Part shown: one piece after another, positions 1 through 64,000 of the stretch
Layout of the letters: each line of letters opens with the position of its first letter
Position numbering within the stretch: the stretch's first letter is position 1
Assembly: GCA_964035545.1 (NCBI GenBank)
Contig: OZ037769.1
Location: 14,538,633 to 14,602,632, forward strand
Direction of reading: 5' to 3'
From: Bugula neritina
Lineage: Eukaryota > Animalia > Bryozoa
Length of the DNA stretch: 64,000 bases
Notes under the pieces: generated by a model
The model's input: the letters and a program-made list of their open reading frames with translations, nothing else
The model's database searches: none
Told to the model about the DNA's origin: nothing
Program-made: the position numbers and the translations under genes

Positions 1-338
1 TACTAAAGCAAAAAGCCATGACACGCATTTACTTCTTATTTTAAACAAAAATAGTAAAAATAACTTTTATTCCACAAGCTATATTGACTTATTAGAAGCT
101 GGTATACATTATTTGTTCATTTTAAATAGTTAAAGCTTAATTACTCAAAAGGCTGCGTAGGCATGCAATGTATATTGTAATAAATGCTATACTTGCACAA
201 ATGATAAAACAATGCTGAAAGCTATAATTGCAAGGTCTTGGTTGCTTAATTGTTAAGCAAGTGAAACAATATTGCAAGAGTGAATCAACTTGTTTGCATG
301 AAAGCCATCACGTTTCCATATAACTGAAAAATAATTGC

Positions 339-410
339 CCCCCCCCTGGAAATCGAACCCTATAAACCTCTGGCTTGCAAGCAAGTGTGCTAACCATTAC
401 ACCACGGGAC
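339..410 (-). mobile_element. tRNA-derived (Ala-like, TGC loop) SINE head or tRNA pseudogene
   Basis: Minus strand reads GTGGTGTAATGGTTAGCAC (A box), CTTGCAA, then GGTTCGATTTCC (B box). Stems are imperfect. A related copy lies near 11932-12000. Confidence 0.6.
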
Positions 411-757
411 CCCTGGGTATACTTAACACTACAATAACATCTCACTTAGCAAAAACAGGAACTGCATAGAAAGTCAAGCAAAATTAAAGAAAACCAGATT
501 TTTTAGTTATATTTGGTAATTTTTTAATTAATTAGAGCAATAAAGTATACACTATTATACCAGCTAAACTGTGAAAAATAGCTAAAAGTTACAGATATAT
601 TGAGTGTGTAATAAATTGAGTATAATGATCCAGATATGAATTGCTTTACAAAACAATCTTGGGTTCTTGAGTTATAATTTTTTGATTGTATCCTTAAAAT
701 AAAATTTGCAAAATTTGAGAAGTGTTTTACCTATTGACTTTTTTGACTAACTTTTAG

Positions 758-3700
758 AGCCACTTTGAGAGTGCGTCTGCGTTCCTGTTTGAGGCTACTG
801 AAAAACAAGTCTATTTCTCTGACATCACAATTCTTGTACCAAACACCTGGACACTCAACAGTTCCTGGGAAGTTGTAAGTTATTATTGAGTTTCTTGATG
901 AGTTTACAGCAGCATAAAGTATGCTGACGATCAGGTTGCTATTATACCCTCATGATTTGTTTAGTAATGAAATGCTTGCAATTCTATTACTAAGTCTAAT
1001 TAGTTTCTAGTTTTCATTAAATAGCTACATTTTACATAGTTATATAATTTATCATCAAACTTTGATCATAACTGAAGCTAAAGAGTATATAATAAAATAA
1101 GTAAATAATTTTTTTATTAGTATTATAAATGCCTTTATTTCGCATTGTAATGGTCATGCTGTGGTTTATAGTCGAAATTAAATTAGGTCACCATTTAAGC
1201 ATTTTGTAATGCACTCCTTTTTGTAGAAGCTAAAATAGCTCATTCTTGTAACTCAATATGCTAAGGGAAGTATTAAATTCTACTAATTAATTGCAACACC
1301 TTAGGCTATTGTTTTATACTATGCATGCAATTGGCAACCACAAATGTAATCACTAGTATTAAATATCTTTCTTTTGATGATGATCTGTTGAAACTGTTGA
1401 ATTTTTTCAGAACTATATGATTGTAGACCTCCAATCGCACAAGGCCTATGACTGTTTTCACAATAATATTTATTTAGGCTATAGCTTGCTGCAATTGGAT
1501 TTAATACATAAAAAGACTCAAGCCAGCTTGTATATTATTATTATTATTATTATTTAATTCATATATTGGCCTTTAAAAATCTTCATAATATATAAGAATC
1601 AATAAGCAAAAACAAACCCTTTAACAAAGTTTAATAATTGCCAGGCTGAAGATGAGACATTTGACAAAGCAAGGATCTTGGTTGGACCAGCAAACAAAGT
1701 TTGGGGGGATAAACCGTACACCCTACAACCTGGTCTATGTGGGGTGGAAGGAGACTATATTCATTATACACCTGAGTATCTGACCAATGGCACAGCTCAA
1801 GGTCCTTCTCTACTAAATCTCTGCTCTAAACTAAATTTGTTTATTTTAAAAAAAGCTTAAGTTTTCCTAAAAGTTCTTCAACTGTGTTTTGTTTGTTTCT
1901 ATACACTTGGATAGTAAAAAGTTTTATTACCTATTTTATGGGGATGTAGTTCATATTAGCACAGTTTTTACCTTTTCTTTTTAGGGAACTGAAGCTTTGT
2001 GGAAAATTTGAAGCCATTCCTATTTTTTTGCTTCAAAAAAATGATTTACATTACTTGTAAAATAAATCAAAGTCACAGCATAAGGCAATCATCAATTTGA
2101 ATAATATTTAAAGCAAGTATTAATACCTGAAACTGGTATCAATATGCTTTATATATGAGTATAGGTGATTTTCAATGCAAAACTATTATTATAGAATAAC
2201 TGGTAACTAGAGAAAAACTCCTTTGTCAGCTGTTCTCAGTAATATAGCTATAATAAATAGCATATTATTATGAATTATGCCCACATTGTGCTCTCAAAAT
2301 TTAAAAAATTTCATTGCAGGGAGAAATATAGTGAAAGAATTTGCTCATTTGAAGTGGGGGCTGTTTGACGAAGATGTTTCTACCACTGAAAAAGCTGCTT
2401 TCAGGTTCCATAATGAAAATACTGAGTTATCTCCCACCAGGTGTGCTGAAAATAATAACATTTATTTAGCAATTATTTCTACACTTCCGTCCATGCATTA
2501 TACAGACTTTATTGAGAGTTTTTAAACTTATTTCTAATATGAAATAATAACCTGATTATAAAAAAATGGTAAAATAAAAATATTCGGTAGGTTTTGTGTA
2601 TATAAATTGATTAACATGTTCAATAATGGCTACAGTGAAGACTTTATACTTTAGCTACAAAATCACCTATTGTAACTTCACTTGCTCAAAGTGAAACATT
2701 CAATATTTTATTTAAAAATACATCGTATAAGCTTAGTAAAATAAAAATAGCAAATAATTTGTGATTATGTTGAAGGTGTGGAGAATATGATGGAAGCTTT
2801 GTGAATCAAATCACTGGAGAAATCTGTGATAAAAGTAAAGAAAAGGACCCAAACTGCATATATGTACCAACTGCAGCTAAAACTGATTCTTCTATATTGT
2901 ATGCTCACCATCTACCCTCAGTAAGCACTAGTGTACAGCTCTACAAAACATCCTGCATTATCTAAATATGTTTATAAAAAGATATCATATAGTATTATGC
3001 TTTTGGGCTGGAAAGCTTAATCATTCAAAAGCTTGCATTGTTCAGACTGTATACCAGTTTCTTAGATTGTAGCACTGGTTCACATATATGTCATTCTGTG
3101 CATTTATCAATGACCTTGTGATTATTCGTAATTTGAAAATTCTTGAATTGTAGCTTTCATAATACTGTATGACTTAGTAACTTGATTGGCTATATAATTG
3201 GTTTTTCTTACAAAGGTATTGCAGTGAATTTACGATTCACTATAATTAATGGGTCTACTTATGCAAAGCCACTTCACTATATTTCGTACAAATTGAATAG
3301 ACTTTATTATTGCAAATTAGCCTAGGGCCACACGGTGCGTATTTTCGCATGCGAAAATTGAAATCACAAGTAGCAAAGGTGTCCACTGTAGCGTCAGTGA
3401 TGCGTGATAAATAAAGCTTTCATTTTTAAATCGCACTCGCTTTCAATAAAACGCAATTTACTGGAATGTAGCACTAAAATAAAGAAATTGGGCTCGCTAA
3501 ATAACTACTAGCCAATTAGGTGACGACGACAGAGATGATTCGCACTTGCGTTGAAAATGCAGAGCACAAGTGCGAATGTTTTCTCAACGCGCACAGTGGA
3601 CACCTTTGCTACTTGTGATTTCAATTTTCGCATGCGAAAATACGCACAGTGTGGCCCTAGGCTAATACAAGAAATAAAACTGTTAACATTAGTACACACG

Positions 3701-6700
3701 ATTACATAATAGAGAGTGATTTACACACAACTTTACATTATTAGAACTCGATCCACTCTGCCTAACAAGCTTCCACTACACATTGCAGCTCCGCCTACTA
3801 CTAATTGCTAGTCACATTCCATTGGTTGACACGGTGGTGCCATCCTAACGACATGATGCTGACTGCATCACGTAACCGTCTGAGATAGAGTTATCCTTTC
3901 GATATAAACTAACTAATTGGAAACACAATACTAAAACTCTTCACAGTATCTCTTCGACTAATGTATAGAGATGGCCTGAAATGTTGAATGTCTTGTTAAT
4001 TATCAACTTGTACCTTAGCAGTGTTTCATAATTGTTACTATATATATAATATCTCTACTGCAGTTATCATTGTGAAGTTTTAAGCTAATTTCAAAACTGT
4101 ACAGTTGGTCTCTATTTTGATGCAGGTTACAAAATTCTGCTCTAAAGAGACTCATTACAAAGGTCACCCAAACAGACAAAACAGGCTTTGTGAAGATAGA
4201 AGTGCCTGGGAAGTTATGAACAGTTTACCAGACTTTGGTAAGATGAGTCCTATCTTGTTTACTAAATTATAATAAATATTTATATAATACATCAGATTTG
4301 TAGCTAACATACAATTAAATTAAAGTAATTCTTCACAAGCAGTTTTATAATACGGTAAAATGGCTAGGATGGTAACCTAATACTTGCCTTCAAAGAGCAA
4401 CCAAGGGAAGATAACTTGTAATGCTTACAGCTGGTTTTTATTTAACCAAGAATTCATATATGTATAATTTTTAAATGTCATCCTTCTCTGTGGGTTTTGC
4501 AAGCACAATAAATTGAAAAGAATTGTATAATTCATTGGTTGTAGCTAAAATACAATTAGTTTGTTTATTTCTTATATATAAACTCTAAAATATTTTAATA
4601 GGTGTAGATCACCAAAAAAAGAGGATTGAAAACTTTTCATTAATTCCAAAAATTAGAATAATTCAAGAAATAGGAGCAAAAGCCCGTACAAACCAACAGC
4701 CAACCACTGAAAAACCTAATGCACCTAAAACTAGACAAACAACTACAGCTGAAGAGCACGAAAAGAAAGTAAAAACACACATTTCTGACTCATAGATTTA
4801 AACTTACTCACTGTAAAACTGATAACATTAGGGCTAGTAGTTAGAATGCATGAAGGTTTATAGTGATACAAGCAGTTTTAAAGCAGCTCAGTAAAATATT
4901 GTCAGCTTTCAAGTATTCAGGTTGATACTAGTTTTATTCTAATTATAATTTAATATATTATACGACAAACTATCATGTACTATATGGTATATGATAAAAT
5001 ATATTAACACAGTATACAATATATAGCATACTAGAATAAAATATGTTTTAATGTAGTATACCATGACATAATATATTGTATTTTAGTGTAATATAAATAA
5101 ATATGATATAATTTAATGTATTATTGTATAATATAATATGGTGCAGCATAATATAATATAATGTATTGTAATTTATCATATAATATAGCACTAACATGTT
5201 AACTCAGAAAACTATATAATATTTAGGCTTTTTCTAATATCGCTTTTTGCATTTTTAGAGTGAAGATGAAATCAAGTACGAAATTACTAGAATGGATGCA
5301 AATAATATGGCAAACGTTTTATTGTCAGTAACAGCACAGCCAGTACCCAATTCTCAACCAATAGAAATCAGCACACGAGTTGACAGCCATGACATCGACT
5401 TCGAACCAAACTCAACGGTAAACTGTGACTTTAAGTACATCAACATCATAGTTTGGCAACACAGCAGTTTATATAGTAAATTCTATATAAAATGTATAAA
5501 TCAAGTTACATGAATAAATAAAAAGGACCTTAATTAAATATAAAGTCAAAAAGTTGTTGATTTTAAGAAAGTATTATGACCGTATCAAAATAAAAAGTGA
5601 TTATAATTACCGTTGAAGTAGTCAGCAAAGAGCAAATTTAACGACAAAAAATAGTTATCAATTATTTTTGCACAGACTGCAATTCTCGACATCAATTATG
5701 TAATAAAGCAATGCATAATAAAGTTCCTTCATATTAAACATAGTAGGTATAAATATGTTTCTGAAATTACCACCTATTTTTTCAGCTGACAATATACACA
5801 AACATATTCCAAGGTCTCACACCTGTTACAAACCTGACTGTCCACTGCTTAGTGAAGACTTCTACTGATCTGGAAGTGAAAATAAAATCTTTTGACGATG
5901 GGACAGGTTAGATATCTGGTTCTTTCGGCATATTCTGAAAAACACCAAAATGTTATTAAAATCTGAGTTTAATCAGTTTGTCTACAATTTAAAGATATGT
6001 GTCCAGTCAATGTAGATTTAATAAATGTTTACTTTTATTAAAATTTTCCAGAATAATTTGTATTTAGCATTTAAACGCCATTACATGCAGAGATTGTGGT
6101 TTACTTTAAGTCTAACTACAACGTTTTTCCATTATTTATATTATGCTTGCTTTAAAATTTTCATGAATTTTAGGATTAGATTCAACCCCAAATGATGGAG
6201 TCTATACGGCATCAATGGCTTCCCACCAGTTTGAGGGCAGCGGCTACTACAGTATACAGGTAACAGGATGTAATTCAACATTACTTTTCTACAGCTAGTA
6301 AATTAAATTCAAAACTCCAAACATGCAATATCTTTGCAAGTTGCAAGTTGAATTTTTTTCAAAACTACAAGGACCTTCTTGTTTAATAAAGAACATGAAA
6401 CAAAGTTTTTAGTAAAATTAAATTAAAAAAGCTAAATAAAACTATATTGTTGAAGACGATATACATTTTAAACTTGTAAAAAATTTTGTTTGAATTGTAA
6501 GATTGAGGTAGATGGCTCTAACACAAACAGGGTTAAAAGAGGAATACAACGCACTGTATCCGGTGAGTGTAAAATAAAGCCCTAATCAAAAATCATCTCT
6601 CTCATATAGTTTTTCATATCATTTCAAAGTTTTCTTTACTATGCTCCGTTATCTTGAACTTCAGAGTTATTTTCCATACATATACAATTTTATTGAACTC

Positions 6701-9700
6701 CTCAAAACTATCTTTCTTGTATTGTAAGAGTTATCTTCACTATAGTTTATTATCGCGCTATTTAGAGTTATCTTCTTGATGTAGTTTCATATTGTTTTTT
6801 GGAGTTATACATGTGACCATGGTAACTCAATAAAATTTTAAGTTTCGATATTTGTGTAGACCTATATTGATCTGCCAAATGGCTTACACCATAAACAATA
6901 AATTTATCAATAATAATCATTGCAAGGTTAAACTGTATAGACTTAAATACTTTGTTACTTTTATGTAAGACTTATAATATTAGGATCGGTAAAGTTGTTT
7001 TCAGTGTAAAACGTTTTTTATATCTAATTGTCAGCAAAAAAATATTTTTGAACCTCAATAGATTTACTATTATTGGCCATAATTCTATGCAATACCATAT
7101 AGTTTTATTTATTACTTTACAGCATATGACTGTATTTGATATGTTATATACTCTATAATAGTCCATATAATACACTGTGTTCGCAGTACATTATAAGTGA
7201 AATATTGTGAATACATTTGCAAGGTGGAGTGTTTATTGTCAGCAACTTTACTGGTTCTGTAAGTGACAGAACTCCTCCTGACAGAATCACTGATCTGGTA
7301 GCAGACTCCGGCAGCGAAATAAACGGCAGCACTATATTTACTCTCTCCTGGACAGCACCTGGGAATGATCTGAATGTTGGTAGAGGTGAGGTGATGTGAT
7401 TTTCTTACCATATTAAGATGTCATACAGAACTGCTAAGCGCAAAAATTTTTAATTATTTGCTTTACTATACAATGTTGGTGTTACAATAACGCGATAAAA
7501 TGGATATATATTAAATTCACACAAGTTTATAGTCGCTATCCCTGTGAGAAACCTCTGATGGAAAAGGCTTTTTGTTAGAGAGGGGTAAGGACTTATTTAG
7601 ATGAGGCACAGGAGCAATTATAACTGGATGCTCTTCCTAACATCACCAATGGCCTTTGTTGAAGTTTGAACCCATGACTTCATGTTCACAGAGCAAACGC
7701 TTTAACCCCTAGACCACAGCTGCTCCCTAAGCTGTATATTAATCTATAATAAGAAAGTTAATTTGTCTTCATGCAAAACAAATCGAATTTTTATAAAACT
7801 CTTAAATCTGCAGTTCTTTTTTGAGTTTAGAATTTTTTGGATTTCTGAAATTTTAGACACTTCAGAATTCATTTGTAAATTGTTTAACTAAAAATAAACT
7901 TATTTCACTATTGTAATACCATAAGTATATTTTTACAAGTTGCACGAACGATAACAGATGCAAATTTTATTAACTTCAATGCACATTATTTTGAATTTAT
8001 ACATTCTGTTCCATTATAATTATATTCTTTTCAGCCTCCAACTACACTTTTTATGTATCCAATGACTCATCAACAAACAATCTACAAGTGTTACCAAACA
8101 ATCACAAGAGTATCCTAACTAATGTCAGCAGTCTATTAGTTGATGCCGGTACAAATCTCAAACTCGAAATAAATTTTGGTATGCATTTGTAATTTTCTAA
8201 AGATCAATTATAATTGTTTCAATAATATATTATTGCCGCATATAGTATGCCTTTATATATGTTGAATAGACTAATTTATGCTTATAATATTATATATTAC
8301 TCAGTAGAACTTATTCTCAACATTACTAATAAGTACACATTGGTTTGAACCCTCCACCTAGTAGGAGGTATGCTTTTTTCCATACTATAAGCCAGATTTT
8401 TCAACAATAAACTATTATTGATCTGCAGCAAACATATTTTGTTTACATTAAGTTGTATCTGTATATCTTTTTATTTAAAGGTTTGTTTAGAAAACAGAGA
8501 TTTGCTTGAATTTGACCAGAATGGAAAAACCTAAGGACACGACTTGTATTTTTGTAGGAAATCTAAAGGGGAACTCAACTTCAACAACATTTTATATAAG
8601 AATAGTTGCAGAAGATGACAAAGGAAATCGGGCCGACTACTCTAATCAAGCCTCCTTGAGCAAAGCTGATCCCGGCTCTCTCTCTCAGTTTGTGAGTGCT
8701 ACGTATTCCTGCTCCTTTTGGCAAGTTATTGTTCTAATAAATGTTTAAATACATGAGAATATAACTCTAAAAACAAAACTTTTTGAGGATAACTCCAATT
8801 ATTGTTAGATGTGAAATCATTTTCTCATAACAAGAAATTTGAAGCTGCTCTAGCTAGGTAGCCTATCATATTAAGGTCAATTTACATAATCTATAGTCTC
8901 TAGTTTTTTGGCATTTTTCTCACAATTTAGTCACTAGTGTGTGTGTGACCTTTTACCTTGCTTAAGTAATTAAGGCTTTTTCCAGCTCTGCTTCATTTTC
9001 TATGCTGTTTCTTACTTTCTCAGTAAACTGAGATATATAGGTTGGGTTGTAATTTTTATCGCAGATCATATTATATGTATGCATGTATTTAGCTCATATG
9101 ACAATGACGTTGTGCTTTAGTGCTGCAGAATCTACTCCCGTAAGCTTTATTTTTATGCATAGTTGGAGTGAACGACTAAAATTACCCCATATAATAACAA
9201 CCTGTTATGATTTTCGAGCAAACTTCAAATTGTGGCCCTAATAACACAATTTTCTGATGTGTACTCAATAAAGTTAATAGCATATAAAATTACTTGAGAA
9301 AAGACTTAAAATTGAAATTTTTATTAAAATTAAAACGTATACTTGAAAGCCTATATTCTACAATTTGTTAGATTAGACAAATTGTTTTTCTTAGAATATT
9401 ATACACATTTCACACTTTATATAAAATGAGTTATTTTTGTAGTTACTGCCAAACACAACCACCCAGAGCTCTACAACCCTCACCTCTACTACCCAGAACT
9501 CTACAACTCTTGCCTCTACTACCCAGAACTCTACAACTCTTGACGCAAGCACCCAGGACTCTAGAACTCTTGACGCAAGCAGCCTGGGCTCTATAACCCT
9601 CGAAGCTTATACTATTAATAGTACAGACATTAATTCTACCGCTGCATCCTCTAAACCTATAACTATTACTGCCCCTAGACCTATCTCTACTCGTAGACCT

Positions 9701-10089
9701 ACTACTACTACTACAATTGTCCCTAATACTACTGATAGTGCTAATGGTACTGTAACTACAACTGACCCCGAGAAGGATCTGTTAAAGTATGACTCATCCT
9801 CTTCAGAAATAGACAAACTTGCCATTGTAAGAATTCATCATTTATTTATCAAACAAAATATTTATGCTTCTATATGCACTAATATTATATTTAGGCCCCA
9901 AAATTACTTTTATAGTCTGTATAAGCAATAACTATAGTAAATGCCGAAAGTGTACTTATTGTAAATACGCTAGCACTAATCTTATGAGAAAATGTTTTTT
10001 CTCGTTTTTTAACACAAATATTTGTTTTATTGCAGTTACCGATGATGTTGGGACTGAGTATTGGACTTGGACTGATTGGGGCTATATAA
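758..10089 (+). CDS. CLCA-family (calcium-activated chloride channel regulator-like) protein, 5' exons outside the window. Exons: 758-874, 1645-1801, 2320-2440, 2776-2920, 4126-4237, 4602-4768, 5259-5417, 5786-5906, 6174-6259, 6502-6562, 7224-7385, 8035-8178, 8558-8691, 9443-9826, 10036-10089
   Basis: Phase-compatible GT-AG exons translate to CLCA hallmarks: ASAFLFEATEKQVYFSDITILVPNTW, DKPYTLQPGLCGVEGDYIHYTP, KEFAHLKWGLFDE, FCSKETHYKGHPNRQNRLCEDRSAWEV, FDDGTGLDSTPNDGVYT and the FnIII segment PPDRITDL...LSWTAPGND. These are followed by a Thr/Ser-rich stalk and a hydrophobic C-terminus. Confidence 0.9.
3316..3666. mobile_element. MITE (non-autonomous DNA transposon) in a CLCA intron
   Basis: Near-perfect terminal inverted repeats of about 70 bp (TAGCCTAGGGCCACACGGTGCGTATTTTCGCATGCGAAAATTGAAATCACAAGTAGCAAAGGTGTCCACTG and its reverse complement at about 3594-3664) around a non-coding core. 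Confidence 0.9.
7512..7727 (-). mobile_element. tRNA-derived SINE (His-like GTG loop), about 215 bp
   Basis: Minus strand reads GCAGCTGTGGTCTAGGGGTTAA, CTGTGAA, GGTTCAAAC, then a body containing GGCCATTGGTGATGTTAGGAAGAGCATCCAG. Five more copies occur in zinc-finger gene introns. Confidence 0.8.
9458..9610 (+). repeat. 30-bp coding tandem repeat (10-aa TTQNSTTLAS-like unit, about 5 copies) in the CLCA mucin stalk
   Basis: ACTACCCAGAACTCTACAACTCTTGCCTCT is repeated with divergence, in frame, in exon 9443-9826. Confidence 0.85.
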
Positions 10090-11375
10090 TTAGGTAAAAT
10101 ACCTACAGTTTTAGGCAATAGGCTGTATTATTAGACATTTGAAAACTACAGCACAACGGTTTTAAATGCGTTTACAAGTTAGTTTTTCTACCAGCTTCTG
10201 AAATTGTAATAGACGTTCACAAAGCTGGCCTGTTATTGTGAACATTTAATTGTTTGAATTGTTTTGAGAATATCCAAAGCAATGCTATATCACCTACAAA
10301 CAACTTTCAGATACATAATCAATCATCATATTTACTAATGGAATTCAGAAGCTATAATACTTCGGCATTGTGAGTTTCATTATAAATTAGACACTAGCTC
10401 AAAATCACTATATTGAAATCAAAAAGTTGAATTTATTTTTTATAAATAAACTGAGCAAGCATTAACAACTTGAAAAAGTAAGACAAGTAACTTTAAAAAA
10501 GTATATCTTTTTATTATTTAATTTTATCTGAGACATTGATGCCTTTTGCCCTTGAAGTCGATATATCTACATATACAAAAATATATTTTTAGACAAAGTA
10601 CGTTATAGAATATGATAAGTCAACAAGATTACTTATTTAACAATTACTATTCTTGTTGGGTAATTGACTACAAAATTTTCTATGAAAGACATATGATAGC
10701 ATAACTCTACTGAATATATGGTTGTCAATCCTGAATTTATTGTTATTGCTTGCAGGTGACTTGAAAGTTTTAGTCATTGATATATATATTTAATTTTATT
10801 AGCAATCGTTCATCTTTTGCCTTCTTTAAGAATATTATTGTGATAATTATTTTGAAAATAAAGTTATACATATTCAAATACAATTTTGTGTGTATTAATC
10901 TTATATATGATAGGTACTAAGGCTAATTATTAATAGTTAGCCACGGTGTTACAGATAGAATAATATCTCTGAAACTCTGCAATTTAAAATGGTTAGAGTA
11001 AATAGTCCCAAATGCATAAATGACAGCTAATTGAAAACGACTTCTAAAAATCATGATATTAGATTGCTGTTGAGTATAAAATTGTGAGGCCAACAGATTT
11101 ACAAAACAACAGATAGAACTCTATTTTGTATATAATTATATGTATGAGTTATCAAATATAACTTTTTTGTGTTAAAAACTTAATAAAAGTTTTAGGTTAG
11201 CTTTCAACTAAAAAACATCAATTTAAAATCATATATAACCCATTTAGTATGTATTTATTTCATTTCAATATATTGCGTGTATGCAACAGTATTTAATTAA
11301 AAATGCTTATGCTGCATATCAACAATGGAGGAGTATAGGAAAGCTTATAATATAACATTATGATCATGTGTCAAC

Positions 11376-14300
11376 CTAAATAACTTCTAGTCCATGAATT
11401 TCCAGCTCATAAATATTGAGAGCTTCATTCACTTCAACAGCTGTTACTCTCACATATCTACCATACATTCTATAGTATGACATGTAACCAGAAATATATC
11501 TGCAGGTGGTTGTCCAGAAAGGTAGTCACAGATCTCATCTTCTGGTGGATCATCAAAGTTAGTGTCAGTTTCACCAACTGTTACTCTCACATTAGCTAGT
11601 CGGCCAGTAAGAGCTATCAAATATATAAGTAGGAATAAATAAATAATTTAATAAAGCAAAATAAATACTGAAAAAAAGTATTAAATATGTTATTATCCCG
11701 ATAACCTCACTTAACAGCTAAGTATAGCAACTATATGTATGCGCAAAATTTTCTAAGGAATGATTTTAGGAGTAATGTAATGTAAAACAATATTATAAAA
11801 TATAGCGCGTGCTCTATAACAAAAAAACTCGGTGTTAATTATTATTGGAAGCGTAATTTTAACTATTGGTCTAGACTCTAGAGTCTAGGGCTTTAGGCTT
11901 TGAAAGGTGTTGCTGGGAAACTTGAAGCCTTGTGACGTGTAATTGGTTTACTCGTCTGCTCGCAAGCCAAAGGCCTCTGGTTCGAATCCCAGTGAGGGCA
12001 AAGTTTTTTCATAAAAACATTACCATAAACTATATAACCTGTGTTCTAAAATAAAATTTGATTATTATATAAAACATTATTGTAACTATTGGTCTGAACT
12101 TAAAAAATAAAGAAGCTTTGTTGACTCACCTGAGTCAGGGTTCTCAGATCTGTCCCAGATCTTGACACCATCCACATAATAATTATCCTCCAAGTCTACT
12201 TGGATCCATGGCGACAATTCTTTCTCAGTGTGAGCAAGGCTTGCGTATTCATTAAATGGTAGATAGATGCCATCGATAGCCTTAAATCCTAAATAGTTTG
12301 GGGAGAGTGAGCTGCTTAACTTCACTACTTTGCCTGAAAATTAGAAATCAAATTGTGGGAATAAACTATATATGATGTATTTTAGGCAAGTAAAAAAAGT
12401 AATGTGAGGTAATAAAAAATCATATGAAGCATGTTAGTTTAACAAAATTAGCTCATTAAGTAACCAAAAGCTCTAAAAGAACTTGTAATATAGATTGTGC
12501 AACTCAAGAAATTGAGAAAAGTTATAAATCAATTCACCTTTAGCAAGATTGGTAGAAAACCCAAACACTGTCAAATCTTTAAAGTATGCCTTTTTTACAT
12601 AAAGCTGTCTACCGGTCTGTTTTGTAAAGTTTCTGAGTTTTGGTTCATCAGACATAAAGCAGGATGACACGATGTTGTAATATGACACAGCAACACAGGA
12701 GATAGAGATAGACAAGATTTGAGACTAGAAGTCCAGATCTGATAGGATATGGAAAGCATATCAGAGAAGGTCTGAATCAAGAAAGGACTTTCACCTGAAA
12801 TTAAAAAAGTGCTAATTATTATACCTATAAAAACTTTTTCTTATTGTATTTTTCTCTGTGGTTCCTATTTATACTGTATTTTAAAGGCAGTTTATTTTCT
12901 CACTCACCAGTATAACATATTAAGCTTCAAACATGTAAACTCTAGTTGAAAGTTGTTATATAGCTTGCTATTCTTAAATGAGAAAATTTATATCTGGGCT
13001 ATGCAGATATACTCTATAATATATTTGTTGTAAACTTAAGCTGTGTCAATCAATCTCTCTAGTCTATTTCTCAGTTTAGCTTTTCTTAATAAAAATGCTT
13101 ATTTATATGAATAAGTATTAAACCAGACACTGGGAGTTAGCAAATGGCTTTAGTACAAAGCTGTTGCATCATATACCGTAACACCATCATAATCATATTA
13201 TAGAAGGAACTTAAACCTATAGGTTTATTAATTACTTGTAAATAAAGATATCTTCATAAAGAAGATCATCTCCTCCAAGATTCCTTCTCTCAGCTGCATC
13301 AGAGGCTCCTTGAAGAGTCGACAAACTCTATTCACCGATTCAAAGACACCAGACTGACACTGACTTTGAAGGGAACTGCACTGAGTCACACATTCTAGTG
13401 CAGATCGGGCTGAAAAATTTGACCATGTATTTACTTTTTGTTCATTGTCATTTGTCATTGGTTTGCAGCTGTGTAATCAAAATATTAATCTAACATGCAT
13501 ACTATTATACATACCATAACAATAATGCAAGTCACAATAACTTCATAACATTAGGTATGAAAACCTTGCAAGGTAGTTATACTAAACTGGGATATTAACA
13601 CTATATATGTGTAAAATAATGAAATATTTTGAACTAGTATATATATATTGCCTTTCAAGTAGGCCTATACACACCAGAAAACAACACTATATAAAAATCT
13701 TTAGACGGACTTAAAAGCTACTCAAGAAACTTTACAATATTGTCAGAAACTTAAATACTTAAAATACAAGACTATGTCAATATATACATGGATTATGTGG
13801 TGACATAAAACAAAATAATGTTCAGTTGCATTATCATTTTGCTGTTGTGATTAGTTGTTTTTCTCCTGTACTGTACATTGCAATGATTGCTGTCTAGTTG
13901 CATTGCAATAGCACCTTCACAACTATTGTGATGGTTGCGACGGAACAGCTGTAAAACTCCCAGTTAAGAACCTGAGCTATAAAAATGTCCTAAGGTGCTC
14001 ACACCACATGAATTTGTAACACGATTCAGTAAAGTGATCCCTCAACATAAATTATAAATAAATGTTATGAAGCTATTTGAATAGATACAGAAATTACTAT
14101 TTGCATAATATATTATTAGTTTATATCTAGATAAATGTTTATATTTATATAAATATAAATACACACGCATGCACACGGCACTCCTTATATATATATATAT
14201 GTTTGTATAGTTATACATTTGTATAATATATTTATATATAATATCTGTAAAATTTTCTTTTATTTGATAAAAAAAACACATTTCTTCAATAAGTTTTAAT

Positions 14301-14948
14301 AAAACATTTTCACAATTATTCCTGAGTCATTTTTTGTATTACTGCTTTGTTTTAAAATTAATTTTGTGAGATTCTATTAGATTATGTGTATTCTGTAAAA
14401 ACTTATTTGAGCATTATTTTAAAATTCTTGTTTTATAGTGCAATAATGCCTTACAGCTCATAAATGAAAGTTGTTTTTAAATACATTTGATAATGCAAAA
14501 AGTTGAAATAAAAGTTGCATTATATTCATTTGTTATATATACAATCAAATAATTTAAATGCTCATGAGCATTTAAATTATTTGATTGTTACAGTTATATA
14601 AAAAGCTATATAAAAAGCATCTTTTTAATCAAACAAATTCTAATCTTTTCAGCCCTCAAACCTTAAGGTATTTGATTAGAAAATTATTTTTATACTGTAT
14701 ACTGTATAGCATATAGATAGTATAATAATATTATAATGCTATCTTAAAACAGTGATGTAACAAACAGCACCATAACAGCTAAAAGTAGCTTTAATATATT
14801 GACCTTTGTTTGACTCTTTAACTTGAGATCCTGAGCTGCTGTAAGCTGAAATATGTTTTGTACAATACACTTGCTCAGTCACTTTCCTAACAGCTAGAAT
14901 TGGTACAAGTTCAGAGGTTAACAAAAAGTAAAGAAAAAGCAGCTTCAT
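11376..14948 (-). pseudogene. Secreted PAN/apple plus F-type (fucolectin-like) lectin gene, frameshifted. Exons approximately 14948-14803, 13468-13236, 12794-12538, 12333-12130, 11613-11376
   Basis: Signal peptide MKLLFLYFLLTSELVPILA; PAN pattern SALECVTQCSSLQSQCQSGVFESVNRVCRL; F-type domain NLAKGK...AIDG...AHTEKELSPWIQVDL...KIWDRSE (H-x26-R spacing) and GRYVRV...LNIYELEIHG. Frame breaks near 12700 and 11472. Confidence 0.8.
11932..12000 (+). mobile_element. tRNA-derived SINE head in a lectin intron
   Basis: A-box-like GTGACGTGTAATTGG and B box GGTTCGAATCCC; similar to 339-410. Confidence 0.55.
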
Positions 14949-17584
14949 CTTAGAAATCACAACTTCACAGGCTGAAAGCATTCGAGTTACTGATATATAG
15001 TAGGGTGCTTAGTCAATTCTTAGTCAGTGTTCACTGTATTGTGAATTCCTTATTCCCTTAGCTATCCTCATGGTCAGTGATTGACCTGAACTGCATTAAA
15101 TATTAAGAAATTCAATAACATAGCTATTATGCTGAGCTAGGGTATTTGCCTGCTACTGATATACATCATAAAGGCTCTCTTTTAAAACTGCAATTTTCAG
15201 CTTTCTGCACATCATCTATCAGTGTTACTTAAATTCAATTTCTTTGTCATCTCAAAATGTGCTCATGCAAACTAAATGCATAGAATTTATATTTTGAAAC
15301 ATTGAAAAATATGAAAAAATCAATAACTCTATAATATACAGTTGACTTTTATTTTTAAGCTGCAATTTATTATCATAAAATGATACATATACTTGTATAT
15401 GATAAAAAATATTAAAATAAAATGCATCAAACCGTAACATTATGCATATTAACACTCAAAGTCAAAAGAATTTAATTGAAGCATCTAAAAGAAAATAATA
15501 ATTTCCAAATATAAATTTAACTTATAATCAAAGAAGTTTAGCTATATATATAGTTTATAGTGATATATAATAATTTTTCGCTGGTATAAGTAGTCATGAG
15601 TGTGTGTATGTTTTGATGCCAGCCATCATTGTTTTATTATGCAACCACCTTAATAAACCTTCCGTTAGATAAAAAGACATTTACTACATATTATATGCTA
15701 TAAGCAGTGAATTTAGTCTGCAGCTATATTACAGATTCATCATCAGAATTCAAATTGCAAAATTGCTCTATATGTATGCCTTTGCCCCTGATATCAATTT
15801 GTCAGGGTCAGCTTGATTAACAATCAGCTACTGAAAAGAATTTCAAAAATTAGCTTTCATATAACCTATCTGCAGAATTTTAAGATTGTTCGTTTCGCTT
15901 TAAGTTTTAATGGCATAATAATAATATTTTGCTCTATATTATTGAACATTTAGTCTGATTTTTCAATGTTTCTTCAAAGCCTATCTACACAGTTGGTTTA
16001 AGGTCATACTTTTCAGTTTCTGGCTCTTTGCCAGGTGCTTTATGTTCTATATGAGCAATGTTCCACTGATAGCTCGAACAGGTTGAATGTCACAAGAACA
16101 AAAAAAATATGAAAAGATAAAGAAACTTATGTTCTCCAATATACTTTTTTATTTTTTTCAAAAGCCAATTCATGTTTAAGTTATAGCGTGTTGAAAAATA
16201 TAGTCCCCCTTCCACATTCTTTTTAATTTATACGCTCCTGACTTGTTATTGTGTCTCAATATGCCTTGTATTTGAGTGCTTGTTAGTCTCCTTCACTAAC
16301 TTTGCCTATACTTCACAAGTGCCAGTGCTGCTGGCTCAAAAGCTAAATGTTATAAACTGTCAGCTAAAACCCAATCTTGTATTCATAGGTTGGTTGGCCT
16401 AAATAAAACGATAGTCAAATCATGATTTCATGTTTTAAAAATTTACTCTATTCTAACCTGCTGCCTAGCTAGTTCTATTTTTGATGTATAATTACAGAAT
16501 TTGTGAAACATTTTTTCGGCAACCATCCTAGTTATAAAATGCAGTAATGGTACTTATAATATTATATTATTATCATTATAATATATTATATAGTATTATG
16601 TGTGTTTTTATTATACTGCATAATATATATTTTATTATTGTTGTTGTGCAAACAAGTGCAAATAACCTAGTTTTCAAAATTTACCTCTAAATTATCAGAA
16701 TATCAGTTTAGATATTTTCATGCTTTGTTAGGTAAACCTAAAAAAAGAGGCTGTATTTCCAAAGTAAAGGGTGTTGAACTATGAACTACAATAGATTAGT
16801 CACTCTGCTACCAAGTGCATCAGTATAATATTATATGAATAGCTCTGATGCTTTGTCTCCAGTGGCTGGCTGCGAAATGATAACTTGGCCAACTTCCAAG
16901 AGTTTAAAATTGGCGCATTATTCAAGAGGTTACATACTGCACAGAGCTAGCAGTGATAGTAACCTTGCTATTGACAGTACTTATTACAACTGCCAGCATA
17001 TAAGCTGCATTGTAGAATGCCGTTGGGGTAGGCTAGTAAAATTAAATTCTGCTTTCTAATATACCTTAGACACAATGCAGCAACATAATTTTTAGTTTCA
17101 AATTACATTGCCACCCTTACATGAGCTGTGGGCTTCATAAAGATTCATATGATTAGAGATTTATGCTATAGGCCCTACCTGTGCTAGTGTATGATGAAAA
17201 TAACACACCATTGTCAAAGTTAACTTCAAGTATGTTGTTTTCCAGAAACTCAGTATTGTCCATTTATCTCTCGCATACAAATACTCATGTAATAGCATAC
17301 AGTTAAAGTTTTATTTTAGAGCACATTGGCAAACTCTACAATAAGAACTTGCTTTACCAGTCTATTTCAGACCTGTTTTTGTAGCTAGTAATACGCAAGC
17401 TACTTATTTTTAAACTTTTGGGTTATTTGTTCAAAACCATTAGCTTTGCTAGTAACCCGGGGCTATTGCAACAGTTCACTGCTAATCAACATGAATTGAC
17501 AGCCTAATAATTATAACCCATTTGCGCGCGAAATATTTATGTACTCATAGTTACTCATATAGTTGGCAATTTATTAACGATGAC

Positions 17585-17655
17585 TGCGTGGTTCAGAGGT
17601 TAAAGGCGTCGGCGAGAAGCTGGTTGGTTATGGTTCAATCCTGGTATGCTGCAAT
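17585..17655 (+). mobile_element. Degenerate tRNA-derived SINE head
   Basis: GCGTGGTTCAGAGGTTAA...GGTTCAATCCTGG shows A/B-box spacing but no proper cloverleaf. Confidence 0.4.
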
Positions 17656-19115
17656 TTTTTTTGTCAACTTATGCAAATCCTACGCATGTATAATAAATAT
17701 GGCTATAGTTGTAAAGTTTTTTTAACTTTTGTTCAACAGTAAGACAACATACATGCATAATACTTAGCTACTGAACACTGGGCTAAACTTTAAATTGATC
17801 TTATAGAATACAATGTACTTAAAATAATCATATGTGAATTAGAGAAACTGGAAGTACAACTGCTGCACTATAGACAGACCTTTACTGACAAGACTGCAAA
17901 GTGAAGTGATTTAGCTGAAATTAACTCTGCCAAACAAACAAAGAATTATGTTGTGCTGAGGCATTGTCAATAGATTGTAACATAGTGAGATGATTCAGCT
18001 AAGTGCTAATGTAAAACAGGGAACATTATATTGGCAGAAATCCAATAGATTGCCAATTTGTGCGAGAGGGTACTATAATATGTTATTGTGATAGCGCGCA
18101 GAGTGGCAAACGTACTAGGAATGTTATAATTAGTCACAGGAGCGTAGCTAGAACCACCATATGAAGAATTTAGAAAATTGCAGTGAAACTTGCATAATGG
18201 TGTATGTTTTTACCAAATTGTGAAGAGCATAAACAGAATTTCAAAAAACAAAGAAAGTATATTAGAGAAAACATATCAAGGAATGTCAAGTTTAACTTTT
18301 AGACTTTATAAAATGAATCCCCTGTGCTACAGCAGTGGAACATGGAGGGTGTAAAATTTTACTTATTATGCAACAACTTTCTCAGAAAATTATTTATTGA
18401 AAAATTAAAAAAGTATATGAAAGAGGAATGCAAAAGCTATCTTTTCATGTAAAATTTATTAATGTGAGACAAAAACTGTTCGAGCTATCCCCTGGAAACC
18501 GTTTATATATAACATAAAGCAGTGCCTGAATCTGGAAAGTAATGACCTTAAACTAACTGTGTAATTCACCTGCAAACACATTGCAAGAATTTCATAAAAC
18601 AGTCAACAAGTGGAACACTACTTTGTATATATAATAATATGTATCAGTTATCAAATATAACAATTTTATTTGTTTTAGAACTATAAATACAAGTTTTAGA
18701 TAAGCCTTCAACTAAAACTATCAATTTAAAATCATATAGCCCATTTAGTAATTATTTATTTTATTTTAATACGTTATGTGCAGGAATATTAGTTTAATTA
18801 CTGTTTTATATAGCTGCGTACTAAAGACCTGGTCAGTGTGATTATTTTAGTGAGTTATCTTCTCATTGTGACCTTTCTTTGCTCCAGATATTTTTACCAG
18901 AGTTACTTTAAACAAAAAACCAACTAATGCAAAGGACTTCGAATATGTTAGCTTGTTTTATATAACCTATATACTCCACAGAATTTTAAAACTGCATGTT
19001 CTTAAGAATTTGTGCTTTAAATTTTACTCGTATAATAGTGTTTTGCTTTATATTCTTGAATATTTATTCAGCTTTTACATCGTTTCTTCAAAGCCTATCT
19101 ATTTCACCTCCCAAC

Positions 19116-19225
<110 letters not shown>

Positions 19226-19795
19226 ATAGCATTTTATTTATAGTGCTTTTATACATTTGTATTACCTTTGTAAACATATTAGGATAAACCTCTTCTGTTA
19301 AATTATTCATAACATCCTAAAATTACCATGCATAAAGGCCTTTATTACTAAAATCAGAGATATTACGTAATGCTATTTTCTGCATAATTAGGTCACTTCA
19401 TAACACAATCTGAATACATAAAATCTTTGCACAAAGCCATATAATTTATGCATTTGGCATTAAAACAATATATACAGATAATTTATTAAATATAAGAATG
19501 ATAAAAAGTATACAATTACTAATATAATAACACTTAAGATGAATAACTAGAAACTGTTTAATTCAGTATTCATGATACATTTCTAAAAATAGTTTTCCAT
19601 GCATTAGGACAAAACGTCTTGAAACAAATGTCTTATAATTGCATGTGTTAAAGTAATTTTACAGTGAAAGGCTAAAAGATATTCTAAATGCATTAAACTA
19701 TTCGGTTTGTCTCACTTAATGGTTGGTATAACAAATATAACTTTGCTAAATGTTTTTAATTGTATTTCATGTTTTAATAGTGTTTAATAGTGTTA

Positions 19796-21476
19796 TCATC
19801 CAGAGTGTACTTTCATGTGAAGAGTTAGATGGTGTTTTCTGGTATAAGTCTTGCTACAAGTTTCACATTTGTATGGCCTTTCTCCAGTGTGAGTTCTCAT
19901 ATGAAGAGATAGAGTACTACTTTGTTGAAAAGTTTTATAGCATACTTTGCACCTGTATGGTCTTTCTCCAGTGTGTACTCTCATATGAAGAGTTAGATGT
20001 TCTTTTCGTCTAAAAGTTTTGCCACAAACTTCACATCTGTATGGCTTCTCTTCACTGTGTGTCCTCATATGAAGAGATAGAGTACTACTTTGTTGAAAAG
20101 TTTTATCGCATACTTTGCACCTGTAAGGTCTTTCTCCAGTATGAGTTCTCATATGAACAATTAGAGTTCCTTTCTGGGTAAAAGTCTGACCACATGTCTC
20201 ACATCTGTAAGGTTTTTCTCCAGTGTGAACTCTCATATGAGCCAATAGATTTGATTTTTGTTTAAAAGTCTTGCCACAACTTTCACATCTGTATGGCTTT
20301 TCATCACTGTGGATTTTTAAATGACTCAATAGATGGCTTCTTTGTGTGAAAGTCTTGTCACATAATTTGCATTTGTAAGGTTTTTCTCCACTGTGTATCC
20401 TCATATGAACAAATAAACTATTTCTCTGTGTATATGCTTTATCACACTTTTCACATTTATATGGCTTTTCTCTAGTATGAGTTCTTATATGAGCAGTTAG
20501 ATCTCCTTTTCGTATAAAAGTTTTACCACAACTTTCACATTTGTATGGTCTTTCCAAGGTGTGTTTTATCACGGGATTGAAAGTTAGTTCCTCCTTGTTT
20601 TCGAAAATGGTGTTACATGTTTCAAATTCATAAAAGTTTTCTTCATGTTTTATGTTCATATATTCAGGTAACTTTTGAGACTGTGAAACCTGTCTGCAAT
20701 GATTTCTGTATGAGTCATTCTTTTCTAGCTCCATGCATGTTCTAAAGTGTTCTTCACACTTCACACACATTTCAGGCTCTCTACTATTTTCTTCTGTGTC
20801 AAAGCCAAAAAACGAATAAATGAAGGCTTCCCCACACTCACTACATCTTTTAATATGTTTATTGCTGTGCATTGTAGGATATTTATTTGAAACTGGAGTC
20901 TGTGAACAACTTTCTTCTTTTGTCTCATCTGCTTCAACTTTAAACTCTAAAAGAGGAAATTCCAGATTCTCACCTCTCTCTCTATGTTTAGATGCTGATT
21001 CATGCTCTGCAATATTAATATCAAAACTTAATACAGTTTATTTTAATAAAATATGAAGGGCAGCAGCAGTGGTCTATAGGGTTTAAACCGTTTGCTTTGT
21101 GAACACGAAGTCATAGCTTCAAACCTTGCCAAAGGCCATTGGTGATGTTAGGAAGAGCATCTAGTCATAATTGCTTTTGTGACTCATTTAAAACAGTTCT
21201 TAGCACGTTCCAACAAAAACTATTTCTATCATGGAATCTCGTGAGAGAGCCACTATATAAACTTGTGTGAATTTAAAATATAAAAGTTGTTGTATATACA
21301 GTAGTTCAAGCAATGCATGAGGAGATAAAGTAAAATACATGCAAAAATTGTAAACTTATAGAAGCAACCTGTAAAATTTACTAAAACAAAATATTCTTAT
21401 AGATTTTTAAATTGAATAAAATTGTTTTTTAAAAGGCAATAGAAGACAACTCTTTATACTCACCACTGATAGACAT
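19796..21476 (-). CDS. C2H2 zinc-finger protein, paralogue 1 (9 fingers). Exons 21476-21464 (MSIS) and 21006-19796
   Basis: Nine CxxC-x12-HxxxH units with TGEKPY-type linkers. ATGTCTATCAGTG|GTGAGT splices in phase to TTGCAG|AG. Confidence 0.93.
21058..21280 (+). mobile_element. SINE (same family as 7512-7727) in the ZF1 intron
   Basis: GCAGCAGTGGTCTATAGGG...GGCCATTGGTGATGTTAGGAAGAGCATCTAG. Confidence 0.8.
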
Positions 21477-23454
21477 ATTGATATTTTAGTATTTCTACTC
21501 AATCCTGATAAAATAATAAAATACTCTAAAAGATATCATGGCCAATAAACAGAAGTACTAAATTAAAAGTGAAAATGCTTTAGAAAAACTTGGAAATATT
21601 AAAATATAGGAAGTTGTAGCTTAAAAAGCCATGGGATTGGTACAAGCAAAATTAAAAATTAAAATACACAACATAAAAACCAGCTATTTGGTTGCTGAAA
21701 GCTTTGAGGATGAGAAAGTATTGGAAAAGCAGCAACTGATTGACATATCTTATAAATTATTGCTTGAAAATTTGGTGAAGGTAAAGCCTCTCAGTCAAAG
21801 TCTTATAAAATATTCTTTGAAATTTATTGCTAATGTTTGTGCAACTTGCATGGGTGGATATATATAAGAATATATATATACCTATCTCAACATCACCAAA
21901 AAACTATAGAAGAAATCTCTCTATATTAATAATAAACCCTTTAAAAATCCTAGATACATAGAACAATAATGGCAAACATTTATATTTTCCAACCTTGAGT
22001 TCCTTTAAATTTAAGAATGACTTCTAATATAACTCAATGTCATAAAATACTTTTTGTAGACAGATGTCTATAAAGCTTACCCAGCTGTGAGTTCACCTCA
22101 AACATCAACTAAGTTCTAAAAATACTCTTGAAAATAGATAACTTATGGTGCCCATTTAATATATCTTATGGTTTATAATAATCTATTAATAGAATAAGTA
22201 AAAATCAAATTTTGAAACAATCATGATATTAAATATCAACTGACTGTAAAATGTTTCGACATGAATTTCATAAAACAGTCAACAAGTGGAACACTATTTT
22301 GTATATAATAATATGTGTCAGTTATCAAATATAATAATTTCTTTTTATGTTAGAACTATAAATAAAAGTTTTAGATAAGCCTTCAACTAAAAATATTAAT
22401 TTAAAATCATATAGCCCATTTGGTATTTATTTATTTTATTTCAGTACAATAGGTGTGAGAATAACAGTTTAATTACTGTTTTATAATTATTATAGTTGCA
22501 TACTAAAGACCTGGCCTCATAATCGTGAGAGTCACAGAAAACTCGTGCGATGATTTCAGTGAGTTATCTTCTCGTTGTGAACATATATGCCTTGCTCCTG
22601 ATATTTTTGTCAGGGTATTAGCTTAAATAAGAATCGGCTAATGAAAAGGACTTCAAATATATTAGTATTAATCTAAAAAATTTTAAAACTGTTCTTGAAA
22701 ATTTGTGCAATAAATGTCACTAGTATAATAATATTTTGCTCTATTATATTATTGAACATTTAATTTGCTTTTTAGACTTCTCTTCAAAGCCTATTTAATG
22801 CACCTCCCCACATATATATGTATAGCATTTTACTATAGTGCTTTTATATATTTATATTAGTTTTTTAAACATATTATATAAACATTATGTAATACTATTT
22901 TTTGCAGTATTAGGCCACTTTATTGTACAATCTGAATACATTAGTACATCTTTGCACAAAGCCATATAAATTATGCATCGGACATTAAAAACATGTGAGT
23001 ATGTTAAAATTTAATTAATATAAGAATGATAAAAAGTATACAATTACTATAAACACTTAATATATATAACTAGAAACTGTCTAATTCAGTATTCATGATA
23101 CATTTCTAAAAATAGTTCTTCATGCCTTAAGACCAAACGTCTTGAAGCAGTTACTTATAATTGTGGTAAAGTAATTTTGCGGTTACAAGGCTAAGAGTTA
23201 TTCCCAATACATTAAACTACCCTGTTTGTCTCACTAAACAGTTGGGAAAACAAATATAACTTTGCTAAATGTTTTTAATTATATTTCATGTTTTAATGTC
23301 GTTTCATCTCAATATGCAATTTTATGTAGTTATATAGCTAAATTTGAATAGCTTCTTAAAGTGTTCACAAGTTTACATAATTTGAATTTTTCATGCTGTG
23401 CTTTTATATAACAGTCTGTCTGCTTTCTCTGAACATCTGACCACATATTTCACA

Positions 23455-24971
23455 TTATTCTCCAGAGTGTACTTTCATGTGAAGAGTTAGATGGTGTTTT
23501 CTGGTATAAGTCTTGCTACAAGTTTCACATCTGTATGGCCTTTCTCCAGTGTGAGTTCTCATATGAACAATTAGAGTTTCTTTGTAGCTAAAATTCTGGC
23601 CACATGTGTCACATCTGTATGGCTTTTCTCCAGTATGAGTTCTCATATGAACAATTAGTTCTCCTTTTCGTCTAAAAGTTTTGCCACAAACTTCACATCT
23701 GTATGGCTTTTCTCCACTGTGTGTCCTCATATGAAGAGATAGAGTACTACTTTGTTGAAAAGTTTTATTGCATACTTCACATCTGTAAGGTTTTTCTCCA
23801 GTGTGTATTCTCATATGACTCAATAGATGGCTTCTTTGTGTGAAAGTCTTGTCACATGATTTGCATTTGTATGGTTTTTCCCCAGTGTGTATCCTCATAT
23901 GAATAGACAAATTACTTCTCTGTGTATATGATTTGTCACACTTTTCACATCTGTATGGCTTTTCTCCACTGTGAATTCTCATATGACTCACAAGATGGCT
24001 TCTTTGTGTGAAAGTCTTGTCACATAATTTGCATTTGTATGGTTTTTCTCCAGTGTGTATCCTCATATGAATAAATAAATTACTTCTCTGTGTATATGCT
24101 TTGTCACACTTCTCACATTTGTAAGGCTTTTCTAAGTTGTGCTTTTTAATGGGGCAAGAAGTTAGTTCGTTAGTTAGTTCATCCCTGTTTTTGAAAATGG
24201 TGTTACATGTTTCAAATTCATAAAAGTTTTCTTCATGGTTGATGTTCATTATATATTCAGGTAATTCCTGAGATTGTGAAACCTGTTTGCAATGATTTCT
24301 GTATGAGTCATTCTTTTCTAGCTCCATGCATGTTCTAAAGTGCTCTTCACACTTTGCACACTTTTTGAGCTCTTTACTATCTCCTTGTGTGTCAAGGCCA
24401 AACAACGAATAAAAGAAGTTGTTCCCACATTTGCTGCATCTTTTAAAGTTTTGATTGCTCTGCATTGTAGGATAGTTATTTGAAATTGACGTCTGTGAAC
24501 AACCTTCTTCTTTTGTGTCATCTGCTTCAACTTTGAACTTTAAAAGAGAAGATTCCAGATTCTCACCTCCCTCTCTATTCTCAGATGCAAAGTCTTGCTC
24601 TGGAATATTATTAGGAAACATTTACATTTTACTTAGATAAATATAAAAGGAAGCATGCAGCCATGGTCTACGGGTTAAAAGGTGTGCTTTGTGAACACAA
24701 AGTCATAATGTTAGAAACAGCATCCATGCAGTGTTGCTCTGAAATATTATATATTGAAAATATTATACCTATTTGTGTTGCTTTATTAACAACTCAAGGT
24801 CTATAAGACTATATAGTAGTTCAAGAAATGCCTTTTATAGGAAGTTAAAGACAAATACATGCAAAATTTGTGAGTTAAAAAAACAAAATATTCAAATACA
24901 TTTATAAACATAATTAACTTGTTTTATAAAAAGCAACAGAAGACAAATCTATACTCACCACTGATAGACAT
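23455..24971 (-). CDS. C2H2 zinc-finger protein, paralogue 2 (8 fingers). Exons 24971-24959 and 24599-23455
   Basis: Eight intact fingers; same short ATG exon and phase-1 intron as ZF1. Confidence 0.93.
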
Positions 24972-27900
24972 CTTGATATTTTAGTATTTCTATAATGAAC
25001 TGAATAAAATAATAGAATACTCTAGAAAATATTACATCTAATAAACAGAAGTACTATAAATTCAAAGTATTAAAGCTTTGGAAAAACTCTAAATTCTTAA
25101 AATATAGGGAATTATAGCTTCAAAAGCCATAGAATTGGTGCTAGCCGATTTAAAGCTCATGATAAAAAGATAAAGAATTGCTATTTGGTTGCTGAAAGCT
25201 TTGAGGATGAGAAAGTATTAGGGAAGCAGCAATTGATAGACATATCTTATAAATTATTGCTTGAAAATTTGGTGAAGGTAAATTAGCCTATCCGTCAAAG
25301 TCTTCAAACAGATTCCAGTATATTTTATATGCTCATTGTACAAGACTCCATACACAATGACATGCAACATCAGTAGCTCAAGGATTATATAGTTAGTAGA
25401 CGTATTAAAAGACACATTAAAAACATATGATGCTATATAAACAATGAGTGCTCATTTATACAAGCTTTTCTCGATCTTCTTTTTTAATATTAAAGAAACT
25501 GGGAGCTGAACAAAAAGTATTTTTTGTATTTCATGTTTCCAGTGTAAGTTGAATATCTCGTATGTATTTTTCAGGTATATATAATATAGTTAAATATTAA
25601 CAAAACAATTCTCTTCAGAATATTTCCTTGATATAGTCAGTATCAGATTTAAAAAATATTTCTAATGCAAACATAACAATTAGCATACCATAGTTTGCAG
25701 TTTAGATTTTTGCTGTTTCAGGTCTATATATATATATAATGTCTAGATTACAAGCATTATTTTGAATCAGTAGAGTCCATTATGGTTCAAATTAAATTAG
25801 ATCTGATGAAAGAAGCAAAACCTGCTATAATATATATAAAGTGAATTTTATTTCAAAAAATAAATGGTCTCTATTAAGATCAACACTTTCAAATTAACAA
25901 CATTAATTATTGCCTTAATGCATATACTATAATATGGGAGACTTTCGACAAAATTTCTGTCTTTATTTATTTTCAGTTTATCAACATAAATTCCTATAAC
26001 TAATCATGACTATTGAAATTACTTTATATACTATACTATGATAATATTTAGATAACTTTAAGTATTTATTTATGTTGAGATTGTTTTTAATTATTGTCAG
26101 CATTTAAGTTATTTAAATAATTTTCTCAAAAAATAATGACATCACTATTAACAGACATGAATCTTGCAGACAGTTAACTCAGCTAGAGTTGGTTCACTTT
26201 CTGCTAAGTTTGTTTCTATATACTGCACATATGGTAAGTAAATCCACGTAAATAGATGGTATATAATATATGCTTTAACTTTATTATAAATAAAGTCTCA
26301 CACCTAATTTATATACTGACACACTTGGTCGCATATTATAATATTATCATATTATCTTAAATAAATAAAATAATTTTTTAGCCTCATCTGTTTTGTGTTA
26401 TAGCTAGTGTGTAAGTATATAAAATTAGACTTTTCCATCGGCATGCTTAAAATTAGCTTTGCATTAAAATTTACTGTTATTTTTGTTGCAAGAAAATATT
26501 TGAATTTTTTACTTATAGATACAGATTTTAGCAAAAGCCAGTTGTTGTAACACCTTTTTCTGTACAAGACAAACTGACGCATCACCCAGTGATTCATTTT
26601 GATTTACATGGTTGAATCATACAGTATGAGTTGTGTCTCCTTTTTTGTACTTCTCAGTCATGAGTGTAGCTTCTGGTAAGTGATGGTTTTGTACAAACTT
26701 GATGTAAACAAGATAACTGTGATTATTACTTTAGTTTGCTAATATAATAATAATATAGTCCACTTGTATATGCAGCATGGTCTAGTACAACTTATATATA
26801 TACAATATTCTGTATACTATTCATTTTGCTGACCAATGTTACTGTAGTTTTCAACTTTTATCTTGTTTGTTATTTTTTAAAGTAACTATATAAATAATAC
26901 TAATGCATTTGTTTCTATAAGTTTATTTTATTTGTCTCAACTACTTGCTGTAAGTGAAAATTTTTTCTGAATGCTTATAATTCAACAGAAAATATAATTT
27001 CCTTTTAACTCAACTTATTTACTATTTTCAACAATTTAATATTAAGCCAGAATTAGGTTTATTAAATATTTTGTAAAAGTTATAGAATTCCATAGTAGAT
27101 TTACTAAAATAGAATATTCAATAATATAAAAATGACTGCACAAAAGTTAATGACATCATAATATTTTTATGAAGTATATTAAAACTAAAATATCACGAAT
27201 AAATGCTTGTAATGTTTGGTTTTCATCCTTTAGCAAAAACTAGCATTTGATGTTTAATATTGATTTTATTGACTAAATATTTTGCAGGCAGTCATTATAG
27301 TCAGAAAAACTGCTGATGTTGACATCAAATTATCCTTGAAGAATGTCAACTGAAGCTTTCCAGAATCTGATTGACCAAAACAGCATCATGAGTTTCCCTG
27401 TTTAAAAAATAATTATATAAGCAACATCTTGTGAGACAATCAGTAACAATTTCAATCCTGTTACAGTTACTACAGAGGCAATCCATTACAGGAACACATG
27501 GTTTGTGTAATGAAACAAACTGAAAGTGTTATATAACATTAAATAACAATTGTATATTGTGCGGTGGTGAATGCCAGTAGAAATGGTCTGTCTAAAAGTA
27601 GCCAAGATTTTATTGGCTGAGAAAAGTTTATTGCTAAAGAGAGTATCTTATAGACTGCATACCCTAAGACAATGACAGTTAAACCAGCTACAGCAGCTAT
27701 TCCAACTTTCTTCATAGTGCTAAGATTTTGCATGTTATTAACTAAACTGAGCTGAGCAAACATGTGTTAATGCATCAAAAATGTATTACAAAAATCATTT
27801 ACATATTATAGGTATGCTATAGTTACCTCTTTTTTGCATGAATAAATGAATTGAATCAGTAGTTATAATCTTTATTGGCCATTTTTTCAACTTCTAATAA

Positions 27901-29137
27901 GACTATTTTTTTTAGGATTTACTAAAAGGACTTAAAAAGAGAATGGTAATATGCTGATATTTCAAAAATTATTATTTCTTAAGAGATATTTATTTTTATT
28001 GATTTGCAAGAAAAAGCTGTATTCAATTTTATTTGAGGAAATTTATCAGCATGTTTTTCTATCAACTCTTTTTTGTGGGAAGACTCCAGACTGGTGTATC
28101 TCCTCTGGCAGAGTAGTGAATATATATACCACTTAGTCATATATCTTGTCTACCAGCAATTACTGGTCTACCCTCTTCCCACAATCTCCAATGCAGTTGC
28201 CTTCTGTCTAAGGTCTGCTCTGTATACACATTCACAGCCTAATTACCATTTATTTATTATAGGCATGTATAAAATATTCAACAGAGTATTCAATGCTAAA
28301 TGCTATTTACTGCCTAATACTTAATATAAAAGTTGATAAATATTTTATGCATGCCAACAAGTGGTACTATATTCTTGTTAGTTCCAAATATATTTTAATG
28401 GTTCGTATTTCATTGAAGTGAGCATCATTTGGCTTTAGGGACCATATTTTATCCTTAGGATTTTCTTTGGACTTTGATTGAAGTTGGTGACGTTTCTATA
28501 TTACACTGCAAGCTTTCACTCTCTTATAATAAATGTTGTATTTAAAACTAATTAAGTTTGAATATATGAGGCTCATATAATGATAATCTTTTCATAACAT
28601 ATAATAAAAAATCTACAATATACTTTCAAATTATATGTTGCAGTATGTTATATTTTTTAAATGTGTCACACATGTTGAGTGTATATATATATATGCATGT
28701 TTTTAAACCTAATTTTAAAATTATTCAGACTCGTGTTCAGGTAATATTTTTATGAAATGCATCTAATAATGTTGAAACCTTATCCAATATGTGTATATGC
28801 GCATGTACTTTTTATTTATAAATACAATTTACATAAGCGTAATTTACTAATTTAAATACATTACTAAAGATATTTTTCCACAATACATTGACCAAAACAC
28901 TTCTCTCATTGTGCTAAAGTAATTTTGTGGTTAAAAGCTATAAAAGAGATCCCAAATACATTAAACTACTCCGTTTGTCTGACTAAATAGTTAGTAAAGC
29001 AAATACAATGATCTTGCAATTTTTTCAATCATATTACAGGTTTTAATGGTACTTCCCCAATATACAATGTTATATGATTATATAGCTAAATTTGATCTGC
29101 CTCTGCTTTCCCTGAAAGTCTGGTTACATAACTCACA

Positions 29138-30568
29138 TTATTCTCTGGAGTGTACTTTCATGTGGTTAGATAGATTTTGTTTTGTGGTAAAAGTCTGGCA
29201 ACAAGCTGCACATATGTATGGCTTTTCCCCACTGTGTATTCTCATGTGAACATTTAAAGCTCCTTTGTGGCTAAAATTCCGGCCACATGTCTCACATCTG
29301 TAAGGTTTTTCTCCAGTATGTATTCTTATATGAACAACTAGAGTCCCTTTGTGGCTAAAATTCTGGCCACATGTCTCACATTTGTATGGTTTTTCTCTAG
29401 TATGAGTTCTAATATGAACAGTTAGTTGTCCTTTGCGTAAGAAAGTTTTGCTGCAACTTTCACATTTGTAAGGTTTTTCTTCACCATGAATTCTTATTTG
29501 AACCAATAGACTGCTTCTTTGTGTGAAAGTCTTGTCACATAGTTTGCATTTGTATGGCTTTTCTCCATTGTGTATTCTCATATGAGTGTTTAGGTCTCCT
29601 TTTTGTTTAAAAGTTTTACCACAATTATCACATTAATTTGTAAAGCTTTTCCAAGTTGTGCTGTTTCACGGGGTGAGTTAGTTCATCCCTGTCTTTGAAA
29701 ATGGTGTTACATGTTTCAAATTCATATAATTTATTTTCATGGTCAATATTTTTGTATTTAAACAACTCCTGAGATTGTGAAACCTGTTCGCAATGATTTC
29801 TGAACGTGTCATTCTTTTCTAGTTCTATGCATGTTCTAAAGTGTTCTTCACACTTTGCACACCTTCCAGGCTCTTTATTATCTTTTTCTGTGTCAAGGTC
29901 AAACAACAAATAAATGAAGTCTTCCCCACATTCACTACATCTTCTAAGATTTTTATCGCTGTGCATTGTAGCATAGTTATTTGAAACTGGCGTCTGTGAA
30001 CAACCTTCTTCTTTTGTGTCATCTGCTTCAACTTTAAACTCTAAAAGAGGAGATTCCAGATTCTCACATCTGTCATTATTATCAAATGCTAAGTCTTGCT
30101 CTAGAATTTCAATAATAAACATTTAAAATTCACTCAAACAAAATACATAATTGAGTAGCTGTGGTCTAGGGGTTGAAGTGTTTGCTTTGTAAAAACGAAT
30201 TCATGACTTTGAACCTTGACAAAGGCCATTGGTGATGCTAGAAAAAGCATCTAGTCACAATTGCTCTTGTGTCTCATGTAATTTAAAAAAATTCTTAGCC
30301 TGTTCTAACAAAGAGCCGTTCCATCACACAGGATTCTCACAAGGATAGTGACTATTAACTTTCTTGAGTTTAAAATATAGAAGTTTGGGTATATATAGTA
30401 GTTCAAGCAATGCATGGGGAAAGCAGGAGAAATACATGCAAAAATATTGAATTAAAAACAAACTGTACAATTTACTGAAATAAAATTTCCTAAGAGATTT
30501 TTAAATTGAATCGAATTGTTTTATAAAAGGCAATAGAAAGCAACTCTTTACTCACCAACGATAGACAT
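29138..30568 (-). pseudogene. C2H2 zinc-finger paralogue 3 (6 fingers), frameshifted
   Basis: A 4-bp insertion at about 29633-29636 (TAC AAA TTAA TGT GAT AAT TGT) separates the N-terminal region from the fingers. Finger 2 also has His to Gln (LLVQIRIH). Confidence 0.85.
30153..30375 (+). mobile_element. SINE copy in the ZF3 intron
   Basis: GTAGCTGTGGTCTAGGGGTT...GGCCATTGGTGATGCTAG. Confidence 0.8.
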
Positions 30569-31885
30569 CTTGATATTTTAGTATTTCTACTAAATCCTGA
30601 TAAAATAATAAAATACTCTAAAAGATATCCTGGCCAATAAACAGAAGTACTAAATTAAAAGTGTTTCAGCTTTAGAAAAACTTGGAAATTTCAAAATATA
30701 AGATGTCTTAGCTTAAAAAGCCATGGAAATGGTATAAAAGCAAAATTAAAAATCAAAATACAAAACATAAAGACTTGCTATTTGGTTGCTGAAAGCTTTG
30801 AGGATGAGAAGGTATTGGGGAAGCAGCAATTGATAGACATATTTAGCCATATTAATTATTCCTTGAAATTTATTCTCAATGTTTGTGCAACTGGGTGGAT
30901 ATATATAGGTATATATATATACCTATTTTAACATCACCAAAAACTTATAGATTAAATCTCTCTCTATTATTCAAAGTGACAATAGGAATCCTAATAAACT
31001 GTCTAAAAATCCTAGATACATAGAACGATAATGGCAAACATTTGTATTTTTTCAATCTTGCGTTTCTTCAAATTTAAGAATTTGACTTCTAGTATAACTC
31101 AACGTCATAAAATACTTTTTGTAGGCAGATGTCTATAAAGCTTACCCAGCTGTGAGTTCATAAAACAGTCAACAAGTGGAAAAATATCTTGCATATAATA
31201 ATCTGTATCAGTTATCAAATATAATAATTTCTTTTTATGTTAGAACTATAAATACAAGTTTTAGATAAGCCTTCAACTAAAAATATTAATTTAAAATCAT
31301 ATAGCACATTTAGTATTTATTTATTTTGTTTCAATATGTTATGTGCAAGAATGATATATTTATTACTGTTTTATATAGTTGTGTATATAACTAAAGACTT
31401 GGCCTCATAATTGTGAGAATGACACGAAACACCGTGTGATGATTTTACTGAGTTATCTTCTTGCAATGATCATGTATGTTTTGCTCCTGATAATTCTACC
31501 AGAGTTACTTTAAACAAAAAATCAACTAATACAAAGGACTTCAAATATATTAGTTTCCTTATTACCTTTTCTCCACAGAATTTTAAAACTGCTCATAAGA
31601 ATGTATGCTTTAAATTTTACTCGTATATAATAGTGTTTTGCTTGATATTCTTAAACAATTAATCAGCTTTTACAACATTTCTTCAAAACCTTTCTATTGC
31701 ACCTCCCTCCATGGAGCATTTTACTAGTGCTAATTTATACCTTTATATTAGCCTTTTAAACATATTAGGATAAATCTCTTCTGATAAATCATTCATAAAA
31801 TTTTAAAAATTACCATGCATGAGGCTTTTGTTACTAAAATTTGAGACATTATGTAATGGTATTTCTGCATTATTATGCCACTTAA

Positions 31886-32654
31886 AGGATTGCTCTATCT
31901 TGTCTAATAAATGGCCATTTAGGTCAAACACACATAATATTGTGTTTTTCTAAGCATGCATTGACAAAAAGCATTTGACCAAAGGTAGAAAAAGTTAGTT
32001 GAAGTTGAGGGTGTAGATTGGTAACAGCCAAAACGCCGATTTTGAAATGAGCTGGGAACTGTGACGTAACAGCGCCAGCATTCCTGCTGGTCACGTGACT
32101 ATACAAATGAATAACTATAGAAATATGACTGTGAGATGTGATCTTTCAGCTCGAAATTTGTATATTTATAGAAGTGCAAATGTGAATTATCTTAATCTAT
32201 AGTTTTTTGGCATTTTAAATAACATGTATGTAATAACATTAGGCTATATTTTGCTTGTAACCATTAGAAAAAAGCATTGCAAAAGCATGCATTCTTTAGG
32301 ATGAATGCCTGCGATCGATCTAAACTAGGTCAGATTGTGCAATATTACGGGCGCACCAAAGTTGACCTATATAGCGCACTGTAACTGCTTGAGCGTTATT
32401 GGTTGATATTGTGCTCAGCAACCTTGAATACTAGCGTTATAGTTAGCACGTGCAGCATAGTTACTGGCGTTCACACGTCACGTATTAGGCTATTCTTTTT
32501 CATGGCTGAAAATTTTACCGCCCTCAAAATTGGAATTTTGAAAAGCTGTTTTCTAGGCACATATCCCTTTGCAAAGTCACAATTGTTTGCATACACATTT
32601 AATTATAGTTCATAATTATAATGTGATTGTAATAAACTAAGATTGAGCAATCCT
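31886..32654. mobile_element. 769-bp non-autonomous DNA transposon with TTAA target-site duplication (Kolobok-like AG..CT termini)
   Basis: TTAA|AGGATTGCTCTATCTT ... AAGATTGAGCAATCCT|TTAA. The paralogous empty site GCCACTTAATTGTACAACC is at about 57425-57443. Confidence 0.9.
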
Positions 32655-33229
32655 TTAATTGTACAACCTGAATACATAACATCTTTACACAAACCCATAT
32701 AAATTGTGTATTATAGATATTAAAGTATATGAACATAATTTATTATATATAATAATGATCAAAAATTATACAATTACTAATAATAAAACTTACAATACTA
32801 TAAATGAATAACTGAAAACTCTTTGTTTCCGAGTTAATGATACATTTATAAAAACAGTTTTCCATGCACTGACCAAAGCAATAATTAGACCATTACCATT
32901 GACCACGAACGCATTAAAACAATAATCTAAATGTTGATGTGATTTTACGGTTAAATAAGGGCTAAAAGTTATTCCAAATACATTAAACTACTCGGTTTTT
33001 CTCACTATTTGGTCAGTAAAACAGATGTAGTTATGCTAAATTTTCTTGATTATATTTCATGGTTTAATGGTGTTTCTTCTCCCCCTTTCCTATGTAATTT
33101 TGTATATGATTATAGTTGAATTAGAATTGTGTCCTAAAGTTTTCACAAGTTTACATTTGCATTTTCCATGCTATACTTTCGGATAACAGTATGTCTGCTT
33201 TCTCTGAAAGTCTGGCCACATATTTCACA

Positions 33230-34906
33230 TTATTCTCTAGAGTGTAACTTCATGTGGTTAGTTAGATTTTGGTTTGTGATAAAAGTTTTGCTACAAGTTG
33301 CACATCTGTATGGCTTTTCTCCAGTATGAGTTCTCATATGAACAATTAGATGTCCTTTGTGGCTAAAATTCTTCCCACATGTTTCACATCTGTAAGGTTT
33401 TTCTCCACTGTGTATCCTTATATGAACCAATAGATTGCTACTTTGTATGAAAGTTTTGTCACATATTTTGCATTTGTGAGGTTTTTCTCTAGTGTGAGTT
33501 TTTATGTGAAGAGTTAGGTGAGCTTTTCGTTTAAAAGTATTGCTACAAAATTCACATCTGTAAGGCTTTTCTCCAGTGTGTATCCTCATATGAACAGTTA
33601 AAACTCCTTTTCGTTTAAAATTCTTCCCACATGTCTCACATCTGTAAGGTTTTTCTCCACTGTGCATCTTCATATGAATAAATAAACTACTTCTCCGTGT
33701 ATATGCTTTCTCACACTTTTCACATTTGTGTGACTTTTCTCTAGTATGAGTTCTCATATGGACAGTTAGATCTCCTTTTCGTATAAAACTTTTACCACAA
33801 CTTTCACACTTGTATGGTCTTTCCCCAGTGTGTATTCTTATATGAACAGCTAGAGCTCCTTTGTGGGTAAAAGTTTGCCCGCATGTTTCACACCTGCACA
33901 GGTTATCTCCACTATGTATTCTCATATGAATAGATAAATTACTTTTTCGTGTATATGCTTTGTCACACTTTCCACATTTGTATGGCTTTTCCAAGGTGTG
34001 TTTTATCACAGGGTGAGTTAGTTCATTCCTGTTTTTAAAAAAGGTGTTCGATGTTTCAAATTCATAAAAGTTTTCTTTATGGTTTATGTTCATATATTTA
34101 GGTAACTGTTGAGATTCTAAAACCTGTTTGCAATGATTTCTGTATGAGTCATTCTTTTCTAGCTCCATGCATATTCTTAAGTGTTCTTCACACTGCGCAC
34201 ACCTTTTGGGCTCCTTACTATCTCCTTGTGTGTCAAGGCCAAACAACGAATAAAAGAAGTTGTCCCCACATTCACTGCATCTTTTAAGAGTTTTATTGCC
34301 GTGCATTGTAGCATAATTATTTGAAACTGGCATCTGTAAACAACCTTCTTCTTTTGTGTCATCTGCTTCAGCTTTAAACTCTAAAAGAAGAAATTCCAGA
34401 TTCTCACCTCTGTCATTATTCTCAAATGCTAAGTCTTGCTCTAGATCTTCAATGTTAAACATTCAAAATTTACTTAGATAAAATATATAAGAGAGCAGCT
34501 GTGGTCTAGGGGTTAAGTTGTAGTGTTTGCTTTGTAAAAACGAATCTATGGCTTTGAACCCTGACAAAGGCCATTGGTGATGTTAGAAAGAGCATCTAGT
34601 CATAATTGCTATTGTGGGTCTTATTTAAAATATTTCTTAGCCCATTCTAACAAAGAGCTTTTTCATTATGTAGGATTCTCACAAGGATAGCCACTATTAA
34701 ATTTCTTGAGTTTAAAATGTAGAAGTTGAGCTATATATAGTAGTTCAAGCAATGCATGAGGAGATAAAAACAAATACATGAAAAATTGGTAAGTAAAATA
34801 CAAACTGTGAAAGTTACTAAAACAACATACCTAAATAGATTTGTCCTTATAACTTGTTTTATAAACGATAATGGAATGCAATTCTTTACTCACCACTGAT
34901 AGACAT
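33230..34906 (-). CDS. C2H2 zinc-finger protein, paralogue 4 (9 fingers). Exons 34906-34894 and 34440-33230
   Basis: Nine intact fingers, open frame, conserved short ATG exon. Confidence 0.93.
34492..34715 (+). mobile_element. SINE copy in the ZF4 intron
   Basis: GAGCAGCTGTGGTCTAGGGGTT...GGCCATTGGTGATGTTAG. Confidence 0.8.
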
Positions 34907-37388
34907 CTTGAAATTTTAGTATTTCTATACTCAACTAAATAAAATAATAAAATCCTCTAGAAAATATTACGTCTAATAAACAGAAGTACTAAATTAAAAG
35001 TTCTAAAGTTTTAGAAAATCTCGTAAATCTCCAAATTCGGAATAATAGCTTAAAAAGCTATAAAATTAGTACTAGCAAAATTTAAAACTCATGATGAAAA
35101 TATAAAGACTTGCTATTTGGTTGCTGAAAGCTTTGAGGACTAGAAGCAGGGCAAGGATTACAGCTAGTTATAGATCTATTAAAAATATTTGATAATATAT
35201 AAACACTGCATAGTGGCACACAATGAGCACAGCATTGTACCTCTGTAGCCCTAAGTTCTAGCACATACAAGGCTGTGTGTATACAGAGTGGTGCAGCTAC
35301 CACCCCTAACTCTTGCTGATTAGAAGTAGAACTCAGTGCTTATACATAATTGGCCATGTATTATATCGTACAGAGCTGCTAATGGAGTGTTTGTAATTAT
35401 TAGCTTGAAACTGTGCAGTGATTATTTGTGGGGGTATTGCCATACGCCCCTATTTTTATTGCCAATGAAAGTTCACAGTCTACTTTAAATCAGATGTAGA
35501 AATTAGGCCAATAATTTAATAGTTTATAAAAAGAGGATGAAACTGTGTACTTATATGACATATGATGTAATCGTAAACAATGTCATACTTTATAGCACAT
35601 TGTTATCTATTATAATGCACAACATACTATGTTATATAAAATATATTATACCCAACATCATAAATTGTCCTCTTAATTAGGCTTTACTAAATTTTACTTT
35701 ACTTTGATTTTTATTTTGTTATGCTTCAAAAACTGTATATTTTTGGGCACTTTTGGTCACTATAGCTTGGTGTCAGAACTCCCAAACCCCCTTCTTTAGT
35801 TGAGCTAACTCTGAAAAGAATATATTGGTAGAATCCTAAGAAAATGGTGCCTTGGAAACTTTTTGATTTTTAGCAAAAACACAAACAGGTTCATGCTGTG
35901 AAATATTCAAGCATTTTAGCAATGGCTCCTCTTGTTTGCTTAAGTAAAGCTGAGCTGGTAAGTTTGTCTTTGTTACATATTCTTTGTGACATCTTTACCC
36001 TTGCTACTTGGAATTTGTAATAAAGTAGCCATTTAAGTCAAGACTTGTTATTTAGTTACTTGAAGCTTTAACTTCTAGTTGCAACAGCTCTCATGACTAT
36101 TTGACTAAACATTCATTTTGACTCACTTCTAGTAAACTTAGTAAAGTATATGTGTTAATACTGCTATTTATCTTTAAAACCTGGAGTGGATGAAAAGACC
36201 TCAGGATATTTTTATTTGTTTATTGACAATTCACCAGCTCATGTAATAGAAAGAGTCACAGCTCTACTACAGTGTGCTCTGTTAACTTTAACCCTTTGCT
36301 CTAGTACAGCCAAACTTCTATTGTTACAGCTTAGCCGTGAATTAGTTAGTATTTTATTGAACAGCACCTAAACCACCCATAGAGCACATTCACTATAGAT
36401 CCAAGGCTACAATTTGAAGAAGGGACTAACCCTATTCATGCTGCCTAGCTACTGTCTCACTATTCAAGTTTATTGATATACTCTAATGACTACAGTCTTT
36501 GCTATTGACTAGACAAGCTTAAACTAAATATCAGGGATTATATTACAAACTGGGCAGCTATAACTTGTGTAATATAACCAAAGCTCTTTCCATGTATGTA
36601 TTCATCTATTCTTTATAACCAGCACCTTATTATTAGCTAACAAAGCCTTTTGTTACAAGCTATTATTTACATATTCACTAGTAGACTACAAACTTTCCTG
36701 TTGGGTGATTGCCAAATGTTATCAATAAACTAGAGCCAATACCAAAGAGCTTTAGTAAATGTGATTATTCATAACAGCCAATACCAAAGAGAATACCATT
36801 TTAGTAACCTATCACGTGATCATGTAACAACTATTACTTGCAGCAGCAATACTAACTAGCTCGCACTAAGAGGGAAGTCACTGTCCCTACCTAGTCATAG
36901 TGAGAAGATAATCAAGTTAGTTTATGAAGGATATTATGTAACATATGCTGATGGTGAAGAGTATCTCAACTCACCTGCTGACTTCATTTGAATTCGCTGT
37001 AAGTAAAATTTATTTATTATATAAATGTATATGACTAAAAAGTAAGTTCCCTTTGGTACATATAAACCTGTAGAGGGTAAAATTAGGTTGAATATGAAAA
37101 CAACTCAACCCTTTTGTGAGTGCACGAAACACAACACACGGAATAATACTTTGGTGTTATAAAATCTCTCAGCATACAATCTAACAGTACAGGTCTTGCT
37201 TGGGTTTATATTCTTTCTAAATTGCTGGCACATGGTATCAGTGGAGATATATTAAAGAAATGGCAAATGCTAGCTGTAGTTTGTATAAGTGTTTCACCAT
37301 GTATTTAGTTTAGCGAGATAAACTAAATAAAATGGTTGTTACAGATGAGAATAAAAATGTTAGTATAGCTGTAACCAGATACTACAGA

Positions 37389-40300
37389 ATGGGTCAACGT
37401 AAATCTGTCCCTCAACCTCCACCTCAACCTCCAGGTCAGTCAGTCTGTGATAAGTTGGTAAATTATATGATTACAAATACTACAACTAGTGACTACAGAA
37501 ATTTTTATGTTCTGAAAATAAGGTGCAGTAGCGGAGAAATTGAGATAGCCTAAGTTCTTTAAATTTTCTAACAAATTTTGAGTTGAGGTGCAGTTTGAAG
37601 TTCTCATGAAAGCATAACTTCTTTTGCTACATTTCTGATCTAGAAACACAGGCTTTTTTCACTTTTTTCATTACAGTACACCTACCTCTGTTTTGACCAC
37701 AGCTGAGTATTACATTGCTTGTGTTTATTATATAATTTTATATACTGAGTATAATGTATATAACTATTATACTGTACCTTATATTATGTTATTCTATAAC
37801 TATAATTAGATTCACCCAAAACATACTCTATTATATAGTATATTTTATTAAGTTACATTATAGTGCACTATAACCAATTATAATATTTTATAATATAATA
37901 TAACACATGCTGTACAGATCCATACTTAATTACTTCAATACTGTTTATAGTGTTGAAGCATATATTATTCTGTTATTTTATATCAACGTTATTATTCATA
38001 TAGTGGTGCAAATTTTGTAGAAATTTACAAGGTGTGGTTCAACACATCCAGTATAGATAGAGCTGATGATGAGTGGATGGGGAATAGGACTACATCCTAC
38101 ACTATAGAAGAGATCAAGAATAAAAGTAGACATCATACAGTGACTCATGTTAAACTGAGGAATGACATTCCTCCAAATATGAACACACTGTTCCCTCATC
38201 TCACACATCTGAGGGTACATGGAGCAGACAATGTTGACTGGACCAGGTATACTAGTGTTATATTAGAAAACTATATTCAATAAGTGACATATTGTCTTGT
38301 AGTAGAATGTGGAGTAATCTCCTCTCACAATAACACTATAGCTTTGGTAACAACTGTTGTATTATTTACCTTGTTTATTGTATTTCTATTTATTATTCAA
38401 TTTAATGTGAGTGAATCTCATTCAAACTAATATGTGATGATTATATTATACAGTTGAATACTTCGATATACCTGTGCGTTATGTTACAGCATATCTTCAC
38501 TGAAGAATCTTGAAGTATTGAATATATCATATAATGGCCCATCTGAAGGTCTACCTGACAATATATTCACATCCTTACTATCATTGAGAAAGTTGTACAT
38601 GAGTAGCTGTAGACTACCAACTATACCAAACAGGTGTGTATTATATGATAGTGTAGAATGGTCAGCTGAGAGTATTCCTGCTATCAGTAAACATGTAGGC
38701 TGATACAAACTATCAGGTCAAAATGTCGGCTACTAAACTCATAATCCATCTGAATAGCCTACCAGATAGAGAGATGATCTGATCAGCCTGGCAGAACAAA
38801 AACAGGATCTGTCTCAAAGGCCTGCAGTTGGTCAGTTCAGAAAGCAGTCTGTGACACCCTCAAGAGCGGAAACTGATAAACTGGTTTCATTAGGCAGGAA
38901 CACCCTGACCTGATTGATTATATAATTTAGTGTATAGTTAAAGGGACTTGTGTAGTGCATGTGTGCTTCACAAAGTGTTTAATATGTTGCATGAAGTAAT
39001 TATATTATTACTAAAATCTTATAAAACATTTCATATGGTATGTTACAGCATCTCTTCACTGAAGAATCTTGAGGTATTGAATATGTCATTGAATAAGCTA
39101 TCTGAAGGTCTACCTGACAATATATTCACATCCTTACTATCATTGAGAAAGTTGAACATGGAGAACTGTGATTTTTCAACTCTACCAAACAGGTGTGTAT
39201 TATATTATAATGTAGAATGGTACTGTAATAAGTATAAGTTATAAATATATTATAGATATGATTAGGTAGAAGTGTATGGTATTTCTTGATATACAACATT
39301 TCACACCTATGTGTTATGTTACAGCATATCTTCACTGAAGAATCTTGAGGTATTGAATATATCGGAGAATAACCTATCTGAAGGTCTACCTGACAATATA
39401 TTCACATCCTTACTATCATTGAGAGAGTTGAAAATGAGGAACTGTAAACTACCAACTCTACCAAAGAGGTGTGTATTATATTATACATTATGAAGTTGTC
39501 TGCACTATCTTTAGTGAGTCAACTAGACCCTGTGTATTCTACATGTCATAGGACAACTACTTTATTCTATCAGATATACTCAGATAGAAATGGTACAACA
39601 ACTTCTCACTTATTATTCTGATAAAATTATTGAAAATTAAATGGTTTGGCTATGAAATGAAATATATATTTAGACTTATCTGAGAGTTGTATATTGTAAC
39701 TCATAAAATTTTTAAGGAAGTTAATGACAGTTAAAACAACTAACAAAATATAATGATTTTCAGCTGTAATAGCTTATTCAGACGGTCAACCAATTGGACG
39801 AATAGCGGACCAAAATGGCACGACGATTGCGAATTTTGTTCGTTTTGGATCACGTGATTCGACCAATGCCTGTATTGCGCCAAACTAACGTCCTTTGATT
39901 AGTCTGACAGTAGAAGAATTTGTTTGTTTGGATCACGTGATTGACTTTTCAAAATTTCATTGGAACCTGACCCAGCTAGGGTCCAGCTGATGAATTTTAT
40001 TTGATTGCACTCCATTGGCTTATTTCAAAAAGCAAAATGTGTGGACATAATTTGCATGGCAAACAAGTTGCTCATTGCTTGTAACTAAATTAAATAAGCA
40101 ATATTTAATAATATTATTAATAATAAATAAAAATTAACTAAAATAAACAAATTTATAAGAAGAATATTTATTTTGCTTTAGTGAGCAGTGTTGTAGTTTT
40201 GTGCACTACTATAGTTTGTGGGGTTTCAGTGTGTATTATCGATTTAGCACATTAGCTCTAAGTTAATCAATAACTCTTGGTAGTAGCCGAGTAATAAAAC

Positions 40301-43300
40301 ACTTTGTTATCCAAGTTTAGTACAAAAGACAAACATTACAATTACTAACAATTTACAGCAGTATACATTCACAATACGTGCATTCAACTCGAGTCCTCGC
40401 TCACAACAACTCTAGACGCGGGAACTCTCACTTATTATTAGCCTGACCCCAGACTCTTCTTATTGGATAGTCCCATGTGACCCGTCACCTGCACGGGTAT
40501 GTTGTTCCAATATTCCCAGAACAGAGGAGAGACAAAATTTATCATTATTATATTATGTAAACCACCACATCGCTCCCTCCAGCAGAAAGTCCTCTTTCTG
40601 ATAATACATGTAATAATATAATGATATAAAAGAAACATTATAGCATAGAACGCCACATATATAAAACTCTATTTTAAGAAATAACCTTACATTGATAAGA
40701 AAAATAACACACATCAGGTCAGTTATAAAGAGAGGAGTAGCGTCACAGATAAAATAATACACAGCGAAGAATAGTGTAGACGATATTACAACGTTGCCCA
40801 CCGAGATCTGAAGCCGAGGAGGCAAGGTGATTAACTATGGATTCTGAGAGCAGTGTCTAGCCTGTCGGGCCCTCAGCCGCCTCTTGATTCGCCCCACAGA
40901 ATCTTTCAACTGATATAGTCCAGTGGTTGTGTTAAGTAAGTCTGGTGCTAACTGTGTAAAGTCAGCCTGGAGGCGCAGGAGTTGCTCTTTGATGGTCGCT
41001 AACCTGGTAGGCTGCTCTGGCGGTGGTGTGACTGGTCGGGGCGGGGACACTGCCACTTCTTCAGTTACTTCCGTACCACGGGTAGTCCCCGTTCCATTTC
41101 CAGTTCCTCCTCCACAACTGGTCTCGTGACCGGGAGGTGGCCACTCGAGTATTGCCTGAAAGAGTTCAACAGTGTTAGTGATGATACATTGAAGTACCGC
41201 CGGCATGAAACAGCCTGACAAGTGCTCTGTTCAGTTAAACACTCGTGAGATTTAGAGTAATGAATAGTTGGTCGAGAACACACACTGCAATGGCAAATTA
41301 CTAGAATCTCTAAGTCACTATACACATGTGTTTTCACCACTATGCTTCATCAGCAAGTATCTCCAGCTCTTTTAACTAAGGAGTTAGAGCCGATTGTTGC
41401 AGTCTAGTTTCCGTACCAGAGAATATAACTAACTCACCCTTCGATTCAGAATAGTAAGACATTTTGAATGCTAGGAATGATAATAATTATTTATTACTGG
41501 TACGTCTACTCTTAACTCCATCAGCATAAGAAAAGACTGGGTAACGTGTTTGCGAAGCGTGACTAGGGCACTGTGCCTCCGGCGGATAAATCTTATTTGT
41601 GATTCCGCCCGGGCGAAAGTTGATTTTTTTGTGATGCTCACAACTCCCACACTTTGTTGCCAGTCTCTCCGTATGGCACCCGATGGACTTTCATATTTGC
41701 CGCTTTCAACGCAGTCACATACGAAGTCTTTTAAATATGCTGGGGGGTGCCTAGTTCGCTGTCCTCATTCCAGGAGAAGCGGTGTACTCACAGGTGGACT
41801 ATTTAGTTCCACGGGTGGTTTTACCGGCCTGTCAGTGACTGGTATTCCTTCGTTTTGTTCTTCCCTGATTTCTCCAAATGGAGCCCCGCCCCCGGGGGCT
41901 TTTGCACTTCCGGACTCACTTCGGGTTCTGGAAGCGATGGCGTCAGATCTGGTGCTGGAGACGGCGAATGCACTTCCACTAATGGAAGTGGTCGTTCATC
42001 TCTTGCCAAGTCTTCTGCCCGCGGCACGACCACTTCATACTCTGGTCCATGCCGCTGTTGCCCACGCGTTGTTGTCTGCCTCCAGGGCTCCAACAATGGC
42101 GAGGCTTCTCCTACTGCATCCGGGCTAGCCCAATACGGTTTCAAGCGAGCCTCATTCTGGATGGACACAATTTAGCGCTAATTTTGAAATTTAGGGATTA
42201 AACTGAAAATCAAATAGCTGGCTTGGTAGCTATTCATTTAATCAAATTTAATGGCTATAAGTATCCAAAGATTACTAAGCTGCACCATCAACATTAATTT
42301 CAAAAACTTTTAGACTATTCGGGTGGAAACTGGAAGTTGAAAGTAAGCGCTATTGTTTATATACGCGAAAGACAATATATGGTCCATTGATCTGTGGATA
42401 GTGTCGCTTTCAGGGACATATATGGTCCATTGATCGCGTACGGGTTAATACTAGGATTCAGCTGTTTCCTCTGGGTGTTGGGGGCATGGGTCCGACCAGG
42501 TCAACAGCTACCACTTGCCACGGCCTTCCAACATATAACCTCCGTCGTCCCGCTTCACCAGGGAGACGACCATGCTTGCTGGCCTGGCAGACTTCACACT
42601 GTTTTACTCTGAGCCGTACATCACGCCCCATACTGGGCCAGTACCACCGGAGCTGTAATTTGGCGAGCACCCTTTGGACTCCTGCGTCAGCCTGTTTGTG
42701 GATGTCCCATATCACCTCTCGGCGTATGGCTGTCGGGCAGACCCCCCTCTTCCTTTCTGGGTGTCTGTCTGTCGCTGCTAAAGTCATGATCAGCAGACCA
42801 TCTTGCCCGATCCTCAGCGAGTCCCAACGTTGACGGTATAGCCGTAACTCAGTGCACCCCTGTCTTAGCTGGGTCGCCGCCCTTCCTTTTTGGCCCGATG
42901 TACGTCGGCTACCACCCTAGGTAGGCTTTCCTGAAGTCTCTTCAGCTCTCTTACGTTACCGGCCAAAACAGGGTTGGCGCGGAGGTTTTTTTACTACCTC
43001 CGGAGGCGCATCAGCCTTCTGTTTGAGTTGACCCTGGTCCCAGTCATACTCAACTCCCGGATGGACCAGTGCCGCCAACGCGGACAGGGGAGGACCTCCA
43101 TCTCTCTTCTCAATGTTGAAGCACTGTTTACATCCCCCGTCTGGTCGCCGGCTCAGTCCGTCTGCATTGCCGTGTTTGTTACCGGGTCGGTGTTCGATCC
43201 GGTAAGAGAACTCGGCTAGAATCTCGAGCCACATGGCGACCTGGCTAGACGGTTCTGCTCTCGTGCACAACCAAATCAAAGAGGCGTGGTCCAAACCTCT

Positions 43301-45089
43301 CTCGCCCCGGGTTGAGGAGCTTGTGGTTGGCAACGGTTGCGGCCCGGTCGCGGAGGGGGAAACGGCTTGCCTCTCGGCGTCTGCGCCGGTTCCCTTTCAG
43401 GCTCTCAGATCGGAAACCTGTCGAATCTGTTGTGGAGTGGCATAGAGAAGGCATTCGGCGGGTGGCGTTGGTAGCCTACTCGCCGTGGATGTTGCCATTC
43501 CGATGTGTCAGTACGCGGCACCCGGCGGGGTGATTGGCGTCTTCTCTTCCCTCTAGGTTTCATCATCGGCCCGCAATAGGCGGGAACATCTGCGGGCCGC
43601 GGTAGTTTAACCCTTGGAGAACAAGAGGGCAGTATCTCTGGAAATGTCCAGGTCTTCCGCATTCCCAGCAGAGGTTTTGTCCAGTGCCTGGTAATTGCAC
43701 CGGCAGCCCTAAAGGCTCACAGGCGGTATCTACCTGGTCTTGAGGGATTAATATGGTGACTAGCTTGGCTAACATGTCGGTCAGCTGCGCGACCTTCGAT
43801 GCGGCCGTCTGTTGTCTCACATTAACAGACGCGGGGGGGGGGTCTCGCCATTAGATCGGCCAGAGCAGCGGAGGGCTCCAGGTCTACTTGGCGAAAGGCC
43901 CCGCGGTTTTTATGCATATGATTTGCTAGGAGGTATGCTTCTCCTTCGGTGAGAGTGCCCTCGACCGTGGTGATTCCCCTCGCCAGAAACTGGTGATGGA
44001 GTCCCAAGTCGTTGATGGACCGCACAAAGACATCGTAAGTGTACCTTTCACGGTTCGCTTGAGGCAGGTCACTGTATGCGATATGCGCCAGCTTCATCAC
44101 CGTGGCAGCATGCTCTTGTAGGGGCATGTGAGGATTACGCCGTAACCTGAGCGTCAATGACGGAGATGCCAAAACGGGCCCGCAGAAAAGCAAAAATACT
44201 GTTAATGTCAGGTCCCAACCTGTAGGGTTTGGCCTTGTCCATTAACAACATTCTAAGCTTAAGCAGGGCCACCCTAGGTGGCCACTGTGTGACTTCCATC
44301 ACATCATTAAATTCTTGGATGAACTGTTCTACTTCTTCTTCACCTGTGAAAGTAGGTGCCTTCAGCCGGTATCTATCTTCATTCAGCTCCCTAGGAGCTC
44401 TCACTTCTTCTATTGCTGTCGGATGTACAGGAATAACATTATCTTCATGCTCACCTTCACTATGTTTGTTAGTTGGGCATTCGTCGGACCCAACGAATGA
44501 AGATTCTTAGTGTCTGAATAAGCTATAATTATGAAAATCTCACCGATTGTTATACTGAGATATATTATAATATTATACTGGGATATAATATAATGCTATA
44601 CTGAAATATATTATAATGTTATATTGAGATATATTTCTATAGTGTCATACTGAGATATATTATAATGGTATACTGAGATATAATATAATATTATACTGAG
44701 ATATATTATAATACTATACTGAGATATATTATAATGTTATACCGACATATATTATAATGTTATACTGAGATAATATATTATAATGTTATACTGAGATATG
44801 TTATACTGAGATATATTATGATATTATATTGAGATATATTATAATGTTATACTGAGATATGTTATACTGAGATATATTATAATACTATACTGAGATATAT
44901 TATAATGTTATACTGAGATATAATATAATGTTATACTGAGATATATTATAATGTTATACTGAGATATAGTATAATGGTAGTCAATCCAATGTTACTGCAT
45001 TATATCATTTACCTGCTCTTTTGTATCAAATAACTGGGAGTATAACTCCTAACCTATCTATAAATTTTATACAATACATTGCACAATCT

Positions 45090-45120
<31 letters not shown>

Positions 45121-48100
45121 TATGAATTGTGTTATGGAACTTCAATATTCATTTTTTGCAAACCCCATTTTTAAAGCCTCAAATATATATATGTTTCATA
45201 TTTATTAGCATACAGAGTCTACAGAAGTTAGAGGAACTGGAGATATCATGGAATAAGTTCACCAGTATACCATATCCTGTGTACTCACTGAGTAGTTTGC
45301 GGGTACTAGATATATTTTCCAATAGATCCCTGACATCCTTAGACCCTGAGATACTACAGCTAACGCAACTTCATAAACTGGATGTTGGATCTTGTAAGGG
45401 TCTCACCTCTCCTCCACTAGAAGTATGTGAGAGAGGCGTAAATGCTGTGAGACAATACTACACAGACTTGGCTAAAGGTGCTGGTAGGAGTCTACCATTT
45501 GCTATTGTAGCTATGCTAGGTAATACAATGGCCGGAAAGACCAGTTTAACCAAAACATTACAGAATGCTGACAGAAAGAGAGTTTTGACCAACAGAGAGC
45601 CAGATGCTGTGAAAGATGAGACAACAAAGGTGTTTAATGTTGAAGAAGTGGAGGTGGATGGTACAGTACTCCGTGTCATTGATATGGGAGGCCAGGAGGT
45701 CTACCATATCACCTATCAACTGACACTGAGACAGAACTGCATTCCAGTCATAGTAGTCAACATGGAACAGTATGATAAGACTTCAAGTGAATCAACAGAC
45801 AGAGAAGCTGTTAGAAGATTAGCCTTTGATTACATGTCTCACCTCTACATGGCTAACCCAACTCTTGGTCCACCAAAACTTATCTTCACCCATAAAGATA
45901 AGTTTCAAGATACAGCATTTCAGAAGCTTCGAAAAAGCTTTCTTGAAACATCAAATAAACTGTGTGAGGAGATGATTAGAGAAGAGAAAGAATTGGGTGG
46001 AGAATTTGCTCAAATAGAACATTTCAGTGAATCAGCCGGAGGAGTCTTTCTTGGTGAGGACATTTATGAGGTCGGAAAGGATGATAAGTATGAAGTGTTT
46101 GACCTGATCAAGGAATCTCTTCTTCATAGCAGTCAACATTTTGTGAAACCTTTACCTCTTGTCTGGGAGGAAGTGAATGAAAATGTGCTGTCTATTCCTT
46201 CTGTGTACAGCACCTTTGATGAGATACTGAAATACGTACAAACAGAACTTCAACACATTGAGTCAGGTCAGCTTGACATAATCCTCACATACATGCATGA
46301 CTGCGGCAAAGTCTTGTGGTATAAAGATATCAGCTGTCTCAGGCCGTACATATTCCACAATATTTCAGAAGTCACCAAACTCCTCTGTGTCTTGTATCAT
46401 CATGATCCTAAGATCTGGCAGAGTAGAGTTGATCAGTTCCAGCCATACTATTCGCAGACTGAACGACGTGTTGAGAAACAGGAACTTGAGAAATCTGTCA
46501 ATGATCTCACTGACACTGGTTTGATGATGCAGTCACTTCTTGTTTATTTCATTGAAAAAGAGACATCATTCAAAAGTTCTAAAGATGTTGAAGTTGCCGT
46601 CTGCTTACTCCAGACGTTTCGTTTGCTGTACAGTCCAATACATGGCAAATCTGAAGAGCCATGGTTCATTGTACCTCAGTATGCTAAAAACTACTGCAGC
46701 ACTTCTCCTTCCCCACCCAATGGCATTTTGCTTCAAGTGGAGACACACTTCAATGGTCTAGCCCTGCCACAATATGTCTACCACCAGATGACGATCGGTT
46801 TGTTGGAATCGTTCCCAGATGAGTTTGCTGTGATGAAAGTGAAGAGAAACGGAGCTGATGTCTTTCAAGATAAAATCCACACGAAGCTGGTACATGATTG
46901 CAAATCTAGAAAAGTGTCACTCTACGTGTCATCTAATGCTGCCAACATTAGCAGAATGTGGGAGAGACTCATCACCACCAACAACAACATCCTTAGACAT
47001 GTTTTAGAAAATTGGACAGCAAGTAGACCAGTCACTACATGCTACTGTGCTCACTGCCTTCTGCTAGGACTTCCTTGTCCTAAGAAAGTGCTCAATCCTC
47101 CATGGTGTCTTCACTCCTTGAAACATTCTCCATCAAAGCCCAGATTGTGTACTGGATCCTTAACAACTCTGTGTGGTGATGAGAAGATAAGGGGTGCTCT
47201 TCTCTATCCATGTATGTTTGGTTACATTATGGTGCAGTTCCTGTATTAAGTTTTATTTCATTGCAGTTTACCACATTTAGATATGAATTGAGGTAATTCT
47301 CCCCATTCCTTGGCATAATTGGGGTTAGAAAAAGAATTATTTATATATTCTATTTCCAAGTATTTCAAAATTTCAGGTCAAACATTGTCTGAGAGAGAAG
47401 CTGATGAGTTGGAGAAGTTTGTGAATGAGCTGAATCGTCGAGGAGCTCAAGAAAGATTAGCTAATTCTGGTAAATACGGAGTTACCAGTTTGTGCAAGCG
47501 TCTGTTTTTTGAATGTTGATCAAGTTCAACTTGAACTGGTTAAGCACTAAATGATTTTACTGCAGTTTATTTCATACCATGTCACCATTTTTTTGCAAGA
47601 ATTTGGGTTCTTTAAAAGTTTTGCTTTATTTGGTAAAGTAATGAACGTATATTATTGCACCACAGCTGAGTACTAGTTTGCCGATCATTGTGATATTATA
47701 TTTCTTATTTATTCCGTGATGTGATATGAATTTGTACTTTATAGTTGCCAACAGCAGCCAATCAGATTTCCCGACCTCCACAATAACAGCCAATGACGCT
47801 CTCAGTGATCTCTCTGATGATGATGAGAATCTGTACCCTGATGAAGAGGAAGTTGAAAATATGAAGTTTATAAGACTCAGACTGATTCCCACCAGCAACC
47901 CGAATATAATACAGCTGTTCTCAAACACTGACAAGGTGATCACTTCTAATGTCTATGTCATTTATTCTTGCCAGTTGTTTAGTTCGGCAGTTACAAGTAT
48001 TTCTCTGTTACATCCAGGTGTTTAAAACAACCCCAAAAAGAGGAAGAGCTCTGATAATAAACAACATGAACTTTGATAAGAGACCCGACTTGTGTAGGAA

Positions 48101-50990
48101 AGGTTCAGATGTGGATGTAGAGAATCTTTCCACCATGTTGAAAACTCTCAAGTTTGATGTTGTGACACACGCAGACCTGAAGGCTGAGGTATGTTTTGCT
48201 GCTGTTTACTTATCAAGGTAAAAACTTACTCCTCTGTTTGTTTACAAACACTACATATGTATACAGAATACGGTGTAACGGTTTACAGGTGTAAGGCCAG
48301 GTTTACAGGTGTAAGGCTGGGTTTACAGGTGTAAGGCTGGGTTTACAGGTGCAAGGCCGGGTTTACAGATATAAGGGTTTACAGGTGTAAGGGTTTACAG
48401 ATGTAAGGCTGGGTTTACAGGTTTATGGGTTTACAGGTGTAAGGGTTTACAGGTGTAAGGCTGGGTTTACAGGTGTAAGGCCGGGTTTAATGTTGAGGCC
48501 TCTGGACACTGAAGCAGGGTTAATCCAGCACCACTTATTGACCATTTTTAATAAATAATGGTTAACAAATTAAGTGTTTAAAGTAAACAAGTCAAATGAG
48601 TCATTATTATTGTTATTAATAATTTTGACTTAAGAATAGGAATGGGTTTATATTCTATAACTGAATTGGCTTATTAATAGTTTTACCGGGGCTGATTAAT
48701 GCCGAAGTCCTTACTTTAACATAAATTGTTAAATTAAAATTAAAGTAAATGAGCTTTATAAGCTATTTCTTCACCTCATATGATTTTAGTTTAGCTAAAT
48801 GTTCAAAGATCTAGTACAAATTTTCATAAGTTTTAAAGAATCTTTGAAATTTAGATAAGACTTCCGCCATCCCATTTTCAATATTTTACTTCTTGTTGTA
48901 GGAAATGCTGTCTGCTGTAACATTTGAGGTAAAAAAAGAGGAATACAAAGATCTGGGATGTCATGTGTTAGTTATCATGACTCATGGAGGGTTGAACAAC
49001 TACATCTATGGTACAGACTTAAAACGAGTCAAACTAACAGATGTGTATGACCTTCTAACTCCTTTGAACTTCCCAGGAATGGCTGGCAAACCAAAGGTTG
49101 TTATACTGGAAGTCTGTAGTGGAGGTAATCAGTTTAAAAAATTATTTGTGGTCACTGTAGAGTTGTGTTCTCTTGAATGCTAGTATTTGCTGGAGTATGT
49201 TAACTTACAACCCATTTCACAATTATGTAGATTAATTCTTACATATTTGACACTGTTTATGTTCATCATATGAAAATTAAATATAATTTTTTTATATCTC
49301 TCACAGAGAGGAGTGATTATGGCCAAAGAGGTATAGACAGATTTGATATCGGAGAATCACAAAAGGAGGGGGAGAGTATCTCACTTCCACTTGCTAAAGT
49401 TCCAGGAGATAAAAATGCGGAGGCTATGAATAGACTGAACTATGATGACCTGCTAGTAGTGAAATCTAGCATGGAGTGTAAGTAAGACACATGTAATGGA
49501 GTACAAGTTACTGTATCCATGATATTATACTGTATAACTAGTCAACTAGTTGTATTTCCAATAGTTGAATAATTTATATGATCGATTCTACTTGTAGCAT
49601 TCATATCAAAAAGCCACCCTGAGTATGGATCTCTAATGGTTAGAGCTCTTGTATCTTCCATATATAAACATGCCTGTCACCATGACCTCTTCACCATATT
49701 CAAACAGGTGAATGTATTGCACTTTGTTACACTTATAAGCATGGAGAACTGATGAAATTGAAAATGGCACAAATTAATGTTAGCTGTTGGCAAACTTTAT
49801 TAATTTTAGGAGTAGATATTTATAATTATTTTACAGTTTGTTATAGACTATAGAGTATTCACAGTTTACTTTTGTTATAGTGTAGGTATTGTTACAGTGA
49901 AGGTATTGTTATAGTGAATGTATTGTTATAGGGTAGACATTGTTATAGTGTAGGTATTGTTATAGTGTAGGTATTGTTATAGTGAAGGTATTGTTATAGT
50001 GTAGGTATTGTTATAGTGTAGGTATTGTTATAGTGAAGGTATTGTTATAGTGTAGGTATTGTTATAGTGAAGGTATTGTTATAGTGAAGGTGTTGTTATA
50101 GTGTAGGTATTGTTACAGTGTAGGTATTGTTACAGTGTAGGTATTGTTATAGTGTAGGTATTGTTATAGTGTAGGTATTGTTATAGTGTAGGTATTGTTA
50201 TAGTGTAGGTATTGTTATAGTGTAGGTATTGTTATAGTGAAGGTATTGTTATAGTGTAGGTATTGTTATAGTGTAGGTATTGTTATAGTGAAGGTATTGT
50301 TATAGTGAAGGTATTGTTATAGTGTAGGTATTGTTATAGTGTAGGTATTGTTATAGTGAAGGTATTGTTAGAGTGTAGGTATTTTTATAGTGAAGGTATT
50401 TTTATAGTGAAGGTGTTGTTATAGTGTAGGTATTGTTACAGTGTAGGTATTGTTATAGTGTAGGTATTGTTATAGTGTAGGTATTGTTATAGTGTAGGTA
50501 TTGTTATAGTGAAGGTATTGTTATAGTGTAGGTATTGTTATAGTGTAGGTATTGTTATAGTGAAGGTATTGTTATAGTGTAGGTATTGTTATAGTGAAGG
50601 TATTGTTATAGTGAAGGTAATGTTATAGTAAAGGTATTGTTATAGTGAAGGTATTGTTATAGTGAAGGTATTGTAATAGTGAAGGTATTGTTATAGTGTA
50701 GGTGTTGTTATAGTGAAGGTATGGTCATAGTTAAGGTATTGTTATAGTGAAGGTATTGTTATAGTGAAGGTATTGGTTATTTAGAATAATCTGGTATAGA
50801 GTAGTAATAAGATTTCAATGTTTACTTGCTTAACATTCTTCAGGTGCAGACGAAAGTGAGAAAACTGTGTTTAGACAAAAATCTAGAGAGTGGAGGACAG
50901 TTGGTTGTAGTTTGGGATACTCTCACTCATATGAGAAAACTTTACCTCTTTCCTGGTTTTAATGGCCTCAAAAGAGAAGATGACTCTTAG
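37389..50990 (+). CDS. LRR-Roc-COR (ROCO)-caspase fusion protein, about 1270 aa. Exons: 37389-37434, 38021-38246, 38490-38633, 39049-39192, 39325-39468, 45209-47211, 47377-47469, 47745-47935, 48018-48188, 48902-49124, 49307-49477, 49598-49707, 50844-50990
   Basis: All junctions are GT-AG and phase-compatible; total 3813 nt with one terminal TAG. LRRs (LEVLNISxNxL); Roc motifs G1 GNTMAGKTS, G3 DMGGQEVY, G4 THKD; COR (PLPLVW...LTYMHDCGKVLWY); caspase p20 (RGRALIINN, RKGSDVD, VIMTHG, GKPKVVILEVCSG) and p10 (DDLLVV, GSLMVRAL, TLTHMRKLYLFPG). Confidence 0.9.
38490..39468 (+). repeat. Three tandem 144-nt phase-2/phase-2 exons, each encoding two 24-aa LRRs
   Basis: 38490-38633, 39049-39192 and 39325-39468 share the flanks ATGTTACAG| and |GTGTGTATTAT and have an identical central core. 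Confidence 0.95.
40217..40569 (-). repeat. Probable 3' LTR (about 353 bp) with adjacent polypurine tract
   Basis: On the minus strand GGAGGGAGCGA is followed directly by TGTGGTGGTTT. The other end reads TGTGGGGTTT on the plus strand, giving TG..CA inverted termini. No second LTR is available to confirm the boundaries. Confidence 0.65.
40217..44540 (-). mobile_element. Defective Ty3/Gypsy-type LTR retrotransposon, antisense in the ROCO-caspase intron
   Basis: GC-rich island. Gag fragments (KAPTFTGEEEVEQFIQEF), CCHC knuckle CWECGRPGHFQRYC, RNase H end (DHASLIWL...YRIEHRPGNKHGNADGLSRRP) and integrase N-terminus (WYWPSM...CEVCQ...PWQVVAVDLVGP). Many frameshifts; no recognisable protease or RT. 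Confidence 0.9.
44548..44978. repeat. 23-bp minisatellite (GTTATACTGAGATATATTATAAT)n, roughly 19 units
   Basis: Direct tandem repetition with length variants. Confidence 0.95.
48279..48488. repeat. 20/15-bp minisatellite (GGTTTACAGGTGTAAGGCTG)n in a caspase-domain intron
   Basis: About 11 tandem units. Confidence 0.95.
49873..50775. repeat. 17-bp minisatellite (TATTGTTATAGTG[T/A]AGG)n, about 53 units, in the last intron
   Basis: Highly homogeneous tandem array with two main variants. Confidence 0.97.
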
Positions 50991-51440
50991 AGTAGACTAT
51001 AGAGAAAATGACAATTTAAACATAAGTGTATAACTTTTGTATATCTTAGCCCCATAGATATGCCGGTATGCAAATATATTGTATGCAGTTCGTCTAGTTT
51101 AGATGTGTCATTGTGACACTACAGAGTAGTTTATACACAACAATGTTATATAATATACAGGTATACAGTGTTATACTATTATTCTGTTTTACTTCTGTTT
51201 ACTAGTTCAAAATGTATTATAATCTGAGAGATATACTAGTAGTTCTCAGGTTATTCTACTATATGTGTGATACTCCATGTTTTACTAATAGAGTTTGTAT
51301 GTAGAAGTTGTATTTCTATGATATTACTAGAGAGAGACTTGGTAAATCAGATATCAGCGTAGTTATGTAATCACGTAATAGTATGAATTATAAACATAAT
51401 AAATCACCAATCTTTTTGCTTTAATAATTTCTTAATATAA

Positions 51441-51720
<280 letters not shown>

Positions 51721-51809
51721 TATTTACATTATGTTTACATATTTCTATAATTATATATAATATATATAATAGTTGCAAAATTTTATTTTATTCGATTTAA
51801 AATTTTTTT

Positions 51810-53320
51810 CTTCATAAAATCTTTAATAAAACACTTGTTGTATTACTGTTTTTTTAAAATAAGTTTTGTGAGTTTCTATTAGAATATGTGTATTCTGTAA
51901 AAACATATTTGACATTTCTTTTATATTTCTTTTGTTTTTAGTGCAATGCCTTACAGCTCATAAAATTAGTTTTAAATCTATTTGAAAATTAAAGCGCAAA
52001 AAATGGAAAGGGAAGTCGCATTTTTTATGAACATTTATTCTGTTTGGTTGCCAGAGTTTTAACAAAGTTTGTAATATATTCAATTTTTAAACTATATATA
52101 GCTATACAAAGCATCTTTTTACTCAAACAAATTATTTTTTTTTTAGCCCACAAATTTGAATGTATTTTGTTGAAAAATAGTTTTTTTATTCTGCATAGCA
52201 TATAGATAGTATATATATTATGTTATCTTAAGACAGCGATATAACAAAGGGCGCCATAAAGTATACAGCTAACAGTAGCTTTAATATATTAACTTCTGTG
52301 TGACTCCTTAAATTGTGATCCTGAGCTGCTGTAAGCTGAAATATGTTTTGTACGGTACACTTGATCAGTCACATTCTTAACAGCTAGAATTGGTACAAGT
52401 TCAGAGGTCAACAGAAAGTAAAGAAAAAGCAGCTTCATCAATTGAAAATCACAATTTTGCAGGCTGAAAGCATTTGAGTGACTTATAGTAGGGTGCTTAA
52501 TTGTTTCTTAGCCAGTATTCACTTTATTGTGAATTTATTATTCCCTTAGCTATCCTCATGGTCAGTGACTGATCTGAACTGCATTAAATATTAAAAAATT
52601 CAATAACATAGCTATCGTATTGAGGGTATTTGACTGCTATAAGTGATATAAACAATAAAAGCTCTCTTTTAAAACTGCAGTTTTCACATGCAGTTCAGTA
52701 AAATCTATCAGTTTTACCCAAATTCAATTCGTTTGTCATCTCAAAAAAGGCTCATCGAAATAAAATTCATCAAACCATAAGATTATGCAGGTCAAAGGTC
52801 AAAAGAATGTAATTTCTGCATGTAAAAAATAATTATTTTTGAAAATGAAATTAAAGAAACCTGATGCATAATTTAAAATAATATAGTAATTATGCTGAAT
52901 GTTGGACCCTACTCTAGCTAGCTGTTTATACATAGTTCATGAGTCTCTGTATGTTTTGATGCCATGCAGCCATTATTGTTTTATATTATTCAACCACTTT
53001 AATAGATTTTTTGTTAGATGGAAAGACAATTGCTCCATATATATACTGTCTATAAGCAGTGAATTTAGACCATGCTATTACAGATGCATCATCAACATTT
53101 GATTTGTAAGATTGCTCCAGGGTTAGCTTAACAAAAATCAGTTAATAAACAAGACTTCAAATATTAGCTTTCATATAACCTATAACTCTACAGAATTTTA
53201 AAACTGTCCTTTGTGCTTTAACTTTGACTGGTGTAATAATATTTTGCTCTACATGTATATTTACTCTTCAAACTTTAATCTGCTCTAGCTTTAATGTTTC
53301 TTCAAAGCCTATCTGATGCA
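51810..53320. repeat. Segmental duplicate of about 14283-15990, including an orphan copy of lectin exon 1 (minus strand, 52438 to about 52292)
   Basis: Long colinear similarity; encodes MKLLFLYFLLTSELVPILAVKNVTDQVYRTKHISAYSSSGSQ. No downstream lectin exons follow. Confidence 0.9.
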
Positions 53321-54017
53321 CCTCCCCCATGTAGCACTTTATACGATAGTGCATGTATACATTTCTGTAACTTTTTAACATATCAAGGTACATATTTTTT
53401 GTTAAATCATTCATAAAATCTTAAAAGCTACCATGCAAGCTTTTGTTACTAAAATTGGAGAGATTATGTAATGGTATTTTTTGAATTATTACGCACAACA
53501 TGAATACATAGCACCTTTTCACAAATCCATATAAATTTTGGATTAGATATTGAAGTATATGAACATAATTTATTATATATAAGAATGATCAAAAGTATAC
53601 AATTACTAACAATAACACTTACAATGCTAAATGAATAACTAAAAACTGTTTGATTCAACTTTGAAAATACATATTTAAAGATAGTTTTTCATACACTGAC
53701 CAAAACAATTATTTAATCTTGTTAAAGCAATTTGACGGTAAAGGGCTAAAAGTTATTCCAAATACATTAAACTGCTCAGTTTGTCTCAATAAATGGTTGG
53801 GAAAACAAATATAACTTTGCTAAATGTTTTTAATTGTATAAATTTCATGTTTTAATGTCGCTTCATCTCATGCAATATGCAATTTTATGTAGTTATATAG
53901 CTAAATTTGAATAGCTTCTTAAAGTGTTCACAAGTTTACATAATTTGAATTTTCCATGCTGTGCTTTTATATAACAGTCTGTCTGCTTTCTCTGAAAGTC
54001 TGGCCATATATTTCACA

Positions 54018-55815
54018 TTATTCTCTAGAGTGTACTTTCATGTGAAAAGTTAGATGGTGTTTTCTGGTATAAGTCTTGCTACAAGTTTCACATCTGTATG
54101 GCCTTTCTCCAGTGTGAGTTCTCATATGAACAATTACAGTTTCTTTGTAGCTAAAATTCTGGCCACATGTGTCACATCTGTATGGCTTTTCTCCAGTATG
54201 AGTTCTCATATGAACAATTAGTTCTCCTTTTCGTCTAAAAGTTTTACCACAAACTTCACATCTATATGGCTTCTCTTCACTGTGTGTCCTCATATGAAGA
54301 GATAGAGTACTACTTTGTTGAAAAGTTTTATCGCATACTTTGCACCTGTAAGGTCTTTCCCCAGTGTGGATTCTCATATGAATATTTAGAGTTCCTTTGT
54401 GGGTAAAAGTCTGACCACATGTTTCACATCTGTAAGGCTTTTCTCCACTGTGAATTCTCATATGAACAATTAAATGTGCTTTTTGTCTATAAGTCTTGCC
54501 ACAACTTTCACATCTGTAAGGCTTTTCTCTACTGTGAATTCTTAAATGACTCAATAGATTGTTTTTTTGTGAGAAATTCCTATCACATATTTTGCACTTG
54601 TAAGGCTTTTCCCCAGTGTGTATTCTCATATGAACAATTAGAGCTCCTTTGTGGGTAAAAGTCTGGCCACATGTTTCACATTTGTATGGTTTTTCTCCAC
54701 TGTGATTTCTCATATGACTCAATAGATTGCTTCTTTGTGTGAAAGTCTTGTCACATAATTTGCATTTGTATGGTTTTTCTCCACTGTGTATCCTCATGTG
54801 AATAGATAAACTACTTCTCTGTGTATATGCTTTGTCACACTTTTTACATTTGTATGGCTTTTCTAAGTTGTGCTTTTTAATGGGGCTATAAGTTAGTTCA
54901 TCCCTGCTTTTGAAAATGGTGTTACATGTTTCAAATTCGTAAAAGTTTTCTTAATGGTTGATGTTCATATATTCAGGTAGTTCCTGAGATTGTGAAACCT
55001 GTTCGCAATGATTTCTGTATGAGTCATTCTTTTCTAGCTCCATGCATGTTCTAAAGTGTTCTTCACACTTCGCACACCTTTTGGGCTCTCTACTATCTTC
55101 TTCTGTGTCAAGGCCAAACAATGAATAAACGAAGTCTTTCCCATACTTCCTACATCTTTTAAGATGTTGATTGCTGTGCATTGTAAGATAGTTATTTAAA
55201 ACTGAAGTCTGTGAACAACCTTCTTCTTTTGTGTCATCTGCTTCAACTTTAAACTCTAAAAGAGGAGATTCCAGATTCTCACCTTTCTCTCTGTTCTCAG
55301 ATGCTAAGTCTTGCTCTGGAATAATAACATCAAAAATATACAGTTTATTTAGATAAAATACAAAAAGGAGCAGCTGTGGTTTAGGGGTTTGCCTAGTAAA
55401 CACAAAGTCAAGGGTTTGAACCCAGACAAACGCCATTGGTGATGTTAGGAAGAGCACCAAGTCATGATTGCTCCCGTGAATCATTTAAATGGGCCCTTAA
55501 TAGCATGCTTTAACAAAAACAGTTTCTATAAAGGGTTTCTTCCAAGAACATGCGATTCTCACGGGGATAGCGACTATGAACTTGTGTGAGTTTGAAATAT
55601 AAAATATGAATATAAAATATAAAAATTGCTGTATATATACAGTAGTTCAAGCAATGCATGGGGAGTTAAAGACAAATACAGGCAAAAATTATTAACTAGA
55701 AGCAACCTGTAAATAACTTTACTAAAACGAAATCTCTTGGTAGATTTTTAAATTGAATCAGAATGTTTTATAAAAGACAACAGAAGACAACTCTTTACTC
55801 ACCACTGATAGACAT
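54018..55815 (-). pseudogene. C2H2 zinc-finger paralogue 5 (10 fingers) with an in-frame premature stop
   Basis: TAA at 54953-54951 where ZF1, ZF2 and ZF3 have GAA and ZF4 has AAA; the frame continues into 10 intact fingers. The N-terminal CxxC is changed to CRKY. Confidence 0.85.
55367..55597 (+). mobile_element. SINE copy in the ZF5 intron
   Basis: GGAGCAGCTGTGG...GCCATTGGTGATGTTAGGAAGAGCA. Confidence 0.8.
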
Positions 55816-58000
55816 CTTTATATTTTAGTATTTCTACTCAATGCTGATAAAATAATAAAATACTCTAAAACATATCATGTCCAATAAACAAAAGTACTAA
55901 ATTAAAAGTGATAAAGCATTAGAAAAACTTGGAAATTTCCACTCAATCCAGATAAAATAATTTAGAAGATATTATGGCCAATAAACAGAATTACTAAGTT
56001 AAAATCGTTTTTAGCTTTAGAAAAACTCTGAAATTTTAAAATATAGAAAATTGTAGCTTAAAAAGCCATGGAATTGGTACAAGCAAAATTAAAAATTAAA
56101 ATACACAACATAAAAACCAGCTATTTGGTTGCTGAAAGCTTTGAGGATGAGAAAGTATTGGAAAAGCAGCAACTGATAGACATATCTTATAAATTATTGC
56201 TTGAAAATTTGGTGAAGGTAAAGCCTCTCAGTCAAAGTCTTGTAAATTATTCTTTGAAATTTATTGCTTATAATGCTTGTGCAACTGGGTGGATATATAT
56301 AAGTATATATATACACCTATTTCAACATCACCAAAAAAATATAGAAGAAATCTCTCTATATTATTAATAAACCCTTTGAAAATCCTAGATACATAAAACA
56401 ATAATGGCAAACATTTATATTTTTTCAACCTGAGTTCCTTTAAATTTAAGAATGACTTATAACATAACTCAACGTCATAAAATGCTTTTTGTAGACATGC
56501 AGATGTCTATAAAGCTTACCCAGCTGTGAGTTCACCTCAAACATCAACTAAATTCTAAGAATACTTTTGTTAATAGATAACTTATGGTGCCTATTTAATA
56601 TATCTAATAGTTTATTACAATCTATTAATAGAATAAGTAAATATCAAATTTTAAAACAATCATGATACTAAATATCAACTGGCTGTAAAATTTGTCGACG
56701 TGAATTTCATAAAACAGCCAACAAGTGGAACACTATCTTGTATATATAATTATATATATCAGTTACCAAATATAAATATTTTTGTGTGGTAAGACTATAA
56801 ATACAAGTGTTAGATAAGTTTTCAACTAAAAATATTAATTTAAAATCATATTGACCATTTAGTATTTATTTATTTTATTTCAATATATGTTATGTGTGAG
56901 AGTAACAGTTTAGTTACTGTTTTATATATAGTTCCATACTAAAGACCTGACCTCATGATTGTGAGAATGACATGAAATTCATGTGATGATTTTAGTGAGT
57001 TATCTTCTCGTTGTGACAATATATGCTTTGCTCCAGATATTTTTATCAGGGTTAACTTAAATAAAAATCAACTAATACAAAGGACTTCAAATATATTAGT
57101 TTCCTTATTACCTTTTCTCCACAGAATTTTAAAACTGTTCATAAGCATTTATGCTTTAAATTTTACTCGTATAATAGTGTTTTGCTTGATATTCTTAAAC
57201 AATTAATCAGCTTTTACAACATTTCTTCAAAACCTTTTTATTGCACCTCCCTCCATATAGCATTTTACTAGTGCTAATTTATACCTTTATATATTAGCCT
57301 TTTAAACATATATTAGGATAAATCTCTTCTGATAAATCATTCCTAAAATTTTAAAAATTACCATGCATGAGGCTTTTGTTACTAAAATTTGAGACATTAT
57401 GTAATGGTATTTCTGCATTATTATGCCACTTAATTGTACAACCTGAATACATAACATCTTTACACAAACCCATATAAATTTTGTATTAGATATTAAAGTA
57501 TATGAACATAATTTATTATATATAAGAATGATCAAAATTATACAATTACTAATAATAAAACTTACAATACTGAATGAATAACTGAAAACTTTTTGTTTCC
57601 TCGTTAATGATACATTTATAAAAACAGTTTTCTATGCACTGACCAAAGCAATAATTAGACTTAACATTACCATTGACCACAAACATATTAAAACAATAAT
57701 CTAAATGTTGATGTGATTTTATGGTTAAAGGGCTAAAAGTTATTCTAAATACATTAAACTAATCGGTTTGTCTCACTAGAATTGGTTGGTAATATAAAAC
57801 AGATGTAAATTTGCCAAATTTTCTTGATCATATTTCATGGTTCAATGGTATTTTTCTAGTATGTAATTTTATGTATGAATATAGTTGAACACGGATTGAG
57901 TCCTATAAAGTGTTCACAAATTTACATTTGCAGTTTTCATGCTATACTTTCATATAAAAATATGTCTGGTTTCTCTGAAAGTCTGGCTTCATATTACATA

Positions 58001-58490
58001 TTATTCTCTAGAGTGTACTTTCATGTGCTTAGTTATATTTTGTTTTCTGGTAAAAGTCTTGGTACAAGTTGCACATCTGTATGGCTTTTCTCCAGTATGA
58101 GTTCTCATATGAACAATTAGATCTCCTTGTCGTATAAAAGTTTTACCACAACTTTCACATTTGTATGGTCTTTGCCCAGTGTGTATTCTTATATGAACAA
58201 CTAGAGCGCATTTGTGGCTAAAATTCTGGCCACATGTCTCACATCTGTATGGCCTTTCTCCAGTATGAGTTCTCATGTGGACAATTAGTTGTCCTTTTCG
58301 TCTAAAACTCTTGCTGCAAATTTCACATTCGTAAGGTTTTTCTTCACTGTGACTTCTTATATGACTCAACAAATGGCTACTTTGTGTGAAAGTCTTGTCA
58401 CATAATTTGCATTTGTATGGCCTTTCTCCACTGTGTATTCTCATATGAGTGTTTAAATCTCCTTTTTGTATAAAAGTTTTACCACAAACT
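58001..58490 (-). pseudogene. C2H2 zinc-finger paralogue 6; five intact fingers plus one cut at 58490
   Basis: Homology stops inside the first finger (...VCGKTFIQKGDLNTH). No N-terminal region or ATG exon appears in the remaining 5.5 kb. Confidence 0.85.
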
Positions 58491-60100
58491 CAGGGCATAA
58501 TTTCACAGTATCTCGTCTTCAGACATAACACTTATGTGCCAATACGAGATACATTACATCATAAATAAATGTTGTCTATCGGCAAAAATTTTGCAGTAGC
58601 CAATCATAGTACTATAACAGGGCAGTCTGAGTGTAGTATCTCGTTTATCGGCATAATTATAATAGCCCGTAGTTGAAGATGGAGTTGGAAGCTTTTCAAA
58701 TACCTCCCACATATAATAGCATTTATGCTAGTCCCTACAGCTAAATAAACATTATGGTAGACCAATAATCATGAAAGCTCTACTCATTTGTAACTGGAGG
58801 ATTTGTAGCACCACAATACTAAATTTCTTGCATTGGAGGTGCTTAGGCTGTGTTGTCATAGTGATATGTACTTATTGGGGCTTGGTATAAAATTAAACCT
58901 GATAATTATAAGGATTAAAGTATTATTGCTGTGGTTTCAACTGACCAACTTTGGAGTTATTATCTCGATTCTTCGTCAGGAATGGTTAGATAATTTCATG
59001 CAATAATGAGTTTTGGCTTTATATCATTATAAATAATGAGTTTTGGCTTTATATCATTATAAATATCTACATTGATGGCAGCACTGAGCTAGAATTCTAA
59101 TATCTTTTCAAGCTCATTGGGTGGCAGATTATTGGCTAAATTTTATGCAGATATTGAATAAATAATGTGGTTTGATAGTTGTGCTATATTGTTAGGTTCA
59201 CAAGCATCTTTAAAAAGTTATAATTATTGCGTTGACCATAGGTCAAAAAACTACCTAAAGAGAGGGCAGACAACTCCAAAAGATTGTTTTCGCAGAAGCA
59301 AGTAAAATTCAGCTAAACTGAATACTCCAACTGATCAACATTTTCATCTATTAAAATTGAAGAAAAGTTAAATATTAGTATACTATTCTAATCATGAATA
59401 GGCACAAGCTAAAAAGATATTTATTTCAAAAAATATAAAAAGTAAAGTAACACAACAATGTTTGCAAACGCAGACCTAAAAATGTGAATATTCTCGCTTG
59501 AAATTAAGTCTGAAATTCAGACTTTTCTAGGTTGAATTGACTTCAATTGACTCACCAGAAAAAACAATTAATAAAATTATAAAGACAAGCATGTAATGAA
59601 ATATGTAATTCATTAGCAAAACTGGAGGAAAGCACTTTTTTTCTAGAAATTGTTCGATTACATAATACATTTTGGGCAAATGATGTTTTTTAATAAAATG
59701 AAACTGTTGTATTGTTTGGCTAGATGAATTTTCAAAAGTATTTTTAATATTTTCTCAAATAAAGTAGACATGCACTCCATTTTCACATTTTTTGGCAAAA
59801 CATGATTGGGATTCAGTAGTCAATCAGTTAAGTTTGACACAAGGAGTTGTCACATCCATTCCAAAGAACAAGACCATCTACAATAACAAACATGGAAAGT
59901 ACCTAAAATTACGTTTAAGTTTACAACAGTCCTTAAAATAAATGTTGCCTTCTACCAATGTTAAATAAGAACATGATGTAATGCTATGTTTACTTAGACT
60001 AAATCTTGCTGACTTACAATGAAATTCATTCATTTCAATTTGAAAATTCCTGTCAATAACTTGACTCTATGCTAACAACTGATTGTAATACCAAAATCAC
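58491..60100 (+). mobile_element. Probable decayed hAT-like DNA transposon interrupting ZF6; right end not located
   Basis: Begins CAGGG exactly at the break, with subterminal GTATCTCG repeats in both orientations. Weak transposase-like remnants: IDGSTE near 59071 and LPSTNV.. near 59945. Confidence 0.45.
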
Positions 60101-62416
60101 ACTGCTACTTTTAGTTTAGGGAATTCGTTTTCATTATTAGTTCAATATTCAGCAGAGGTTTTTCTTTAATGAACAAACAATAGGCATACATGCAGATGAA
60201 AGATTAGGTCTAGTGAATACTAATTTTGTGCCTAACAAAAAAAAAATGAAAGATTGCATGAAAAATTAACAACTCTAAAAACTTGCAATTTGAATGAGGC
60301 TCAGGCTTTTAGGTGAGCAAGGGTAACCAGAAGAGCTACTTTAATGGAAGAAATTACTGACTCATTGTGTAGTTGCAGGCTGCATGATGCGTTTTGATTC
60401 TCACAACCACTTTTGAAAAGGGAAAATCCATTAAATTAAGACTACTGGCAAACAACAGAACGATAAGGAAAAAATACCAAGTAGAAATTCACTTCTCAAA
60501 GCAAACTGTAGTTAATACATTATAGATGCTTAGAAGAAGCAGGCAATAGTGAATGCTATATAGTGTAGATCAGGATTCTATACAATGACAAGTAAACTGA
60601 AATTCCAGTGCACTTTGAAACTACTTGTAAGAATGGGCTTAGTGCTTTATAGTGCCTTGAAATTTTTTTAAGTCTAATTGGCACCATGCTATTAGAATTC
60701 GCAGAGAGATGACCCTTTAAACTTTCACTTTAAACTTTAATACCTTCACGATTTTCAGTAAGAAATTCAATTCATCTAGGTCTAAAATTTCACCGAGTTG
60801 CATTGCAAGCCGCTGGTCAAAATGTTTAGTTTGTGATAACTTAATCAGCTGATTTCAGAATAACAATCATTGGGAATGACATCTTCATGTAGATATAGAT
60901 ATTTATGCTTATAATTATATCGGCTGCCTTCATCAATCATCGATACTATGCTGCCAAATCAACTAATTAATTACAGTTGGAAACTTCAAAGGGCATTGAA
61001 TAGCAATTAAGCAAGTTATACTTTTAATATTACAAAAAGAACTTATGCATCAATATGATTTAAAATATAGGTGGGCACTCCGCTAGTGATATTAACTGAA
61101 ACTGGAACTTTTTTCATGCAAGAAAAGCAAAAACGCATCTCAACAGAAACCTAAAAATGTTCAGCACACTTTATGCTTTGGCAACACGCACACAATAACT
61201 TCGTTTATGGTACAAACCTTTTTGTTGATTGTTTTCCAAAATTTTCACTAGAGCAAAGCCGAAAGATATTTGGAAACTGCATAATGATGCCAGCCACCGT
61301 GGCATCATCTTCTCTGGAAAATTATTGACAAATCATCACCCAAAAACTTCAGCAAAGCCTCCATCAATAGTATGTAATACTTTAGGTGAAACTAAAAAGA
61401 AAGAGACAATATTTTCGTGTAATTTAACCCATCAATAAACGCATCAATAGTTAGTGTGGCCACGGTTTAAACCTCATTAATTTCATGCTATTTAAGGCTT
61501 TTACAACTTAAAAGATGTAATTCATCTGCAAGAGAAATGTTAGGTATATGAAATGAGTAGAAGTGCAAAAGCAAGCAGGTATTAAGGAAGGAAGAGTTAG
61601 TAGGTGTACTTTGACTTTCGATAAATCAATGTGATACCAGATGTGAATTTTGAGGTGTGTTTACTCCAATCTCACTGAAAAGGTAGAAATAGCTAGATTT
61701 ACGAGACACACAATATTTTATAAAATACTGCACATTCATTAAAACTTTATAAAACTCTAGTGTGAAGGGTGACTCACACTTTTAAACCGTAGATGAGCTA
61801 AGTTGTAAAAGTTTGATGAAAACCTTTTACTCTATAAATTTATGCAACAGCTACGAAGTTTTGTTGAAGATAAACTTCCTCAACAAATATACAGAAAAAA
61901 GCTATTTGAAAGCCAAATTTCATTAGCATATTATAAGATTATATTTGTGTTTTATCTTTATAAACAGTGATTTAGTCATTTAACGGATAACTAATGATTT
62001 CACTTTGTTTTTCATTCAATAAAAACTAAGTGTAGTTGGTATTAAAAACAGCTTTCATTTCTCACTTTTTTTCTCACCCTAATCTGCGTAGGCAAACAAT
62101 TGGTTTGTTTCAAACACCACAACAGTAAAGCGTGACAGCATAGCCAGTGGAGAAAACAATCATCTATACTGCTGGATTAGTGGCAACTTGTGAGTGTGTC
62201 AGAGTAGTGTCTTGTTGTGTGACTCTACAAATAAATTATGAATTTGAATATACTACAAAGTTGCAAACATTGTTTTAACAAAACACAGCATTTATTTGAT
62301 ATTATATGTAAAGCTCAAGTTGATATAATATATATTAAATAAATTTTAGCTTTCCTTTTGGATACTCTGAAACAAAATAAAAAAATAAACCAAAATTGGG
62401 TAAAGCCATGCAAACT

Positions 62417-62675
62417 AGAGAGAGAAAGGTTAGGAGAGAGGATGGAAGAGAGATGGGGTAGAAGAGAGAAAGGGAGAGAGTCAGAGAGATAGTGGAAAAG
62501 GGAAGAGAGAAAGGTTAGGAGAGAGAGAAGGTGGGAGAGACGGAGAGTGGGAGAGAGAGGGAGAAGGTGGGAGAGACAGAGGGTGGGAGAGAGGGAGGGT
62601 GGGAGAGAGGGAGAGAAAGAGAGAGAGGTTGAGTAGAAGGTGTGGGAAAAAGAGACAGAGAGAGGAGTGAGAGAG
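62417..62675. repeat. GA-rich polypurine low-complexity tract
   Basis: Imperfect (GA)n and GGGAGAGA repeats. Confidence 0.9.
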
Positions 62676-64000
62676 CTTCCAAACTAACACCATTGACTTA
62701 AAAAATGTTGATAAAAACTGCAGCAAGTCTTTAAAAACGATGCTAGCAAGTTCAAAGCTCACTATAACTTTCGAAATCAATAAAATGTCAAGTTCAAAAA
62801 ACTTATCTGCGAGCAAAAAATAGTTACAGAGACAACCAGGTATTGGGCAAGAGCCAGCTAATAGGAGTACCTTTTTAGGTAAACTGCATGCAGGCACAGT
62901 GAGATAGCATCGGTGCTAGTAATGCTAGTAATGAAAGTTTTCAGGGTTATTAAGGGTGCAATTTTATCACTAAACATCATAGCAATAGCAAAAATTGCTC
63001 AGTACAAACTTAGGAAAAATTTCTTTCATCCATTACATAATACCCGAAATCAAATCCATTTATTCAATTCATCAAGCCGAAAAACCAAGAATAATCAGAA
63101 AGACAGTAAAATCACTTTCTAGTAAAAAACAGCTTTAGATCATAATTGTTGGGTTCAGCTCTTAAGCTAAGACACCGATGCACTGAAATACGAAAAAGAT
63201 CAGCATACTTTTGACTGTCACAAAATTTATTTTACGCGCAACAGACATTTTAAGGTCACCCGCCACCCGCGCAGGACCACGTTGGTGAAAGGTGACCAGA
63301 TATTTTAAGGTCAATCAAAATCAAGCAAAGTTCATCGTCATATTGCTTACTGCTTAATGCTGCAGCTTATTTTTGCTTACCAAGTTTCTTTCTGCAGAAT
63401 AATTGTAGCTAGCTTCTCGATTTGCCATCTTTATTCCAGTCCAGGTTCAAATGACATCTTGATCGTTGCAAATATCCATGCAATCTAAAAAATATTTATC
63501 AACCAGTACAACAACAGAAATACTTACAATGATCCAAATATTACTATTACATTACTATAACATTACACAGTAACACTATGTTTATAACTGTAATACGGAA
63601 GCATGACTTTGTGGTAGTTTGATATGCTATAGCAAAAGGTAGAAAAATCAACTGAAAAACCGACAGAAATAATCAAGTACAATTAACTAAAGTAAATAAA
63701 CTTACTGAATAGTAAATATTTTACTATACTTAGTGAATTGATTTACTTCCACTAGGTTTACTTTCATGATTAAATGCTTCTGTCTATTTTCCAGTTTATA
63801 GGAATATATTAAAAGTGAAACCAATTATAATTACTATTACCTTATCTAGTTTTGACTATATATTTTTCACAAATATAAACATAGTTATATGCGTATTCCT
63901 ATTGTGACTGCAGATACCATTGCGGTAACTGAAATCAAACTTCATTCTACTTCAAGTTTCAAACATTGTCCTAGTTCAAAGACTAACAAGTGAATAATTA

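Follow-up and report, generated by a model that had tools for sequence, protein, structure and literature searches.

Does a single gene of the bryozoan Bugula neritina encode LRRs, a Roc GTPase, a COR domain and a caspase in one chain, and what would such a protein do? We addressed this question in a window of 64,000 nucleotides (the whole stretch of DNA that was analysed), with profile and similarity searches run exon by exon. A preliminary description had proposed 13 exons that splice into one open frame of about 1270 aa. When the exons were re-derived from the sequence, all were found to be open and their phases fitted, which bears out this model. The gene lies at 37389-50990 on the + strand, and its frame comprises 3813 nt (1270 codons and a TAG). 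Every intron is of the GT..AG type, the intron phases are compatible, and no exon contains an in-frame stop. The order of domains is an MGxxxS N-terminus, about ten LRRs, Roc, COR-A/COR-B, an acidic linker of about 95 aa and a caspase, with six of the LRRs encoded by three interchangeable 144-nt cassette exons. The window gene is a real and intact animal gene, and its predicted product is a cytosolic protein that forms one chain of about 1270 aa. The features of the gene are as follows.

37389-37434, + strand: exon 1, with the start codon, MGQRKS (an N-myristoylation-type MGxxxS motif) and then a Pro/Gln-rich stretch
38021-38246, + strand: exon 2, N-terminal region, including the first LRR-like repeat
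38490-38633, + strand: LRR cassette exon 1, 144 nt, phase 2-2, two LRRs
39049-39192, + strand: LRR cassette exon 2, 144 nt, phase 2-2
39325-39468, + strand: LRR cassette exon 3, 144 nt, phase 2-2
39770-44518, − strand: degraded GC-rich retroelement in intron 5, with a gag zinc knuckle and integrase H2C2, outside the protein
45209-47211, + strand: exon 6, 2003 nt, with the last 3-4 LRRs, the Roc GTPase, COR-A, COR-B and a Cys/His-rich tail
47377-47469, + strand: exon 7, linker
47745-47935, + strand: exon 8, acidic Ser-rich linker with DLSDLSDDDENLYPDEEE at about 47795-47851
48018-48188, + strand: exon 9, beginning of the caspase large subunit, including an Arg aligned to R179 (Pfam PF00656, 39.0 bits)
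48902-49124, + strand: exon 10, with the catalytic His at 48983-48985 (THGG) and Cys at 49115-49117 (EVCSG)
49307-49477, + strand: exon 11, linker between the subunits and first part of the small subunit
49598-49707, + strand: exon 12, small subunit, with SKS in place of the caspase SWR (R341 position)
50844-50990, + strand: exon 13, end of the small subunit and TAG stop

No RNA contig supports the joint between exons 1 and 2; if donor 37457 and acceptor 38032 were used instead, which also stay in frame, the protein would have 1274 aa. MGQRKS is conserved in paralogues B and C, while paralogue A has MGQLIS; the exon 8 motif is conserved in paralogues A-D. The last intron contains a 17-nt minisatellite, and no RNA family was found in the window with Rfam.

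Next, we examined whether the ROCO and caspase parts belong to the same transcript. A stop codon at 47249 lies 38 nt into intron 6, so that two separate genes, a ROCO ending there and an independent caspase downstream, could have been fused by modelling artefact if the donor at 47212 is unused. The RNA-like contigs examined came from four runs labelled as RNA by guess, and those at the junctions are short. These contigs cover exons, and intron bins are at zero depth. Of the joints that the preliminary description had singled out for checking, 47211/47377 was found in four runs and 47469/47745 in three. The joints 48188/48902, 49124/49307 and 49477/49598 are present in all four runs, and a loose contig end is compatible with 49707/50844. 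Depth falls sharply past 47211 and no contig was retained beyond it, in line with the fusion and not with transcripts ending at the 47249 stop. Members of this family are transcribed and spliced as ROCO-caspase fusions. Several of the contigs come from close paralogues, and hundreds are at least 99% alike. Expression of this particular copy is weakly shown, because a base of the 47211/47377 contig matches paralogues and not the window copy.

The same arrangement recurs elsewhere. A search for LRR, Roc, COR and Peptidase_C14 in one protein, which the preliminary description had called for, found this architecture by Pfam in uncharacterised RefSeq models of Watersipora subatra and Branchiostoma. 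The Watersipora proteins P0032 (1419 aa) and P0046 (1413 aa) are colinear with the window from the LRR exons to the last caspase exon; Pfam recognises LRR and Peptidase_C14 in both and COR-A also in P0046, and Roc in P0152. Two further Watersipora RefSeq models, P0019 and P0030, are without a caspase, as two separate genes would predict. Against such a division stand the spliced joints and the depth drop after 47211, caspase exons that have no preceding start codon or prodomain, the same adjacency and strand in 59 of 64 paralogues, and fused RefSeq models in two phyla. We consider two genes extremely improbable and rejected this explanation on the strength of the joints, the paralogue adjacency and the fused models. 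The single-gene architecture is supported by spliced contigs, adjacency in about 59/64 paralogues, colinear RefSeq proteins and the Roc-COR fold described below.

The paralogue count that had also been suggested revealed at least 64 paralogous Roc-COR exons among those scored (204 candidates) and 135 caspase-exon matches in the genome. Fifty-nine of the 64 have a caspase exon within 5 kb downstream on the same strand. The family to which the window gene belongs is lineage-specific and numbers at least 60 genes that share its layout, some of them in tandem arrays; about one third of the Roc-COR exons scored in paralogues are interrupted by stop codons. Pairwise dN/dS estimates over short segments, made against paralogues A-C, were 0.05-0.44 for the caspase exons (0.10-0.17 for exon 11), 0.23-0.44 for Roc and COR, and 0.7-2.7 for the LRR and N-terminal parts (0.9-2.7 for exon 2). 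Purifying selection acts on the caspase exons, whereas the rate of change in the LRR parts roughly equals or exceeds that of silent sites. Variation among LRR cassettes falls at three to four positions of the LxxLxLxxN/C strand, on the concave face. This location, together with the dN/dS gradient, fits a receptor-like role.

Could the window copy nevertheless be a decaying or silenced member of its family? Its fifth intron holds a 4.7-kb retroelement that is specific to this copy, being missing at the same place in paralogues A and B. The element has a GC content of 0.42-0.54 against about 0.30 in its surroundings and contains Pfam matches to PF17921 and PF00098; LTRs were looked for and none were found. 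The window copy also stands alone among zinc-finger genes, its active-site motif is non-canonical, and the 47211/47377 contig is closer to paralogues. Moreover, the family sheds members, as seen from the Roc-COR exons with stops and from loss of the catalytic Cys in 7 of 44 sampled copies of exon 10. On the other hand, all 13 exons are open with good splice sites, the caspase-exon dN/dS of this copy is well below 1, and hundreds of contigs are at least 99% alike. EVCSG is common to at least 10 paralogues, indicating a conserved state and not a private lesion. We consider decay of this copy very unlikely.

Exon 6 carries the putative switch. Pfam identified LRR and Roc on this exon (PF08477, 30.4 bits against a cut-off of 27), and the motifs G1 GNTMAGKTS (45519-45545), G3 DMGGQE (45681-45698) and G4 THKD (45888-45899) were located in its product, so the Roc GTPase with intact G1/G3/G4 that had been claimed is confirmed. 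G1, T139, G3 and G4 are nearly invariant among 46 homologues. The Pfam COR-A match stayed below threshold (16.9 bits, cut-off 35.3), and COR was identified by fold because a PDB sequence search reached the LRR-Roc part only. An AlphaFold model of the exon-6 protein (pLDDT 90, pTM 0.88) was compared with known structures by Foldseek, giving 2.5e-22 for LRRK1 (8e05) and 1.3e-21 for C. tepidum Roco (6hlu). The model matches the Roc-COR tandems 3dpu, 6hlu, LRRK1 and LRRK2 and also the isolated COR domain 3dpt (TM 0.64-0.67 by target). This high-confidence predicted fold confirms a Roc-COR tandem in which COR-A and COR-B directly follow Roc. A homodimer prediction with two copies of COR-A/COR-B (residues 290-667) gave no answer (score 0.00) and counts neither way. 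C. tepidum Roco is a dimer without GTP and a monomer with GTP; therefore, the Roc-COR state that activates the caspase could be either. That dimerisation of Roc-COR is what activates the caspase is something we can only infer.

The preliminary description had claimed a complete caspase with both catalytic residues. This was upheld for the His/Cys dyad and for the large and small subunits, but not for a canonical S1 pocket. Exons 9 and 10 match Peptidase_C14 (PF00656) with 39.0 and 36.3 bits (cut-off 21.4), the THGG His and the EVCSG Cys align to the His and Cys of caspase-8, and the top-ranking PDB entries are caspase-8 and CED-3. The exons of the small subunit can be aligned with the caspase domains of Watersipora and amphioxus. 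In the Asp-binding pocket formed by Arg179, Gln283 and Arg341, however, only Arg179 remains: position 283 has Glu instead of Gln, and position 341 has Ser instead of Arg, directly preceded by a Lys. Asp specificity is doubtful because of Glu 283 and Ser 341, and judging from these residues the caspase-fold protease may not cut after Asp. Glu occupies position 283 in most sampled paralogues; across the family the position is E, H or Q, and some copies have EASSG. Watersipora relatives keep QAC and Arg341 and amphioxus has QACRG/SWR, whereas the window copy has EVC and Ser.

These observations raise the question of whether the module is a death executioner at all. It may instead be a signalling protease with paracaspase-like, non-Asp specificity, or an inactive decoy in some paralogues, and the substitutions at 283 and 341, unlike the residues of Watersipora and amphioxus, together with the family's variation at 283 and its EASSG copies, would suit such a role. 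The retained R179 and an otherwise caspase-like fold signature, nearest to caspase-8 and CED-3, argue the other way, and we regard this alternative as rather unlikely.

Given these results, we propose, with a probability of roughly 0.55, that the product of the window gene combines a sensor, a switch and an effector on a single polypeptide inside the cell. A non-self or danger ligand would bind to the concave side of the LRRs, where the variation lies, and binding would shift the nucleotide and oligomeric state of Roc-COR. This shift would bring two caspase domains together, and their induced proximity would switch on the protease with no need for a CARD or DED adaptor. If the MGxxxS N-terminus is myristoylated, the protein could sit at a membrane. 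The output could be either cell death or signalling cleavage, because an S1 pocket with Glu and Ser in place of Gln and Arg may not admit Asp.

Innate immunity, or the recognition of self and non-self between colonies, is the most likely setting. In colonial bryozoans zooids are recycled, and neighbours may be fused with or rejected. The job of the family could be developmental cell death (cyclic polypide regression) or colony allorecognition and not pathogen sensing; LRR faces that vary and genes in tandem arrays would be as fitting for allorecognition as for immunity. Bryozoan allo-incompatibility is mentioned in PMC8195603. A purely developmental switch, by contrast, would have no need for at least 60 paralogues with diversifying sensor surfaces. 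We hold a role outside pathogen sensing to be a less likely alternative.

If the sensor-switch-effector mechanism is true, the family would represent an inflammasome-like device whose core is a Ras-like GTPase, not a STAND ATPase, and whose caspase belongs to the same chain, as well as a new class of invertebrate immune or allorecognition receptor. It would also provide a minimal system for the control of an attached enzyme by Roc-COR, which is the question that LRRK2 research has yet to answer, and a set of naturally occurring caspases whose S1 pockets are altered. A bolder proposal, which we offer tentatively and think improbable, is that ROCO-caspases and not NLRs are the main intracellular non-self receptors of B. 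neritina. Duplication of in-phase cassettes, and perhaps their alternative splicing, would have diversified the LRR faces of dozens of GTP-gated single-chain receptors, and the protease of these receptors would have been retargeted from Asp for adaptor-free death or signalling; they would be a separately arisen animal counterpart of bacterial AP-GTPase systems and brown-algal LRR-ROCOs. Exon-wise six-frame searches of the genome, which can miss split domains, gave one weak NACHT match and no NB-ARC match, and this near absence makes such a replacement testable.

How does this protein compare with known systems? NLR inflammasomes and the apoptosome (NLRP1, NLRC4, and Apaf-1 with caspase-1 or caspase-9) also combine a repeat sensor, an NTP switch and a caspase activated by induced proximity, yet the likeness is a functional analogy only. 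Their switch is a STAND ATPase, whereas that of the window protein is a Ras-like GTPase with COR; Pfam found no NACHT or NB-ARC in any exon of the gene. Unlike them, it has no CARD, PYD or DED adaptor and carries the caspase on its own chain, although one relative, P0133, has a CARD after COR-B and is an adaptor version. By this analogy, the window protein would work like an NLR without being one.

Among ROCO proteins, the MFHAS1/MASL1-like members and LRRK1/LRRK2 share the order LRR, Roc, COR-A, COR-B. Structural alignments of the predicted window fold with LRRK1, LRRK2 and C. tepidum Roco extend over about 660-720 columns, and sequence identity in them is only 13-16%. The C-terminus of the window protein is a caspase, however, where MFHAS1-like and LRRK ROCOs have nothing, a kinase or a death domain, and at least 60 members contrast with a single-copy MFHAS1-type gene. 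RefSeq names the Watersipora and amphioxus relatives 'MFHAS1 homolog'; the MFHAS1 assignment rests on these names, and in a quick tree, from which vertebrate MFHAS1 is absent, the bryozoan proteins form a clade away from the 'MFHAS1 homologs' of Lingula and amphioxus. Roc-COR identity of the window protein is 30-34% to Watersipora and 24-31% to amphioxus, and bryozoan and amphioxus ROCOs form separate clades in the same tree. Amphioxus ROCOs bearing caspase, GT4, OTU or Death domains interleave there, suggesting that the effector was swapped within that lineage. ROCO-TIR/Death proteins are found in Aplysia (PMC9334734). A literature search for an animal ROCO-caspase found none described, yielding LRRK2 papers, PMC8195603, PMC9334734 and RIPK surveys. 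The novelty claimed earlier is accordingly retained in part: no characterised animal example was found, but RefSeq animal models and a bacterial class (PMC8195603) are known.

Brown-algal LRR-ROCO proteins, which are candidate immune receptors (PMC3341825, PMC11378527), resemble the window gene in having symmetric same-phase LRR cassette exons whose number varies among paralogues, and in varying on the strand that faces the ligand. The algae are from another kingdom and their proteins end after COR without an effector, and a caspase is not mentioned in the supplement of PMC11378527; the cassettes of the window gene encode two LRRs each (144 nt). Bacteria have LRR-AP-GTPase(Roc)-COR proteins whose C-terminal effectors vary and include caspase, as described computationally by Kaur et al. 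2021 (PMC8195603). The window protein likewise unites LRR, AP-GTPase and COR with an effector at the C-terminus of the same chain, which is the defining composition of these systems, and shares their sensor-switch-effector logic, domain order, rapidly evolving N-terminal LRRs and multiple copies per genome. The bacterial proteins are prokaryotic, intron-less and only predicted, whereas the window gene is intron-rich with an animal-type caspase. Because this caspase is of the animal type (caspase-8, CED-3) and sits in an intron-rich animal gene, the animal fusion probably arose separately from the bacterial one.

Re-deriving the gene from sequence returned 13 exons with GT..AG introns throughout, compatible phases and no in-frame stop in any exon. 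Together the exons hold 3813 nt (1270 codons and a TAG stop), reproducing the open frame of about 1270 aa proposed in the preliminary description. With a GC of about 0.30, the window is AT-rich animal DNA that has many introns, and it corresponds to C5:14538633-14602632 in a 216-Mb assembly, of which C1 and C6 below are further sequences. The exons are as follows.

Exons of the studied gene, all re-derived from sequence
37389-37434, forward, exon 1
38021-38246, forward, exon 2
38490-38633, forward, exon 3 (LRR cassette)
39049-39192, forward, exon 4 (LRR cassette)
39325-39468, forward, exon 5 (LRR cassette)
45209-47211, forward, exon 6
47377-47469, forward, exon 7
47745-47935, forward, exon 8
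48018-48188, forward, exon 9
48902-49124, forward, exon 10
49307-49477, forward, exon 11
49598-49707, forward, exon 12
50844-50990, forward, exon 13

Alignment of the window with a divergent C6 paralogue is confined to the predicted exons, which independently supports their boundaries. The weak point of the model is the joint between exons 1 and 2, where an alternative pair, donor 37457 and acceptor 38032, preserves the frame as well and would give 1274 aa. The predicted protein begins with an MGxxxS motif. The three LRR cassette exons are 144 nt each with phase 2 at both ends, and exon 6 begins in that phase too, with the common register I-x-S-L-x-K-L-E. Three minisatellites lie in the introns: 5' of exon 6 (44527-44799, 23-nt period), in intron 9 (48260-48490, unit of about 20 nt) and in the last intron (49860-50780, 17-nt unit, about 900 nt), the last being common to the close paralogues A and B. 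A degraded retroelement (39770-44518, reverse strand; GC up to 0.54) also lies in intron 5; a gag zinc knuckle and an H2C2 integrase domain are recognisable in it, and no LTRs were found. Two close paralogues lack it at the corresponding site, which indicates a copy-specific insertion.

Splicing was examined in read contigs over 45100-49850 from four runs of three studies. The RNA label of these runs is a guess, and the runs containing this stretch include RNA-Seq libraries labelled 'symbiont metagenome'. They look like RNA because every exon in the interval has contig depth while intron bins 47485-47643, 48280-48756 and 49711-49850 have none or nearly none. The joint 47211/47377 was present in all four runs with one changed base, and is placed at 47213/47380 because the first two bases of exon 7 repeat the donor GT. 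Joint 47469/47745 was present in three of the four, and joints 48188/48902, 49124/49307 and 49477/49598 in all. Joints 47935/48018, 49707/50844 and 39468/45209 were seen as loose ends only, with bases matching the adjacent exon in a close relative. Two of the three junctions singled out earlier for checking were thus recovered, the third (47935/48018) appearing only as a loose end. Transcripts ending at the stop at 47249 had been named as evidence against a fusion; no contig of the four runs over 45100-49850 reads through past 47211 to that stop. The contigs are short, with one joint each, about two thirds are 90-99% alike and come from paralogues or other alleles, and the changed base at 47379 yields the Glu that paralogues B and C carry. 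These contigs therefore demonstrate the splicing pattern for the family, and only weakly for this copy. Contigs of one sample carry an additional joint, 47213 to 47788, omitting exon 7 and the start of exon 8; the AG at 47788-47789, if used, keeps the frame (1 + 146 nt), and the joint could represent an isoform or a paralogue.

Domain searches and folds used the exons one by one. By Pfam, LRRs were found in exons 3-6 and Roc scored above the cut-off, with only a weak score for COR-A, and a PDB sequence search matched C. tepidum Roco, M. barkeri Roco2, LRRK1 and LRRK2 in the LRR-Roc part only. The AlphaFold model of exon 6 (mean pLDDT 90, pTM 0.88) gave Foldseek matches to LRRK1 (2.5e-22), C. 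tepidum LRR-Roc-COR (1.3e-21), LRRK2 and the isolated COR domain 3dpt; this predicted structure, with its matches, establishes that exon 6 encodes Roc, COR-A and COR-B. When the exon-6 protein was aligned with 45 homologues, G1, the switch-I Thr, G3 and G4 were nearly invariant across the 46 sequences, in agreement with the intact motifs reported previously. A Cys/His cluster at the end of COR-B (47040-47186; CxCxHC, then further Cys) has C613 invariant and H615, C616 and C655 nearly so among the 46 homologues, and resembles a small metal-binding knuckle, a feature that has not been described for COR. The acidic, Ser-rich linker motif DLSDLS-DDDE-NLYPD (47795-47851) is a possible site of phosphorylation or docking, since it persists even in a paralogue with 63% identity.

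Peptidase_C14 is detected above the Pfam cut-off in exons 9 and 10. The best alignments of exon 10 are to caspase-8, a Drosophila caspase and CED-3. Its catalytic positions are occupied by a His within THGG and a Cys within EVCSG, so that both residues are present as first described. A fragment alignment to fusion proteins of the bryozoan Watersipora and of amphioxus covers exons 9-13. In the S1 pocket, Arg179 is retained, Gln283 is replaced by Glu, and the small-subunit SWR by SKS. Watersipora retains QAC together with Arg at position 341, and amphioxus retains QACRG and SWR, so that, judging from this alignment, the altered pocket is derived in this bryozoan's subfamily. Among 44 sampled exon 10 paralogues, the catalytic His is present in all and the Cys in 37, the rest having EASSG (5), EAASG (1) or ETYKG (1); position 283 is mainly Glu (His in 6, Gln in 4). 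The five EASSG copies, in which Ser replaces the catalytic Cys, belong to the C6 array (for example 3752480-3752760, 4078980-4079260 and 6130950-6131230). They retain the His and an open frame, and could act as decoys or regulators that lack protease activity.

Genome-wide, 64 matches to the Roc-COR exon were scored (61-85% identity, from 204 first-look candidates), mainly in arrays at C1 33.8-35.1 Mb and C6 2.5-6.3 Mb. The majority are open, and 21 (about a third) carry one or two stop codons. The caspase His/Cys exon has 135 matches; comparing the two lists by hand placed it downstream on the same strand within 5 kb of 59 of the 64 Roc-COR exons, and within 8 kb of 61. The studied copy lies outside these arrays, with C2H2 zinc-finger genes on either side (19796-34462 and 54018-62897 (-); 5-9 fingers per ORF). 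An exon-wise six-frame genome search, which is crude and can miss split domains, gave no match to NB-ARC, one weak match to NACHT, 4 to CARD and 11 to Death. The near-absence of NACHT and NB-ARC contrasts with at least 64 ROCO-caspase genes and with the 135 matches to the caspase exon. This genome may hold few classical NLRs or Apaf-1-type ATPases, or may encode them split over small exons.

Pairwise Nei-Gojobori comparison with three close paralogues gave dN/dS values, rough for such short segments, of 0.05-0.44 for the caspase exons, 0.23-0.39 for Roc, 0.31-0.44 for COR, 0.7-1.5 for the LRR part of exon 6 and 0.9-2.7 for exon 2. Comparison of 11 cassette exons, drawn from four genes, showed little or no variation at 40 of their 47 positions. 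Most of the variation falls on x positions of LxxLxLxxN/C, one in the first LRR strand and three in the second. Beyond the parts, their order, this conservation pattern and splicing in the family, all of which are demonstrated, we infer a mechanism in which a ligand would bind the variable LRR face, altering the nucleotide state of Roc and the COR-mediated oligomeric state. This change would bring two caspase domains side by side for activation by proximity.

Among homologues with a name, RefSeq proteins of Watersipora subatra are nearest; many models from this species combine LRRs with Peptidase_C14, several additionally with Roc or COR, under the names 'MFHAS1 homolog' or 'uncharacterized'. 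Branchiostoma species have LRR-Roc-COR-A-COR-B-caspase proteins (e.g. RefSeq models P0159 and P0084), together with near-identical ROCO scaffolds (COR-B 78-86% identity) bearing glycosyltransferase-4, OTU or Death instead; one further relative has a C-terminal CARD. The preliminary description knew of no characterised animal protein of this architecture. Literature searches likewise found no published animal ROCO-caspase, but the predicted Watersipora and Branchiostoma models share the architecture. In a quick maximum-likelihood Roc-COR tree (31 rows, unrooted, SH-aLRT support only; the homologue P0160, having no BLAST match, omitted), a bryozoan clade stands apart from an amphioxus/Lingula clade, with support of 100 each. 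This unrooted topology is consistent with probably separate caspase fusions in bryozoans and amphioxus, and the interleaving of amphioxus effector types fits effector swapping within lineages. Elsewhere, Kaur et al. 2021 (PMC8195603) describe at least 24 alternative C-terminal domains, caspase among them, in bacterial LRR-AP-GTPase-COR proteins. ROCO proteins with TIR or Death domains occur in Aplysia (PMC9334734), and brown algae have candidate LRR-ROCO receptors assembled from shuffled LRR exons (PMC3341825, PMC11378527).

What the first reader, a model, noticed from the sequence alone, without database searches (positions are those of the whole stretch)
38490..39468. Cassette LRR exons with frozen framework and variable ligand-facing residues
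Seen: three 144-nt phase 2-2 exons share an identical core (TCTGAAGGTCTACCTGACAATATATTCACATCCTTACTATCATTGAGA) and splice flanks. They differ mainly by amino-acid-changing substitutions in and just after the beta-strand motif: NISYNGP/NMSLNKL/NISENNL and KLYMSSCRL/KLNMENCDF/ELKMRNCKL. Known: these positions form the concave binding face of LRRs, and exon-cassette LRR shuffling has been described for ROCO genes of the brown alga Ectocarpus. Inference: diversifying selection plus exon gain, loss or skipping generates a receptor repertoire, since any exon can be skipped in frame.
Basis: partly seen in the sequence, partly recalled or inferred. Interest (0 to 1): 0.85.

Follow-up and report, generated by a model that had tools for sequence, protein, structure and literature searches.

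The report
Hypervariable LRR cassette exons, bryozoan ROCO-caspase gene
Three near-identical 144-base exons are interchangeable building blocks of the sensor arm of an LRR-GTPase-caspase gene from a large animal (probably bryozoan) gene family. Their likely ligand-facing residues change several times faster than neutral DNA, while the rest of each exon is kept uniform by recombination.

Summary
Window 38490-38633, 39049-39192 and 39325-39468 are 144-nt AG/GT exons in phase 2-2, each encoding two LRRs and sharing an identical 48-nt core.

- **Family size:** at least 150 stop-free copies genome-wide (580 candidates). They build the LRR arm of at least 65 (164 candidate) LRR-Roc-COR-caspase genes.
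- **Intactness:** 79 of 79 sampled copies are in frame.
- **Array length:** complete arrays hold 2 to 9 cassettes.
- **Diversifying selection:** in 36 independent cassette pairs chosen by intron similarity, intron divergence is 0.080 and framework pS is 0.048. Nonsynonymous divergence at nine hypervariable codons is 0.31. Six codons (x5, x7, x8 or x10 of LxxLxLxxNxL) pass Bonferroni correction. The pre-defined xxLxLxx set gives omega 7.8 (2dlnL 77).
- **Concerted evolution:** framework pS between paralogues (0.01-0.09) is far below Roc-COR pS (0.26-0.33), and the introns on either side of an exon usually have different closest relatives. So recombination occurs inside the frozen framework.
- **Splicing:** exon skipping would keep the frame, because every junction codon is AG|C. 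Skipping was not demonstrable from the available read contigs.

The closest precedent is the 72-nt LRR cassettes of brown-algal ROCO genes. I found no description in animals. The scan noted the same family earlier on other DNA of this genome (s1-453596, s1-444236).

The parts
36901..36998 (+). 5' untranslated exon. The start is the minimum supported; the donor GT is at 36999.
   Evidence: The RNA-like runs X1 and X2 cover it but not the flanking intron. A joint runs from 36995 to 37345.
37345..37434 (+). First coding exon. ATG at 37389 gives MGQRKSVPQPPPQPP. It ends in phase 1. The MGxxxS start resembles a myristoylation motif; this is inference.
   Evidence: Translation and splice sites. RNA-like joint 37434 to 38026.
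38021..38246 (+). Exon 2, the N-terminal region before the cassettes. It ends in phase 2 with ..AG.
   Evidence: Open frame and donor. Homologous exon upstream of the cassette arrays in 11 paralogues. Exon-only coverage in X1 and X2.
38490..38633 (+). LRR cassette exon 1: 144 nt, phase 2-2, two LRRs. It is positionally conserved as the first cassette in four C5 paralogues.
   Evidence: On the unit tree it forms a clade with the first cassettes of C5:17.31, C5:14.73 and C5:17.33 at 100% support.
39049..39192 (+). LRR cassette exon 2: 144 nt, phase 2-2.
   Evidence: Exon-only coverage in RNA-like runs.
39325..39468 (+). LRR cassette exon 3: 144 nt, phase 2-2.
   Evidence: Exon-only coverage in RNA-like runs.
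39469..45208 (+). 5.7-kb intron between the last cassette and the Roc-COR exon. It holds a degraded LTR-retroelement remnant on the minus strand (about 40800-44500, GC 42-54%).
   Evidence: Composition. Integrase_H2C2 match at 42458-42787 on the minus strand.
45209..47246 (+). Large exon. It has a phase-2 acceptor and a cassette-like LRR start, followed by more LRRs, the Roc GTPase and the COR region.
   Evidence: Acceptor and frame. Pfam: Roc 30.4 bits (cut-off 27), LRR_4 28.2 bits, COR-A 16.9 bits (below cut-off). At least 65 paralogous copies in the genome.
47949..49183 (+). Caspase (Peptidase_C14) coding pieces downstream on the same strand. Exon boundaries were not refined.
   Evidence: Pfam Peptidase_C14, E = 1e-9 and 6e-9. 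The same order is seen in 4 of 4 checkable paralogues, in JGI contigs and in single RefSeq models of Watersipora subatra.

Best explanation
The three exons belong to a germline family of interchangeable cassette exons, each encoding a pair of LRRs. The cassettes sit between a fixed N-terminal exon and the LRR-Roc-COR exon of an LRR-Roc-COR-caspase gene. That gene is one of roughly 100 or more paralogues in what is most likely a bryozoan genome.

**Two processes are shown here.**
1. Homologous recombination (unequal crossing-over or gene conversion) has breakpoints inside the conserved exon framework.
   - It keeps the framework nearly identical between cassettes and between genes, even at synonymous sites.
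   - It re-assorts the flanking introns and the two hypervariable patches of an exon.
   - It adds or removes whole cassettes without breaking the frame, because every junction is phase 2 with the codon AG|C.
2. Diversifying selection acts on solvent-exposed x-positions of LxxLxLxxN/CxL: x5, x8 and x10 in the first repeat, and x3, x5, x7, x8, x10 and x12 in the second. As a result, essentially every cassette has a unique set of polar, charged or aromatic residues at those positions.

**Inferred, not shown.** The variable face binds diverse ligands (pathogen or non-self molecules). Binding is then passed through the Roc-COR GTPase switch to the fused caspase. Exon skipping could add isoforms but is unproven.
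For: **Family and intactness**
- 77 cassettes of 144 nt plus 2 in-frame shorter ones (129 and 132 nt) were found in about 307 kb. All have AG/GT and none has a stop.
- At least 150 stop-free copies genome-wide and at least 65 Roc-COR paralogues.

**Variability map**
- Amino-acid diversity is 0.44-0.87 at codons 11, 14, 16, 34, 36, 38, 39, 41 and 43. It is mostly 0.2 or less elsewhere. Cys40 is invariant.

**Selection**
- In 36 disjoint pairs chosen by intron similarity: intron p 0.080, framework pS 0.048, framework pN 0.040, hypervariable pS 0.086, hypervariable pN 0.309. Wilcoxon test of hypervariable pN above intron gives P = 1e-7.
- Site-wise, codons 11, 14, 36, 38, 39 and 41 are Bonferroni-significant.
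- GY94 omega is 7.8 for the pre-defined xxLxLxx set and 1.04 for the framework. The test against omega = 1 gives 2dlnL = 77.
- Hypervariable residues are 95% polar, charged or aromatic (77% expected). There are 0 stops in 462 codons, against 32 expected.

**Recombination and concerted evolution**
- Of 56 exons with strong partners on both flanks, only 7 have the same partner on both sides. 13 are clear mosaics.
- Upstream and downstream flank similarity are almost uncorrelated (rho 0.11).
- Roc-COR pS between paralogues is 0.26-0.33, against cassette framework pS of 0.014-0.09.

**Gain and loss**
- Complete arrays hold 2, 3, 3, 4, 4, 5, 5, 9 and 9 cassettes.
- There are tandem within-gene clades, and the nearest neighbour lies in the same gene for 22 of 77 cassettes, against 4.2 expected.

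**Splicing**
- RNA-like runs cover exons and not introns. They show exon 2-to-cassette and cassette-to-cassette junctions at the predicted boundaries.

**Architecture elsewhere**
- JGI contigs show five cassettes, then Roc-COR, then Peptidase_C14.
- Watersipora has single LRR-Roc-COR-caspase RefSeq models.
Against: - No ligand, binding assay or expression response is known, so the receptor role rests on analogy.
- The tree-based omega values assume a single tree, although recombination is pervasive. The tree-free pair test does not need a tree, but its pairs were chosen for low intron divergence, which may understate the neutral rate. This is offset by local pS of about 0.10 within the hypervariable clusters.
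- The nine-codon hypervariable set was defined after looking at the data. The pre-defined set gives a smaller excess (pN/pS 2.2, pN/intron 3.0), and three of its ten codons (x2 and x3 of repeat A, x2 of repeat B) are conserved.
- The concave-face assignment rests on the motif register and general LRR knowledge. No model of this protein was made.
Confidence: 0.8

Rival explanations
1. There is no positive selection. The variable codons are simply unconstrained sites in an exon whose remaining bases are under very strong purifying selection, possibly also at the nucleotide level for splicing signals.
For: Hypervariable pN between paralogous genes (0.27-0.41) is only about equal to the Roc-COR synonymous divergence of the same genes (0.26-0.33). 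Framework synonymous sites are unusually conserved.
Against: - Hypervariable pN is 3.8 times the divergence of the flanking introns of the same pairs, and 3.6 times pS of the same codons.
- Very young duplicates (intron divergence of about 5% or less) already differ at 9-39% of nonsynonymous sites in the hypervariable codons.
- Amino-acid composition is far from mutational expectation, and no stop occurs in 462 codons against 32 expected.
- Framework omega of about 1 at a very low rate fits recent homogenisation, not long-term purifying selection.
Confidence: 0.05
2. The main source of diversity is at the RNA or somatic level: regulated exon skipping or choice (Dscam-like), or somatic cassette rearrangement (VLR-like). 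Individual cells or zooids would then express different cassette combinations.
For: - Every cassette is symmetric, with the same AG|C junction codon, so any subset can be skipped in frame.
- About 17 nt of non-consensus donor flank (GTGTGTATTATATTATA) is conserved in all cassettes.
- Brown-algal ROCO cassettes are reported to be alternatively spliced (PMC11378527).
- The framework, frozen even at synonymous sites, would be an ideal homology substrate.
Against: - No skipping isoform or rearranged DNA form could be shown. All joints seen are explained by paralogue cross-mapping of short contigs.
- Cassette-to-cassette junctions exist in RNA-like runs, so the exons are not mutually exclusive.
- The cassettes are ordinary exons inside complete genes, unlike VLR germline cassettes.
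- Germline diversity alone (76 unique peptides among 77 cassettes, at least 65 genes) already explains a repertoire.
Confidence: 0.1
3. The repeats are an assembly or very recent duplication artefact with no biological significance, for example collapsed or mis-joined tandem repeats.
For: The cassettes are highly similar, and the tandem units inside some arrays are 93-96% identical.
Against: - Introns between cassettes differ in length and sequence.
- 76 of 77 sampled peptides are unique.
- Independent JGI metagenome contigs from two samples carry the same architecture.
- DNA-like runs cover the locus, and RNA-like runs cover its exons.
Confidence: 0.02

Closest known systems
Brown-algal (Ectocarpus, Saccharina) LRR-ROCO genes with shuffled LRR cassette exons (Zambounis et al. 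2012, PMC3341825; Front Plant Sci 2024, PMC11378527)
   Same: - LRR-Roc-COR genes in clustered families.
- The LRR domain is built from same-length, symmetric, phase-2 exons that each encode whole repeats.
- Repeat number varies between paralogues.
- Positive selection falls on beta-strand-face residues.
- Both are proposed as immune receptor repertoires.
   Different: - Here the organism is an animal.
- The cassette is 144 nt and holds two LRRs (an Asn-ladder repeat plus a Cys-ladder repeat), not 72 nt with one LRR.
- The genes carry a C-terminal caspase.
- No inactivated or inverted intronic cassettes were found (0 of 79), whereas they are frequent in Ectocarpus.
- The framework is homogenised at synonymous sites.
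- Alternative splicing was not shown here.
- Common descent of the cassette structure was not tested and is unlikely.
Lamprey and hagfish variable lymphocyte receptors (VLR)
   Same: - The same typical LRR subtype: VLR A, VLR B and repebodies are among the best PDB sequence matches.
- Cassette logic.
- Variability is concentrated on the beta-strand and following loop of each repeat (the VLR side of this comparison is from general knowledge).
   Different: - VLR diversity is made somatically, by copy-choice insertion of non-exonic germline cassettes into an incomplete gene.
- Here the cassettes are canonical exons of complete germline genes, and the proteins are probably cytosolic: no signal peptide was seen, and they carry a Roc-COR-caspase tail.
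Plant NLR / R-gene LRR domains
   Same: - Hypervariable solvent-exposed xxLxLxx residues with dN above dS.
- Clustered birth-and-death families.
- Unequal crossing-over and gene conversion between repeats change repeat number.
   Different: - The switch domain differs: a Roc-COR GTPase rather than an NB-ARC ATPase.
- Plant LRR repeats are not usually packaged one cassette per symmetric exon.
- The effector here is a fused caspase.
Animal ROCO proteins MFHAS1/MASL1, LRRK1/2 and DAPK1
   Same: LRR plus Roc-COR core. NCBI names the Watersipora relatives 'MFHAS1 homolog'.
   Different: - Vertebrate ROCOs are single-copy or low-copy genes and have no caspase.
- I know of no report that they have cassette-built, hypervariable LRRs.
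- Sequence identity to Branchiostoma MFHAS1 is only about 26% over a third of the query.

Membership tests
ROCO proteins (LRR-Roc-COR) | Roc (Ras of complex) GTPase domain | tested here: met
   Pfam PF08477 Roc scores 30.4 bits (cut-off 27), E = 5e-7, at residues 127-217 of the large exon. A P-loop GNTMAGKT is present.
ROCO proteins (LRR-Roc-COR) | COR domain directly after Roc in the same polypeptide | tested here: inconclusive
   The window protein scores 16.9 bits on COR-A, below the 35.3 cut-off. Relatives at 38-42% identity carry precomputed PF16095 hits. Watersipora P0109 scores 25.2 bits. The region is conserved in all paralogues.
ROCO proteins (LRR-Roc-COR) | N-terminal LRR domain | tested here: met
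   Pfam LRR_1, LRR_4 and LRR_8 match the cassette and the start of the large exon. The cassette aligns in register with solved LRR structures.
Brown-algal type ROCO LRR cassette-exon system | Whole LRRs encoded by equal-length exons of symmetric phase that can be added or removed in frame | tested here: met
   144 nt, phase 2-2, junction codon AG|C at every boundary. The two length variants, 129 and 132 nt, are also multiples of three.
Brown-algal type ROCO LRR cassette-exon system | Cassette number and order vary between closely related paralogues (exon shuffling) | tested here: met
   Complete arrays hold 2 to 9 cassettes. Tandem within-gene clades. Mosaic intron flanks. In two young gene copies (collinear at 96.5% identity), the cassette peptides re-associate patch A and patch B.
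Brown-algal type ROCO LRR cassette-exon system | Positive selection on residues of the beta-strand face | tested here: met
Brown-algal type ROCO LRR cassette-exon system | Inactivated or reverse-oriented spare cassettes in introns | tested here: not met
   All 79 copies in about 307 kb are intact, carry splice sites and lie on the gene's strand. An nhmmer profile search finds no degenerate copies.
Brown-algal type ROCO LRR cassette-exon system | Alternative splicing of cassettes | tested here: inconclusive
   Only short Logan contigs were available. Junctions between cassettes are seen, but paralogue cross-mapping prevents calling any skip.
VLR-type somatic cassette assembly | Incomplete germline gene plus flanking non-exonic cassettes copied in somatically | tested here: not met
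   The cassettes are canonical AG/GT exons arrayed inside complete genes. No rearranged DNA form was established.
Dscam-type mutually exclusive exon clusters | Only one exon of a cluster is included per transcript | tested here: not met
   RNA-like contigs join the 3' end of one cassette directly to the 5' start of another.

The most novel reading that the evidence does not exclude
The identity of the cassette framework at synonymous sites is itself maintained as a recombination substrate. Cassettes and their two hypervariable patches would then be shuffled continually between genes, and possibly also somatically or through regulated exon skipping. That would give a colonial lophotrochozoan an anticipatory-like or allorecognition repertoire of LRR-GTPase-caspase receptors, a third independent LRR cassette system beside lamprey VLRs and brown-algal ROCOs.
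Probability: 0.1. Interest if true: 0.95.

Novelty: new variant of a known kind. Interest (0 to 1): 0.75.

Why it matters
Cassette-built, positively selected LRR domains on ROCO GTPases have been described in brown algae, where they prompted the question of whether such systems can act as flexible immune repertoires. Here the same logic appears in an animal.

- **Scale:** hundreds of cassettes and roughly 100 or more genes.
- **Built-in effector:** each receptor is fused to a caspase, so recognition and cell-death execution would sit in one chain.
- **Selection signal:** it is strong and is calibrated against the cassettes' own introns.
- **Mechanism:** the data also show how the repertoire is renewed, by recombination inside a framework that is homogenised even at synonymous sites.
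- **Testable candidates:** bryozoans are colonial, fuse or reject neighbours and harbour symbionts, yet their immune and allorecognition genes are essentially unknown.
- **Limit on the claim:** everything seen is explained by germline evolution. No somatic diversification is shown.

Tried and rejected
**Sampling limits**
The sample is therefore about 307 kb and 79 cassettes.
- A search for a second haplotype copy of the locus found only the locus itself at 100%. No allele comparison was possible.

**Methods that failed or were not run**
- Ancestral-state (SLAC-type) substitution counting: the machine does not offer ancestral sequences. I did not attempt it by any other route and used tree-free pair tests and likelihood ratios instead.
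- Exon skipping: all four runs laid are short Logan contigs.
  - The apparent skip 38230 to 39322 is a paralogue's exon 2-to-cassette junction, with 16 differing letters.
  - 39204 to 39478 and 38368 to 39314 have sides of only 28-31 nt and lie in sequence shared by many cassettes.
  - None can be called a skip or a deletion allele.
- A profile search for degenerate or inverted cassettes found only weak hits to the LRRs of the large exon.
- The bacterial promoter/terminator scan is irrelevant to a eukaryotic gene.
- Literature searches for bryozoan or animal ROCO cassettes or ROCO-caspase fusions returned nothing relevant.
- No structure was predicted. A spliced, joined protein model was not built or sent to any tool; exons were searched one at a time by reference.

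**Explanations rejected**
- Targeted hypermutation: synonymous change at the hypervariable codons is not raised above the intron rate.
- Neutral relaxation.
- VLR-like or Dscam-like membership.
- Assembly artefact.
Full report
**1. Observation**

Window 38490-38633, 39049-39192 and 39325-39468 (+ strand) are three 144-nt segments. Each is preceded by ..ttacAG and followed by GTgtgtatta.
- Only the frame starting at base 2 is open. One base completes the preceding codon and two are left over, so the exons are phase 2-2.
- Each exon encodes two leucine-rich repeats. The first is a 25-residue repeat with an Asn ladder (LEVLNISxNNL...). The second is a 23-residue repeat with a Cys at the ladder position (LRELxMxxCxL...).
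- The three exons differ at 26 bases in 16 codons, and 13 of those codons change the amino acid.
- Pfam recognises LRR_1, LRR_4 and LRR_8. The peptide aligns in register with solved LRR proteins: LRRTM, VLR-A, VLR-B and repebodies.

**2. The gene**

- A 5' untranslated exon ends at 36998.
- The first coding exon (37345-37434, ATG at 37389) ends in phase 1.
- Exon 2 (38021-38246) ends in phase 2 with ..AG.
- After the three cassettes comes a 5.7-kb intron holding a degraded LTR-retroelement remnant.
- A roughly 2-kb exon starts at 45209. It opens with a cassette-like LRR and continues through Roc (30.4 bits, above the cut-off) and the COR region.
- Caspase (Peptidase_C14) pieces follow at 47949-49183.
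- Every boundary (exon 2 to cassette, cassette to cassette, cassette to large exon) makes the same codon AG|C, which is Ser. Any cassette could therefore be gained, lost or skipped without a frame or junction change.
- I did not build or submit a joined protein model. Exons were handled one at a time by reference.

**3. Organism and family**

- All named close relatives are RefSeq proteins of the bryozoan Watersipora subatra (31-38% identity). Two of them are single LRR-Roc-COR-caspase models of about 1,415 residues.
- Metagenome contigs at 60-80% identity carry the same architecture: five 144-nt cassettes, then Roc-COR, then Peptidase_C14.
- The genome (216 Mb) is therefore most likely a bryozoan. 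This is an inference.
- In this genome, at least 65 Roc-COR exons match at E of 2e-277 or better, out of 164 candidates, and most are open.
- The cassette peptide has 150 of 150 scored matches without stops, out of 580 candidates.
- The scan had already noted this family on two other pieces of this genome (s1-453596, s1-444236). My results agree with those notes.

**4. Larger sample**

In about 307 kb I found 77 cassettes of 144 nt and two in-frame variants of 129 and 132 nt. All have AG/GT and none has a stop. A profile search found no degenerate or inverted copies. Of the 77 peptides, 76 are unique.

**5. Where the variation lies**

- Amino-acid diversity is 0.44-0.87 at nine codons and mostly 0.2 or less elsewhere:
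  - repeat A: codons 11, 14 and 16 (x5, x8, x10);
  - repeat B: codons 34, 36, 38, 39, 41 and 43 (x3, x5, x7, x8, x10, x12).
- Cys40 and most scaffold leucines are invariant or nearly so.
- Third positions of framework codons are almost invariant (pi 0-0.1).
- By established LRR knowledge, the x-positions of LxxLxLxxN lie on the beta-strand and following loop of the concave, ligand-binding side. This register was checked only by alignment, not by a model of this protein.

**6. Test of diversifying selection**

Tree-free test. I chose 36 disjoint cassette pairs by similarity of their flanking introns, excluding 20 nt next to the splice sites, so that the exon classes were not used for selection.

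| Class | Pooled divergence |
|---|---|
| Intron | 0.080 |
| Framework pS | 0.048 |
| Framework pN | 0.040 |
| Hypervariable pS | 0.086 |
| Hypervariable pN | 0.309 |

- Wilcoxon test of hypervariable pN above intron: P = 1e-7.
- Site by site against the intron rate, codons 11, 14, 36, 38, 39 and 41 are significant after Bonferroni correction, at 2.6 to 6.1 times the intron rate. Codons 16, 34 and 43 are nominally significant. No scaffold position exceeds the intron rate.
- The pre-defined xxLxLxx set gives pN/pS 2.2 and pN/intron 3.0.

Likelihood test. With a GY94 model on the unit tree:

| Codon set | Omega | 2dlnL against omega = 1 |
|---|---|---|
| Whole exon | 2.99 | 94 |
| Pre-defined xxLxLxx set | 7.8 | 77 |
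| Post-hoc framework codons | 1.04 | 0.09 |

These tree-based values are weakened by recombination.

Composition. Hypervariable residues are 95% polar, charged or aromatic (N, E, D, K, Y, G, S, R, W, H), and there are no stops in 462 codons against 32 expected. These sites are therefore selected, not merely relaxed. Synonymous change at these codons is not raised, which argues against targeted hypermutation.

**7. Why the framework is frozen**

- Between paralogous genes, the Roc-COR exon has pS 0.26-0.33. The cassette framework of the same genes has pS 0.014-0.09, while hypervariable pN is 0.27-0.41.
- Introns beyond about 20-30 nt from the splice sites are close to unalignable between random cassette pairs.
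- Of 56 exons with a strong partner for both flanks, only 7 have the same partner on both sides, and 13 are clear mosaics.
- Upstream and downstream flank similarities are nearly uncorrelated (rho 0.11).
- Divergence of the hypervariable patches hardly depends on flank similarity.
- Two young gene copies are collinear at 96.5% identity. Their shared introns I0-I2 differ by 1.8-3.0%, yet some of their cassette peptides combine patch A of one cassette with patch B of another.

Together with a framework omega of about 1 at a very low rate, this indicates concerted evolution by recombination with breakpoints inside the conserved exon sequence. Diversity at the interleaved hypervariable codons is retained by selection.

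**8. Gain and loss**

- Complete arrays hold 2, 3, 3, 4, 4, 5, 5, 9 and 9 cassettes. Positions listed indicate further arrays of 8-9.
- The unit tree shows positional conservation: the first cassettes of four C5 genes form a clade at 100% support.
- It also shows within-gene tandem clades. The nearest neighbour lies in the same gene for 22 of 77 cassettes, against 4.2 expected by shuffling (maximum 15).

**9. Transcription and splicing**

- Two RNA-like runs (X1, described as metagenomic RNA-Seq, and X2) cover the predicted exons and not most introns.
- Two other runs (X11, X12) cover both exons and introns and so look like DNA.
- Contigs join exon 1 to exon 2, an exon 2 tail to a cassette start, and a cassette end to a cassette start at the predicted boundaries. 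Several of these come from paralogues.
- Because the contigs are 57-257 nt long and the cassettes share long identical words, no exon-skipping isoform or deletion allele can be called.
- The assembly holds no second haplotype of the locus.

**10. Comparison and novelty**

The closest precedent is the 72-nt, one-LRR, phase-2 cassette exons of brown-algal ROCO genes, which show exon shuffling, positive selection and reported alternative splicing (PMC3341825, PMC11378527). The system here differs in five ways:
- the host is an animal;
- the cassette is a two-repeat unit of 144 nt;
- the genes carry a fused caspase;
- no dead or inverted spare cassettes were found;
- the framework is homogenised at synonymous sites.

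It is not VLR-like, because the cassettes are ordinary exons in complete genes. It is not Dscam-like, because cassettes are spliced to each other. Searches of the held literature found no description in bryozoans or other animals. I therefore rate it a new variant of a known kind.

**11. Verdict**

It is untested for exon skipping and haplotype variation. The receptor function and the signalling route (LRR to Roc-COR to caspase) are inferences.

Noticed in passing
window 40800-44500 (minus strand): A GC-rich (42-54%) degraded LTR-retroelement remnant sits inside the 5.7-kb intron between the last cassette and the Roc-COR exon. It has an integrase zinc-binding domain (PF17921) at 42458-42787 and broken ORFs around it.
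   Followed up: partly
window 19796-34462 and 54018-58444 (minus strand): A cluster of at least six tandem C2H2 zinc-finger genes or fragments flanks the ROCO-caspase gene on both sides. They share an N-terminal region and have 84-nt finger periodicity.
   Followed up: no
window 49872-50780: A 17-nt unit is repeated about 53 times at 93% identity, in a region of strong G-over-C skew (0.2-0.4), just downstream of the caspase-coding pieces.
   Followed up: no
window 44548-44976: A 23-nt tandem repeat (about 18 copies) lies about 230 nt upstream of the acceptor of the Roc-COR exon.
   Followed up: no
window 38634-39048: The first inter-cassette intron is 415 nt, against about 130 nt in compact arrays. 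Parts of it match dispersed copies on other contigs at 69-80% identity, which suggests a small inserted repeat element.
   Followed up: partly
window 38539-38541 (codon 17 of cassette 1): Cassette 1 has Pro at the conserved L11 scaffold position of the first repeat. It is the only one of 77 sampled cassettes to do so. Cassette 2 has Phe at scaffold codon 42. This gene's cassettes may be slightly off-consensus.
   Followed up: no
window 39204 to 39478 and 38368 to 39314: DNA-like runs X11 and X12 contain short contigs that join these points (X1 also shows the first joint). That would remove one or two cassette units. The sides are only 28-31 nt and lie in sequence shared by many cassettes, so this could be either paralogue cross-mapping or a real copy-number allele.
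   Followed up: partly
P0097 and P0109 (Watersipora subatra RefSeq models): Another bryozoan encodes LRR-Roc-COR-caspase in single gene models, with the same alternating Asn-ladder and Cys-ladder LRR pairs. There the repeats within one protein look much more diverged from each other by eye, so the frozen framework seems specific to the window's lineage.
   Followed up: partly
C1:34936454 and C3:4517744 of the own genome (loci L023, L016): Two cassette length variants (129 and 132 nt) carry in-frame deletions of 5 and 4 residues in the first repeat and keep AG/GT. The 129-nt variant has lost the otherwise invariant Cys.
   Followed up: partly
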